DNA of 43,168 bases, filler included, from Chthonomonadaceae bacterium (GCA_035650735.1; 2 parts of 2 records of this genome joined end to end with filler, not necessarily neighbours in it); one strand, 5' to 3'; counted from the whole stretch's first letter, positions 1 through 43,168 are shown. The notes: generated by a model not told the origin, from the letters alone. A program made the numbers and translations.

Positions 1-141
1 GCGCGCTGTTGTCTGTCCTTGAGTGTTACCGACAGCAGAAAATTCAATGCTTGCCATCAATAACCGCTCTGCTTCGGGTACAACGTCTGTCCATAGGGCG
101 CAACAACGTCAGTTAGCAGGCGAGCATTCAACAGTTATGGG
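1..141 (-). mobile_element. Terminus of an unassembled mobile element (contig break); exact reverse complement of 43028-43168
   Basis: 1-141 is the reverse complement of the last 141 nt. Identity stops at the end CCCATAACTGTTGAATG, next to GTTTAG (142-147). Confidence 0.75.
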
Positions 142-160
142 GTTTAGCCTGCCGAAGGCA

Positions 161-814
161 TCACGGCCTCGGCGGCACGTTTTTGAGATGGCAGACGATG
201 ACCGCGCCGCCGCGCGCCCGGATAGAAACGCGATTAGATTCGGCCACGTTGCTCATGCCGCGCGTGCCGATGGGCAGGCGCTCGTCTAGCAGAGTCCATC
301 GCAGTCCCGTCAGGGTGACGCGCGCTTTGCCGTCATAGGAGAGGACGGAGACAATATCGCCCGGCTCGGCGTCAAATGTGCATTCGCCGGGCGTGTCCAT
401 CGTTCCTGAAATGGCCCATACGTGGGAAGAGTCGCCGATGATGACCAGCGGAATTTCGGTATGGTAGCGCAGCAGCAGTAGATGGTTGGCGAGCGTATGG
501 TCAATGCGCCCGCCCGCCGCGCCGAGGATGGTGATGGCCGATGCGCCTCGGTCGCGGGCGACGGCGATAGCCTTTTCCAGGTCGGCCTGATCCTGATCCG
601 GCGTGGGGAGGAACGCTGCGCACGGAAACTCGGCCTGCGCAACCTCCAGGCGCACCGAGTCAAAATCGCCGCAGATAATGTCGGGCTTTAGGCCCAGCCC
701 GGCGGCGCGGTGGGCGGCCCCATCCGTAGCCAGCAGCAGGTCATGTTCGGCGGCGAGGCGCTGCGCCAGCGCCTCCGAGGGCGACTCTCCATTGGCTAAG
801 ATCAGCGCCTTCAT
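161..814 (-). CDS. thiN: Thiamine pyrophosphokinase
   Basis: ILANG, ATDGAA, PDIICGDFDS, DQDQADLEKA, GGRIDHTLAN and C-terminal GMSN motifs typical of TPK. Confidence 0.93.
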   Translation of the reverse strand: MKALILANGESPSEALAQRLAAEHDLLLATDGAAHRAAGLGLKPDIICGDFDSVRLEVAQAEFPCAAFLPTPDQDQADLEKAIAVARDRGASAITILGAAGGRIDHTLANHLLLLRYHTEIPLVIIGDSSHVWAISGTMDTPGECTFDAEPGDIVSVLSYDGKARVTLTGLRWTLLDERLPIGTRGMSNVAESNRVSIRARGGAVIVCHLKNVPPRP

Positions 815-819
815 ACTTT

Positions 820-1212
820 TCAGGATACCTCATGCCGCCCATTTTTCGCGCTGAGCGAGAGCTTTATGCCTGCCGAAAGCAGCAGCAACGCCGGTATCAG
901 AGCCATAGCGGAAAGCAGATTGCCGGCCAGGCTTCCGCTGCTGAGAGTAAGCGTCTGCCAGATCCAGTAGGCGGAAGCGAGCGCGCCGCCGAGGCTGAGG
1001 ATGCCACCGAGCAGGCGCGCGGATACGGCGCGCTCCGTTTGCCTGCCCATAGCCCACGCGGCGAGCAGGCCCGTGATGGGAATGGCCCACATGGCCTGCC
1101 GCCACAGGCTCCAGACCTCGCGCGATGCGCCCGTATCGGCCAGGCTGAGGCTAAACAGCCAACAAAACAACTCCAATCCGATCACCAGAAAGGCCAGCAG
1201 GCAACCTACCAA
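820..1212 (-). CDS. Hypothetical membrane protein (about 4 TM segments); start uncertain
   Basis: Several hydrophobic stretches; ends 5 nt before the thiN start on the same strand. Confidence 0.65.
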   Translation of the reverse strand: MVGCLLAFLVIGLELFCWLFSLSLADTGASREVWSLWRQAMWAIPITGLLAAWAMGRQTERAVSARLLGGILSLGGALASAYWIWQTLTLSSGSLAGNLLSAMALIPALLLLSAGIKLSLSAKNGRHEVS

Positions 1213-1260
1213 ACTTTCTCTTTCCTTCCGGGGAACGGCGCCCCACTCCCGTCCCTAATG

Positions 1261-1590
1261 GCCCCCACCCCCTAACCCACTGCCAGGGTCGGCGCTCAAC
1301 GGTTCGCGCCTCCGCCTGACGATCCCCAAGAACAGGGGAGGGGAGAGGCCCTCACCCCCTCACCCCCTCTCACGGCGCTGCGGGAGAGGGGAGCCTCTCT
1401 TCCTCCCAGGCTCTTCCGTTCTGCCTTATCTCCCCTCCTCCCCGGCCCTTCTCCCTGCAAGGCAGAAGGGGGAAGAGAAGCCAACTCTGACTCTCCCACT
1501 GGATCCTCTGCCCACGTAGGTGGGCAGCGGGCCGTAGGCCCCACAGCGGCAGGGTTTAGCCTGCCGGGAGCATGAGGGAAGGGTGAGGGG
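1261..1590. repeat. Cluster of REP-like GC hairpins: CCTCACCCC..CCCCTCTC..GAGAGGGG type, plus one CCCACAGCGGCAGGGTTTAGCCTGCCG copy at 1508-1566
   Basis: Multiple short palindromes; the motifs recur at 7341-7447, 9298-9449, 15817-15875 and 42834-43027. Confidence 0.75.
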
Positions 1591-1632
1591 AAGCCTCCCA
1601 TTCCCGAGAAACGGAATAGCCTTGGGTTCAGG

Positions 1633-2304
1633 CTATAGCGGCATAGACCACAGACGGTCGAGGTCGTCGCGGGTGTGGTTTTTGGCGTGGCCGTCGGCAA
1701 AGATGATGTTGTAGCGCTTCGCTGGCGGGATCAGGCTACCGTGCCAGTGGCCCGCGCCGTCGAAAAGTACATTGACTTCTGCCGGGTTCTGGAACGTCGC
1801 CTCCCCGGCCCTCCGCTCCGCGATCTCGGTGCGATAGTAGTAGCTGGTGCCGAACTTTGTGTAGCTTGTGGGGCGCGCATCCAGCGGTATTCCGGTAAAG
1901 TCCTCGATATCGAAGCCGGTGTCGGCGGGACAGCGGAAAAGCTCCTTCGACTTGATGTAGGGCTGCAGGGCCTCGTGAATCATGCTCATGTGCGGAATGA
2001 GCGCCTGGAACTCCCGGAAGCCGGCCCATATCTCGGGCGTATAGCGGTCGGCGGGATCCACGGCAAACGGGTAGAGGCCGTCGTTATCCTGGGCATAGAG
2101 CGAGATGCTCATGCCAAGCTGCCGCAGGTTGGACAGGCAGGACACCTCCCGCGCCTTGCCCCGCGCCGTCAGAAATACGGGGAAGAGAAGGGCTGCCAGC
2201 ACGCCGATAATAGCGATGACGGTCAGCAGTTCGACCAGGGTGAAGGCAGGCACCGCCCGCGCCGGAAGCGCGACGGCACCGGAAATACGGCGACGATAAG
2301 GCAT
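1633..2304 (-). CDS. Prepilin-type N-terminal cleavage/methylation protein with DUF1559-like and H-X9-DG domains
   Basis: AFTLVELLTVIAIIGVLAALLFPVF..AR..CLSNLRQLG; C-terminal WH..YNIIFADGHAK; start at MPYRRR after GGAG. Confidence 0.9.
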   Translation of the reverse strand: MPYRRRISGAVALPARAVPAFTLVELLTVIAIIGVLAALLFPVFLTARGKAREVSCLSNLRQLGMSISLYAQDNDGLYPFAVDPADRYTPEIWAGFREFQALIPHMSMIHEALQPYIKSKELFRCPADTGFDIEDFTGIPLDARPTSYTKFGTSYYYRTEIAERRAGEATFQNPAEVNVLFDGAGHWHGSLIPPAKRYNIIFADGHAKNHTRDDLDRLWSMPL

Positions 2305-2383
2305 GGGATCTTCCTCCGCCTCGCCTTGGGCGCGAGGCAACAGCACGCCGGAAAAGACCGTTTCCCAACGCAAGCAATAGGTA

Positions 2384-2412
2384 ATTGTACCGCGTGTTGG
2401 CGGCGGGGTCAA
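2384..2412 (-). promoter_or_regulatory. Putative sigma70 promoter for the prepilin-like gene
   Basis: Minus strand TTGACC-17 nt-TACAAT. Confidence 0.6.
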
Positions 2413-2501
2413 GGCGTGCCGCGCTTGTCCACAGGGCGATTGCACGCGCCGAAATGCCACTCTCCTCTGAGCGGGCAGGCATAGCGGCGATGGTCCTGCG
2501 C

Positions 2502-2530
2502 TTGTCCGTAAGTGGGCTTTGTGGTACAAT
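2502..2530 (+). promoter_or_regulatory. Putative sigma70 promoter (extended -10) for the SDR/FAD oxidoreductase pair
   Basis: TTGTCC-17 nt-TACAAT with TG upstream of the -10. Confidence 0.55.
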
Positions 2531-2601
2531 AATGTCTGTTTCGCTTGGATTGGTCGCTCTGCTCCGGCCTAATTACCGGGCAGGCGGAAAGAAGATGACC
2601 G

Positions 2602-3354
2602 ATGGCAACAGCATGGAAACGCGCGCTGGTGGTGGGCGCCTCCTCCGGGATGGGAGAGGCGGTGGCGCGGCAATTGGCGCAGCAGGGATGCCAGGTGGCC
2701 CTGGTAGCGCGTCGCGAGGAGGAACTGGCGCGCATCGCCGCCGAGATCAACGCCGCCGCAGGCGCGACTCTGGCTCATACCTACCCGCACGACGTGCGCG
2801 AATACGAGTGCGTCCCCGCGCTCTTCCAGCAGATCGCCCATGACCTGGGCGGGCTGGATCTGGTCATCTATGCGGCGGGAGTCATGCCGCGCCTTGCCGA
2901 CGAGGAGTACTCTTTCGACAAAGATAAGCTGATGTTTGAGGTCAACACCCTGGGCGCCATCGCCTGGCTCAACGAGGCGGCGCAGCGGTTCGCGCGCGCT
3001 CAGGAGGGTACCATCGTCGGCATCTCCTCCGTGGCGGGCGACCGGGGCCGACGCGGGCAGCCCGCCTACTGCGCCTCCAAGGCGGCGCTCAACTGCTATC
3101 TGGAATCCCTGCGCAATCGCGTGGGCCGCTACGGGGTCGCGGTCGTCACCGTCAAGCCCGGCCCGGTGGATACGCCCATGACCCGAGGGCTGGACAAGCT
3201 GCCCCTGCTCATCCCGGCGGAGAAGGCAGCGGCGGCTATTCTGGCGGCGGCGCGGCGGCGCGCCCATACCGCCTATATCCCCGGCGTGTGGCGGCCCATC
3301 ATGGCGATGATCCGCGCCATTCCCTCCTTCCTATTCAAAAAGCTCAATATATAG
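2602..3354 (+). CDS. SDR family oxidoreductase (DprE2-like)
   Basis: GASSGMG, ISSVAGDRGR, YCASK, VKPGPVDTPMT; directly upstream of a DprE1-like gene. Confidence 0.88.
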   Translation: MATAWKRALVVGASSGMGEAVARQLAQQGCQVALVARREEELARIAAEINAAAGATLAHTYPHDVREYECVPALFQQIAHDLGGLDLVIYAAGVMPRLADEEYSFDKDKLMFEVNTLGAIAWLNEAAQRFARAQEGTIVGISSVAGDRGRRGQPAYCASKAALNCYLESLRNRVGRYGVAVVTVKPGPVDTPMTRGLDKLPLLIPAEKAAAAILAAARRRAHTAYIPGVWRPIMAMIRAIPSFLFKKLNI

Positions 3355-3371
3355 CGGTATCGGAGACTATC

Positions 3372-4910
3372 GTGGCGATCCCCCGGCCTATATCCCTGAA
3401 TCAGAGCGCGCCCGAGCGCGCGGCGCTGCGCGATCAAAACAACGGCGCGACTGCCGCCCTGGCAGACAGAAGGGCGACGGCAGCGCTGCCCCCGCCCCTG
3501 CCTGCCGACCGTCTGGAGCGCGTGGAAGCCTGGGGCATGAATACCTCCGTGCTTGCCTACGTCTACCGCCCCAGCACGGCGGAGGGCATCCGGGAGGTCT
3601 TCGAGATCGCGCGGCGGCATGGCCGGAAGGTCGGATTGCGCGGCGCGGGCCGCAGCTACGGCGACGCCTCCCTGCTGGCCGAGAATATCTGCCTCGACCT
3701 GACGCGCATGAACCGTATCCTGGCGTGGAATCCCGCGACCGGCATTATTAAAGCCGAGCCGGGCGTGACTATCCGGCAGCTCTGGCAGTACGTCATCGGG
3801 GATGGCTGGTGGCCGCCGGTCGTCTCCGGCACCATGTTCGTTTCGCTGGGCGGCGCGGCCTCCATGAACATTCACGGCAAGAACAATTTCAAGGCCGGCC
3901 CCATCGGCAACCACATCCTGGAGTTTGAGCTGCTGCTGCCGACGGGCGAGATCAAGGTGTGCAGCCGCCAGCAAAACAGCGACCTGTTCCACGCGGCCAT
4001 CGGCGGCTTCGGGATGCTGGGCTGCTTTGTCAGCATCACGCTGCAATTAAAGAAGGTCTACTCCGGCCTCCTCCAGATCCATGCCTTCTCCACCCGCAAC
4101 TTCGCCGACATCTTCCGCGAGTTTGAGGCGCGCATGGACAGGGCCGATTATCTCGTCGGCTGGATAGACTGCTTTGCCCGGGGCAAGGCGCTGGGGCGGG
4201 GATTGGTGCATCAGGCCAACTACCTCCAGCCAGGGGAGGACCTCAATCCAGCACAAACGCTGCGCGTGGAGAACCAGGAACTGCCGGACACGCTGTTTGG
4301 CGTCGTTCCTAAGTCCATCATGTGGCGGTTCCTCAAGCCTTTTGCCAGGAACTGGGGCATGCGCCTGATCAACTGGGCCAAGTACAAGGCGGGCAGCACC
4401 CTCGGCAACCACAAAACCTACCGGCAGTCGCACGCCGGGTTCGCCTTCCTGCTGGACTACGTGCCCAACTGGAAGTTCGTCTACAAGCCGGGCGGCCTGA
4501 TCCAGTACCAGAGCTTCGTTCCCGCCGAGAACGCCGAGCGGTGCTTCACGGCGCAGCTTGAGCTGTGCCATGCGTGGGGCATCATCCCCTACCTGGGCGT
4601 GTTCAAGCGGCATAAGTGGGATGAGTTCTGGATGTCGCATGCCGTAGACGGCTACTCGTTCGCGCTGGATTTCCCGGTGACGGCCCGTAACCGCCAGCGC
4701 CTCTGGGAACTCGCGGCCCGCCTGAATGAAATGGTGCTGGAGAACGGCGGTCGCTTCTACTTCGCCAAAGACAGCACCCTGGACGGCAAATCCGCCGCCG
4801 CCTATCTTGGCGAGGAGCGCCTGCGCCAGTTCTTTGCGCTCAAGCGCGCCTGCGACCCGGAAAACCTGCTACAAACCGAACTTTCAAAACGACTTTTCGG
4901 CGATAGATAA
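3372..4910 (+). CDS. FAD-binding oxidoreductase (DprE1-like, decaprenylphosphoryl-ribose oxidase family)
   Basis: RGAGRSYGDA, PVVSGTMFVSLGG, NIHGKN, QYQ, LGVFK, GYSFALDF, GGRFYFAKDS; GTG start after GGAG. Confidence 0.88.
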   Translation: MAIPRPISLNQSAPERAALRDQNNGATAALADRRATAALPPPLPADRLERVEAWGMNTSVLAYVYRPSTAEGIREVFEIARRHGRKVGLRGAGRSYGDASLLAENICLDLTRMNRILAWNPATGIIKAEPGVTIRQLWQYVIGDGWWPPVVSGTMFVSLGGAASMNIHGKNNFKAGPIGNHILEFELLLPTGEIKVCSRQQNSDLFHAAIGGFGMLGCFVSITLQLKKVYSGLLQIHAFSTRNFADIFREFEARMDRADYLVGWIDCFARGKALGRGLVHQANYLQPGEDLNPAQTLRVENQELPDTLFGVVPKSIMWRFLKPFARNWGMRLINWAKYKAGSTLGNHKTYRQSHAGFAFLLDYVPNWKFVYKPGGLIQYQSFVPAENAERCFTAQLELCHAWGIIPYLGVFKRHKWDEFWMSHAVDGYSFALDFPVTARNRQRLWELAARLNEMVLENGGRFYFAKDSTLDGKSAAAYLGEERLRQFFALKRACDPENLLQTELSKRLFGDR

Positions 4911-4954
4911 CGAATAGGTCGGGCCAACTTTCGCGCCCGACGAGGGCTAAATCT

Positions 4955-5741
4955 ATGGCAACCGCACCACAGCGCCATCCATCATCGCCGCCTCGCCCCC
5001 GGCGCATCTACTACCCAACCTCCGATGGAAAGCCGATGGGCGCAACCGACAAACATGTCACCGTAACTATGTAACCCAAGTTGCTACCTAGGAACACGTT
5101 TGAGAGAGAATCGCTCTGGAAACCGGCTTTTGCATCACCGTTTGCCTTCTCGAAGAGGCAAGGTAGCAACTTGAGTTAGGTACTGCATCAGCGCGCTTCG
5201 GGCTTACTTTGCGGACCGCCCGGAGGTCTATGTGGCCGGCGATAACTTCCTTATACTACGAGGAGGGCAATCCCAAAGCCGTCGTTTCCCCGGATTGCTA
5301 CGTCGTCTTCGGGATGGGGATGCGGCTTCGGGATACCTACATGACCTGGAAAGAGGGCGGAAGACTCCCGATGTTATCTTTGAGTTCACCTCCCGGAAGT
5401 TGCGCAAGGAGGATACCGAGAAGAAGTACCGGGTCTACGAGCAGGGCTTGCAGGTGCCGGAGTACTTCCTGTTCGACCCAACCGGCGACTACTTGAAGCC
5501 GCGTCTTCGGGGCTACCGGCTGGCGGAGGGAAGGTATCAACCGCTGCTTCCTGTGGAGGGTAGGCTGCACAGCGAGCAGTTAGGGCTGGACCTGGTAGAG
5601 GAAGGCGAGATGCTACGCCTCTATGACCCGCAGCGCCAGGAACCGTTACTGACACCGCTGGAACAGGCAGAGCGGCTGGAACAACAGGCAGCAGAAATCG
5701 CACGGTTGCGCGCCGAGATCGAAAGGCTGAGAGCGCCGTAG
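4955..5741 (+). pseudogene. Uma2 (DUF820) family endonuclease, disrupted by a MITE and two compensating frameshifts
   Basis: N-terminus IYYPTSDGKPMG then insertion at 5074; continues YCISAL..VYVAGDNFL / YYEEGNPKAVVSPDCYVVFG / PDVIFEFTS..VPEYFLFDP; frameshifts near 5251 and 5368. Confidence 0.85.
5074..5176. mobile_element. MITE family A, copy 1 (103 bp)
   Basis: TIRs ACCCAAGTTGCTACCT / AGGTAGCAACTTGAGT; flanked by TATGTA / TAGGTA; identical copy at 19275-19377. Confidence 0.9.
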
Positions 5742-5874
5742 CCACCCAGGATTACGCGCTTTGAGCCGGCCAGGATATGGCATCGGGAACATCGCGGAGA
5801 CCTGGCGCGTAGACGGTCAAAGAGGAGAGAAACCCATCTTAAGAACTCCCGTTACACGGGCGCATTCTTCTTGC

Positions 5875-5942
5875 CGTAGCGGTTCCGTCCGCCAGGACGG
5901 TTGGCGGCGTAGCCGTCCCACAGACGGGTCATTCATGGCCCG
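5875..5942. repeat. Short structured intergenic repeat, similar to 26639-26701
   Basis: CGTAG..CGTCCGC(C/G)AGGACGGTTGGC..CAGACGGG..GCCCGGC is shared by both sites. Confidence 0.55.
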
Positions 5943-5968
5943 GCGGCGTAAGGTAAATTAAGAACGTT

Positions 5969-7339
5969 ATGCCTCTTACTGAAAGAGTACAGAAGCCCGC
6001 AAAGGTCAGCCTGATCAATCTGGGCTGTGCGAAAAATGAAGTCGACTCTGAGGAGATGCTGGGCCAACTGACGCAGGAAGGCTATGCTGTCGAGACCAGC
6101 TATGACGCCGCCTCCGTCGGCGAGGACGCCGACGTTATCGTGATCAACACCTGCGGCTTTATCCAGGCGGCCAAAGAGGAGTCTATCAATACGATCCTGG
6201 AGGCGCTCCAGCGCAAGGAGCGCGGCGAGGTCAAGAAGGTCGTCGTCGCGGGCTGCCTGGCGCAGCGCTACGCTAAAGAGTTGGCCGCAGAGATGCCCGA
6301 GGTGGACGCCTTCCTCGGCACAGGGCAGATGGCGTCCATCGGCAAGGTAGTCGGGCAGTCGCTCATCCGGCCTCAACAACTGCTGGAAGTCGCCGCAAGG
6401 CCGCACCATCGCTGGGTGGATGTGCCGACGCGCGTGCGGATGGGCGCGCCCTGGACGGCCTATCTGAAAATCTCCGAGGGCTGCGACCATCAATGCACTT
6501 TCTGCGCGATTCCCTCCTTCCGGGGACGCCACGTCAGCAAGCCGATGGAGCGCATTCTCGCCGAGGCGGAGCAACTGGCGCGGCAGGGCGTCAAGGAGCT
6601 CAATCTCATCGCCCAGGACTCGACCCAGTACGGCTATGACCTTTACGGCCAGATGCGCCTGCCGGAACTGCTGCGCGAACTTTCGCAGGTAGATAGCATC
6701 CACTGGATACGCCTATTTTACTGCTACCCTTCGCGCGTTAATCGGGGTATCATAGAAGCGATAGCCACCACGCCCAAAGTCTGCCACTATATTGATATGC
6801 CGCTGCAGCATGCGGATAAGGAAATGCTGCGAGCGATGCGCCGCCCGATGCGCTATGAGGGATATCTGAAGCTGCTGGCCGACTTTCGCGCCGCCGCGCC
6901 CGACGTCGCCATTCGCACCACGTTCATCATCGGCTTTCCCGGCGAGACCAAAGAGCACTTTGCGACGCTGGAGCGCTTTGTCGAGGAGGCGCAGTTCGAC
7001 CGCGTGGGCGTGTTTGAGTATTCGGTGGAGGACGGCACGCCGAGCGCCGAGATGGATCCGAAAGTCCCCTCGCGCGTCAAGCGCGCCCGCCGTGAGGCCC
7101 TGATGCGGCGGCAGCAAGCGATCTCGCTGGCCTGTAACCAGAAATGGGTCGGGCGGGAACTGGAGGTGCTGATTGAAGGCCGCTCGCCGCTGGACCCGAC
7201 GACCGCCATTGGCCGCTCGTTCCGGGATGCGCCGGAGGTGGATGGACAGGTTTACGTGCGCCGCTGTGCGGCCCAGCCGGGAACCTTTGTGCGCGCCCGC
7301 GTCGTCGAGGCGCGTCCCTACGATTTGATTGCTGAATAG
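5969..7339 (+). CDS. rimO: Ribosomal protein S12 methylthiotransferase
   Basis: LGCAKNEVDSE, NTCGFI, YLKISEGCDHQCTFCAIP radical SAM motif, TRAM domain with DAPEVDG. Confidence 0.96.
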   Translation: MPLTERVQKPAKVSLINLGCAKNEVDSEEMLGQLTQEGYAVETSYDAASVGEDADVIVINTCGFIQAAKEESINTILEALQRKERGEVKKVVVAGCLAQRYAKELAAEMPEVDAFLGTGQMASIGKVVGQSLIRPQQLLEVAARPHHRWVDVPTRVRMGAPWTAYLKISEGCDHQCTFCAIPSFRGRHVSKPMERILAEAEQLARQGVKELNLIAQDSTQYGYDLYGQMRLPELLRELSQVDSIHWIRLFYCYPSRVNRGIIEAIATTPKVCHYIDMPLQHADKEMLRAMRRPMRYEGYLKLLADFRAAAPDVAIRTTFIIGFPGETKEHFATLERFVEEAQFDRVGVFEYSVEDGTPSAEMDPKVPSRVKRARREALMRRQQAISLACNQKWVGRELEVLIEGRSPLDPTTAIGRSFRDAPEVDGQVYVRRCAAQPGTFVRARVVEARPYDLIAE

Positions 7340-7340
7340 A

Positions 7341-7447
7341 CCTCCCCCCCGGCCCCTCTCCTTCGTAAGGAGAGAGAAGAGCAGAAGCCAGCGTTGATTC
7401 CCCCTCTCCTTGAGAAGGAGAGGGGTGGCCGAAGGCCGGGGTGAGGT
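7341..7447. repeat. Inverted REP-like doublet
   Basis: CCTCCCCCCCGGCCCCTCTCCTTCGTAAGGAGAG.. and CCCCTCTCCTTGAGAAGGAGAGGGG..GGGGTGAGG; near-identical unit at 42834-42872. Confidence 0.75.
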
Positions 7448-7467
7448 TGAATAAGGAGGGAGATTTC

Positions 7468-9297
7468 GTGGCAACTGCCGTTATGGTCAAACCTCAAGAA
7501 CCGGAAACTGAGGAACAACTGGCCGCGCGCTATGCGGGCGACCTGATCTATAAAGCGCTGCTGGAAGCGGGCGAGCCGCTCAAGGCATCCGAAGTCGCCA
7601 GGGCTGTAGGTCGGCCTGACGTGGATATTAAGCTGACGCGCGTCATCCTGTCCACCAACCCGAATATGACGGCGGTGGACCGCAAGTGGACGCTGTGGAC
7701 GCGCTACCTAAACACCCGCAACACCGTAGATCGCAATCTGCAGCGCATCCTCAACACGTTCGGCCAGCCGATTCGCCTGCCGGATCTGGCCCGAGAGTTG
7801 AACGCCATCTACGGGCGCCCTGCCGAGATCTATGAGGAGATGCTGGAGCACGTCACATCGGATCGGACCCGCTACTTCCGCATCGGTCAGGATTTCATTG
7901 CGCCCGCCGATTGGCTGCTCGCCATTCCCGACGAGGCTGAGGATGAAGTACTGTTCGAGAACTTCCTGGAGGACGAGGATGCGCTGCCCTATATAGATGC
8001 CGCCGAGCAGGTTGGGCTGGATGCCCATAGGCCGGAGACCGTCGCGGACCTGCTAGACGCCGTCGGCCATCCCCTGAAGAACAAGGCGCTCCAGTTCCTG
8101 GCCTGGCGTCGGGATAAAGCGCATTTTGACCCGGCGGCCTTCTATGGGCGCGTCTTCCTGGAAAGCGGCGCGACGCCTCTCTCCAACGGCACCTGGATCG
8201 GGCCGCAACTGGCCGAGAAGCTGACAAGCTACTTCCCGGTCCTGGCCGAGCAGGAGGTCAGCGAGAACATCGAGGCCGAGGCGCAGGAGGCCGCACAGCC
8301 CCTGGCGCTCAGCGACGCCGACCGCGAGAACCTGGTGCAGACCATCCTCGACAGCGAGGGCACGGTGCGCGCCACGCGCCTGCTGGAAGACATCTTCGAG
8401 GTCACGCCGGACTACCGCACCTACCAGGAAGACCTGCAAACCATTATCCACGCCCTGGCCAGCGACGACCGCATCGCCTGGGTCGGCGCGGATCGCTTCC
8501 GGGCGCAGGGAACCATTCCGCCCTACGTCTTTAGCGTGCCCGGCCTGTTGGAGATCCCGGAAACCAACTACACGGACGCCGAGGGCAACCCGGTAGACCT
8601 GATGATCGAAGATGACGGCTTCGACGGCGGCCTGGAGCGCGAGATTCTAAGCCCGCTGGCCCAGGACGTTCTGGACGAGGAGCCTGTGCCCAATCCCGAT
8701 CCCAACCCGCCATCCAATGCGCGTGCGGTCATCAAATACCATCACAAGCAGATCGGCACGCTGCCGCTGTGTCAGTTCCCGTCTGGCTTCTTCCCGCCGG
8801 AGCCGCAGATCCTGGAGACGGAATTTGTCCTGCCCGGCGGCCAGAAGGCTCAGGTCTGGGTCAACAACGAAACGCGCCTGATATACGGTCTGATCGATTG
8901 GTTCGAGTCGATCCCCATCGACTCGGGCGCGACGTTCACGCTGGAGCGGCAGGCCCCCGACCGCTATGTGGTCAACTACAACGAAGAGAGCGAGCCCAGC
9001 ATGTTCATCAGCCGCAACCGCATCAATGAGCTGCTGGCGCTGCAGGAGCGCGCGGAAGCCGAATCCCTTTCGACCTTTGAAGTAATCCAGACGATCATGG
9101 AGCATTACCGCAAGGGGATCGAGTTCCTGACGCTGTTTACCGAGATCAACATCGTTCGCCGCGCGCGCCGCCGTCTGGTCGCCTCGATCCTGTCGGAGTA
9201 CCACTGCTTCTTCCAGCGCGGCGGCGCCTGGGTCTTTGATTCCAAGAAGCTGACGCAGGGCTTCGATAGGAGCAAGCGCAAATACCTGGTCAAGTGA
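7468..9297 (+). CDS. Hypothetical protein (about 610 aa, acidic, N-terminal wHTH-like segments)
   Basis: Long ORF with host-like codon usage; AAGGAGG RBS before the GTG at 7468. Confidence 0.85.
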   Translation: MATAVMVKPQEPETEEQLAARYAGDLIYKALLEAGEPLKASEVARAVGRPDVDIKLTRVILSTNPNMTAVDRKWTLWTRYLNTRNTVDRNLQRILNTFGQPIRLPDLARELNAIYGRPAEIYEEMLEHVTSDRTRYFRIGQDFIAPADWLLAIPDEAEDEVLFENFLEDEDALPYIDAAEQVGLDAHRPETVADLLDAVGHPLKNKALQFLAWRRDKAHFDPAAFYGRVFLESGATPLSNGTWIGPQLAEKLTSYFPVLAEQEVSENIEAEAQEAAQPLALSDADRENLVQTILDSEGTVRATRLLEDIFEVTPDYRTYQEDLQTIIHALASDDRIAWVGADRFRAQGTIPPYVFSVPGLLEIPETNYTDAEGNPVDLMIEDDGFDGGLEREILSPLAQDVLDEEPVPNPDPNPPSNARAVIKYHHKQIGTLPLCQFPSGFFPPEPQILETEFVLPGGQKAQVWVNNETRLIYGLIDWFESIPIDSGATFTLERQAPDRYVVNYNEESEPSMFISRNRINELLALQERAEAESLSTFEVIQTIMEHYRKGIEFLTLFTEINIVRRARRRLVASILSEYHCFFQRGGAWVFDSKKLTQGFDRSKRKYLVK

Positions 9298-9449
9298 CCT
9301 AACCCCACCCATCGCTGCGCGGCCCCCTTCCCTGATACGTTCGCTTCGCTCACAGGGAAGGGGGTGCCGGATGGCTGTGCGGTCTCCTATAGAGGTACAA
9401 GCTGATGTCACCCCCTTCCCTCGTAGGGAAGGGGGACGGGGGGTTAGGC
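9298..9449. repeat. Inverted REP-like doublet
   Basis: CCTAACCCC..CCCCCTTCCCT..AGGGAAGGGGG and CCCCCTTCCCTCGTAGGGAAGGGGG..GGGGTTAGG. Confidence 0.7.
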
Positions 9450-9460
9450 AGGAGCTTTTC

Positions 9461-10960
9461 ATGCCGGTTCGTGTTCGATACGCGCCCAGTCCGACCGGGT
9501 CGCCTCATGTCGGGAACCTGCGGACGGCCATCTATAACTGGCTCCTCGCCCGGAAAGAGGGCGGGGAGTTTCTCGCACGTCTGGAGGATACCGACCGCAC
9601 GCCGGGCCGCTACGTGCCCGAGGGCATCTGGGACATCGAAGACAGCATGCGCTTTCTGGGCATCGTTCCGGACGAGTGGTGGGTTTCCGGGGGGTCGGTT
9701 GGCCCTTATATCCAGAGCGAGCGCCTGCCGATCTATAAGGAGTATGCCGAGAAGCTGATCGCCTCCGGCCACGCCTATCGCTGCTACTGCACACGGGAGC
9801 GCCTGGAACAGATGCGGCAGGAGCAGCAGGCGCGCGGCCTGCCGACCGGCTATGACCGCCGCTGCCGCTTCCTCTCCGAGCAGGAGCGCGCCCACTGTGA
9901 GGCCGAAGGGATGCTCAGCGTGGTGCGGCTGGCGATGCCTCTGGAGGGCACAACCGTCATCCATGACGTGCTCAAGGGCGATATCGTCGTCGAAAACCGC
10001 AGCCAGGACGACCAGATCCTGCTCAAATCCGACGGCTACCCGACCTACTTCCTGGCCTGTGTCGTAGACGACCACCTGATGGGCATCACGCACGTGATTC
10101 GCGGCGAGGACTGGCTCTCCAGCGCGGCCAAGTTCGTTTCCATCATCAACGCCTTCGGATGGGAAGCGCCCAAGCTCGTCCACGTCCCGCTCATCCTGGG
10201 GCCGGATAAGAAAAAGCTCTCCAAACGACACGGCCACACGCAGTTCCTGGAGTTTATCGAGAGGGGCTATCTGCCGGAGGCATTGTTCAACTTCCTGGTG
10301 CTGCTTGGCTGGTCTACTGGCGAGGAGAATATCGAGATCCTGCCCATCCCAGAGATCATCAAGCGCTTCTCGCTGGAGGGCATCTCCGAGCATCCGGCCA
10401 TCTTCGACTACGACAAGCTCAAATGGATGAACGGCCACTACATCCGCCAGAGCCAGCCGGGACGCATCATCGGCATGTGCCTGCCCTATCTGGTCAAGGC
10501 CGGCCTTATCTCCGACCCGCCCACAGAGGAGGAGATCGCCTACGCGCGCCGCGTCATCCCACTGGAGATCGAGCGGATGAAGGAGCTGTCGGAAGTCGTG
10601 GACCTGGTCGGCTTTTTCTTCCAGAACCTGGATTACCCGGACGGCTACGACGAAAAGGCGGTGCGGAAGTGGCTGGGCGTGCCGCACCTGCGCGCCATGC
10701 TGGAGAAGGAGATTGACGGCTATAGCGCGCTCACCGACTGGACGATAGCGGGGCTGGAAGAGGTCACTCGCCTGGTGGCCGAGGAGCTAGGCGTCAAGTT
10801 CGCCGAGGTTGTCCATCCCACGCGCGTGGCCGCTACCGGGCGCATGGTCGGTCCTGGCCTGTTCGAGACGCTATGGGCGCTGGGGCGCGAGCGCACGCTG
10901 CACCGCCTGCGCACGGTCCTCGAACGGCTGGAGGAAAAGCCAATACCTCAACAGGATTAA
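9461..10960 (+). CDS. gltX: Glutamate--tRNA ligase
   Basis: RYAPSPTG, HVGN (HIGH), RLEDTD, THVIRGEDW, KLSKR (KMSKS), GPGLFE. Confidence 0.96.
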   Translation: MPVRVRYAPSPTGSPHVGNLRTAIYNWLLARKEGGEFLARLEDTDRTPGRYVPEGIWDIEDSMRFLGIVPDEWWVSGGSVGPYIQSERLPIYKEYAEKLIASGHAYRCYCTRERLEQMRQEQQARGLPTGYDRRCRFLSEQERAHCEAEGMLSVVRLAMPLEGTTVIHDVLKGDIVVENRSQDDQILLKSDGYPTYFLACVVDDHLMGITHVIRGEDWLSSAAKFVSIINAFGWEAPKLVHVPLILGPDKKKLSKRHGHTQFLEFIERGYLPEALFNFLVLLGWSTGEENIEILPIPEIIKRFSLEGISEHPAIFDYDKLKWMNGHYIRQSQPGRIIGMCLPYLVKAGLISDPPTEEEIAYARRVIPLEIERMKELSEVVDLVGFFFQNLDYPDGYDEKAVRKWLGVPHLRAMLEKEIDGYSALTDWTIAGLEEVTRLVAEELGVKFAEVVHPTRVAATGRMVGPGLFETLWALGRERTLHRLRTVLERLEEKPIPQQD

Positions 10961-11097
10961 CAGGATTTAGCAGGATTAAACAGGATTTCTTAAAACCAAC
11001 CCCATTCCTGTTTCTGTCTCTACAACCCATACAAGCCCTGTATCTTTGTCTTTGTCTTAATCCTGTAAATCCTGTCTCATCCTGTTCATCCGGTTGA
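10948..11097. repeat. Foldback repeat of tandem CAGGATT units facing ATCCTG units; overlaps the gltX stop
   Basis: Four CAGGATT units on the left and four ATCC(T/G)G units on the right; related units at 39106-39198. Confidence 0.75.
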
Positions 11098-11147
11098 AAG
11101 GCTTTTCCAGGGGAGCGGGTGGTTGAATTTGATTTGGGGAGGCCCGT

Positions 11148-11876
11148 ATGGAGGATATAGTCGATATCAATACGCTGTTTGGCCCGCTGCCTGCCGCCAG
11201 CGCGGACCTGGCGGTAGATGTGCTGATAGAGCGGATGCAGAAGCACAGCGTGCGCGCCGCCTGCACCCTCTCCACCCTGGGCCTGCTGCTCGACCCGGCG
11301 GTCGGCAACGCCGCCACGCGCGCCGCCTGTACGGAGCACCCTGAGCTGCTGCCCGTCGCCACCCTGAATCCGAGGATGTACTTCGGCGATGCCGCGCAGG
11401 TGACGCGCCTGACCGGAGAAGGGTTCCGGCTGATCCGCTTCTTCCCGACGGAGCAGGGCTGGCCGGTTGATTTTGCGCCTTTCCGCGCCCTGCTGCATTC
11501 CCTGGATGAGGCCAGACTGCCGATCATGGTGGATGTGGAGGAGCCGGGCACGATCACGGCGCTGACGCGCGTCCTGGAGGCCTATCCGGCCCCCGTCCTT
11601 CTGGCCGGTGTGGATACGACGACGCTGGCGGAGGCCGTCGCCGCCCTGCGCCTGCACACGAACTGGCATCTGGAGACCTCGCGCCTGCTGGCGGCCGGAG
11701 CCTTAAAGCTCGTGGCGGAGACCCTCGGCGCCGAGCGGCTGCTCTTGGGAACCGGCGCGCCCTCCCACCCCATCGCCAGCGCGCTCAACGCCGTGCAGCA
11801 TGCCGGCCTGCCGGAACAGGCACGCCTTCAACTACTGGGTGCCAATGCCCGCCGCATCCTGAATCTTGCCGCCTGA
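11148..11876 (+). CDS. Amidohydrolase_2-fold protein (metal ligands apparently degenerate)
   Basis: DINTLFG N-terminus, LETS and LGAERLLLGTGAP, LLGANARRIL; GGAGG RBS. Confidence 0.8.
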   Translation: MEDIVDINTLFGPLPAASADLAVDVLIERMQKHSVRAACTLSTLGLLLDPAVGNAATRAACTEHPELLPVATLNPRMYFGDAAQVTRLTGEGFRLIRFFPTEQGWPVDFAPFRALLHSLDEARLPIMVDVEEPGTITALTRVLEAYPAPVLLAGVDTTTLAEAVAALRLHTNWHLETSRLLAAGALKLVAETLGAERLLLGTGAPSHPIASALNAVQHAGLPEQARLQLLGANARRILNLAA

Positions 11877-11921
11877 GCGCGTTCCTAGCGAAAGCCCATT
11901 CGTCCGCACGGAGTCACCGCC

Positions 11922-12668
11922 ATGCCAATCTTTGATACCCACGTCTATCTGGACGGCTATATTCTTCCCGGCATCAACCAGAACGCGGCGCAGGTCGCCC
12001 AATTGCTTCAGGCGCGCGGCATCGAGCGCGCCTTGCTGTTTTCCTCCCGCGCCGCCCGCGTCGATCCGCTCTCGGGCAACCGCATTCTGAAGGTGATGCT
12101 GGATCAGGGCCAGGGGCTTTATGGCTGCCTGGTAGCTCACCTGAATCGTGTGGACGCCTCGCTGCAGGCGATCCGCGACCTGATGAGCGAGCGCCGCTTC
12201 CTCGGCGTGATGCTCACCTCCACCCACCCGGACGAGCCGCTGCATCCCCTCGTCGCGGATGAAGTCCTCAACGCCTGCCGCCGCTACCAGAAGCCGATCT
12301 TTTTGGGCACGCCCAACGCCGCCTGCGTGGAGGTAGCCTTGCAACTAGCCAAGACCTACTCCATGCACAAGTTCGTCTTCCTGGGCATGGGCGGGGCCGA
12401 TTGGCGCACCGGCATTGCGGCGGCAGACCAGGCCACGAATATCTATCTGGAGCTCTCCGGCGCGCTGGATCTGGTTAAGATCCCGGCGGCCATCGAGGCC
12501 ATTGGCGCGCACCGCCTGCTGTTTGGCAGCGGGTCGCCCTACCTCGACCCGGCTGCCGCCCTCGGCTTAATCCAGGACTCGAATCTCTCGCCCGCCGATC
12601 AGCGGCGCATCCTCCATGATAACGCCGCCAAGCTGTTTAACCTCAACGCCATCGAGGCAGGGGAGTAG
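11922..12668 (+). CDS. Amidohydrolase_2-fold protein
   Basis: IFDTHVY, NIYLELSG, IGAHRLLFGSGSP, ILHDNAAKLF. Confidence 0.82.
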   Translation: MPIFDTHVYLDGYILPGINQNAAQVAQLLQARGIERALLFSSRAARVDPLSGNRILKVMLDQGQGLYGCLVAHLNRVDASLQAIRDLMSERRFLGVMLTSTHPDEPLHPLVADEVLNACRRYQKPIFLGTPNAACVEVALQLAKTYSMHKFVFLGMGGADWRTGIAAADQATNIYLELSGALDLVKIPAAIEAIGAHRLLFGSGSPYLDPAAALGLIQDSNLSPADQRRILHDNAAKLFNLNAIEAGE

Positions 12669-12740
12669 CGGGGCCAACAAGTCCATGCGTTCCTGGAAAC
12701 CAGGGACCCATTGGCTTATTTGGCCCATTGCCTCTTTGCT

Positions 12741-13286
12741 ATGCCCATGCCTCGCCCTGATGCGCTGAAGAAGGCGCTTTCCCGAACGCCCCAGCCGGGC
12801 GATGTCCTTCTCTTTTATAACGCGACCGGCTTAAACCGCTTTATCGCCTGGTTCACGGGCTCTCCGTTCTACCACGTAGCGCTCTATGCCGGGCAGGGAG
12901 ACGTGATCGAGGCGAGGCCGCGCGGCGTGGTGCGGCGCAACCTGCGCCGCCGCGAAGGTGGTCACGATTTCCTGGTCGTTCCCACCTCGGAAGGGGCCGG
13001 CAAGGCCGCGCTGGCCTGGGCGGAGGCGAAAGTCGGGGCCGGCTACGACCGGCTGGATATTTTGATCCTCATCCTCGAACGGATTTTTCTGCACCTACAT
13101 ATCAACTACACGCCGCGGGATAAGTTTGCCTGCGGGGAGTTTGTGGCGCGAGCCTTTGAGGAGGCCGGGGAGCCACTTTTCCCGGACAAGGCGGCAGGCG
13201 AAGTCGTGCCGGGGGACTTCGCCCACCTGCTGCCGGACAAAGAGGGCGTCCTTGCCGCTCTGCGGGTGCGCCCCTTGCAGAAATGA
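12741..13286 (+). CDS. Permuted papain-like (YiiX/YebB, NlpC/P60-related) hydrolase
   Basis: PGDVLLF, YHVALY..VIEA, Y-D, and catalytic FACGEFV after the His (permuted order). Confidence 0.8.
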   Translation: MPMPRPDALKKALSRTPQPGDVLLFYNATGLNRFIAWFTGSPFYHVALYAGQGDVIEARPRGVVRRNLRRREGGHDFLVVPTSEGAGKAALAWAEAKVGAGYDRLDILILILERIFLHLHINYTPRDKFACGEFVARAFEEAGEPLFPDKAAGEVVPGDFAHLLPDKEGVLAALRVRPLQK

Positions 13287-13443
13287 GGGGACATGCAGGA
13301 CGGGGGCAAGAGAGGGCAGACAAAACTTGCCAGCCAAAAGGACGGAAAAATTGCGTGCGCCGCGCGTCCGCAGGGCAAATTGGCACACTTCTTGCAACAC
13401 TCTTTCATGCGGTAAAGCGCGGCGCACAACGCTCGGCCTCGAT

Positions 13444-14088
13444 TTAGCTTTTTTGATCGGGGTTGGCTTTGCGCCAAGCGCGCAGACGCTCCAGCTCGAA
13501 AGCCAGCACAGGGGCCGGGATCTCCGAGGCGTTGGCGATCCGATCCAGTGACCGCGCCAGGCTGCGCTCGGTCAGGTCGTCGGGATTCTCCGGGTACAGC
13601 GTGTCCATGGCCTCGGCCAGCGTGTAAAGCGCCTCATTGGCGTAGCGCGCCTTGCCCTGCGGCAGCGCCCGGTGCGGCGTCTGGATGAACAGGCGCGAGA
13701 GATATTCGTACAGGCTATCCCAGGTCGTTACCTGCGCCTCTTCCGCCGCCCGGCGCGTATCCTCCGCCTGACGCATGACCGCCACGCGGGCTTCCCGCTG
13801 CTTGAGCGCTTCCCAATCGGCAAGCGTCGTGCCTTCAATCACGCGCACCTTCAGCCGGCGCCCGAACATCTCCTCGACCGTCCGGTCTACCGTATTCCTG
13901 ATCGCCGCCTGCTGAATATGCGCTGCTAGATTGAAGTTTGCCGGGTCCAATCCGATAATCAGAGTGTCGTCTTCGACAGTGATCGGCTGCGTCTGCTCGA
14001 TGGCCTCCCAGAAGGAGCGGCTATTGACTCGATCCTTAAGACGCTCGACGCAGTTGATCCATAACAGAGGTAGGGCATCCGCATTCAT
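13444..14088 (-). CDS. Hypothetical protein with a DnaA-domain-I-like N-terminus
   Basis: LWINCVERLKDRV..FWEAIEQTQPITVEDDTLIIG resembles DnaA_N; no AAA+ motifs; good upstream promoter. Confidence 0.7.
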   Translation of the reverse strand: MNADALPLLWINCVERLKDRVNSRSFWEAIEQTQPITVEDDTLIIGLDPANFNLAAHIQQAAIRNTVDRTVEEMFGRRLKVRVIEGTTLADWEALKQREARVAVMRQAEDTRRAAEEAQVTTWDSLYEYLSRLFIQTPHRALPQGKARYANEALYTLAEAMDTLYPENPDDLTERSLARSLDRIANASEIPAPVLAFELERLRAWRKANPDQKS

Positions 14089-14187
14089 AAGGGCAAGGCT
14101 CCTGAAAAGAAAATAGACACGGGCGCGCGGCGCGGCTCCCTGCGTCCGGCACGCCATTTTCGCACAAATTACATACCGCTGGCGACG

Positions 14188-14216
14188 ATTATACGCTTCC
14201 ACTCCGTAAGAGTCAA
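14188..14216 (-). promoter_or_regulatory. Putative sigma70 promoter
   Basis: Minus strand TTGACT-17 nt-TATAAT, 100 nt upstream of the 14088 start. Confidence 0.7.
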
Positions 14217-14322
14217 GCGAGGAAGGGAGCAATTTACCGCCTCGAAATCATTCGATAGGCCGCCTGCACGCGCGCTCCTGCGCCCGGTTGGCGACGGCCA
14301 CAGTAAGGAGGAGTTTATCACG

Positions 14323-15696
14323 ATGTCTCTCTTCGCGCAGAACGCGCCTCTCGCGCGCCGCATCCGGCAGGTAGGCAGCGCCCTCGGGGCAGTCGCGCTG
14401 CTCCTGAGCTTTGGCGTCCTGCCCCACGCGTACGCCCAAACCATCGATACGACCAAGCCCGACCAGAAGCCGGCAGACACCGTCCCGATGCCCTCCCCGA
14501 CGCCCAACACCATCGGAGAGGACGTCATCGATCCCACCCAGCCGCTCAAACCGGGCTTCATCGTCAACGTCAGCGTGGTCGGCGAGCCCGATCCCAGCGG
14601 CAACTACGTTGTGGACCCGGCGGGCAATATCTCCATCCGCTACCAGGGCATTCAGACCCCGATCGCCGTGCGCGGCCAGACGCCCGGCCAGGCCGCCGAC
14701 TCCATCGCTAAATTCCTCAAGACCTATATCAAGAACCCGCAGGTGTCCGTGACCATCCTGCAGGTGCCCCGCCCCACCGTCTTCGTCAGCGGCGCGGTGC
14801 GCGCCCCCGGCCCCTACACGGTCACCGGCGAGACGACGCTCGTAGACCTGCTCTCCCGCGCCGTGTGGACCGAGAACGCCGATCTGAGCCAGGTGCGCAT
14901 CACCCGCCGCCTCAAGGTCCAGGGCCCCAATGGCGAGGAAATCAAGCCGCAGATGATGATCGTACAGTTTGACAAATATATCCGCGTTGATCCCGGCTCG
15001 GTGCCCGACGAGAAGCAGAACCCGGTGCTCCAGGACAAGGACAGCGTGTTTGTGCCCTTTAAGCTCCTGCCGGGCAACGGCGTCGTCTCCGTCTTTGGCG
15101 AGGTAACCAAGCCGCAGCAGGCCATTCCGCTGCGCATCAACCCGCCGATGACCGTGCGCGAGGTCATTAACCTGGTCGGCGGCACGACCCCGGGCGCCAA
15201 CCGCAAGGCCATCAGCATCCGCCGCGCCACGGTGGACCGCCCGCTGGTGATCGATCTGGATAAGGCCGAGCAGGGAGACCTGGTCAATAACATCGAGCTT
15301 AAGCCCGACGACGCCATCTACGTCGAAAAGCTGGAGAACAACGCCTATGTCAACATCAACGGCGGCTTCGTCAAGACGGGTAAATTCATCTACGATAAGC
15401 GCACGACGCTGACCCAGGCCATTGAGGATTCCGGCGGCGTCGCACCTTTCGCCAAGGTCAAAGATGGCAAGATCTTCCGCCATCCCGACAATGACCCCAA
15501 GAACACACGCATCATCGCTTTCAATTGGGACGATATCCAGAAGGGCAAGGCCCCGGATATCGAGCTCCAGCCTGGCGATAGCGTCTGGATCGCGCCCGGC
15601 GGCCCGAGCCAGAAGGTGGATTTCTTCACGGTCATGGGCGGCTTGACCTCCGCCGTGTTCCTGTATAACAACCTGACGGGACGCTGGTTCCGCTAA
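14323..15696 (+). CDS. Polysaccharide export (Wza-like) protein with multiple SLBB domains
   Basis: Signal peptide, Poly_export domain (YVVDPAGNI..YIKNPQVSV), repeated VSGAVRAPG / VFGEVTKP / L.PGD SLBB motifs; AAGGAGGAG RBS. Confidence 0.88.
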   Translation: MSLFAQNAPLARRIRQVGSALGAVALLLSFGVLPHAYAQTIDTTKPDQKPADTVPMPSPTPNTIGEDVIDPTQPLKPGFIVNVSVVGEPDPSGNYVVDPAGNISIRYQGIQTPIAVRGQTPGQAADSIAKFLKTYIKNPQVSVTILQVPRPTVFVSGAVRAPGPYTVTGETTLVDLLSRAVWTENADLSQVRITRRLKVQGPNGEEIKPQMMIVQFDKYIRVDPGSVPDEKQNPVLQDKDSVFVPFKLLPGNGVVSVFGEVTKPQQAIPLRINPPMTVREVINLVGGTTPGANRKAISIRRATVDRPLVIDLDKAEQGDLVNNIELKPDDAIYVEKLENNAYVNINGGFVKTGKFIYDKRTTLTQAIEDSGGVAPFAKVKDGKIFRHPDNDPKNTRIIAFNWDDIQKGKAPDIELQPGDSVWIAPGGPSQKVDFFTVMGGLTSAVFLYNNLTGRWFR

Positions 15697-15816
15697 CGCC
15701 GAGCCGGCTAACCGAAATCGGCGTGTTGCGAGGTCCTTCGGATAGGCCCGGTCGTCTCCCGACCGCCTGTCTGGAGGACTTCGCGCCTCTGGTCGGAAGC
15801 AGACGCCTTCGGGTTG

Positions 15817-15875
15817 CGGCAGGCTGAACCCTGCCGCTGTGGGGCCTACGGCCTGCCGCCCACCTGCGTGGGCGG
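15817..15875 (-). repeat. REP-like repeat (CCCACAGCGGCAGGGTT(T/C)AGCCTGCCG family)
   Basis: Reverse complement closely matches 1508-1566. Confidence 0.8.
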
Positions 15876-15965
15876 GAAAGGCTCCTCCGCGGCCTCCCTC
15901 AAGCCGGTGCCCCTGCCAGCCGATAACCGGGCAGGATACCGAGTTGCACCCATCCTTAACGCTTT

Positions 15966-16106
15966 ATGGCAGTCACCGAACCCGACATTGCAGCGCCTGC
16001 CGCTGCGCCTCAACCACCCATCCCCCAGGAGCCGGCTAAGCCTCAACCCAGGCCCCGCTACCTGACGCTTTGCCTGTGGCTGTCGGTGGTCCTGTTCCTG
16101 CTGCTC
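15966..16106 (+). CDS. 5' fragment of a membrane protein, cut by the contig end
   Basis: Pro-rich N-terminus then hydrophobic YLTLCLWLSVVLFLLL running into the gap. Confidence 0.55.
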
Positions 16107-16206
16107 NNNNNNNNNNNNNNNNNNNNNNNNNNNNNNNNNNNNNNNNNNNNTTAATTAATTAANNNNNNNNNNNNNNNNNNNNNNNNNNNNNNNNNNNNNN
16201 NNNNNN
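16107..16206. other. Artificial contig-joining spacer
   Basis: 44 N + TTAATTAATTAA (stops in all six frames) + 44 N. Confidence 0.97.
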
Positions 16207-16207
16207 G

Positions 16208-16453
16208 GTCGAAATCCGGATAGCCGACACGGGAACGGGCATTCCGGAGGCGGTCCGCCCCCGCATCTTCGATCCGTTCTTTACCACCAAGGAGGTTGGG
16301 AAGGGAACGGGACAGGGGCTGGCGATAGCCCGTTCGATCATCGTGGACAAGCATGGCGGCACACTCGAATTTGAAACGGACATCGGTCGGGGTACGACCT
16401 TCATCATCCGACTGCCGTTGGTCGAACACAGAGCAAGGACTCTAGCCGCATGA
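16208..16453 (+). CDS. 3' fragment of a sensor histidine kinase (HATPase_c), cut by the contig start
   Basis: Manual translation VEIRIADTGTGIP..IFDPFFTTKEVGKGTGQGLAI..HGG..GTTFIIRLP..TGA; absent from the ORF track. Confidence 0.92.
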   Translation, partial: VEIRIADTGTGIPEAVRPRIFDPFFTTKEVGKGTGQGLAIARSIIVDKHGGTLEFETDIGRGTTFIIRLPLVEHRARTLAA

Positions 16454-16822
16454 AGGGGTGGATTCTACTCGTGGAGGATAAGGCTAATGTTTTCGATGTG
16501 TCACTAGCCGCTCGGATCTTGACTACTCATCGTCGGAGGGATGTAGACCACCTGCGGGATTGTTGGTAGTCTTCCTAACCTGAGTGGACGGTAGGAACCG
16601 TTACCGTCCTCAAGAGTTCCTGGACAATCCAGAGAGGATCCGTCCGTCCTGCCACCCACCGTCGCTGGGGAACGCTTCTGCCAGCGTCTTCTGCCCCTTG
16701 GACCGCTCCGTGGGCAGCGTCCTGACGAGCCAGATCAGGTTGTAAGCCGAGGAGAGCCGCATCCGGCCAACGCGGGCGTACGCGCCTGCCTTCATCCTCC
16801 GAGAAAGCCGATTGGACCTGTC

Positions 16823-16921
16823 CTATCGATGGCGCCAGAGAAAATAGATAAGACCGGCGATCAAGAGGGCCAAGGCAAGGGTGCTCAGCAGCACCTTGGT
16901 GCCCCAGGGCGTAAGCTTCAT
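16823..16921 (-). CDS. Possible 32-aa single-pass membrane peptide
   Basis: MKLTPWGTKVLLSTLALALLIAGLIYFLWRHR; no clear RBS. Confidence 0.35.
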   Translation of the reverse strand: MKLTPWGTKVLLSTLALALLIAGLIYFLWRHR

Positions 16922-17063
16922 GGTCGTAAATCAGCAATGCGAACATCTTAGCGCTTGCCAGAATGTTCTCTATCCACGGATGCGCCTTGGCTTTTCCTGG
17001 AGGAGCGCCAATCCAACACCGGCAAGTCGTCCTGCCGCTTTGTGTGTCCCGGAGGGCCACGGC

Positions 17064-17150
17064 CTACTCCACCCCCTCCATCAACTGCGCCAGGCTCACC
17101 CCAAGCGCCTGAGCGAGGGAGGAGATGTTAAGCAGCGAAATGTTGCGCTT
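17064..17150 (-). pseudogene. C-terminal remnant of an XRE-family HTH regulator
   Basis: KRNISLLNISSLAQALGVSLAQLMEGVE-stop; the N-terminus is missing at the IS junction. Confidence 0.75.
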
Positions 17151-17170
17151 GTCAAACGCCTCGAAGAAGT

Positions 17171-18966
17171 GGCTCTGCGCCATATTCCGTGATGACCGAC
17201 GGCTCGCCTGATCTCACACCGGGGTCAACAAAGGAACCTAACATATCCTAGCGAATCTCTCGACAACGCCCCGTTCGAGAGGTATCGCTATGTTCGACTT
17301 CCTCGCTCTGCCTGGAGTAAGCCTGGTCAAGGAGCCTCCCGAAAGCATCAACGGCACCCTGACCTTGCGCTTAACCACCTGCGGGCGCTCAGCCATTTGC
17401 CCGGCGTGCCATCACCGTTCCCGCAGAATCCATAGTCACTACCAGCGCACCCTCGCCGATTTGCCTCTCGGCAGCCAGAAGGTCTGTCTGCTGGTGCGTG
17501 TACACCGCTTCGTCTGCGTCAATCCAGCCTGTTCTCGTCGTACCTTCGCCGAGCCGCTTCCCGAGGTTGTGGCCCGCTATGCCCGCCGCACGCAACGCCT
17601 GCAAATCTCCCAGACCAAACTCAGCCAAGCGGTGGGAAGTCGTCCCGGCGCACGCCTGGCAATCCCGTTGGGCCTGCCGACCAGTCCCACGACTGTGCTG
17701 CGGTTGGAACGGGCGGCTCCGGTACCGACATTTGGGACACCGCGGGTGCTGAGAGTGGACGCTTGGGCTTTCAAGAAAGGCCAGCGCTACGGAACTATTC
17801 TTGTGGATCTGGAGCGTCACCACGTCATAGACTTGCTGCCAGACCGGACCGCCGACAGCCTGGCGGCCTGGTTAAGGGCGCATCCGGGCGTGGAGATCAT
17901 CAGCCGAGGTCGTGGCGGATGCTATGCCGAAGGAGCGCGGGAGGGCGCCCCACACGCTGTCCAAGTCGCCGATCGTTTTCATCTCTTGAAGAACATCGGC
18001 GACATGCTGGAGCGCCTTCTCGTGCGGCAGCATCGGTTCCTGCGCGAAGCCACCCACCAAGCACAAGGATCTGCGGAGACGGCCCAATCAGGGGAAACCA
18101 GCCTGCCAGCGGCGATGACACCACCTCCTGACCGTCCGCTCACACGCGCTCAGCAGCAGAGCCGACTTCGGCGCGCATGCCGTGTCGCGCGCTACGAACG
18201 CGCGGTGGCATTGCAGCAACAAGGCATGAGCCAGCGGGAGATCGCCCGCACGCTCAGTCTGTCGCGCAATACCATCCGCAAGTGGTTGGACGCGGGCTGC
18301 TATCGGCCCCGGTGTCCCGTCCGCAACGGCCAGGACGCTTAGCAGCCTTCACCGGTTATCTGCAGCAACGCTGGCAAGCAGGCTGCCAGAATGCCGTCAC
18401 TCTCTTCCGGGAAATCGCAGAGAGGGGGTATTCCGGCAGTCTCAACCTGGTTCAGCGCTATGTCAAACCCTGGCGACAAGCCTGTAGAACGCATTGTCCA
18501 CGCCGGTCGGCGGAGCCAGCTTCGACCCGTTGTGTGCGCTGGTGGCTGCTGGGCCACTTTAGCCTGGACGATTCCGACCTCAAAGCCCACCAGATGGCGG
18601 TTGTCGAGCGGCTGTGTCAACTCTGCCCGGTCGTTCGGACGGCGCAGGAATTGGCCCAGCGGTTCGTGGCTATGGTCAAAGAGCGCCGCGTCGACGACCT
18701 GAATGTCTGGTTGGATGACGTGAGAGCCAGTCAGATTGCCGAATTGGAAGGCTTTGCCTTCGGGCTACGCCAGGATTGGGAGGCAGTCGTCGCCGCGCTC
18801 TCCACAGAGGTAAGCAACGGCCAGACGGAAGGTCCGGTCAATCGGCTCAAGATGCGCAAGCGTCAGATGTACGGCAGAGCTAACTTCGATCTGCTCCGAC
18901 GGCGGGTACTTATGCCAGGATGACGTTAGGCGAGCCGTCGGTCATCACGGAATATGGCGCAGAGCC
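17171..18966 (+). mobile_element. ISL3-family insertion sequence
   Basis: Perfect 39-bp TIRs GGCTCTGCGCCATATTCCGTGATGACCGACGGCTCGCCT (17171-17209 and 18928-18966) around the transposase. Confidence 0.93.
17290..18923 (+). pseudogene. ISL3 transposase, frameshifted near 18300-18340
   Basis: zf-ISL3 CPAC..HSHYQRTLADLP, YGTILVDLE, VADRFHL, SNGQTEG.VNRLK..KRQMYGRANFDLLR; split over two frames; the usual RDR motif reads RGR. Confidence 0.9.
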
Positions 18967-19236
18967 AGATCTATCCGGCGTTTGACACTTATTGCCAAGA
19001 AAGGCGGAATCGCCAGAGGACATGACCAGGATTGCCGTCTTTTTCACTGTAGCGCGGAGACGACATTCGATAGGCTGTGAGGGCCATCGCAGAAGGTGGG
19101 GCGCCTATCTAATTGAAAGCCAACATGCCTAGCGGTGAGTAGATTAATGTGTATAGTAGGCCTTCTTGTCTGACACTCAGACGGCCTTTTTGTGCTGGCT
19201 AATTGTATCGAGTGGGCGCTTGCCCTGCATAAGACC

Positions 19237-19265
19237 TTGACAAGACTCTGCGAGACTGCTATACT
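19237..19265 (+). promoter_or_regulatory. Near-consensus sigma70 promoter
   Basis: TTGACA-17 nt-TATACT with TG extended -10. Confidence 0.7.
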
Positions 19266-19274
19266 TAGCTATTA

Positions 19275-19377
19275 ACCCAAGTTGCTACCTAGGAACACGT
19301 TTGAGAGAGAATCGCTCTGGAAACCGGCTTTTGCATCACCGTTTGCCTTCTCGAAGAGGCAAGGTAGCAACTTGAGT
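19275..19377. mobile_element. MITE family A, copy 2 (103 bp)
   Basis: Identical to 5074-5176; flanked by a TATTA direct repeat (19270-19274, 19378-19382). Confidence 0.9.
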
Positions 19378-19755
19378 TATTAGCGAAAAATTCCGGTTAT
19401 GTATGTGAAGCGCACTACTTGCCCCTTAGTTCCCTTCCTCACTAATCCGGCACTGGCCCTAGCCTTATCTCTATCGCCAGCGTAGTTTGCCACCGTGTAC
19501 TTGAGATAAGTCTTTCTTTTGCGGTCAGGCGCTGTCTTTAAAACGCCTCTATTCACCCTCCTTGTTATCGGGGAGTAGCCAATGCCCTCCAACGCCTACC
19601 AATCGCCTGAGGCGCCCGCATCGCGCATTGCTCCAATGGGCGCAGGGTGCGGCGAATGGGCGGAGCGTAGATCATTCGGATACTACGGTTAGCCGTCTGC
19701 CAGAACCAAAGCCAATCCTTGCTTGGGCTCTTCCAGTCGACGGAAAGAAAAGGCC

Positions 19756-21387
19756 ATGTCCAAGCTCTTTTGCGAGGTTATCGGCTGTGGCGAGCGCGCC
19801 TCGTTTGTGCGCATCGCCGAAGGCAGCGGTATTCTGGAAGAATATCTTTGTGCCTTTTGCCATCGCCAGTTGCTGGGACGTTCTGCCGATGACGCGATCT
19901 GCTATGCCCCTTTGCAGGCTTTCGACTCCTTGGTGGAGCGCTGCTTCTGGGCCGAGGATGCCCTGGCAGGCGACACCACAGACAGGGCAGCTCCTCAGCT
20001 GCTGCCCGCCTCCCCCACCACGCAGCCACTACGTTCCCATCCAGGGGCGGAGCCTCCTCTGCAAGCCCGCAACCGCCAGATGGCCGCCATCCACGCCATG
20101 TGCGCCTCTCTGTCAAGCACCCTGGATCTCGACCAGTGCCTGCACCGCATTCTCACAGTCTGTGTCCAAGCCATTGATGGGGTGGCCGGTTCTATCTACC
20201 TGTACCGACCCGGCGACAACACGCTCGTCTTCGCGCATGTCGTGGGTTCGAAGGAGCACGAACTTACCGGACAGACGATCCCTGCTGCCAGCGGCATAGC
20301 GGGGGCCGTATTCCAGTCCCAAGAGCCTCAGATTACCCACGCGCCGCGCCAAAATCCCCTCCATCGCCCCGATATCGGGGAGGGCATTGGTTTGGTGACG
20401 GAAAGCCTGGTAACTGTGCCGCTCAACTGTAAGGCCGGCAAGCCGGTGGGAGTGCTCCAGGTACTCAACAAGCAGCACGGGCAGTTTACCGCCGGCGATC
20501 TGGAGGTACTGGAGATTGTGGCCTCGATTGCCGCTATGGCCATAGAGACCCGGCAGTTGCATCAGGACTTGAAATTGGCCGCTGTGGCGCGCGCTTTAGG
20601 CGATCTCAGCCATGACATCAAGAACAAGGTAGCCCTGATCCCGCTGGCGATGGACACACTCAATCTCATGCTGGAGGCCATGTATACCAAAATCGATCAG
20701 ATCGCAGAGCATGCCCCCGCTCTCCTGGGCGCGGCCCTGCGGCAGACAATAGAGGAATCGCGGGGTTTCTACCCGGAGAGTTCCCAGATTATCCGAGACG
20801 AGGTCCAGGAGCTCTTCAGCTACACAGAGATGATTGCCAATGCCGTCAAAGGGATCGTCAGCGTGCCGCAGTTACGGCTGCATAAGCTAGAGGACATGCT
20901 AGAGAGGCCAATGCAGGCGCTGGCTCCTCTGGCGTTACAGGCAGGCGTCCATCTGATGGGGGATTTCGGAGCGATAGAGTTCTATTTTGATCCGTTTCTT
21001 GTAGAGCGGGCTGTGTATAACCTGATACATAACGCGATCTCGGCCACGCCGGAGGGGGGCACGGTGACCGTGCGGACCACGGCGTGCAAAGAGGGAACCT
21101 TCCCCGCAGGCAACTTTGTGCTGATTGAAGTCAACGATACCGGACAGGGAATGTCTGCGCTTCTCCTCCAGCGCCTTCTCAGCGGGGAAGCGACCAGTAC
21201 CAAGCTGGGGGGAACCGGTCTGGGAACACGTCTGATTTACAATGCGGTGGCGGCCCATCAGGGTCGCTTCGAGGGCACAAGTCAGGAAGGGGTTGGCAGC
21301 ACCTTCGGCTTGAGGTTGCCCCTTCTCTTCGAGCCATCCGAGCAGTCGGATCGGTCGGGGAGTTCTCCGACTCGCGCGGACGACTAG
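19756..21387 (+). CDS. GAF-domain sensor histidine kinase with a Cys-rich N-terminus
   Basis: GAF (GIAGAV..LVTVPL..VGVLQVLNK), H-box LSHDIKN, NLIHNA, DTGQG, GGTGLG. Confidence 0.88.
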   Translation: MSKLFCEVIGCGERASFVRIAEGSGILEEYLCAFCHRQLLGRSADDAICYAPLQAFDSLVERCFWAEDALAGDTTDRAAPQLLPASPTTQPLRSHPGAEPPLQARNRQMAAIHAMCASLSSTLDLDQCLHRILTVCVQAIDGVAGSIYLYRPGDNTLVFAHVVGSKEHELTGQTIPAASGIAGAVFQSQEPQITHAPRQNPLHRPDIGEGIGLVTESLVTVPLNCKAGKPVGVLQVLNKQHGQFTAGDLEVLEIVASIAAMAIETRQLHQDLKLAAVARALGDLSHDIKNKVALIPLAMDTLNLMLEAMYTKIDQIAEHAPALLGAALRQTIEESRGFYPESSQIIRDEVQELFSYTEMIANAVKGIVSVPQLRLHKLEDMLERPMQALAPLALQAGVHLMGDFGAIEFYFDPFLVERAVYNLIHNAISATPEGGTVTVRTTACKEGTFPAGNFVLIEVNDTGQGMSALLLQRLLSGEATSTKLGGTGLGTRLIYNAVAAHQGRFEGTSQEGVGSTFGLRLPLLFEPSEQSDRSGSSPTRADD

Positions 21388-21565
21388 GGCGGGGCGGGAG
21401 CGTTGCCTTGTCCGGTCGTTCCCTATGAGACGTGTGGCTCTGCTGTTCCGTGCCCGTCAGAGGCTGCACGGGCGCTTGGCAGACGAGGTAGGTTTCACCG
21501 GGGAATCTCAGCGGGAAGCCATGGCGCGTTTTGCAGGCCCAAGCCAGAAAGCCAGAGGTAGCATC

Positions 21566-23067
21566 ATGGAAGGCGAGTCCGAACTCTACGAGACCAAACG
21601 ACAGGCGCGCCAGCGGGCGCGCACTCCTGAGGCCATTCTAGAAAGCGAAGAGTGGCTGTTTACGACCTTGCAGAGCATTGGGGATGCGGTCATTGCCACC
21701 GATGCCCACGGCTTTGTTGTCTTCATGAACCCGGTGGCGGTACAGCTTACAGGCTGGAGCGAGGAAATGGCCTTGGGCAAAGACTGCCGTGAGGTCTTCC
21801 ACATCGTTAACGAAACCACCCGCCGGGAAACCGAAAGTCCGGTCACCAGGGTGCTGCGGGATGGGGTGATCTCGGGCTTAGCCAACCACACGCTTTGGAT
21901 TTCTCGGGATGGAACAGAGCGCAGCATTGATGACAGCGGCGCGCCCATTGGTAGACACCCCCAATCGTGTGGATACATCTCAAAAGCGTGCGCTCCATGA
22001 GAAGCGTCAACACGGTTGGGAGGGATTACCCGCCCATTCGGGATAAAGAGGGAACACTCCTCGGCATCGTGCTCATCTTCCGGGATATTACGGAGCGCCG
22101 GGATATGGAGCGGACCTTACAAGAGCAGCAGACCATCCTGCAAACCTTGTTTGACCATATCCCTGTCCTGGTCGCCTTTTTCGATACGACCGGGCAGTTA
22201 AAATGGGGCAATCGCGAATGGCAGCGCGTCCTCGGTTGGTCTCTGGAAGAGCTGCACAGCCCGCAGAGAATGGCGGAACTGACCCTCGACCTGGCCCAGC
22301 CGCAGGAACCGGGCGCCATTGCAAAATGGGCCGCGCCCGTCTGGCAAGACATTATGCTGCGGGACAAAGACGGACGCCTGCTCGCTATCTCGTGGGCCCA
22401 GGTTCGGCTCTCGGACGGAACCCGAATTGGCATCGGCCAGGACATCACGCATCGCAAAGCCCAGGAAACAGACATTCAGGCCCGCAATCAACGCTTAGAG
22501 CAGGCCATGCAAGAGACCGAGCACCGGGTTAAGAATAACCTGCATTCGGTGGCCGCGCTGTTGGATCTGCAGGTTCTGGCCCATCCCGAGGCCGTTCCGG
22601 TCCAGGAACTCACTCGGGTGCGTACACACGTCACGGCCCTGGCTGCTATCCACGATCTGCTTACGCAAGATGTCAAGGCAGGCAGGCTCCTCAACCTGAT
22701 CTCAGCCAGGGCAATGCTGCAAAAGCTGCTTCCTCTGCTACAGGAGACGGTTGGCGCGCCTCGGATCCAGTGGAGCGCTGAGGAGGTGTCTTTGCCCATC
22801 AAGCAGAGCATGTCGCTGGTGGTCGTAATCAATGAGTTGGTCACCAATGCCATCAAGCACGGAGGACAGAATGTGGAGTTGAAGCTTGCTCGGTCTGAGG
22901 ATCAGGTGACCCTGGAAGTCTGTGACGATGGACCTGGTTTTCCGCAAGCTTTCCCTCCGATTACCGCAGGCGGTTTTGGCCTGGAACAGGTAGGGTCAGC
23001 GCACCGGCAGGGGGGGACAGACACCGGCAGTAAAAACACTTTACCTAATACCTCAGGATGGTTGTAA
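21566..23067 (+). pseudogene. PAS-PAS HisKA_2 sensor kinase, interrupted by a MITE and truncated at the C-terminus
   Basis: TLQSIGDAVIATD PAS; removing 21950-22038 restores GAPIRDKEG; HRVKNNL, NELVTNAIKH, DDGPG; similarity ends after GFGLE (about 22990). Confidence 0.87.
21950..22030. mobile_element. MITE family B, copy 1 (81 bp, IS1-like ends)
   Basis: Imperfect 24-bp TIRs starting GGTA; perfect 8-bp TSD CGCCCATT (21942-21949, 22031-22038). Confidence 0.9.
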
Positions 23068-23072
23068 AGATT

Positions 23073-23154
23073 GGTAATCGCTCCCAACGGTGTGGACGTA
23101 TCTTCTCAGCAGCAGGCTGCGTGAGATTGATCCACACGGCTGGGAGTGTCTACC
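23073..23154. mobile_element. MITE family B, copy 2 (82 bp, opposite orientation, diverged core)
   Basis: Ends GGTAATCGCTCCCAA..TGGGAGTGTCTACC; flanked by TAAAGATT / TAAAGATC. Confidence 0.85.
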
Positions 23155-23414
23155 TAAAGATCAGACTTGCTGATAAAAAATCCTGCGAGAGAGGCACGGG
23201 CCGGAGAGAATGATGCTTGCCATATGCTGCTAGCGCCGACGGACCCGGTGGCTGAACCATTGTGGGGCATAGCGTCAGCGTCCTAATCTATAGAATTTAC
23301 CGTAAAAATTGATTCCGTGCCGCACTCTGGCAGGAATTCTCCGGCTGGCCGCGAATCCCTTCTGCATTCGGTGGTTTCTTTTGCCTGTATCACCTGACAG
23401 AAGGAGACAATCCC

Positions 23415-24038
23415 GTGTCCGAAGTAGCCGAACTCCTCGTCCTCCACCGCGCCCTCCTGGAGGGCGACCCTGCCGCCTCCGAACGCTTCGCCACTGCCTG
23501 TGGTCCTCGCCTGCGTGCTCTCCTCAAGCGCCGTCACGCAGCCATGCCCCGCGAACTCATTACCGATGCCGCTACAGACGCCATCCTGGCTTTTATCACG
23601 CACCCCGAGCGTTACCGGCCGGAAATGGGAAGCGTGTTCAATTACCTGCTCCATATCGCGGATAATCGTCTGCGAGATGAGTGGCGCAAACTGCGCCGCA
23701 GGCGCGAAATTTCGGTCGGGGGAAGCGTCGAACTGGCTCTGGTGGAAGCGAACTATCAGGGAGAGCGAGAAAGGCAGCCGATCACAGACGACCCGGACGC
23801 GCTGCCGCCCGAAGTGGAGGCGCTGCTTCACGACATCCTCCCCGACCCGTGCGACCGCCAGATATGGAATCTCATCTGCCAGGGACACGGCAGCACCGCC
23901 GAATTCGCCGCCCTCCTGGGAATCGCCTACCTGCCGCTTGAGGAGCAGCAGGCAGAGGTCAAGCGCCACCGCGACCGCATCGTGAAGCGCATTCAACGCC
24001 GCCGTCAGGAGTTTCGGAGACTACTTTTATGCGAATGA
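23415..24038 (+). CDS. ECF/sigma70-like RNA polymerase sigma factor
   Basis: Region 2-like (GDPAA..DAATDAIL..YLLHIADNRLRDEWRK) and region 4-like (DRQIWNL..STAEFAALLG..VKRHRDR); AAGGAG RBS. Confidence 0.78.
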   Translation: MSEVAELLVLHRALLEGDPAASERFATACGPRLRALLKRRHAAMPRELITDAATDAILAFITHPERYRPEMGSVFNYLLHIADNRLRDEWRKLRRRREISVGGSVELALVEANYQGERERQPITDDPDALPPEVEALLHDILPDPCDRQIWNLICQGHGSTAEFAALLGIAYLPLEEQQAEVKRHRDRIVKRIQRRRQEFRRLLLCE

Positions 24039-24469
24039 ACCCGGAGGCCCAAGCACGTCGGTTTCGCGCCCAACTGGTGCGCCGTGCCATTGAAACCGAT
24101 GCCCCGCTGCTGGCCGCTATCCTCGACCGTTATTCCCGCGCCGAAGGAATGGACTGGGCCGCGCTCGCCCAATCGCTTGACTGCACGGTGGACTCCCTGA
24201 ACCGCGTCGCGCTCTGCCGCCTACCCCGCCCGGACCGATTCGTGGAGGACGTGCGCGATATCGCTGGCGATTATGCCGACCCCGACCGCCTGGCGCCTCT
24301 GCTGCGCCGGTTGCAAGTGCTCGACGCTTTTGCGGCCCATTCCGCTGTCGAAACGGCTACGCCCGCCGCCGATCAGATGCTGCTGGCGGCGCGCGACCGG
24401 GAGGAAGGCACGGCAGAAGAGGAGCCGCCCGTCCAGGAAAATCCATCCACAGAGGCCAACCATGCCTGA
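24035..24469 (+). CDS. Hypothetical HTH-like protein (candidate repressor/anti-sigma)
   Basis: ATGA overlap with the sigma stop; GMDWAALAQSLDCTVDSLNRVAL HTH-like helix pair; LLAARD and an acidic tail. Confidence 0.75.
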   Translation: MNPEAQARRFRAQLVRRAIETDAPLLAAILDRYSRAEGMDWAALAQSLDCTVDSLNRVALCRLPRPDRFVEDVRDIAGDYADPDRLAPLLRRLQVLDAFAAHSAVETATPAADQMLLAARDREEGTAEEEPPVQENPSTEANHA

Positions 24470-25196
24470 GTCCCGTCTTACTGCCGCCCGCCTGCGCGCC
24501 GACGCCCAGGCCCTTCCCGACGTCCGGCTCGATATCGAGGCCGTGCTGCCCTGGCTCTATCCTGCCGCCTGCGTGCGCCTGCCCGAACTGCGTATCTCGA
24601 AGCTGCGCGACTGGCTCTGGCGGCACCAGGCCCTTATTCCCCCCGGCCTCACCGCCTGCCGGGACCGCCGTCTGCGCGGAGGCGTGGTCGCCTGGCGCGG
24701 GTTCGGCCTGCTATTTGCCGACCGGGACGATACCGAGGACGAGCAGCGCTTCACCCTCGCCCACGAAGCCGCCCACTATCTGCGCGATCATCTCTATCCG
24801 CGCTGCGACCTGCTGCGCCGCTTCGGCCCGGCGATACAGCCGGTATTAGACGGCCTGCGCCCGCCGACCCGCGAGGAGCGGATAGACGCGCTGCTTGCCC
24901 ATGCCTCGCTCACCTTCCACACTCACCTGTTGGAACGCGACGTCGCCCCCGATCCATCCCTCGATGCCCTGGAAGCCGACGCTGACGCCTTCGCCTGCGA
25001 GATACTGGCTCCTATCGCCGCCCTGGAGGCCCGATTTCCCTCTCTCTCCGCCGATGAAAATACGGTTCGCGAAGTGCAGGCCGCCCTCTGCGCCGATTAC
25101 CGTCTGCCGCCAAAACCTGCCCTTGCCTATGCGCGCGCGTTCGTGGCGGAACGCGGCGCTCCCGTTACCCTGTTGCACCGCCTGAGCCTGGCCTGA
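24462..25196 (+). CDS. ImmA/IrrE-family zinc metallopeptidase
   Basis: EQRFTLAHEAAHY and LEADADAFACEILAP motifs; start overlaps the upstream gene. Confidence 0.88.
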   Translation: MPESRLTAARLRADAQALPDVRLDIEAVLPWLYPAACVRLPELRISKLRDWLWRHQALIPPGLTACRDRRLRGGVVAWRGFGLLFADRDDTEDEQRFTLAHEAAHYLRDHLYPRCDLLRRFGPAIQPVLDGLRPPTREERIDALLAHASLTFHTHLLERDVAPDPSLDALEADADAFACEILAPIAALEARFPSLSADENTVREVQAALCADYRLPPKPALAYARAFVAERGAPVTLLHRLSLA

Positions 25197-25370
25197 ACAC
25201 CACAAAAAAATTGACGCCCGCACGTCGAGCTTCGCCCATGCACAGCGAAGAATCCATGCCATAAGCCGCAGAGTCCGACTTGCGCCCACGCGGGAGATAG
25301 AGGAACTTTCCCTTCAGATGAAGGGAAAGGCCCGCCCGGGCTCATGCGGGAAATAGCGAAAGGAGAGGCC

Positions 25371-26564
25371 ATGTCCGATAACGCAGCCCAGCTGCCAACG
25401 TCGGATGCGTTTGCTGAAGCCTTCGGCGAGCCGATCAAGCAGGTGCTTGACCTGAACACCTGGTGCCAGGGGGCCGATCTCGCCTCGCTCTACCCGGCGC
25501 TGCGGCAGATGGTGGCCCAGAGCGTGGAGCAGGAGCGGCGGGTGCGCAACCCGATCCGCGCACAGGTTTTCCCACGCATTCGGCAGGGCATCAACGCGGC
25601 TGCGCCCAAAAGCGCGGGCGTCTACCAGATGGACGAGAAGCAGATCGAGCTGGTCCATCGCGGCTTGCTGTTCAACGGCGGAACCGAGTGCTGCGACGGA
25701 ACGGTGGTCGGCCACAACTCGCTGGTGCTGTCCGTCTACCAGATAGGCATGGCGCTGGTCGCCTATCAAGGCAGTTGCGGCACCTGGGTACATCGGCTCT
25801 ACCGACACGATATGTACGCCCAATTTGCTGATCCCATCGAGGAGACGCTGGCCTTGCTGCGGAAACGCCAACAGCGCGAACCGGATAACGCCGAGGCGCC
25901 GCGCGATCCGCTCACGCGCCTGATACGCCGCGCCCTGATGGATTGGGCTGAGCGGGCCATCCTCACCCGCGTTTCCAAAATGCTCTGGCGCATGGGGCAC
26001 GGGCATCCGATCCCCTACAGCCTGCTCCTGCCGACAACGGACGCGCTGGTAGAGGACAGCGTTGCCGTGCTGCGGGAGCTTATCCTGGAGCACAAGCGGT
26101 TCGTCTTCGTCAGCAGCGAACCCAGCGACCGCTTTCTGCTCACGCTCGGCAACGCGCTGCATCCGCTGGAGTTTGCGGTCGTGGAAACCCTGGAACACTC
26201 GCTGAGCGACGCTATGCTACACCGCCTGGCGGCACAGGGAGGCCATCAACAGGCCCTACAGCGGATAGGGGCGTGCGTGCGGGAAGTGCGCTCGGAGGTC
26301 GTGACCGGCGTCTACCGGGCCTCGCTCCATGCGCCCGCCCGCGTCTTCTATGCGCACAAAGATTTTGCGTGCGAGGCGGCGGCCATCGCCATGGCCGATT
26401 CGGTCTTGCAGCCTCATCGCGGCTTTCCGATGCTGATTGACCTGGCCGACATCGTCTGCGGCAACACCTTCGACTGCGGCACGTTCCTGGGAACCATTCA
26501 CGATGCCTATGCCGCCGCCGGTGAGCCGATCCGCTACCTCGGTGAGCGGGAGACGAGAAGCTAA
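25371..26564 (+). CDS. Divergent NurA-like (RNase H-fold) nuclease
   Basis: CCDGT plus beta-hairpin (NurA A-x-D-G-S motif); C-terminal GFPMLIDLAD (NurA GYP..L..AH/D); upstream of HerA; AGGAG RBS. Confidence 0.68.
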   Translation: MSDNAAQLPTSDAFAEAFGEPIKQVLDLNTWCQGADLASLYPALRQMVAQSVEQERRVRNPIRAQVFPRIRQGINAAAPKSAGVYQMDEKQIELVHRGLLFNGGTECCDGTVVGHNSLVLSVYQIGMALVAYQGSCGTWVHRLYRHDMYAQFADPIEETLALLRKRQQREPDNAEAPRDPLTRLIRRALMDWAERAILTRVSKMLWRMGHGHPIPYSLLLPTTDALVEDSVAVLRELILEHKRFVFVSSEPSDRFLLTLGNALHPLEFAVVETLEHSLSDAMLHRLAAQGGHQQALQRIGACVREVRSEVVTGVYRASLHAPARVFYAHKDFACEAAAIAMADSVLQPHRGFPMLIDLADIVCGNTFDCGTFLGTIHDAYAAAGEPIRYLGERETRS

Positions 26565-26638
26565 AAGGGCCAAACGCTCCCATCACCTGGCTGCAAAATC
26601 TAGTCGTTAGCCCATAAGCAAACCAGGGATATCTAAAT

Positions 26639-26701
26639 CGTAGTTTCGTCCGCGAGGACGGTTGGCCGTAGGCCACCCAGACGGGTACTTTTAGTGCCCG
26701 G
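26639..26701. repeat. Short structured intergenic repeat, similar to 5875-5942
   Basis: Shared CGTCCGC.AGGACGGTTGGC..CAGACGGG..GCCCGGC core. Confidence 0.55.
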
Positions 26702-26765
26702 CTCCGGGTGCATTATGTGCCTATCTTTGGTGAACGGGAAACGAGAACTTGAGGAAGAAACGAAA

Positions 26766-28625
26766 ATGCGACTCGAAGACGCCGATAATAGAGAACTGCC
26801 GGAGGCTCCGGACGACATCGCGCAGCGGTTTCCGGAGGAGGCGGTCGTACAGATTCGAGAGGATATTTCCAGATTGGGCGGTCCCTACGTTCCTCCTGCC
26901 GACCGCGAGGGCTCGGTGGGCGTCACCATGTTTGACACGCCCACCTCCGATGACGATACGATTCCCATTCTGCTGCCCCGGCAAAACATCGGCCTGCTGC
27001 CTTCCCAGGCTGCCGTCCGTATCAAGAGCGCCGATGGGCGAGTCTATCTCGGCGTGGTGGTGCGCGGGCCGTTTGCGCTGCCGGACGGTCTGCGGGCCGA
27101 TGCGCCCCCGATTGTGGCGACGGCCATTCGCGGCGGCGTGTTTCTGCCGGAGTATCACGGCCTGGTCATCGTAGAGATCGCGGGCGAGGAGCGCAACGGC
27201 AGCCTTCAGCCGCACCGCTTCCGTCCGCTGCCCAACAGTCCCGTCTGGGTTCTCTCGGACGAGGAGGTACAGGATTTCCTCCGGACGGGCGGGAACGTGC
27301 GGCTGGGCATGGCCTACGGGCACGATAATCTGGAGATCGCCTTCCCCGCCAACGACAAGTCCGTCCTGCCGCGCCATACGGGCATCCTCGGCACCACGGG
27401 CGGCGGCAAGTCTACTACGGTCGCCAATCTCATCTGCCAGCTTCAGGCGGCGGGCGTCGCCGTTATTCTGCTGGACACGGAGGGTGAGTACACCGTCATC
27501 AATGAACCGACCGACGACCCGAAGATGATGCAGGCGCTTGCTGAACGAGGCCGCCAGCCGCAGGGCGTGGAGGACACCCACCTCTACTACCTCGTCGGGC
27601 GGCAGAGCGCGAACCCGTTCCATCCCAAACGCCTGCCCTTCTCCCCCGCCTTCTCTAATATCTCTCCCTATGCCGCGCTGGAGATTTTCGACTTAAACGA
27701 GGCGCAGGAAGAGCGGTTCCAGAAGGCGATCAGCGTCACGGTGCGCGCCCTGGACGAGCTCAAAATCTGGACGGAGGCGGATCTGAAGTTTGTCAAGGAG
27801 GAGATGGACGAGTTCGACGCGGGCTACCCGAAGATGCGCCTCTCCCACCTCTACGATGTCACCCGCACCGTTGCCGATCTGCTCCAGCATGGGGCGCGCT
27901 CACCCTACCCGGTGCTCCTCTCGCCGGAGTTCCGCAGCAAGGAGGCCGAGTTCGACCGGCTGCTGAAAGAGGCGACAAAGGACGAGTCGAAGCGCTGGGA
28001 TAGCTGGCGCAAAGTGCAGGGTAAGCTCGGACGCATCGAGCGCCTGAACCTGTTCGATAATCGCAACGCACCGCCGCTAGATTACAAGAAGCTGCTCGCG
28101 CCGGGACAGGTCTCCATCATAGACCTGTCGGATACCGACTCGACGCTGGTCAACAACCTCATCATCAGCGACCTGCTGCGCGGCGTCCAGAAGGCGCAGG
28201 AGGAGGCATATCAGCAGGCGACGACGCTGGGGCGCGATCCAACGCCGGTCGTCCTCATTATCGAGGAGGCCCATGAGTTTCTTTCCGCCCAACGCATCGG
28301 CAAAATGCCGATCCTGCATCAGCAGGTGGAGCGCATCGCCAAGCGCGGGCGCAAGCGCTGGCTGGGCCTGGCCTTTGTGACGCAGCTTCCGCAACACCTG
28401 CCCGATGCCATCCTCGGCCTGGTGAACAACTTTATCCTGCACAAGATCGGCGATGCCAACGTTATCAGCCGCCTGAAACGGAGCATCGGCAGCGTGGATG
28501 AGTCACTCTGGACGCGCCTGCCGCGCCTGGCGCCGGGGCAGGCGGTCGTCTCCGTCGCCAGCCTCGCCCGCCCGATGCTGACCGCCATGGACCCCGCGCC
28601 CTGCCAACTTAAAATGGTGCGTTAG
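26766..28625 (+). CDS. herA: HerA/FtsK-family ATPase (HAS-barrel + DUF87)
   Basis: Walker A GTTGGGKST, LLDTEGEY, Walker B IIEEAHEF, IAKRGRK..LAFVTQ.P, L.PGQA. Confidence 0.9.
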   Translation: MRLEDADNRELPEAPDDIAQRFPEEAVVQIREDISRLGGPYVPPADREGSVGVTMFDTPTSDDDTIPILLPRQNIGLLPSQAAVRIKSADGRVYLGVVVRGPFALPDGLRADAPPIVATAIRGGVFLPEYHGLVIVEIAGEERNGSLQPHRFRPLPNSPVWVLSDEEVQDFLRTGGNVRLGMAYGHDNLEIAFPANDKSVLPRHTGILGTTGGGKSTTVANLICQLQAAGVAVILLDTEGEYTVINEPTDDPKMMQALAERGRQPQGVEDTHLYYLVGRQSANPFHPKRLPFSPAFSNISPYAALEIFDLNEAQEERFQKAISVTVRALDELKIWTEADLKFVKEEMDEFDAGYPKMRLSHLYDVTRTVADLLQHGARSPYPVLLSPEFRSKEAEFDRLLKEATKDESKRWDSWRKVQGKLGRIERLNLFDNRNAPPLDYKKLLAPGQVSIIDLSDTDSTLVNNLIISDLLRGVQKAQEEAYQQATTLGRDPTPVVLIIEEAHEFLSAQRIGKMPILHQQVERIAKRGRKRWLGLAFVTQLPQHLPDAILGLVNNFILHKIGDANVISRLKRSIGSVDESLWTRLPRLAPGQAVVSVASLARPMLTAMDPAPCQLKMVR

Positions 28626-28638
28626 GAGAGGAACCGCT

Positions 28639-29873
28639 ATGATCACTGCCGTTCTGACCGGTGACAACCATCTGGGCGCCAACTACGCCCGATTCCGACC
28701 GGAGCGATTGGAACAGCGCCGTAAACGCTTGCAGCAGGCCTTTGAGCAGGTCGTGGAGGCAGCCATCGAACGTAAGGTAGACCTCTCTTCCTGCACGCGG
28801 GCGACCTGTTCGACCGTCCCGACCCGCGCAACGACGAGCGCCGTTTCGTTGCGCGCCAGTTGCGCCGTCTGCGCGAGGCCGGGATTGCTGTCTTCGCCAT
28901 CGCGGGCAACCACGACAGCCCGCGCAGCTACAGCTATGGCGGCGGGGCCGTACCGCAGGAGGAGGCCGACGCGCTGGGGGCGATCTGCCTCTTCCGCAAC
29001 ACCGAGGAACTCCGATCGCAGGAAGTGACGATTCGCGGGCAGCATGTCCGCATCTGGGGCATGAGCGCCGACTTCAACCGCCCGGACGATGTCTGCCCGC
29101 TGGAGAGCCTGACGCTCGAGCGCGCCGCGCCCGACACGATCCAGATCGTCCTGCTGCACTACAACGTTGAGGGGTTGGGCACCCCGTTTGCTGAAGAGCC
29201 AACCCTCTCGCGCTGCAACCTGGAGCGCCTGCAGGCCGACGCGATCTGCGTGGGGCACCTGCATAGGCGGATGCAGACCTATCTGGACGGCGGCGCGCTG
29301 CTGGTCAACCCCGGCGCCACGGAGCATATAGATTTCGGCGAGGAGGGCCTGGAGTGCGGCTTTACCCTGCTCCAACTCGCGCCGGGCCGCGCGGAGGCCG
29401 AGCACATCGGCATTCCAACCCAGCCCATGCGGACACTGGAGATCGAGCTGACGCCCGAATTCGCGCAGTCGCGCACGGTCGAGCAGGAGGCGGAAGCGGC
29501 AACGCAGTGGATGGAGGCCGTTCGCGCCCGGATAACCGCGGTTTCGCACCAGGATCAGTTGCTCCGCGTGCGGTTTGTGGGACAGATTCCGCGCGGCCTG
29601 TTCCATGCTCTCGATCTAGAAGAGCTCCTGCGGCACGGCAATGCGGAGAACTTCCACTGCCAGTTCGATAGGGAACGAATGCTCGTGTACGACCCGGACA
29701 GCGACGTACCGTTGGGCTACGGCGTCAGCTTCGATGTTGCCGAGGAACTGCAAAACGTGGCGAACGGACTGCGTGGGCAGCATAACGACGACCCAGTTGA
29801 ACAGGAACTCTACGCCCTGGCTGCCGAGCAGGTCCGCCTCGCGTTCGGCCGCCTGACGAAAGGAGCGCGGTAA
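28639..29873 (+). pseudogene. Mre11/SbcD-family phosphoesterase nuclease with a +2 frameshift at about 28783-28788
   Basis: GDNHLG, (after correction) DLFLHAGDLFD, IAGNHD, LLHY, VGHLH, NPGA.E; an extra CT in CTCTCT splits the gene. Confidence 0.88.
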
Positions 29874-29875
29874 CG

Positions 29876-32800
29876 ATGATCCTGCTGCACCGCCTGACGG
29901 TCCAGAACTTCAAGCAACTGGCCGACGTCACGCTCCATTTTCCGGAAACCGGAACGATCCTGATCGAAGGGCACAACGAGGCCGGCAAGTCGTCGCTATT
30001 TGAGGCCGTCTATTTCGCCCTCTACGGCGATTCCCTGATCTCCGACCGCGACTATAAAATCAGCGACATGAAGCGCCACGGCGCCGAGTTGATGCACGTC
30101 GAGCTGGAGTTCTCCATCAACGCGCGCCGCTTTCGTGTCGAGCGGACGGTGCGCCAGAACCAGAAGGCCCATCTTACCTGCCCGCTGCCGGATGGCGGCG
30201 ACGAGACTATCACCGGGGCAGACATAGTGAACAGGCGCATCCAGGAAGAGATCGCCCTCAGCGCGAACGCCCTGTTGAATACCTGCTTTGTCGAGCAGAA
30301 GCGGCTGGATCAACTTGAAAGCCTCGATCCGCAGGTACGCCGGAAGACCATCAACGAGCTGCTCAATATCGAGGCGCTGAACGCCCTGGAGAGGGAATTC
30401 AAGCCGACGCAGGAAGACAGCGAGCGCATTCAGCAGGCATGGCGGCGTGTGGAGGTTGCCGAACTGGACGCAAAGCTCCCTGAATTAGAGCATGAGGAGC
30501 GGACGGCCTATCGCTGTATGCTGTATCGGCAGGCGCAGGTGTGCCAGGAGCAGAGCCGGGCCATTGCCGCCGAGATACGTGCCGCGCAGGAAGAACAGGG
30601 ACAGATTACGGCGCGATTGGCGCAAATTGAGGCGGATCTAAAGCGCGGCGCGCAGTATCAGGCGCAATTGAGCGCTTTGCAAAACGATCTGCCCCTGCGC
30701 GCAGAGGCATGGCAGCGCGCCCTCCGGGAACATGCAGACGCGGCGGAGGAGGAGCAGCGCCTGCGGGCACTGCAAGCCGGGCTGGCGGAACGCCGAGAGA
30801 CGCTGGAACAGTATCGGCAGTGGGAGTCCGACCTGCGGAAGCTGGAGGCGTTGGAAGCGGAGGCAAAGGAGCTTGCCGACGAACTCAAGGGCCGTCAGGA
30901 CGAGGTTGCAGCCTACGATGCCCTGTTCGCTGAGTGGCAGGCCGTCGCAGAAGAAGTGCGCCAACAGGAAGCGCAGCAGGCGCAGGAACAGCAGGCGCTG
31001 GAAGCGGCCCAGGCCGCATGGGAGGCACGCCAGCGGGCGATCCGGCGGGATACCCGCCTGGCCCTGCTGCTCCAGCAGGCCGACGCCCATGCGCACGCTC
31101 TGCGCGAGGCAGCGACGCTGGCGCAAGAACTCCGTACAGCTCAGGCGCACGCCGATGCGCTGCCGGCAGAGCAAGAGCGACTTACCGGGCTTGAGAACGC
31201 GGAACAGTGGCTAAACCGGCGAAAGAAAGAGGCGGATCGGCTGGTAGATGTCCGGGACAAGCTGCTAGCCGCCCGACGCCGCAAGGAAGAGCACGACACT
31301 ACTCAGGCGCAGGTCAGTGCGCAGGAACAGGCGCTGCGCCAACTCGAAGCGGAGATATCGCAGAGCCGGGCGCGCTGGCAGGAGGCGCGGATCACTCTCG
31401 AAAGCGTAGAGCAGCGCGCCGCGCTGCTGGAGTGGGTGGAGGCGGCGGAACGCTGTGCGGAAGCCGAACCGAACGCGGGCAAACTGGCCGATTTGACGGT
31501 CCGGCGCGCGCAGGCGGAGCAGCAGTGGAAGGCTGCCTCTGCGCAGGCCGCGGCGGCGGGGAAGCCGATGGTTGCCGGATTAGCGTCGGCAGGGGGCGGC
31601 CTGGCGCTGAGCGCGGCGGCGTTCGCAACGCCCTTCCTTGTGCCGCTGCTCCTTCTCGGCCTATTGTTGGCGGCAGCGGGAACGGGACTGGCGCTCCGGG
31701 CGAGGCGGGCCGTTGTTGCGGCACGCACCGCAGAAGAGGCCGCCCGCAGTGCGTGTCATGCGCTGGAGGGAGAGCGCAGCGCCCTGGAAGGGCTGGCGAA
31801 GGCGCATGCCGACCAATTAGAACGCCGCAAGGCCGAGGAGGAAGCGCGCCGCAGGGCACTTCTGGCGCTCAACCTGGCTATTCCTGAGTCGCCGGAGGCG
31901 GCGCGCAAGCAGGCTGCCGCGCTGCCCGCAACGGCGCTTGTCGAGGCGAAACAGGCCGAAGAGGCTGCGAAGTCGGCGCTGGATAGCTTGAATAACCAGC
32001 GCCAGATACTGGAAGGGCAAATCCAGGGCGAGAAGGAGCGGCTGGCAAAGCAGAATATCCAGCAGGTCGTCGCGGCCATTGGGACGTTGCAGGACCAAGA
32101 GGCGCAGACGCTCCAGGCGTTGGAGGAAGCGGATCGGACTCTGCCGCCCCTGCTGGAATCGCTTTCCATCGGCGAGGATCCGGAGGCGATACAGGAAGCG
32201 CTGCAGCAGGCCCGAAACGTAGTCGCCGCCTACGACGCCGATGCGGCACGCCTCCCCACGCTGCGCCGGCAGGAAGCAGAGAAACGCGCCCAGGCGCAAC
32301 GGGCGCAGGAGCAGACGCAGGCTATCGCAATCGAACTTGGCCTGCCGGAAACGACGATAACGGCCTGGCAATCTGCCGCCATCGAAGAGCAGCAGGCGCT
32401 GCAAGCCGCGCGCCGAGAGGCCGGGGATGAGGACTTGTATTCTCAATGGAAGGCAGCGGATCAGGCGCTGCAGGCGACGAGCAAGAGCCTGGCAATACTC
32501 CAGCATAAACAGGCGGAGCGCCGTAAGCAACTGGATGCCACCGACCGGACGCAGTTGCTTGCGCAGGTCGCGGAGACCGAACAGGCCCTGCACGCCAATG
32601 CTGAGGCGCAGCGGCCCCTACATTCCGTCCGCGCGGCCCTACGTGCCGCCGAATTGCCGGACATCTCCACGAACTTGCAAGTCCAGCTCTCTTTGCTCCA
32701 GAAAGAACTCTCGAATGACGAGGCGGAGGCCGCCAGACTGCCGCAGGCTCGGGAGCGCGTTCAACAGTGCGCCCGCATCATTACGCAGAAAGCCGAGGAG

Positions 32801-33775
32801 TTCAGCCAGGCATGGAACCAGCATCTCCGGGCGTATGCTCCTCCCGTCACTCCCGACACGGCTCAGGAGCGCCTGTCGGAAGTTTCTCGCGAGATTGACG
32901 GAAAGCTCCAGGCGCTAGACGTGCCGGGGCTGCGGCAGAAACAGCAAACCCTACAGGACCGGCACACGCAGATCGGGCAGGAGAATGCGGCGCGTGATCT
33001 GCGCCAGACGCAGCTTGCGGATCAGGCGCGGACGTGGCTGCAAGAGCTTGGAATAGACGCGGAGGAGGAGCGCTCTCCACTGGAGCGTTTCCCGGAACTT
33101 CAGCAGGCACCACAGCGCTCGGCGGAGGCGTGGGCAGAGGAGCATGAGCGGCGGAGCAGCGCGGTGCATGATACCCGCACCCGACGGCGCACCCTGGCCG
33201 AAACGTTGGGGCTGGACGATACTCCGCTCGACTTGCCGACGGAAAGACAAGCCTTGAGGGAGGCACAGAAAGCTCTGGACGTTAAGCGTCGCGCAGAGCG
33301 GATCGTCAAAACCACGCGCCAATCCATCGTGGATCGCGTTATGCCTATGACCCTGCACAACGTCCGCTACCTGCTTCCGGCGCTGACGATGGGACGCTAT
33401 CAGGATCTGGAATGGCAGGGTGAGGCCGATTCGCTGCTCATCTTCGACAGCCGCGCCGGAGCCTTCCAGAAGAAGCGGGTCTTCTCCGGTGGGGCCAAGG
33501 ACCAGATTTCGCTGGCGCTGCGGCTGGGTTTTGCGCTGGCGACGCTGCCGACCGGCAAGACGACGCGCCCTTACTGGCTATTCCTGGACGAGCCGCTGAG
33601 CAGCTTCGACCGGGAGCGGACGCGGGCGCTGGTGGATCTGCTGACCAGAGGGACGGTCCGCCAGCATTTCCATCAGGTCTTCCTGGTCTCCCACAGCGAG
33701 TCCTTCGATCCAAAGCTGTTCGACTACCGCATCCGCATGGCCAACGGCTCTGTCGTAGAAAGCACGCTCCCGTAA
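29876..33775 (+). CDS. Rad50/SbcC-like SMC ATPase with a central hydrophobic hairpin
   Basis: Walker A GHNEAGKSS, Q-loop FVEQ, long coiled coil, signature FSGG, Walker B FLDEP, H-loop VSH. Confidence 0.93.
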   Translation: MILLHRLTVQNFKQLADVTLHFPETGTILIEGHNEAGKSSLFEAVYFALYGDSLISDRDYKISDMKRHGAELMHVELEFSINARRFRVERTVRQNQKAHLTCPLPDGGDETITGADIVNRRIQEEIALSANALLNTCFVEQKRLDQLESLDPQVRRKTINELLNIEALNALEREFKPTQEDSERIQQAWRRVEVAELDAKLPELEHEERTAYRCMLYRQAQVCQEQSRAIAAEIRAAQEEQGQITARLAQIEADLKRGAQYQAQLSALQNDLPLRAEAWQRALREHADAAEEEQRLRALQAGLAERRETLEQYRQWESDLRKLEALEAEAKELADELKGRQDEVAAYDALFAEWQAVAEEVRQQEAQQAQEQQALEAAQAAWEARQRAIRRDTRLALLLQQADAHAHALREAATLAQELRTAQAHADALPAEQERLTGLENAEQWLNRRKKEADRLVDVRDKLLAARRRKEEHDTTQAQVSAQEQALRQLEAEISQSRARWQEARITLESVEQRAALLEWVEAAERCAEAEPNAGKLADLTVRRAQAEQQWKAASAQAAAAGKPMVAGLASAGGGLALSAAAFATPFLVPLLLLGLLLAAAGTGLALRARRAVVAARTAEEAARSACHALEGERSALEGLAKAHADQLERRKAEEEARRRALLALNLAIPESPEAARKQAAALPATALVEAKQAEEAAKSALDSLNNQRQILEGQIQGEKERLAKQNIQQVVAAIGTLQDQEAQTLQALEEADRTLPPLLESLSIGEDPEAIQEALQQARNVVAAYDADAARLPTLRRQEAEKRAQAQRAQEQTQAIAIELGLPETTITAWQSAAIEEQQALQAARREAGDEDLYSQWKAADQALQATSKSLAILQHKQAERRKQLDATDRTQLLAQVAETEQALHANAEAQRPLHSVRAALRAAELPDISTNLQVQLSLLQKELSNDEAEAARLPQARERVQQCARIITQKAEEFSQAWNQHLRAYAPPVTPDTAQERLSEVSREIDGKLQALDVPGLRQKQQTLQDRHTQIGQENAARDLRQTQLADQARTWLQELGIDAEEERSPLERFPELQQAPQRSAEAWAEEHERRSSAVHDTRTRRRTLAETLGLDDTPLDLPTERQALREAQKALDVKRRAERIVKTTRQSIVDRVMPMTLHNVRYLLPALTMGRYQDLEWQGEADSLLIFDSRAGAFQKKRVFSGGAKDQISLALRLGFALATLPTGKTTRPYWLFLDEPLSSFDRERTRALVDLLTRGTVRQHFHQVFLVSHSESFDPKLFDYRIRMANGSVVESTLP

Positions 33776-33934
33776 CTCGCCCTATTCCTATAGGCAGAGT
33801 AGAGGGGCGAACGGGGAACAACCTCTGCCCGGCAGTCGTCTCCCGTGAGGGCAAGTTGCCCAACACTTCCTTTGCTCAATGCTCTCTGAGACGCCCTGAG
33901 GGGCGTTCTTGTCCAAAGAAAATAGGAGATGACC

Positions 33935-34234
33935 ATGAAACTGACCGTCCTGCTGCTTGGCGCCGTGCTCGGATTGGCACAGATTGCTGTTCCGGTCAGC
34001 GCGCAGAAGCACCACCACGCGCACAAACGCCACCAAACTCATCCCAAGAACGAGATTAGCAAGCTCCGGAAAGCGCGCCAGACCAACCACACGGTCCGCC
34101 AGGTTACGGTTGATCCCAAGAAGAGCCCCGGCAAGCATCTCGACAACCTATCCAAGAACATCAATCACGAGATCAATCGGGAGTCCAAGGACGTCAATCA
34201 TTTCTTCCAGGGTAAGCACAAGCACAAGAAGTAG
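33935..34234 (+). CDS. Small secreted His/Lys-rich protein
   Basis: Signal peptide MKLTVLLLGAVLGLAQIAVPVSA, then KHHHAHKRHQ; AGGAG RBS (alternative start 33929). Confidence 0.75.
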   Translation: MKLTVLLLGAVLGLAQIAVPVSAQKHHHAHKRHQTHPKNEISKLRKARQTNHTVRQVTVDPKKSPGKHLDNLSKNINHEINRESKDVNHFFQGKHKHKK

Positions 34235-34475
34235 TAGTCTATTCAGCTCCCCTGCCCTCCGTGTGGACAGGAGGGAAACCGACCGGACCGCCTGGCCCCT
34301 GAGGTCTGGCTGTGGCCTGTAGGGAAAATACGGGCTCTTGCTTTACGCCCGCTTGACGTTGGCGGCTTACCCGCTCCCTACAGGCTCCTCTGCGTCCTGG
34401 CAGATAAACAGAGGCAGGAAGCAACGCGCCGGTGTCGAATACAAAGCGCATCCTGCCCAAAGGAAGCGAGCGCCT

Positions 34476-35921
34476 ATGGCTGACCCGAGCGAGCCCAAGC
34501 CTGACCAACCTTCAGAGACGCAGAGCCAGGATCCCTTCCAGACGACGTTCCATCAGGCGACCGTAGGCTTAGCGCACATGGCTCCGGATGGACGCTGGCT
34601 GCGGGTCAATGACACCCTGTGCCAACTCGTCGGCTACACCCGCGAGGAACTCCAGTCTCGCACCTTCCATGACATCACCCATCCCGACGACCTCGAAGCT
34701 ACCATCGAATATATGCGCCGTGCGCTCCTGGGTGAACTGCCCACCTTTTCTCTGGAGAAGCGCTATCTGCACAAACACGGAGCGCCCGTCTGGGTGCAGG
34801 TGAGCCTGTCGCTGGTTCGGGATGCGCTGGGCCACCCCAAGCATTTCAACGTTGTCGTTCAGGATATTTCCCAACGCAAGCGCGCCGAGGAGGCGCTGCG
34901 GGAGAGTGAAGAGCGCTACCGCCTGCTGGTCGAAGGGGTCGAGGACTATGCCATTGTCATGCTAGACCCGCAAGGGCGCGTGGTCAGTTGGAACCGGGGC
35001 GCGGAACGGATCACGGGCTACTCCCAAAACGAGATCCTGGGCCAGTCGGTGGCGGTCTTCTTCCCGCCCGAAGAGCGCTGGCGGGACGAGCCGGAACGGG
35101 AGCTCGACCAGGCGCGGGCTCAGGGCCGGGTGGAGGATGAGCGCTGGCATGTGCGCAAAGATGGCAGCCGCTTCTGGGCTTCCGGGGTGACCACCACGTT
35201 GCGGGACGCGTCTGGCGCTGTGCGCGGTTTCGCCAAGATCCTGCGCGATCTGACCCAACGTCGGCAAGCTCAGGAACAACAAGCCCGCACGCAAGAGCGG
35301 ATCGAGGCGCTCAATGCGCAGCTCCAACTGGCGATGACGGAGACCCACCATCGAGTCAAGAACAATCTCCAACTGATCGCTTCGCTGTTGGACATGCAGA
35401 CGATAGACGAGCCGTTGGCCGTTTCGGTCAAGGAGCTTAAGCGGCTCAGCCTGCATATTCGTACGCTGGCGGCCGTGCATGATCTGTTGACGGAGGCGGC
35501 TAGGGAAGGAGCCCAGAAGCAGACGGTTTCGGCCCAGGAAGTCTTAGATCGGCTGCTGCCCTTGCTCCGGCAGATGGCCGGCGCGCAGCGGCTCGAATTC
35601 GTGGTGGAGGATGCTCGGCTCTCGGTCAGGCAGGGCACGTCGCTGGCACTGGTGGTCAGCGAGTTGGTCAGCAACGCGCTCAAGCATGGTCACGGGGGCG
35701 TGGAGGTTACCTTTGCCGTGCAGGGGCAGGAGGCGGTTTTGGAGGTCTGCGATGATGGGCCGGGCTTTCCAGAAGGCTTCGATGCCCAGGCTGCTGCCCA
35801 CACGGGATTGGACCTGGTGGAGAACCTGACCCGGCTGGATCTGAAGGGGCAGGTGCGGTACGAAAACCGGGCTCAAGGGGGTGGACGGGTGGCGGTCACG
35901 ATGCGCCTGGTGGAGAGCTAG
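34476..35921 (+). CDS. PAS-PAS HisKA_2 sensor histidine kinase
   Basis: Two PAS/PAC domains (ITHPDD..EKRY; SWNRGAERITGY..RKDGSRFW), HHRVKNNL, SELVSNALKH, DDGPG. Confidence 0.92.
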   Translation: MADPSEPKPDQPSETQSQDPFQTTFHQATVGLAHMAPDGRWLRVNDTLCQLVGYTREELQSRTFHDITHPDDLEATIEYMRRALLGELPTFSLEKRYLHKHGAPVWVQVSLSLVRDALGHPKHFNVVVQDISQRKRAEEALRESEERYRLLVEGVEDYAIVMLDPQGRVVSWNRGAERITGYSQNEILGQSVAVFFPPEERWRDEPERELDQARAQGRVEDERWHVRKDGSRFWASGVTTTLRDASGAVRGFAKILRDLTQRRQAQEQQARTQERIEALNAQLQLAMTETHHRVKNNLQLIASLLDMQTIDEPLAVSVKELKRLSLHIRTLAAVHDLLTEAAREGAQKQTVSAQEVLDRLLPLLRQMAGAQRLEFVVEDARLSVRQGTSLALVVSELVSNALKHGHGGVEVTFAVQGQEAVLEVCDDGPGFPEGFDAQAAAHTGLDLVENLTRLDLKGQVRYENRAQGGGRVAVTMRLVES

Positions 35922-35963
35922 AACGAGTTTCCCTGCGTCATTAGCGTTGCAGGAGGGAAAGAG

Positions 35964-36674
35964 TTGCTGGAAGAGTGGATCAAAGCGGCCAAGAATCGCG
36001 CCTATGCGCTTCTGGAGCGGCTGGAGGCGGCCCTGGAGGCCGGCGAGATAGATGAGGAAAGCTGGTATCGGGAAGTGGCGGCGGTCATCACCCCGGCCTA
36101 TCTGGCTGGCGACAACCCGCGCGCACAGTCCGGCCACAGCGGCGACGACGCCCACTGGACGCAGGCGCGCAGCCTGATCGCCGAGGCCGTTGACCGCGAC
36201 GGCATGTTCCTGGATGTCGGCTGCGCCAGCGGCTATCTGATGGAATGCCTGGAGCGGTGGACGCGGGAAAGAGGGCTTGCCATTGCGCCCTACGGCCTGG
36301 ACATTGCCCCGGAACTGGCCGACCTGGCCCGCCGCCGTCTGCCGCACTGGGCGGATCGCATCTTTGTGGGCAATGCGATCTCCTAGGTTCCGCCGCAGCG
36401 CTTCGACTTCGTGCGCACGGGCCTGGAATATGTGCCCGCCCGGCGGCAGAAAGACCTCGTGGAGCGGCTCTTGCGGGAGGTCGCTGCGCCGGACGGCCGC
36501 CTGATTATCGGGGCGTTCAAAGAGGAAAAGGACGCGCTGCGAACGGAACCGACGCTGGAGGAAGCCGTCGCCGGCTGGGGCTTCCCCATCGCCGGCCGCT
36601 CGGAGCGCCCGCACGACCGGGACGACCGGTTCCTCTATCGCGTCTTCTGGATAGACGCCCCGGCTAGAAGTTGA
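35964..36674 (+). pseudogene. Class I SAM-dependent methyltransferase with an in-frame TAG at 36384-36386
   Basis: FLDVGCASG, YGLDIA motifs; the same frame continues after TAG as VPPQRFDFVRTGLEYVP. Confidence 0.82.
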
Positions 36675-37710
36675 GCTTCTCCACGTTCTCTTTGGTGATC
36701 TCCAGGCGCAGCGGCAACGTCACGACGCCATCCTTGACGCTCATCTTGCCGCCCTCAATCTCCTGTCCATCCTGGGGCATCTTGCCGTCCAGTGCGTCTT
36801 TGACTAACCTGGCGGTCAGGTACGTCAGCTTGGTCGGGTCCCACAGATAGAGTCCGGTCACCGAGCCATCCAGCAGATAGGGCTTGGTTTCGCTGGGCAG
36901 CGCCAGTCCCCACACTTTGACCTTGCCGATGAGATTGAGCTTGCGAATGGCCTCGCCTGCCGCCGGAGGACTGGGCGAGTTGGCGCAGGCGATGCCCGTG
37001 GCGTCAGGATGGGCCTGCAGCGCCTGCACCGCCATCGTCGTGGCTTTGTTCTTATCGTCGTCGTTATAGATGTAGGGTTGCAGGATCTGAATGCCGGGAT
37101 ACTTCTTAAACCCGATCTCCATGCCCTGGATGTGCTTGTTCAGGTTCTCCGCCGTGCGCCCGCCGCTGAAGATGAGCACTTTCCCGCTGCTGTTCATGCT
37201 TTTGGCGAGCGCGTCGGCGATGTCGGTCCCGATCTGCACATCATCTACCGCCGCCACGTAGAAGAGCCGCTTGCTGGTCGGAGCATCCGAGTCCCAGGTA
37301 AAGACCTTGATGCCCTGGCTTGCCGCCTTATCCAGCACCGGCACAATGGCCTTGGCGTCATTGGGAGAGACGACGATGGCGTCTGCCTTGCCGATGATTG
37401 CCTGCTCAATGATTTCGCTCTGTTTTTCGGAGGTGGCGACCGTGGGCGCCTGGTACTCTACCTGGACGTTGAGGTTGGGATCGTCGTTGGCCTGCTGGGC
37501 GCCGCGTTTGCACGCCTCGCTGTAGGAGATGCCGCCGACCTTAAAGACGAAGACGATCTTCTTTTTGCTGCCCGTGGCCTGCGGCGCTCCGGCGCGCACG
37601 CTGCCCGCTCCACCGCCTGTAGCGGACGGCTCTTCCTTGCTGCATCCGGCCAGCGCCGCCCCCACCAGACCCGCAGCCAGCCACATTATCAGCATATTTC
37701 GCAGACGCAT
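36664..37710 (-). CDS. Sugar ABC transporter substrate-binding lipoprotein (Peripla_BP_4, RhaS/LsrB-like)
   Basis: Lipobox LAGC; DAIVVSPND, GIKVFTWDSD, LWDP motifs. Confidence 0.88.
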   Translation of the reverse strand: MRLRNMLIMWLAAGLVGAALAGCSKEEPSATGGGAGSVRAGAPQATGSKKKIVFVFKVGGISYSEACKRGAQQANDDPNLNVQVEYQAPTVATSEKQSEIIEQAIIGKADAIVVSPNDAKAIVPVLDKAASQGIKVFTWDSDAPTSKRLFYVAAVDDVQIGTDIADALAKSMNSSGKVLIFSGGRTAENLNKHIQGMEIGFKKYPGIQILQPYIYNDDDKNKATTMAVQALQAHPDATGIACANSPSPPAAGEAIRKLNLIGKVKVWGLALPSETKPYLLDGSVTGLYLWDPTKLTYLTARLVKDALDGKMPQDGQEIEGGKMSVKDGVVTLPLRLEITKENVEKLNF

Positions 37711-37719
37711 GGTCACTCC

Positions 37720-39009
37720 TTACTCTTCCAGCCCTTCCAGCAGGGCGACAGCTTCCGCGACCGCTTCGCCGAAGGCGGCGAGGGCCGTATCTACCTGGGC
37801 CGGAGTCACGATCAGCGGCGGCTCGAAGCGGATCACGTTCGGATTGTTGAGGGTGTAGGCGGCGATCACGCCGCGCCGCGCCATGCCGTTGATGGTGAGT
37901 TCGGCTATATCCTTGACCGCAAACTCCACGCCGAGCATCAAGCCGCGCCCGCGCACCGCTCGAATCGCATTCGAATGCTGGTTCTGAACGGCGGCCAGCC
38001 CGGCCAGCAGTTGCTCGCCGCGCTCGACCGCCTTGCCGGGCAGATCCTCCTCGATAATCACTTCGAGCGCCGCCAGGCCCGCCGCGCACGCCATCTGGTT
38101 GCCGCCAAACGTGCTGGTATGGATAAGCGGATTCTCTCCGAACGCTTTCTCCCAGATATCCGGCGTCGCTAGCGTCGCCCCGATGGGCATGACGCCGCCG
38201 CCCAGCGCCTTCGCTAGCGTCAGGATGTCGGGTACGACGTTGTCCTGCTCCACAGCAAAGAGCTTGCCCGTGCGCCCCAAGCCCGTCTGTACCTCATCCA
38301 CGATGAGCAGGATGCCGCGCTCGTCGCAGAGTCGGCGCAGGCCCGCCAGGTAGCCCGGCGAGGGCGTGATGATGCCACCTTCACCCTGGATCGGCTCGAT
38401 GATAAGGGCGGCAGTGCGCTCGTTGATGGCAGAGGCGGCGGCGTCCAGGTCGTTGAAGGGAACATGGACGTAGCCGGGAACCAGAGGCTCGAAGGGCTTG
38501 CGGTACTTCTCGCGCCCGGTGGCGGTGAGACTGCCCATGCTCTTGCCGTGATAGGCGCCGACCGTGCTGACGAAGTCGGTCTTGCCGGTGGCGATGCGGG
38601 CGATCTTCAGGGCTGCCTCCACCGCCTCCGTGCCGCTATTGGAAAAGAAGGCGTAGCGAATGTCGCCCGGAGCGATCTGGGCCAGTTTCTCGGCCAGCAA
38701 CGCCTGCGGCTCGTTGAAGAAGGCGTGCGTCCAGAGCGGCATCTTATCGAGCTGCCGATGCACGGCCTCCACCACGCGCGGGTGCCGATGCCCGAGCGAG
38801 AAGACGCCGTACCCGCCGATAAAGTCGAGGTACTGCGCGCCGCTTGCCGTCGTAATGACGCAGCCCTGCGCCGTCTCCTCCACGTCCCCAAACCCGCCGA
38901 ACTGCATCAGCCGCGCCAGGCCGGGGTTGATATATTGACGGTACTTCTCGATAACGCTCTCAATATGGGCCTGAACCTCCGGCGAGGGCTCCAGGCTCTC
39001 CTGTAGCAT
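37720..39009 (-). CDS. Class III PLP aminotransferase (putrescine/acetylornithine aminotransferase-like)
   Basis: YLDFIGGYG, NSGTEAVE, YHGK, EPIQGEGG, DEVQTG, LAKALGGG, HTSTFGGN. Confidence 0.92.
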   Translation of the reverse strand: MLQESLEPSPEVQAHIESVIEKYRQYINPGLARLMQFGGFGDVEETAQGCVITTASGAQYLDFIGGYGVFSLGHRHPRVVEAVHRQLDKMPLWTHAFFNEPQALLAEKLAQIAPGDIRYAFFSNSGTEAVEAALKIARIATGKTDFVSTVGAYHGKSMGSLTATGREKYRKPFEPLVPGYVHVPFNDLDAAASAINERTAALIIEPIQGEGGIITPSPGYLAGLRRLCDERGILLIVDEVQTGLGRTGKLFAVEQDNVVPDILTLAKALGGGVMPIGATLATPDIWEKAFGENPLIHTSTFGGNQMACAAGLAALEVIIEEDLPGKAVERGEQLLAGLAAVQNQHSNAIRAVRGRGLMLGVEFAVKDIAELTINGMARRGVIAAYTLNNPNVIRFEPPLIVTPAQVDTALAAFGEAVAEAVALLEGLEE

Positions 39010-39040
39010 ACCTCTCTCCCTCCTAAGGAGCAGCATTTGC

Positions 39041-39282
39041 ACCACCCGCTGCGCTAGAGCCACAGAGACACGGAGGAAAAACAAAGGCAGAGAAAAGACA
39101 ATTTAGACAGGATTAACAGGATTTACAGGATGACACCAAGAGAGAGAAGCCCGGCTTGTCTGCGTAGTTAAAATCCAGTTCATCCCGTTCATCCTGTCTC
39201 AATGGCTTTTGTCTTTCTCTCTTTCTCTTTGTTTTTCTCCGTGACTCCTCCGTGTCTCCGTGGCTCTAGCGCAGCAGGTGGT
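39041..39282. repeat. 242-bp nested foldback (MITE/REP-like) element
   Basis: 37-bp outer inverted repeat with 2 mismatches (39041-39077 / 39246-39282) enclosing CAGGAT/ATCCTG units. Confidence 0.8.
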
Positions 39283-39291
39283 TTAATTTTC

Positions 39292-40272
39292 TCAGGCGCG
39301 CTCTTTGTACGCTTCCGGGATGGCCTTTTGTGGCACGGCCAGAGTGCGTACCAGGGCCGCCAGCATCTGATCGCGGTAGATGGAATTGAGGGCCAGCGCG
39401 GCCTGCGTCTGCGCGTAGCCGAACGGGATACCGATGTCGTGCCGGTCGCCGATGGCCTCAAACGCCAGGTACCGCTCCCCTGAGGCCCGCTGCCGCTCCT
39501 GCGCGCTGGTGAATTGAAACTCGCCCTTCTCGCGCAGGTCGTGGTCAATGGCGTACTGGAGGCACTCGAAGATGCTCGGTGTCAGGATATGCATCCCGAA
39601 GAAGCACAGATACATACCGTGCAGCAGGCCCGCCTGCCGCAGATGCGCCTCCGCGTACTCCGGGGTCGGCTTTTCGTAGATGGCCTCCAGTTCATAGACC
39701 GGCGGCTGCTCCGCGATCCGCTTGCCGCAGACCGTGCCGAACAGATGCAGGAGCTCCGTGGGCGTCTGCTGTACCGCTGAGACGCTGGAACCGTACCGCT
39801 CAAACACGTCCAGAATCTGGCGGGCGCAGCGCTTGTCTTCGCCGGTCGTGTAGATATGGTCGCCCAGCATCAGCAGGAACGGCTCGTCGCCGACAAAATG
39901 GCGCGCGCACCAGACCGCATGGCCGTAGCCCTCCGGCGTCTCCTGCACCACAAACGTCAGGCGCGCGGCCATCTGCTGGATGCGCGCCGATTGCAGCAGC
40001 GCCCAATCCTTGCCCTTGAACAGCTTCCACTCTTCCGGCGGCAGTGGCTGGAAATGCTGCTCGATCTGGCTCTTGTTCTGCGGATTGACGACCAGGCAGA
40101 CCTCCTCAATGCCGCTATTGAACGCCTCCTCCATGATGATCTGGATGGCCGGCTTGCAGATGCCGTCGGTATCCATCACCGGCAGCATCTCTTTCTGGAT
40201 GGTCGTCGTGGCCGGATACATGCGCGTCCCGCGCCCTGCCGCCGTGATGACCGCTTTGCGGACCTTCCTCAC
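39292..40272 (-). CDS. Sugar-1-phosphate nucleotidyltransferase (GalU-like)
   Basis: KAVITAAGRGTRMYPAT..KEMLP, QETPEGYGHAV, LGDH, EKP. Confidence 0.88.
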   Translation of the reverse strand: MRKVRKAVITAAGRGTRMYPATTTIQKEMLPVMDTDGICKPAIQIIMEEAFNSGIEEVCLVVNPQNKSQIEQHFQPLPPEEWKLFKGKDWALLQSARIQQMAARLTFVVQETPEGYGHAVWCARHFVGDEPFLLMLGDHIYTTGEDKRCARQILDVFERYGSSVSAVQQTPTELLHLFGTVCGKRIAEQPPVYELEAIYEKPTPEYAEAHLRQAGLLHGMYLCFFGMHILTPSIFECLQYAIDHDLREKGEFQFTSAQERQRASGERYLAFEAIGDRHDIGIPFGYAQTQAALALNSIYRDQMLAALVRTLAVPQKAIPEAYKERA

Positions 40273-40284
40273 CTTCTCATCCTC

Positions 40285-41778
40285 CTAGCCTCGCGTGATC
40301 TGGCGCGCGCCAAACATCAGCGCCCCCGGCGAGCTGCCGACGAACGGGCGCGGCGCCACGCCCACACGCCGCGCGTACTTCTGGCAGACCTCCGCCAGCG
40401 CAGCGTCCGTGTCCGGCGAGTCGGCAGCGCAGAGCACGGCGACCGTGCCGCCGGAGCCGCCGCCCGTGATCCGGGCCCCATAGAGGCCGCGTTCCGGGCC
40501 GCGCTCGCGGATCAGCTCGACTAGCAGATCGGTCTCCGGCGCGCCCAGATCCAGCCGCTCGCTGTAGGAGGCGTGCGCGGCATACATCAGGCGGCCCGCC
40601 TCTTTCAGGATGTCCGTATCCGGCGCGGCCTCTGTCGACTCGCCGCGCTCCTGGTGGCGCAGGCTGGCGAGGTGCATCAGCGCTACGAACTCGCGGGCGC
40701 GCTCGTTTTCCAGGATGGGATGCTCGGCGCAGGCGCGCGGATGGTACGTCTCGTTCAGATCCACCTGCGTCACGGTATCCGGCAGGCGCCCATAGAGCTC
40801 TCGGTATTCCTGGCCGGTAAGCGTCTCCGGAATCATCTCCCGGTACTCGGCGAACTCGGCGGGCTCCATGTTGCACAGGTAGTTATCCAGCAGCTTGCCT
40901 CCGCTCTCCAACTGGATGATCTTGAGGCCCATAAAGGCGCCAACCCGCGCCCGCGTGTAGTGGCTGCCGCCGACCGAGTGCTTGACCCGCGAGTCCAGCC
41001 CGATAAACCGCCAGCCAGTCGGAACATGCTGCGTGCCCAGGATGTCGTGCGGCTGGCACCTGATCACGATTAGCGCGTTCTCGCGTCCCATCGCCGAGGT
41101 CACCTGATCCATGATGCCGCAGGGCGCACCCACGACCTGATTCTCCACGCGCTGGCACCAGGCCGCCAGCGTCAGGTCGCTGGGATGGATGCCAGCGGCC
41201 TCGCTCAGGGCGTGCATGGTGGCGACCTCAATCGCCGCCGATGAGGAGACCCCGGCACCCAGCGGCACATCGCTGCAAACCAGAATATTGGCGCCCAACT
41301 CGCCCAGCCGCGCGTCCGCCACGCCGCCGGACACCTTGCTGTAAGCCTGGAGCATGATATAAAAGCATCCGGCGATGTAACGGACCCAGTGCGTCTGCGG
41401 GTCTTGACTCAGGCGCTCCCGCACCTCCGTTACGGGGCGCACGCGCCCGCGCTCATCCACCAGTTCGTCCAGCGAGAGCGCGACCTCCGGGATCAGGCCC
41501 TCCGCTTCCAGCCCCAGGCTGCGGATGCGCAGCACCCGATCCTCGCGCCACTGCCAGGCGACAAAGGCGGCCTCCGCAATGGGCATCTCCAGCACGATGC
41601 AGCCGGAGTAGTCGGCCACGCCGCCCATCACGTCCAGGCGTCCGGGCGCGCGGGCGCCGGCAATCGGCCCCACCCCGTCAAAAAAATCGCGAGCCTCTCC
41701 CCGCACGATCTCTTCAAAACGCTGCCACTGCGCCTCCGCGTCCGGCGGCGGCGTGAACAGCGCAGATTTCTCGTTCAT
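40285..41778 (-). CDS. GHMP-family sugar kinase (galactokinase / L-arabinokinase-like)
   Basis: RAPGRLDVMGGVADYSG, VPLGAGVSSSAA, VEN..VGAPCGIMDQ, GARITGGGSGG. Confidence 0.88.
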   Translation of the reverse strand: MNEKSALFTPPPDAEAQWQRFEEIVRGEARDFFDGVGPIAGARAPGRLDVMGGVADYSGCIVLEMPIAEAAFVAWQWREDRVLRIRSLGLEAEGLIPEVALSLDELVDERGRVRPVTEVRERLSQDPQTHWVRYIAGCFYIMLQAYSKVSGGVADARLGELGANILVCSDVPLGAGVSSSAAIEVATMHALSEAAGIHPSDLTLAAWCQRVENQVVGAPCGIMDQVTSAMGRENALIVIRCQPHDILGTQHVPTGWRFIGLDSRVKHSVGGSHYTRARVGAFMGLKIIQLESGGKLLDNYLCNMEPAEFAEYREMIPETLTGQEYRELYGRLPDTVTQVDLNETYHPRACAEHPILENERAREFVALMHLASLRHQERGESTEAAPDTDILKEAGRLMYAAHASYSERLDLGAPETDLLVELIRERGPERGLYGARITGGGSGGTVAVLCAADSPDTDAALAEVCQKYARRVGVAPRPFVGSSPGALMFGARQITRG

Positions 41779-41848
41779 CAGACATTCCTCTATCTCGCTG
41801 CCGAAGCATTCTGCTTCTGATTACGTTTCTCGCCCCTTCCCCTGCGCT

Positions 41849-41877
41849 ATGATAGCCTGAAATCCGGCGTCTGTCAA
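41849..41877 (-). promoter_or_regulatory. Putative sigma70 promoter of the kinase operon
   Basis: Minus strand TTGACA-17 nt-TATCAT. Confidence 0.7.
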
Positions 41878-41943
41878 TGTGGGTAGACGTTGGTTCTTTC
41901 TTTGCCTACAACCTCCAGGGAAGCGCGCTATCGGCCAAAATAA

Positions 41944-41952
41944 TGGTATAAT
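41944..41952 (+). promoter_or_regulatory. Putative extended -10 promoter for the peptidase gene
   Basis: TGGTATAAT (TGn + TATAAT); no clear -35. Confidence 0.45.
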
Positions 41953-42114
41953 GGTAATAGAGAGCGTCACGCAGCGCTCCTGACCGCGTCTCTCTCTTAA
42001 GGAGAGCGCGCTTGTTCGGCGCCCCGCTTGCGCTGCCCCACGTCGGTTGTCTTGCTCTTCCCCGACCCCTTGCCGATTCGAATAAAGACCACCAACCTGT
42101 GAGGATGAGAACTC

Positions 42115-42822
42115 ATGCCGCCGCGTGTACGCTCTGTTTTTGCCTGCTTCCAGCGCCTCGCGCGCTTCTCTCCCAGCGTTCTTCTGGGCCTGTCCGTTCT
42201 GCTCTGGAGCACCACCTTTGCCATGGGCACCCGTCCCGTCCTGGCCGCTCTGCGCGTGGATGAGGAGGCGCCCCATGCCAGCCTGTGGCGGCGCCTGTAT
42301 GCGGAGATGCCCGGCTGCTGGAAGACGCCGCGGCTTGTGGTGCTTCGCGAGCTTTCAGATGCGGACATGGATCGGCTGATCGCGCGCAAACAACAGGGGG
42401 CTGGCGACGCGAGGGAGGATGACTCCGTTATAGACGGCTGCTATGAAAACGGCGGGCAGCAGGAGGATGATTCGGCCACGATCACGCTGCGCGATACGTT
42501 AAGCGGCGAGGAGGCGGTGCTGGTCTTTACCCATGAATACGGGCACCATGTCTGGGATGAGATCCTGACCAACGGCGAGCGCGCGCGCTACGAGCGCCTG
42601 TGGCGCCAGCAAAAACGCGCCCATCGGCTGGTAACGGAGTATGCAGGCGATTCGGAAGAGGAGGGGTTTGCAGAAGCCTTTGCGTATTACCTGCGTCGGC
42701 CGACCCGGCTCCGCCAGCGCGACCCGGCATCGTGGCAGTTCTTGAACGACATCGCCGCGCGCGTGCAATCCCACTCCGACAGCGCCGACGAGAACTCTCT
42801 GGAAATCGAGGGGGAGCGCTAA
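42115..42822 (+). CDS. Secreted or membrane-anchored zincin metallopeptidase-like protein
   Basis: N-terminal hydrophobic segment, HEYGH, YA...EEEGFAEAFAYY as in anthrax lethal factor-like peptidases. Confidence 0.78.
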   Translation: MPPRVRSVFACFQRLARFSPSVLLGLSVLLWSTTFAMGTRPVLAALRVDEEAPHASLWRRLYAEMPGCWKTPRLVVLRELSDADMDRLIARKQQGAGDAREDDSVIDGCYENGGQQEDDSATITLRDTLSGEEAVLVFTHEYGHHVWDEILTNGERARYERLWRQQKRAHRLVTEYAGDSEEEGFAEAFAYYLRRPTRLRQRDPASWQFLNDIAARVQSHSDSADENSLEIEGER

Positions 42823-42833
42823 GAGCGTCTAAA

Positions 42834-43027
42834 CCTCACCCCCAACCCCTCTCCTTCGTAAGGAGAGGGGAGCGGTCCTCATGCCCTCGGCAGGCTGAAC
42901 CCTGCCGCTAGGGGGCGCCAAGCGCCCGTCGCCCACCTACGTGGGCGAGACTCTTGGCCTGCGCAAGAACGCATTCTGCCTGCGCAGGCAGGCGGCGAGC
43001 CGTAGGTCCCACAGCGGTAGGGTTTAG
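42834..43027. repeat. REP cluster: a CCTCACCCC-type hairpin plus an inverted doublet of the CAGGGTTTAGCCTGCCG family, whose second copy is cut at 43027
   Basis: 42881-42948 (reverse copy) and 42976-43027 (forward copy ending GGGTTTAG). Confidence 0.78.
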
Positions 43028-43168
43028 CCCATAACTGTTGAATGCTCGCCTGCTAACTGACGTTGTTGCGCCCTATGGACAGACGTTGTACCCGAAGCAG
43101 AGCGGTTATTGATGGCAAGCATTGAATTTTCTGCTGTCGGTAACACTCAAGGACAGACAACAGCGCGC
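43028..43168 (+). mobile_element. Terminus of an unassembled mobile element (contig break)
   Basis: Exact reverse complement of 1-141; preceded by GTTTAG (43022-43027). Confidence 0.75.

Follow-up and report, generated by a model that had tools for sequence, protein, structure and literature searches.

The sigmaE-RseA pair is an ECF sigma/anti-sigma switch released by proteolysis. TdpAB is a phosphorothioate-sensing defence pair and has, to our knowledge, no sigma/protease control. DdvS/DdvA is described in the available text of PMC11506125 as controlling a CBASS-CRISPR island. CapP is reported to cut CapH at F82-R83 with single-stranded DNA bound (10.1101/2022.04.27.489752; 10.64898/2026.05.16.725639), and the available text of the first of these sources (Lau et al. 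2022) counts 24 CBASS systems with capH, capP and a sigma-70-family sigma factor, together with 15 CapH-CapP fusions. SbcE (YhaN) of Bacillus subtilis, which is paired with SbcF (YhaO), has no CxxC and a hydrophobic central domain, according to the available text of PMC2811018.

The locus compared here with these systems lies in a window of 43,168 nucleotides, filler included, from a Chthonomonadaceae soil bacterium (GCA_035650735.1), the window being the whole stretch of DNA that was analysed. The system has the look of a defence or repair module that is governed by a switch and has not been described before.

Layout of the locus and its conserved core

ORF calling on the window finds seven co-oriented ORFs filling positions 23415-33775 on the plus strand, which bears out a sequence-only reading that had proposed seven genes, several of them overlapping or nearly abutting. 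The sigma factor gene ends at 24038 and overlaps the start of the small-protein gene (24029 or 24035), the small-protein gene (ending at 24469) overlaps the peptidase gene (starting at 24462) by 8 nt, and the intergenic distances are 13 nt for herA-mre11 and 2 nt for mre11-rad50. Wider gaps are found 5' of nurA (about 150-175 nt) and 5' of herA (about 200 nt).

The surroundings had been called an IS/MITE-rich accessory region. The accessory character stands, as the NurA-like gene occurs in 8 of 41 related genomes, the window's own genome counted among the 8. The richness in mobile elements was overstated: the signs of them in the window are one ISL3 copy (17150-18987) and one 37-nt inverted-repeat pair (39041-39282), and a repeat check of the window found no repeats flanking the seven-gene locus. 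Pfam searches of the neighbours found no methylase or cas gene beside the cassette in the window, with cas genes absent within the contig, and no clear copy of the methylase that accompanies related cassettes was found in the genome. Elsewhere this genome encodes a canonical NurA (PF09376, 1.2e-31) and a second Mre11/Rad50-like pair.

PADLOC (PADLOC-DB 2.0) recognised no system at the locus, its matches being confined to generic HerA and SMC-type ATPase models (HerA models, LmuB at 1.1e-14, mad3, mad8 and DndH) plus capP. Literature searches found no published description of the cassette, in keeping with the earlier remark that the seven-part combination was not known as a described system. 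Lamassu, Sir2-HerA, MADS and Dnd were considered as catalogued identities and rejected, as their system-specific partners (LmuA, Sir2, other mad genes and DndF/G, respectively) are absent by PADLOC and by Pfam searches of the neighbours.

Among species genomes, 216 places hold a relative of the NurA-like gene; the 80 best of them form the set analysed here. A five-gene core of sigma factor, small protein, peptidase, NurA-like protein and HerA recurs in the same order across many phyla, and this order is constant across loci with the exception of one rearranged locus. In 61 of the 65 loci that had enough flank on both sides, a gene at the sigma position is accompanied by the peptidase, the NurA-like protein and HerA. 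Five-gene forms without Mre11/Rad50 account for 75 of the 80 loci; the Mre11/Rad50 pair accompanies the cassette in 5/80 genome loci, all in Armatimonadota, and in a few metagenome contigs, and is a lineage-restricted add-on. The neighbourhood check on co-occurrence of the regulatory trio with the nuclease/ATPase quartet therefore divides: the trio is conserved with NurA-HerA, but the full quartet is confined to those five loci and metagenome contigs. An N6_N4 DNA methylase is found in 50/80 loci, in 44 of them co-oriented just upstream. The conserved unit is the regulatory trio with the NurA-like protein and HerA, usually plus the DNA methylase.

Other neighbours include cas genes in the flanks of 21/80 loci and WYL regulators in 4/80. 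In five Ktedonobacteraceae loci (L021-L025), cas1 (two ORFs) starts -1 to 143 nt after herA on the same strand, accompanied by cas2 in L023 and L024, and Cas3, Cas6 or Cas7 follow the cassette in other phyla. When 72,556 plasmid and 50,697 phage records were searched by tblastn for the NurA-like protein, neither set gave a match. The methylase and cas genes of the relatives favour defence over housekeeping repair.

This defence context is taken from the relatives; the window's own cassette has neither methylase nor cas gene.

The proximity of cas genes also suggests a different role, in which the NurA-HerA core, instead of acting as a system of its own, would supply Cas1-Cas2 with DNA fragments or ends and in this way assist CRISPR interference or the acquisition of spacers. 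Such a role would fit the cas1 and cas2 genes directly after herA in the Ktedonobacteraceae and the cas genes within the flank of other loci. However, the flank is free of cas genes in 59/80 loci, the window's contig has none, and defence genes cluster for other reasons. A helper role of this kind is very unlikely.

The regulatory trio and its promoter-like sites

The first gene (23415-24038, +) encodes an ECF-like sigma-70 family factor of 207 aa, as evidenced by a match to Pfam sigma region 2 (PF04542, E 2.2e-7, 31 bits against a cut-off of 24). TIGR02937 of NCBIfam aligns with residues 22-194 at 32.6 bits, below its cut-off of 42.9. A profile of 62 homologues has ECF sigma factors as its best relatives in the PDB (2q1z at 2.2e-6, 4nqw and 1or7), and the initial assignment as an ECF-like sigma is upheld by these relatives and the PF04542 match. 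Pfam sigma region 4 finds no match in the protein; a C-terminal block, GER.T..YA..LGI, is conserved in the 62 sequences. By tblastn, a sigma homologue is at this position in 66/80 loci, with divergent versions in 6 more, one of which is linked by hhalign at E 4e-33.

The third gene (24462-25196, +) encodes an M78 zinc peptidase of 244 aa similar to ImmA, IrrE and CapP. It matches PF06114 (E 3.4e-6, 27.3 bits against a cut-off of 22) and PADLOC capP (1.3e-8), and its profile has CapP 7t5t as nearest solved relative (2.7e-4), followed by IrrE 3dte (0.012), all of these matches covering the HExxH region only. The HExxH motif (H101, E102, H105) is invariant in 47 peptidase sequences, confirming together with the family matches that the gene specifies an ImmA/IrrE-type peptidase, as had been read from the motif. 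The peptidase is present in 74/80 loci by tblastn.

Between these two genes lies that of the small partner protein (24029-24469, +; 146 aa, the start perhaps at 24035), a likely anti-sigma factor and protease substrate. It belongs to no Pfam, NCBIfam or PADLOC family and is present in 56/80 loci by tblastn. An alignment of 55 sequences displays conservation of the segment LAxxLGC....L.RLALC.RPR and, in the C-terminal part, of L-x-A-A-R-D, along with an acidic tail. A model of the complex of sigma factor and small protein scored 0.86, against 0.00 for the best of 3 controls, although this score is a prediction and part of it may reflect memory, as solved ECF sigma/anti-sigma complexes exist. 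Of 157 solved complexes, 116 attain a mark of 0.86, as do 2 of 215 mismatched pairs. The runs agree in at least 98% of their contacts, and the pLDDT of the partner is at least 73. The modelled interface joins sigma residues 17-62 to partner residues 5-27 and 59-80, with the conserved LALC.RP segment set against sigma region 2.

Comparison of the small protein with solved chains gave no detectable similarity, with HipB at E 0.24-0.37. This value and the HTH_3/HTH_26 clusters (Atlas score 0.76) are weak leads to a helix-turn-helix, and the earlier description of the second gene as HTH-like is reduced to such a lead, with no Pfam match and with a model that favours sigma binding. These leads nevertheless bear on an alternative in which the small protein would bind DNA as a repressor in the manner of CapH, occupying an operator until the peptidase cleaves it, with the sigma factor doing no more than amplify expression afterwards. 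Visual inspection likens its N-terminal half to an XRE-type helix-turn-helix, the HipB and HTH_3/HTH_26 leads point weakly the same way, and the trios of capH, capP and sigma factor reported by Lau et al. exist with CapH as a repressor. A relative (L087) in which small protein and peptidase are fused in one ORF similarly recalls the CapH-CapP fusions of that report. Against a repressor, no HTH family is significant for the small protein, the model docks LALC.RP on sigma region 2 with the scores given above, and no conserved operator-like motif is found upstream of the sigma gene, where the commonest k-mers reach at most 18/67 loci. A CapH-like repressor is rather improbable, and by the model the small protein looks more like a sigma-binding anti-sigma factor than a classical HTH repressor.

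Two recurring sites in the cassette appear promoter-like and private to it. The first is inside the sigma gene (23726-23757, +; C222:7520 in a scan of the own genome) and consists of CGTCGAACTG, 14 nt and GAACTATC. The second precedes nurA (25223-25254, +; C222:9017 in the same scan) and consists of CGTCGAGCTT, 14 nt and GAAGAATC. In the relatives, a regular expression for TGTCGAACTT-N13/15-GGAATA or GTATAT has 83 matches in 2.63 Mb, of which 45 are upstream of nurA (45/80 loci) and 34-35 are inside the sigma gene, about 215-317 nt into it. A same-genus genome (L017) has a nurA site with identical spacing and GAAGAATC. The -10 type agrees between the nurA and sigma-gene sites in 24/27 classifiable loci, with equal spacing (Fisher p 3e-4, a value that overstates the support, because related loci are not independent), and in the window the -10 type and spacer of the sigma-gene site likewise match those of the nurA site. 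In the 6.5-Mb genome, the pattern derived from the window's two sites occurs once more, within a coding frame.

The -35 part of the sigma-gene site encodes a conserved VEL in the sigma linker. A chance VEL-coding match is present elsewhere in the same genome, and both points weigh against reading the sigma-gene site as a promoter.

The nuclease and ATPase genes

The fourth gene (25344-26564, +; likely start 25371, 397 aa) encodes a protein predicted to have the fold of the NurA nuclease. It has no match in Pfam, NCBIfam or PADLOC. Its AF2 model (pLDDT 91.9) retrieves by Foldseek NurA or NurA-like TdpAB chains in each of the first nine matches listed (2ygk_A, E 3.7e-7). VIA aligns the model with 2ygk_B at Z 17.6 (273 aligned, rmsd 4.5), followed by other NurA-family chains (9x1l_G 14.4, 8wet_G 13.7, 7f6d_G 12.3 and 1zup_B 12.2), with EndoV as the next fold at 10.3. 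These comparisons support the proposal of a NurA-like nuclease as far as the fold is concerned. Membership in the Pfam NurA family (PF09376) was tried and rejected, with no match at E 0.01 and an hhalign probability of 0.4 against the genome's own canonical NurA. Judged by its model the protein is NurA in fold, but by sequence it stands in a family apart, which comprises 551 clusters when grouped at 50% identity. Acidic residues are conserved at D118 (55/72), E203 (68/72) and D352 (72/72), all three present in the window protein, and their strand positions suggest that they form the catalytic site.

The fifth gene (26766-28625, +) encodes a HerA-type ATPase of 619 aa from the ATG at 26766, the ORF opening with a GTG at 26694. 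Matches to PF01935 (1.1e-22), PF05872 (6.3e-12) and PADLOC HerA models (to 2.4e-30), and a Walker A motif read as GTTGGGKST, agree with its first identification as HerA. HerA adjoins the NurA-like gene in 77/80 loci, at 48-80% identity.

The sixth gene (28639-29873, +) is an Mre11/SbcD-like phosphoesterase gene with a frameshift at about 28783-28788, which separates ORFs at 28639-29028 and 28860-29873 in different frames. Family (Metallophos, E 1.7e-5) and motifs (DNH, GDLFD and GNHD) support the original Mre11 assignment, but no intact frame remains, the break lying between the first and second motifs; archaeal Mre11 models of NCBIfam match far below cut-off. Relatives have VDLFLHAGDLFD in a single frame, and the window has CTCTCT where CTCT would preserve the frame. 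Contigs from 4 runs, assigned by table to 4 studies, carry the identical frameshifted gene without gaps, as does a JGI contig. The gene is truly broken in this population, the break recurring in independent assemblies, and is a pseudogene in this genome, so that no more than the five-gene core and Rad50 can still be functional here.

The broken mre11 also means that the seven-gene form may be decaying. A stronger version of this idea is that the cassette is an inactive remnant in this genome, the frameshift being the start of decay and no gene mattering to the cell. Fixation of the frameshift across the four runs and the JGI contig, and the lack of a methylase partner, are in line with a remnant. 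Yet none of the other six genes is truncated, their catalytic and nucleotide-binding motifs are preserved, neither promoter-like site has been lost, and forms without Mre11/Rad50 are the norm among relatives. An inactive remnant is decidedly unlikely.

The last gene (29876-33775, +) encodes a Rad50/SbcC-like SMC ATPase of 1299 aa. SMC_N covers residues 4-1276 (43.2 bits against 40), AAA_27 matches the N-terminal part (30.9 against 22, Pfam) and SbcC_Walker_B matches residues 1200-1257; GHNEAGKS, FSGG and LFLDEP are readable, giving a split ABC-type head with Walker A N-terminal and signature and Walker B C-terminal. Archaeal Rad50 models of NCBIfam match the N-terminal part only, far below cut-off. 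The Rad50 label given to this gene thus holds for the ATPase head but not for the zinc hook, as no CxxC occurs in the 1299 residues. Where the hook would sit there is a hydrophobic mid-segment of ~43 residues (about residues 565-607; 31568-31696, +), with a top 19-residue Kyte-Doolittle mean of 2.27. Homologues in four relatives (L016, L017, L019 and L028) have a comparable hydrophobic stretch and no CxxC.

The combination of these genes raises the question of a damage-induced double-strand-break repair operon, a bacterial counterpart of archaeal herA-mre11-rad50-nurA under an IrrE-like switch. All four archaeal resection enzyme types are present. In addition, the available literature describes IrrE/DdrO as controlling Deinococcus repair genes and both IrrE and CapP as sensing single-stranded DNA. 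A metagenome contig (L097) carries a stand-alone Mre11/Rad50-like pair of the same type among housekeeping genes, and the available text of PMC2811018 assigns Bacillus SbcE, whose centre is similarly hydrophobic and hook-less, to break repair. On the other hand, the distribution is patchy (8/41 relatives), a canonical NurA and a second Mre11/Rad50-like pair are already encoded elsewhere in the genome, the methylase (50/80) and cas (21/80) company has no repair rationale, and mre11 was lost here without decay of the rest. A repair operon is an unlikely explanation.

A proposed switch and its relation to known systems

The best explanation as a whole, at slightly better than even odds, is that the locus is an accessory, horizontally spread cassette composed of a control layer and an effector layer. 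The control layer would be a sigma/anti-sigma switch that the protease releases, and its output a NurA-HerA machine for degrading DNA, which most likely serves to destroy invading DNA and not for housekeeping repair.

In this mechanism the sigma factor, ECF-like and private to the cassette, would be kept inactive by the small protein, which would occupy its sigma-2 domain. By analogy with CapP and IrrE, the peptidase may respond to a signal, for instance single-stranded DNA that arises through damage or infection, and would then cut the small protein. The cut is placed tentatively between A and R of the conserved L-x-A-A-R-D, outside the modelled interface. The freed sigma factor would fire two private promoters: the one before nurA would drive nurA-herA-mre11-rad50, and the one in the sigma factor's own linker codons would drive the small-protein and peptidase genes, resetting the switch. 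The NurA-fold nuclease and the HerA translocase would thread and degrade DNA from its ends, joined in this lineage by the hook-less Rad50-like ATPase with its hydrophobic apex and by the Mre11 nuclease. The earlier proposal of a self-contained, inducible end-processing module for repair or defence survives in part: synteny, the two private promoter-like sites and the CapP-like peptidase speak for it, but the quartet is not the conserved unit.

A bolder reading, tentative and on balance unlikely, would make the cassette an inducible immune system that is widespread but so far undescribed. In it a CapP-like protease would cut a new type of soluble anti-sigma factor and thereby free a private sigma factor with only two targets, the nurA-herA operon and the promoter in its own linker codons; a cassette methylase would mark self DNA in most lineages, whereas the Armatimonadota form, having no methylase, would recruit the hook-less Rad50 and Mre11 instead. 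If so, the cut between A and R may expose an ssrA-like ...LAA end for degradation, and the second sigma target would re-make inhibitor and protease as a built-in shut-off. The hydrophobic Rad50 apex would possibly be membrane-inserted, with Rad50 and Mre11 finding the ends of incoming linear DNA.

Among described systems, the HerA/FtsK "capture" anti-invader systems resemble the cassette in combining a HerA-clade translocase with a nuclease, often with DNA-modification genes; they differ in that the available text of PMC10853773 and PMC12839542 mentions neither NurA nor ImmA and does not describe a sigma/peptidase trio with HerA. TdpAB (PDB 8wet/8wfd) similarly joins a HerA-like hexamer to a NurA-like nuclease outside housekeeping repair (fold Z 13.7), but Pfam searches of the neighbours found no phosphorothioation genes near the cassette. 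SbcE/SbcF shares an SbcC-like SMC ATPase with no CxxC and a hydrophobic centre, and an Mre11-type partner, a likeness drawn from these features and from AAA_27 (30.9 against 22 bits); in the available text it is a chromosomal repair pair, unlinked to NurA-HerA or a sigma switch.

The archaeal herA-mre11-rad50-nurA operon, as described in the available text of PMC3326311 and PMC12977600, has the same four enzyme types, and the NurA fold is shared (2ygk_B, Z 17.6). However, the cassette's NurA-like protein fails the Pfam NurA model and forms a separate sequence family, and its Rad50-like protein has no zinc hook, so that the label "archaeal-type" first given to the set does not fit. The gene order also differs, the cassette adds a regulatory trio and private promoters, and Mre11/Rad50 are present in a minority of cassettes.

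The control layer has its own parallels. IrrE (PprI)/DdrO and ImmA/ImmR (of ICEBs1 and prophages) share the peptidase superfamily and derepression by cleavage after DNA damage; in the available descriptions they cleave a DNA-bound repressor with no sigma factor, and their regulons are repair or mobile-element genes. CapH and CapP share an M78 peptidase beside a small substrate-like protein heading an effector operon, and the conserved A-R junction of the cassette's small protein recalls the CapH cut site. The cassette differs from them in its effector, which is NurA-HerA and not CBASS, in a small protein that has no significant HTH and is modelled on a sigma factor rather than on DNA, and in two putative sigma-type promoters in place of repressor-operator logic. 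ECF sigma/anti-sigma switches, as far as the available descriptions go, share a private ECF-type sigma factor held by a partner and controlling defence genes. In the cassette the soluble partner falls into no known anti-sigma family, an M78 protease is encoded in the operon, and one putative target promoter lies inside the sigma gene itself.

Gene content and distribution of the cassette

The conserved unit comprises five or six genes, not the seven that the sequence-only reading proposed as a syntenic set. A one-genome-per-species scan found NurA-like relatives at 216 places, the best 80 of which were examined. These 80 come from Armatimonadota, Chloroflexota, Acidobacteriota, Nitrospirota, Planctomycetota, Verrucomicrobiota, Deinococcota (Calidithermus), and other phyla. 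Tblastn with the window proteins detected HerA at 77, the peptidase at 74, the sigma factor at 66, and the small protein at 56 of the best 80 of 216 loci, in the gene order of the window throughout, bar one rearranged locus. In six more of the 80 loci, the sigma position is taken by a protein of 209 residues; the one tested (locus L024) belongs, as a divergent member, to the same sigma family (hhalign E 4e-33). For 65 of the 80 loci, sufficient sequence is available on either side, and 61 of these have a sigma-position gene, the peptidase, the NurA-like protein, and HerA. Mre11 and the Rad50-like protein follow HerA in 5 of the best 80 of 216 loci, all of them from Armatimonadota, and it is in just these five that the nuclease/ATPase quartet accompanies the trio of sigma factor, small protein, and peptidase. 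Where Mre11/Rad50 is missing, herA is often followed after 13-200 nt by a short ORF in the same orientation; such ORFs showed no clustering at E 1e-8.

A metagenome scan with Mre11 returned four further seven-gene contigs (one ending within the set), a contig of 55 kb with the same sequence as the window, and another two with a stand-alone Mre11/Rad50-like pair, one of them among housekeeping genes. The stand-alone pairs, close relatives of the one in the cassette, lie at 10001-14649 of L097 and at 1965-7249 of L098. The L097 pair is flanked by radical-SAM and beta-lactamase-fold genes, and the 10 kb upstream of it contain no cassette. Apart from Cas3 in two cases, the seven-gene loci have no gene clusters in common in their flanks, which argues that the seven genes move together. 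Searches of plasmid and phage collections gave no tblastn match to the NurA-like protein at 1e-5.

In the window, the seven co-oriented genes described earlier are present as seven + strand ORFs at 23415-33775. The sigma gene stops at 24038 and the small-protein gene starts at 24029 or 24035; the small-protein and peptidase genes overlap by 8 nt (likely peptidase start, 24462), and the spacing is 13 nt between herA and mre11 and 2 nt between mre11 and rad50. Pfam, NCBIfam, and PADLOC bore out the families assigned to five of the genes, with matches to sigma-70 region 2, M78 peptidase (including a capP match), HerA, calcineurin-like phosphoesterase (the Mre11 matches being weak), and an SMC/SbcC-type ATPase. 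The same collections gave no sequence family match for genes 2 and 4, which had been read as an HTH-like protein and a NurA-like nuclease.

The draft genome measures 6.5 Mb (97.6% complete, 3.4% contamination), and its nearest named relatives are Chthonomonadaceae of the phylum Armatimonadota. The entire cassette lies inside a contig of 26,962 bases (C222, 16207-43168) that is joined to one of 16,106 bases (C221) across N runs at 16107-16206, so genes on either side of ∼16.1-16.2 kb are not shown to be neighbors. An IS/MITE-rich setting had also been claimed; the repeats found amount to a single ISL3 copy and a single pair of short inverted repeats, neither flanking the cassette. The ISL3-family insertion sequence (17150-18987) has 67-nt inverted ends, 87% complementary, and a transposase divided between two ORFs that overlap (17290-18342 and 18177-18923). 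The MITE-like pair of 37-nt inverted repeats (39041-39282; 95% complementary, 168 nt apart) sits between aminotransferase and nucleotidyl transferase genes. PAS/GAF sensor histidine-kinase genes, one with HisKA_2, border the cassette on both sides (19723-23067 and 34338-35921), and other loci showed no link between histidine kinases and the cassette. Farther along, an ORF of 235 residues at 42115-42822 gives a match to the ATLF metallopeptidase-like domain (PF07737, E 1.5e-7) and a weaker one to Peptidase_M90.

A putative sigma/anti-sigma switch

We think that the trio forms a protease-released sigma/anti-sigma switch, with the small protein as the proposed inhibitor and protease substrate. 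Its 55 homologues display an N-terminal 'LAxxLGC....L.RLALC.RPR' pattern, a near-C-terminal L-x-A-A-R-D motif, and an acidic tail, and no HTH family was significant for it. Modeling of the complex from alignments of both chains supports binding of the small protein to sigma. The pair scored 0.86, versus 0.00 for the best of three controls, a mark that 116 of 157 solved complexes reach, against 2 of 215 mismatched pairs; part of this score may reflect memory, because sigma/anti-sigma complexes have already been solved. At least 98% of contacts agreed between runs, and the pLDDT of the partner was at least 73.

The point of cleavage may be predicted from a related system. CapP cleaves CapH between F82 and R83, and R83A blocks cleavage, as described in the 2022 preprint of Lau et al. 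(10.1101/2022.04.27.489752); by analogy, we infer that the small protein would be cut before its conserved Arg. In the modeled interface, sigma residues 17-62 face partner residues 5-27 and 59-80, and L-x-A-A-R-D lies outside it. More speculatively, such a cut might leave an ssrA-like '...LAA' end, an idea based on RseA and LexA. In an Actinomycetota metagenome-assembled genome (L087, 8656-9837), the small protein and peptidase occupy a single 393-codon ORF, which could be an assembly error. This ORF resembles the CapH-CapP fusions of Lau et al., who describe 15 (10.1101/2022.04.27.489752).

Two promoter-like sites, candidate targets of the released sigma factor, lie before nurA and within the sigma gene itself. 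A k-mer count before nurA found TGTCGAACTT in 29-37 of 69 regions, as the first half of a bipartite element composed of TGTCGAACTT, 13-15 nt, and GGAATA or GTATAT. A regular expression for this element has 83 matches in 2.63 Mb of locus sequence, with 45 before nurA and 34-35 within the sigma gene, ∼215-317 nt from its start. The window has a lineage-specific form of the element at both places, each with a 14-nt spacer: inside the sigma gene at 23726-23757 (CGTCGAACTG...GAACTATC) and before nurA at 25223-25254 (CGTCGAGCTT...GAAGAATC). Scanning the genome with a pattern drawn from both sites gave one extra match, C202:1033, which is taken as chance because it falls inside a 378-codon ORF reading GYVELAYA and thus encodes VEL.

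Where the −10 type could be classified, the two sites of one locus had it in common in 24 of 27 cases, and they agree in spacer length too; the nominal p of 3e-4 for the −10 agreement is too optimistic, because the loci are related. The codons of the internal −35 element specify a V-E-L that is conserved within the sigma region 2-4 linker, which is otherwise variable. The third codon positions are identical and the −10 covaries, both of which argue that selection acts on the DNA at this site; a protein-level contribution to V-E-L conservation is possible. General scans of 22900-34400 were not above shuffled sequence for sigma-70 promoter-like sites (2 versus 1.6) or terminator-like sites (13 versus 8.4), and k-mers upstream of the sigma gene gave no motif in more than 18 of 67 loci.

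In the proposed circuit, the nurA promoter would switch on the effector genes, and the promoter within the sigma gene would re-make the inhibitor and the protease. If this reading holds, a promoter that lies within the sigma coding sequence and matches the nurA promoter in −10 and spacer is an unusual and directly testable layout.

Predicted effector enzymes

The effector is predicted to be a NurA-HerA DNA degrader, extended in the lineage of the window by an SbcE/F-like pair that would bind ends. Structural modeling indicates that the gene 4 product has a NurA fold. An AF2 model built on 72 sequences, drawn in part from an exhaustive HMM search, reached a pLDDT of 91.9, and the nine top Foldseek rows listed are all NurA or the NurA-like TdpAB chain (best 2ygk_A, E 3.7e-7). 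Similarly, independent alignment against all structural representatives put NurA-family chains in the top five places, led by 2ygk_B (Z 17.6, 273 residues aligned, rmsd 4.5) and followed by 9x1l_G (Z 14.4), 8wet_G (13.7), 7f6d_G (12.3), and 1zup_B (12.2); EndoV and Argonaute PIWI domains rank after these, with Z ≤10.3. A first model from 26 sequences (pLDDT 65.6, no Foldseek match at E 0.001) was set aside. Conserved acidic residues are kept in the window protein, namely D118 in the first strand, E203, and the invariant D352.

At the level of sequence, the NurA-like protein forms a separate family, with no match to the Pfam NurA family PF09376. Among 1.84 billion representatives, this separate family makes up 551 clusters at 50% identity. 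Two candidate sequence links were rejected: a PDB profile search for solved structures yielded a single chance match (E 0.1), and hhalign gave a probability of 0.4 with the canonical NurA of the same genome. With that canonical NurA (C186:15178-16065; PF09376, 1.2e-31) and another Mre11/Rad50-like pair (C11:31170-33565; 26-28% identity) in the genome, the cassette enzymes are extra copies.

The window mre11 is broken. In relatives, VDLFLHAGDLFD is read in a single frame. At the point where CTCT would preserve this frame, the window has CTCTCT, and the frameshift breaks the gene, separating phosphoesterase motif I from motif II. Against four relatives, a CT duplication fits better than a 1-base deletion. 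Four public runs, which the tool table assigns to four studies and some of which are possibly the source of the window DNA, have contigs that span the break with zero mismatches and zero gaps, and the same break occurs in a JGI contig; it is therefore real rather than an artifact of assembly.

Walker A, signature, and Walker B motifs are all preserved in the Rad50-like protein. Neither it nor four homologues contain CxxC, and all have a central hydrophobic stretch of ∼43 residues. These features fit what has been published on SbcE (YhaN) of Bacillus (PMC2811018), an SbcC-like protein that lacks CxxC, has a hydrophobic, insoluble central domain, and has the Mre11-type SbcF as partner. If the reading holds, this hook-less Rad50 with a hydrophobic apex provides a second lineage for probing the SbcE-type center.

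Cassette neighbors, role, and known systems

To describe the flanks, 918 ORFs were clustered and representatives scanned against Pfam. Among the best 80 of 216 loci, an N6_N4 DNA methylase is found in 50, co-oriented directly upstream of the sigma gene in 44; cas genes (Cas1, Cas2, Cas3, Cas6, and Cas7) are found in 21 and WYL regulators in 4. In the Ktedonobacteraceae loci L021-L025, cas1 (two ORFs) is on the same strand and begins −1 to 143 nt after herA. In L023 and L024, cas2 comes next, as if co-operonic with the cassette. The methylase is absent from the Armatimonadota loci among the best 80 of 216, the Pfam scan detected no methylase or cas genes near the cassette in the window, and the genome has no clear copy of the cassette methylase.

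A role in defense, with a probability of about 0.55, is favored over a role in DNA repair, which is rather unlikely, because methylase and cas genes are neighbors in other phyla, the distribution is patchy (8 of 41 relatives have the cassette), and separate housekeeping copies exist in the same genome. The window copy itself is without a methylase and without a working mre11.

No published description of the cassette was found in the literature on NurA/HerA, CapP/CapH, IrrE, anti-sigma factors, and defense systems. In two comparative-genomics papers on HerA/FtsK 'capture' systems (PMC10853773, PMC12839542), NurA and ImmA do not occur. If the defense reading holds, this common bacterial module (551 clusters, 216 places in species genomes, and more than 10 phyla) may be a nuclease-based defense listed in no catalog. 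Lau et al. (10.1101/2022.04.27.489752) mention sigma genes beside capH/capP in 24 CBASS loci in passing, without analysis, which is the one appearance found in print of a sigma/anti-sigma design opened by a CapP/IrrE-type protease; the cassette would be a worked example of such a switch.
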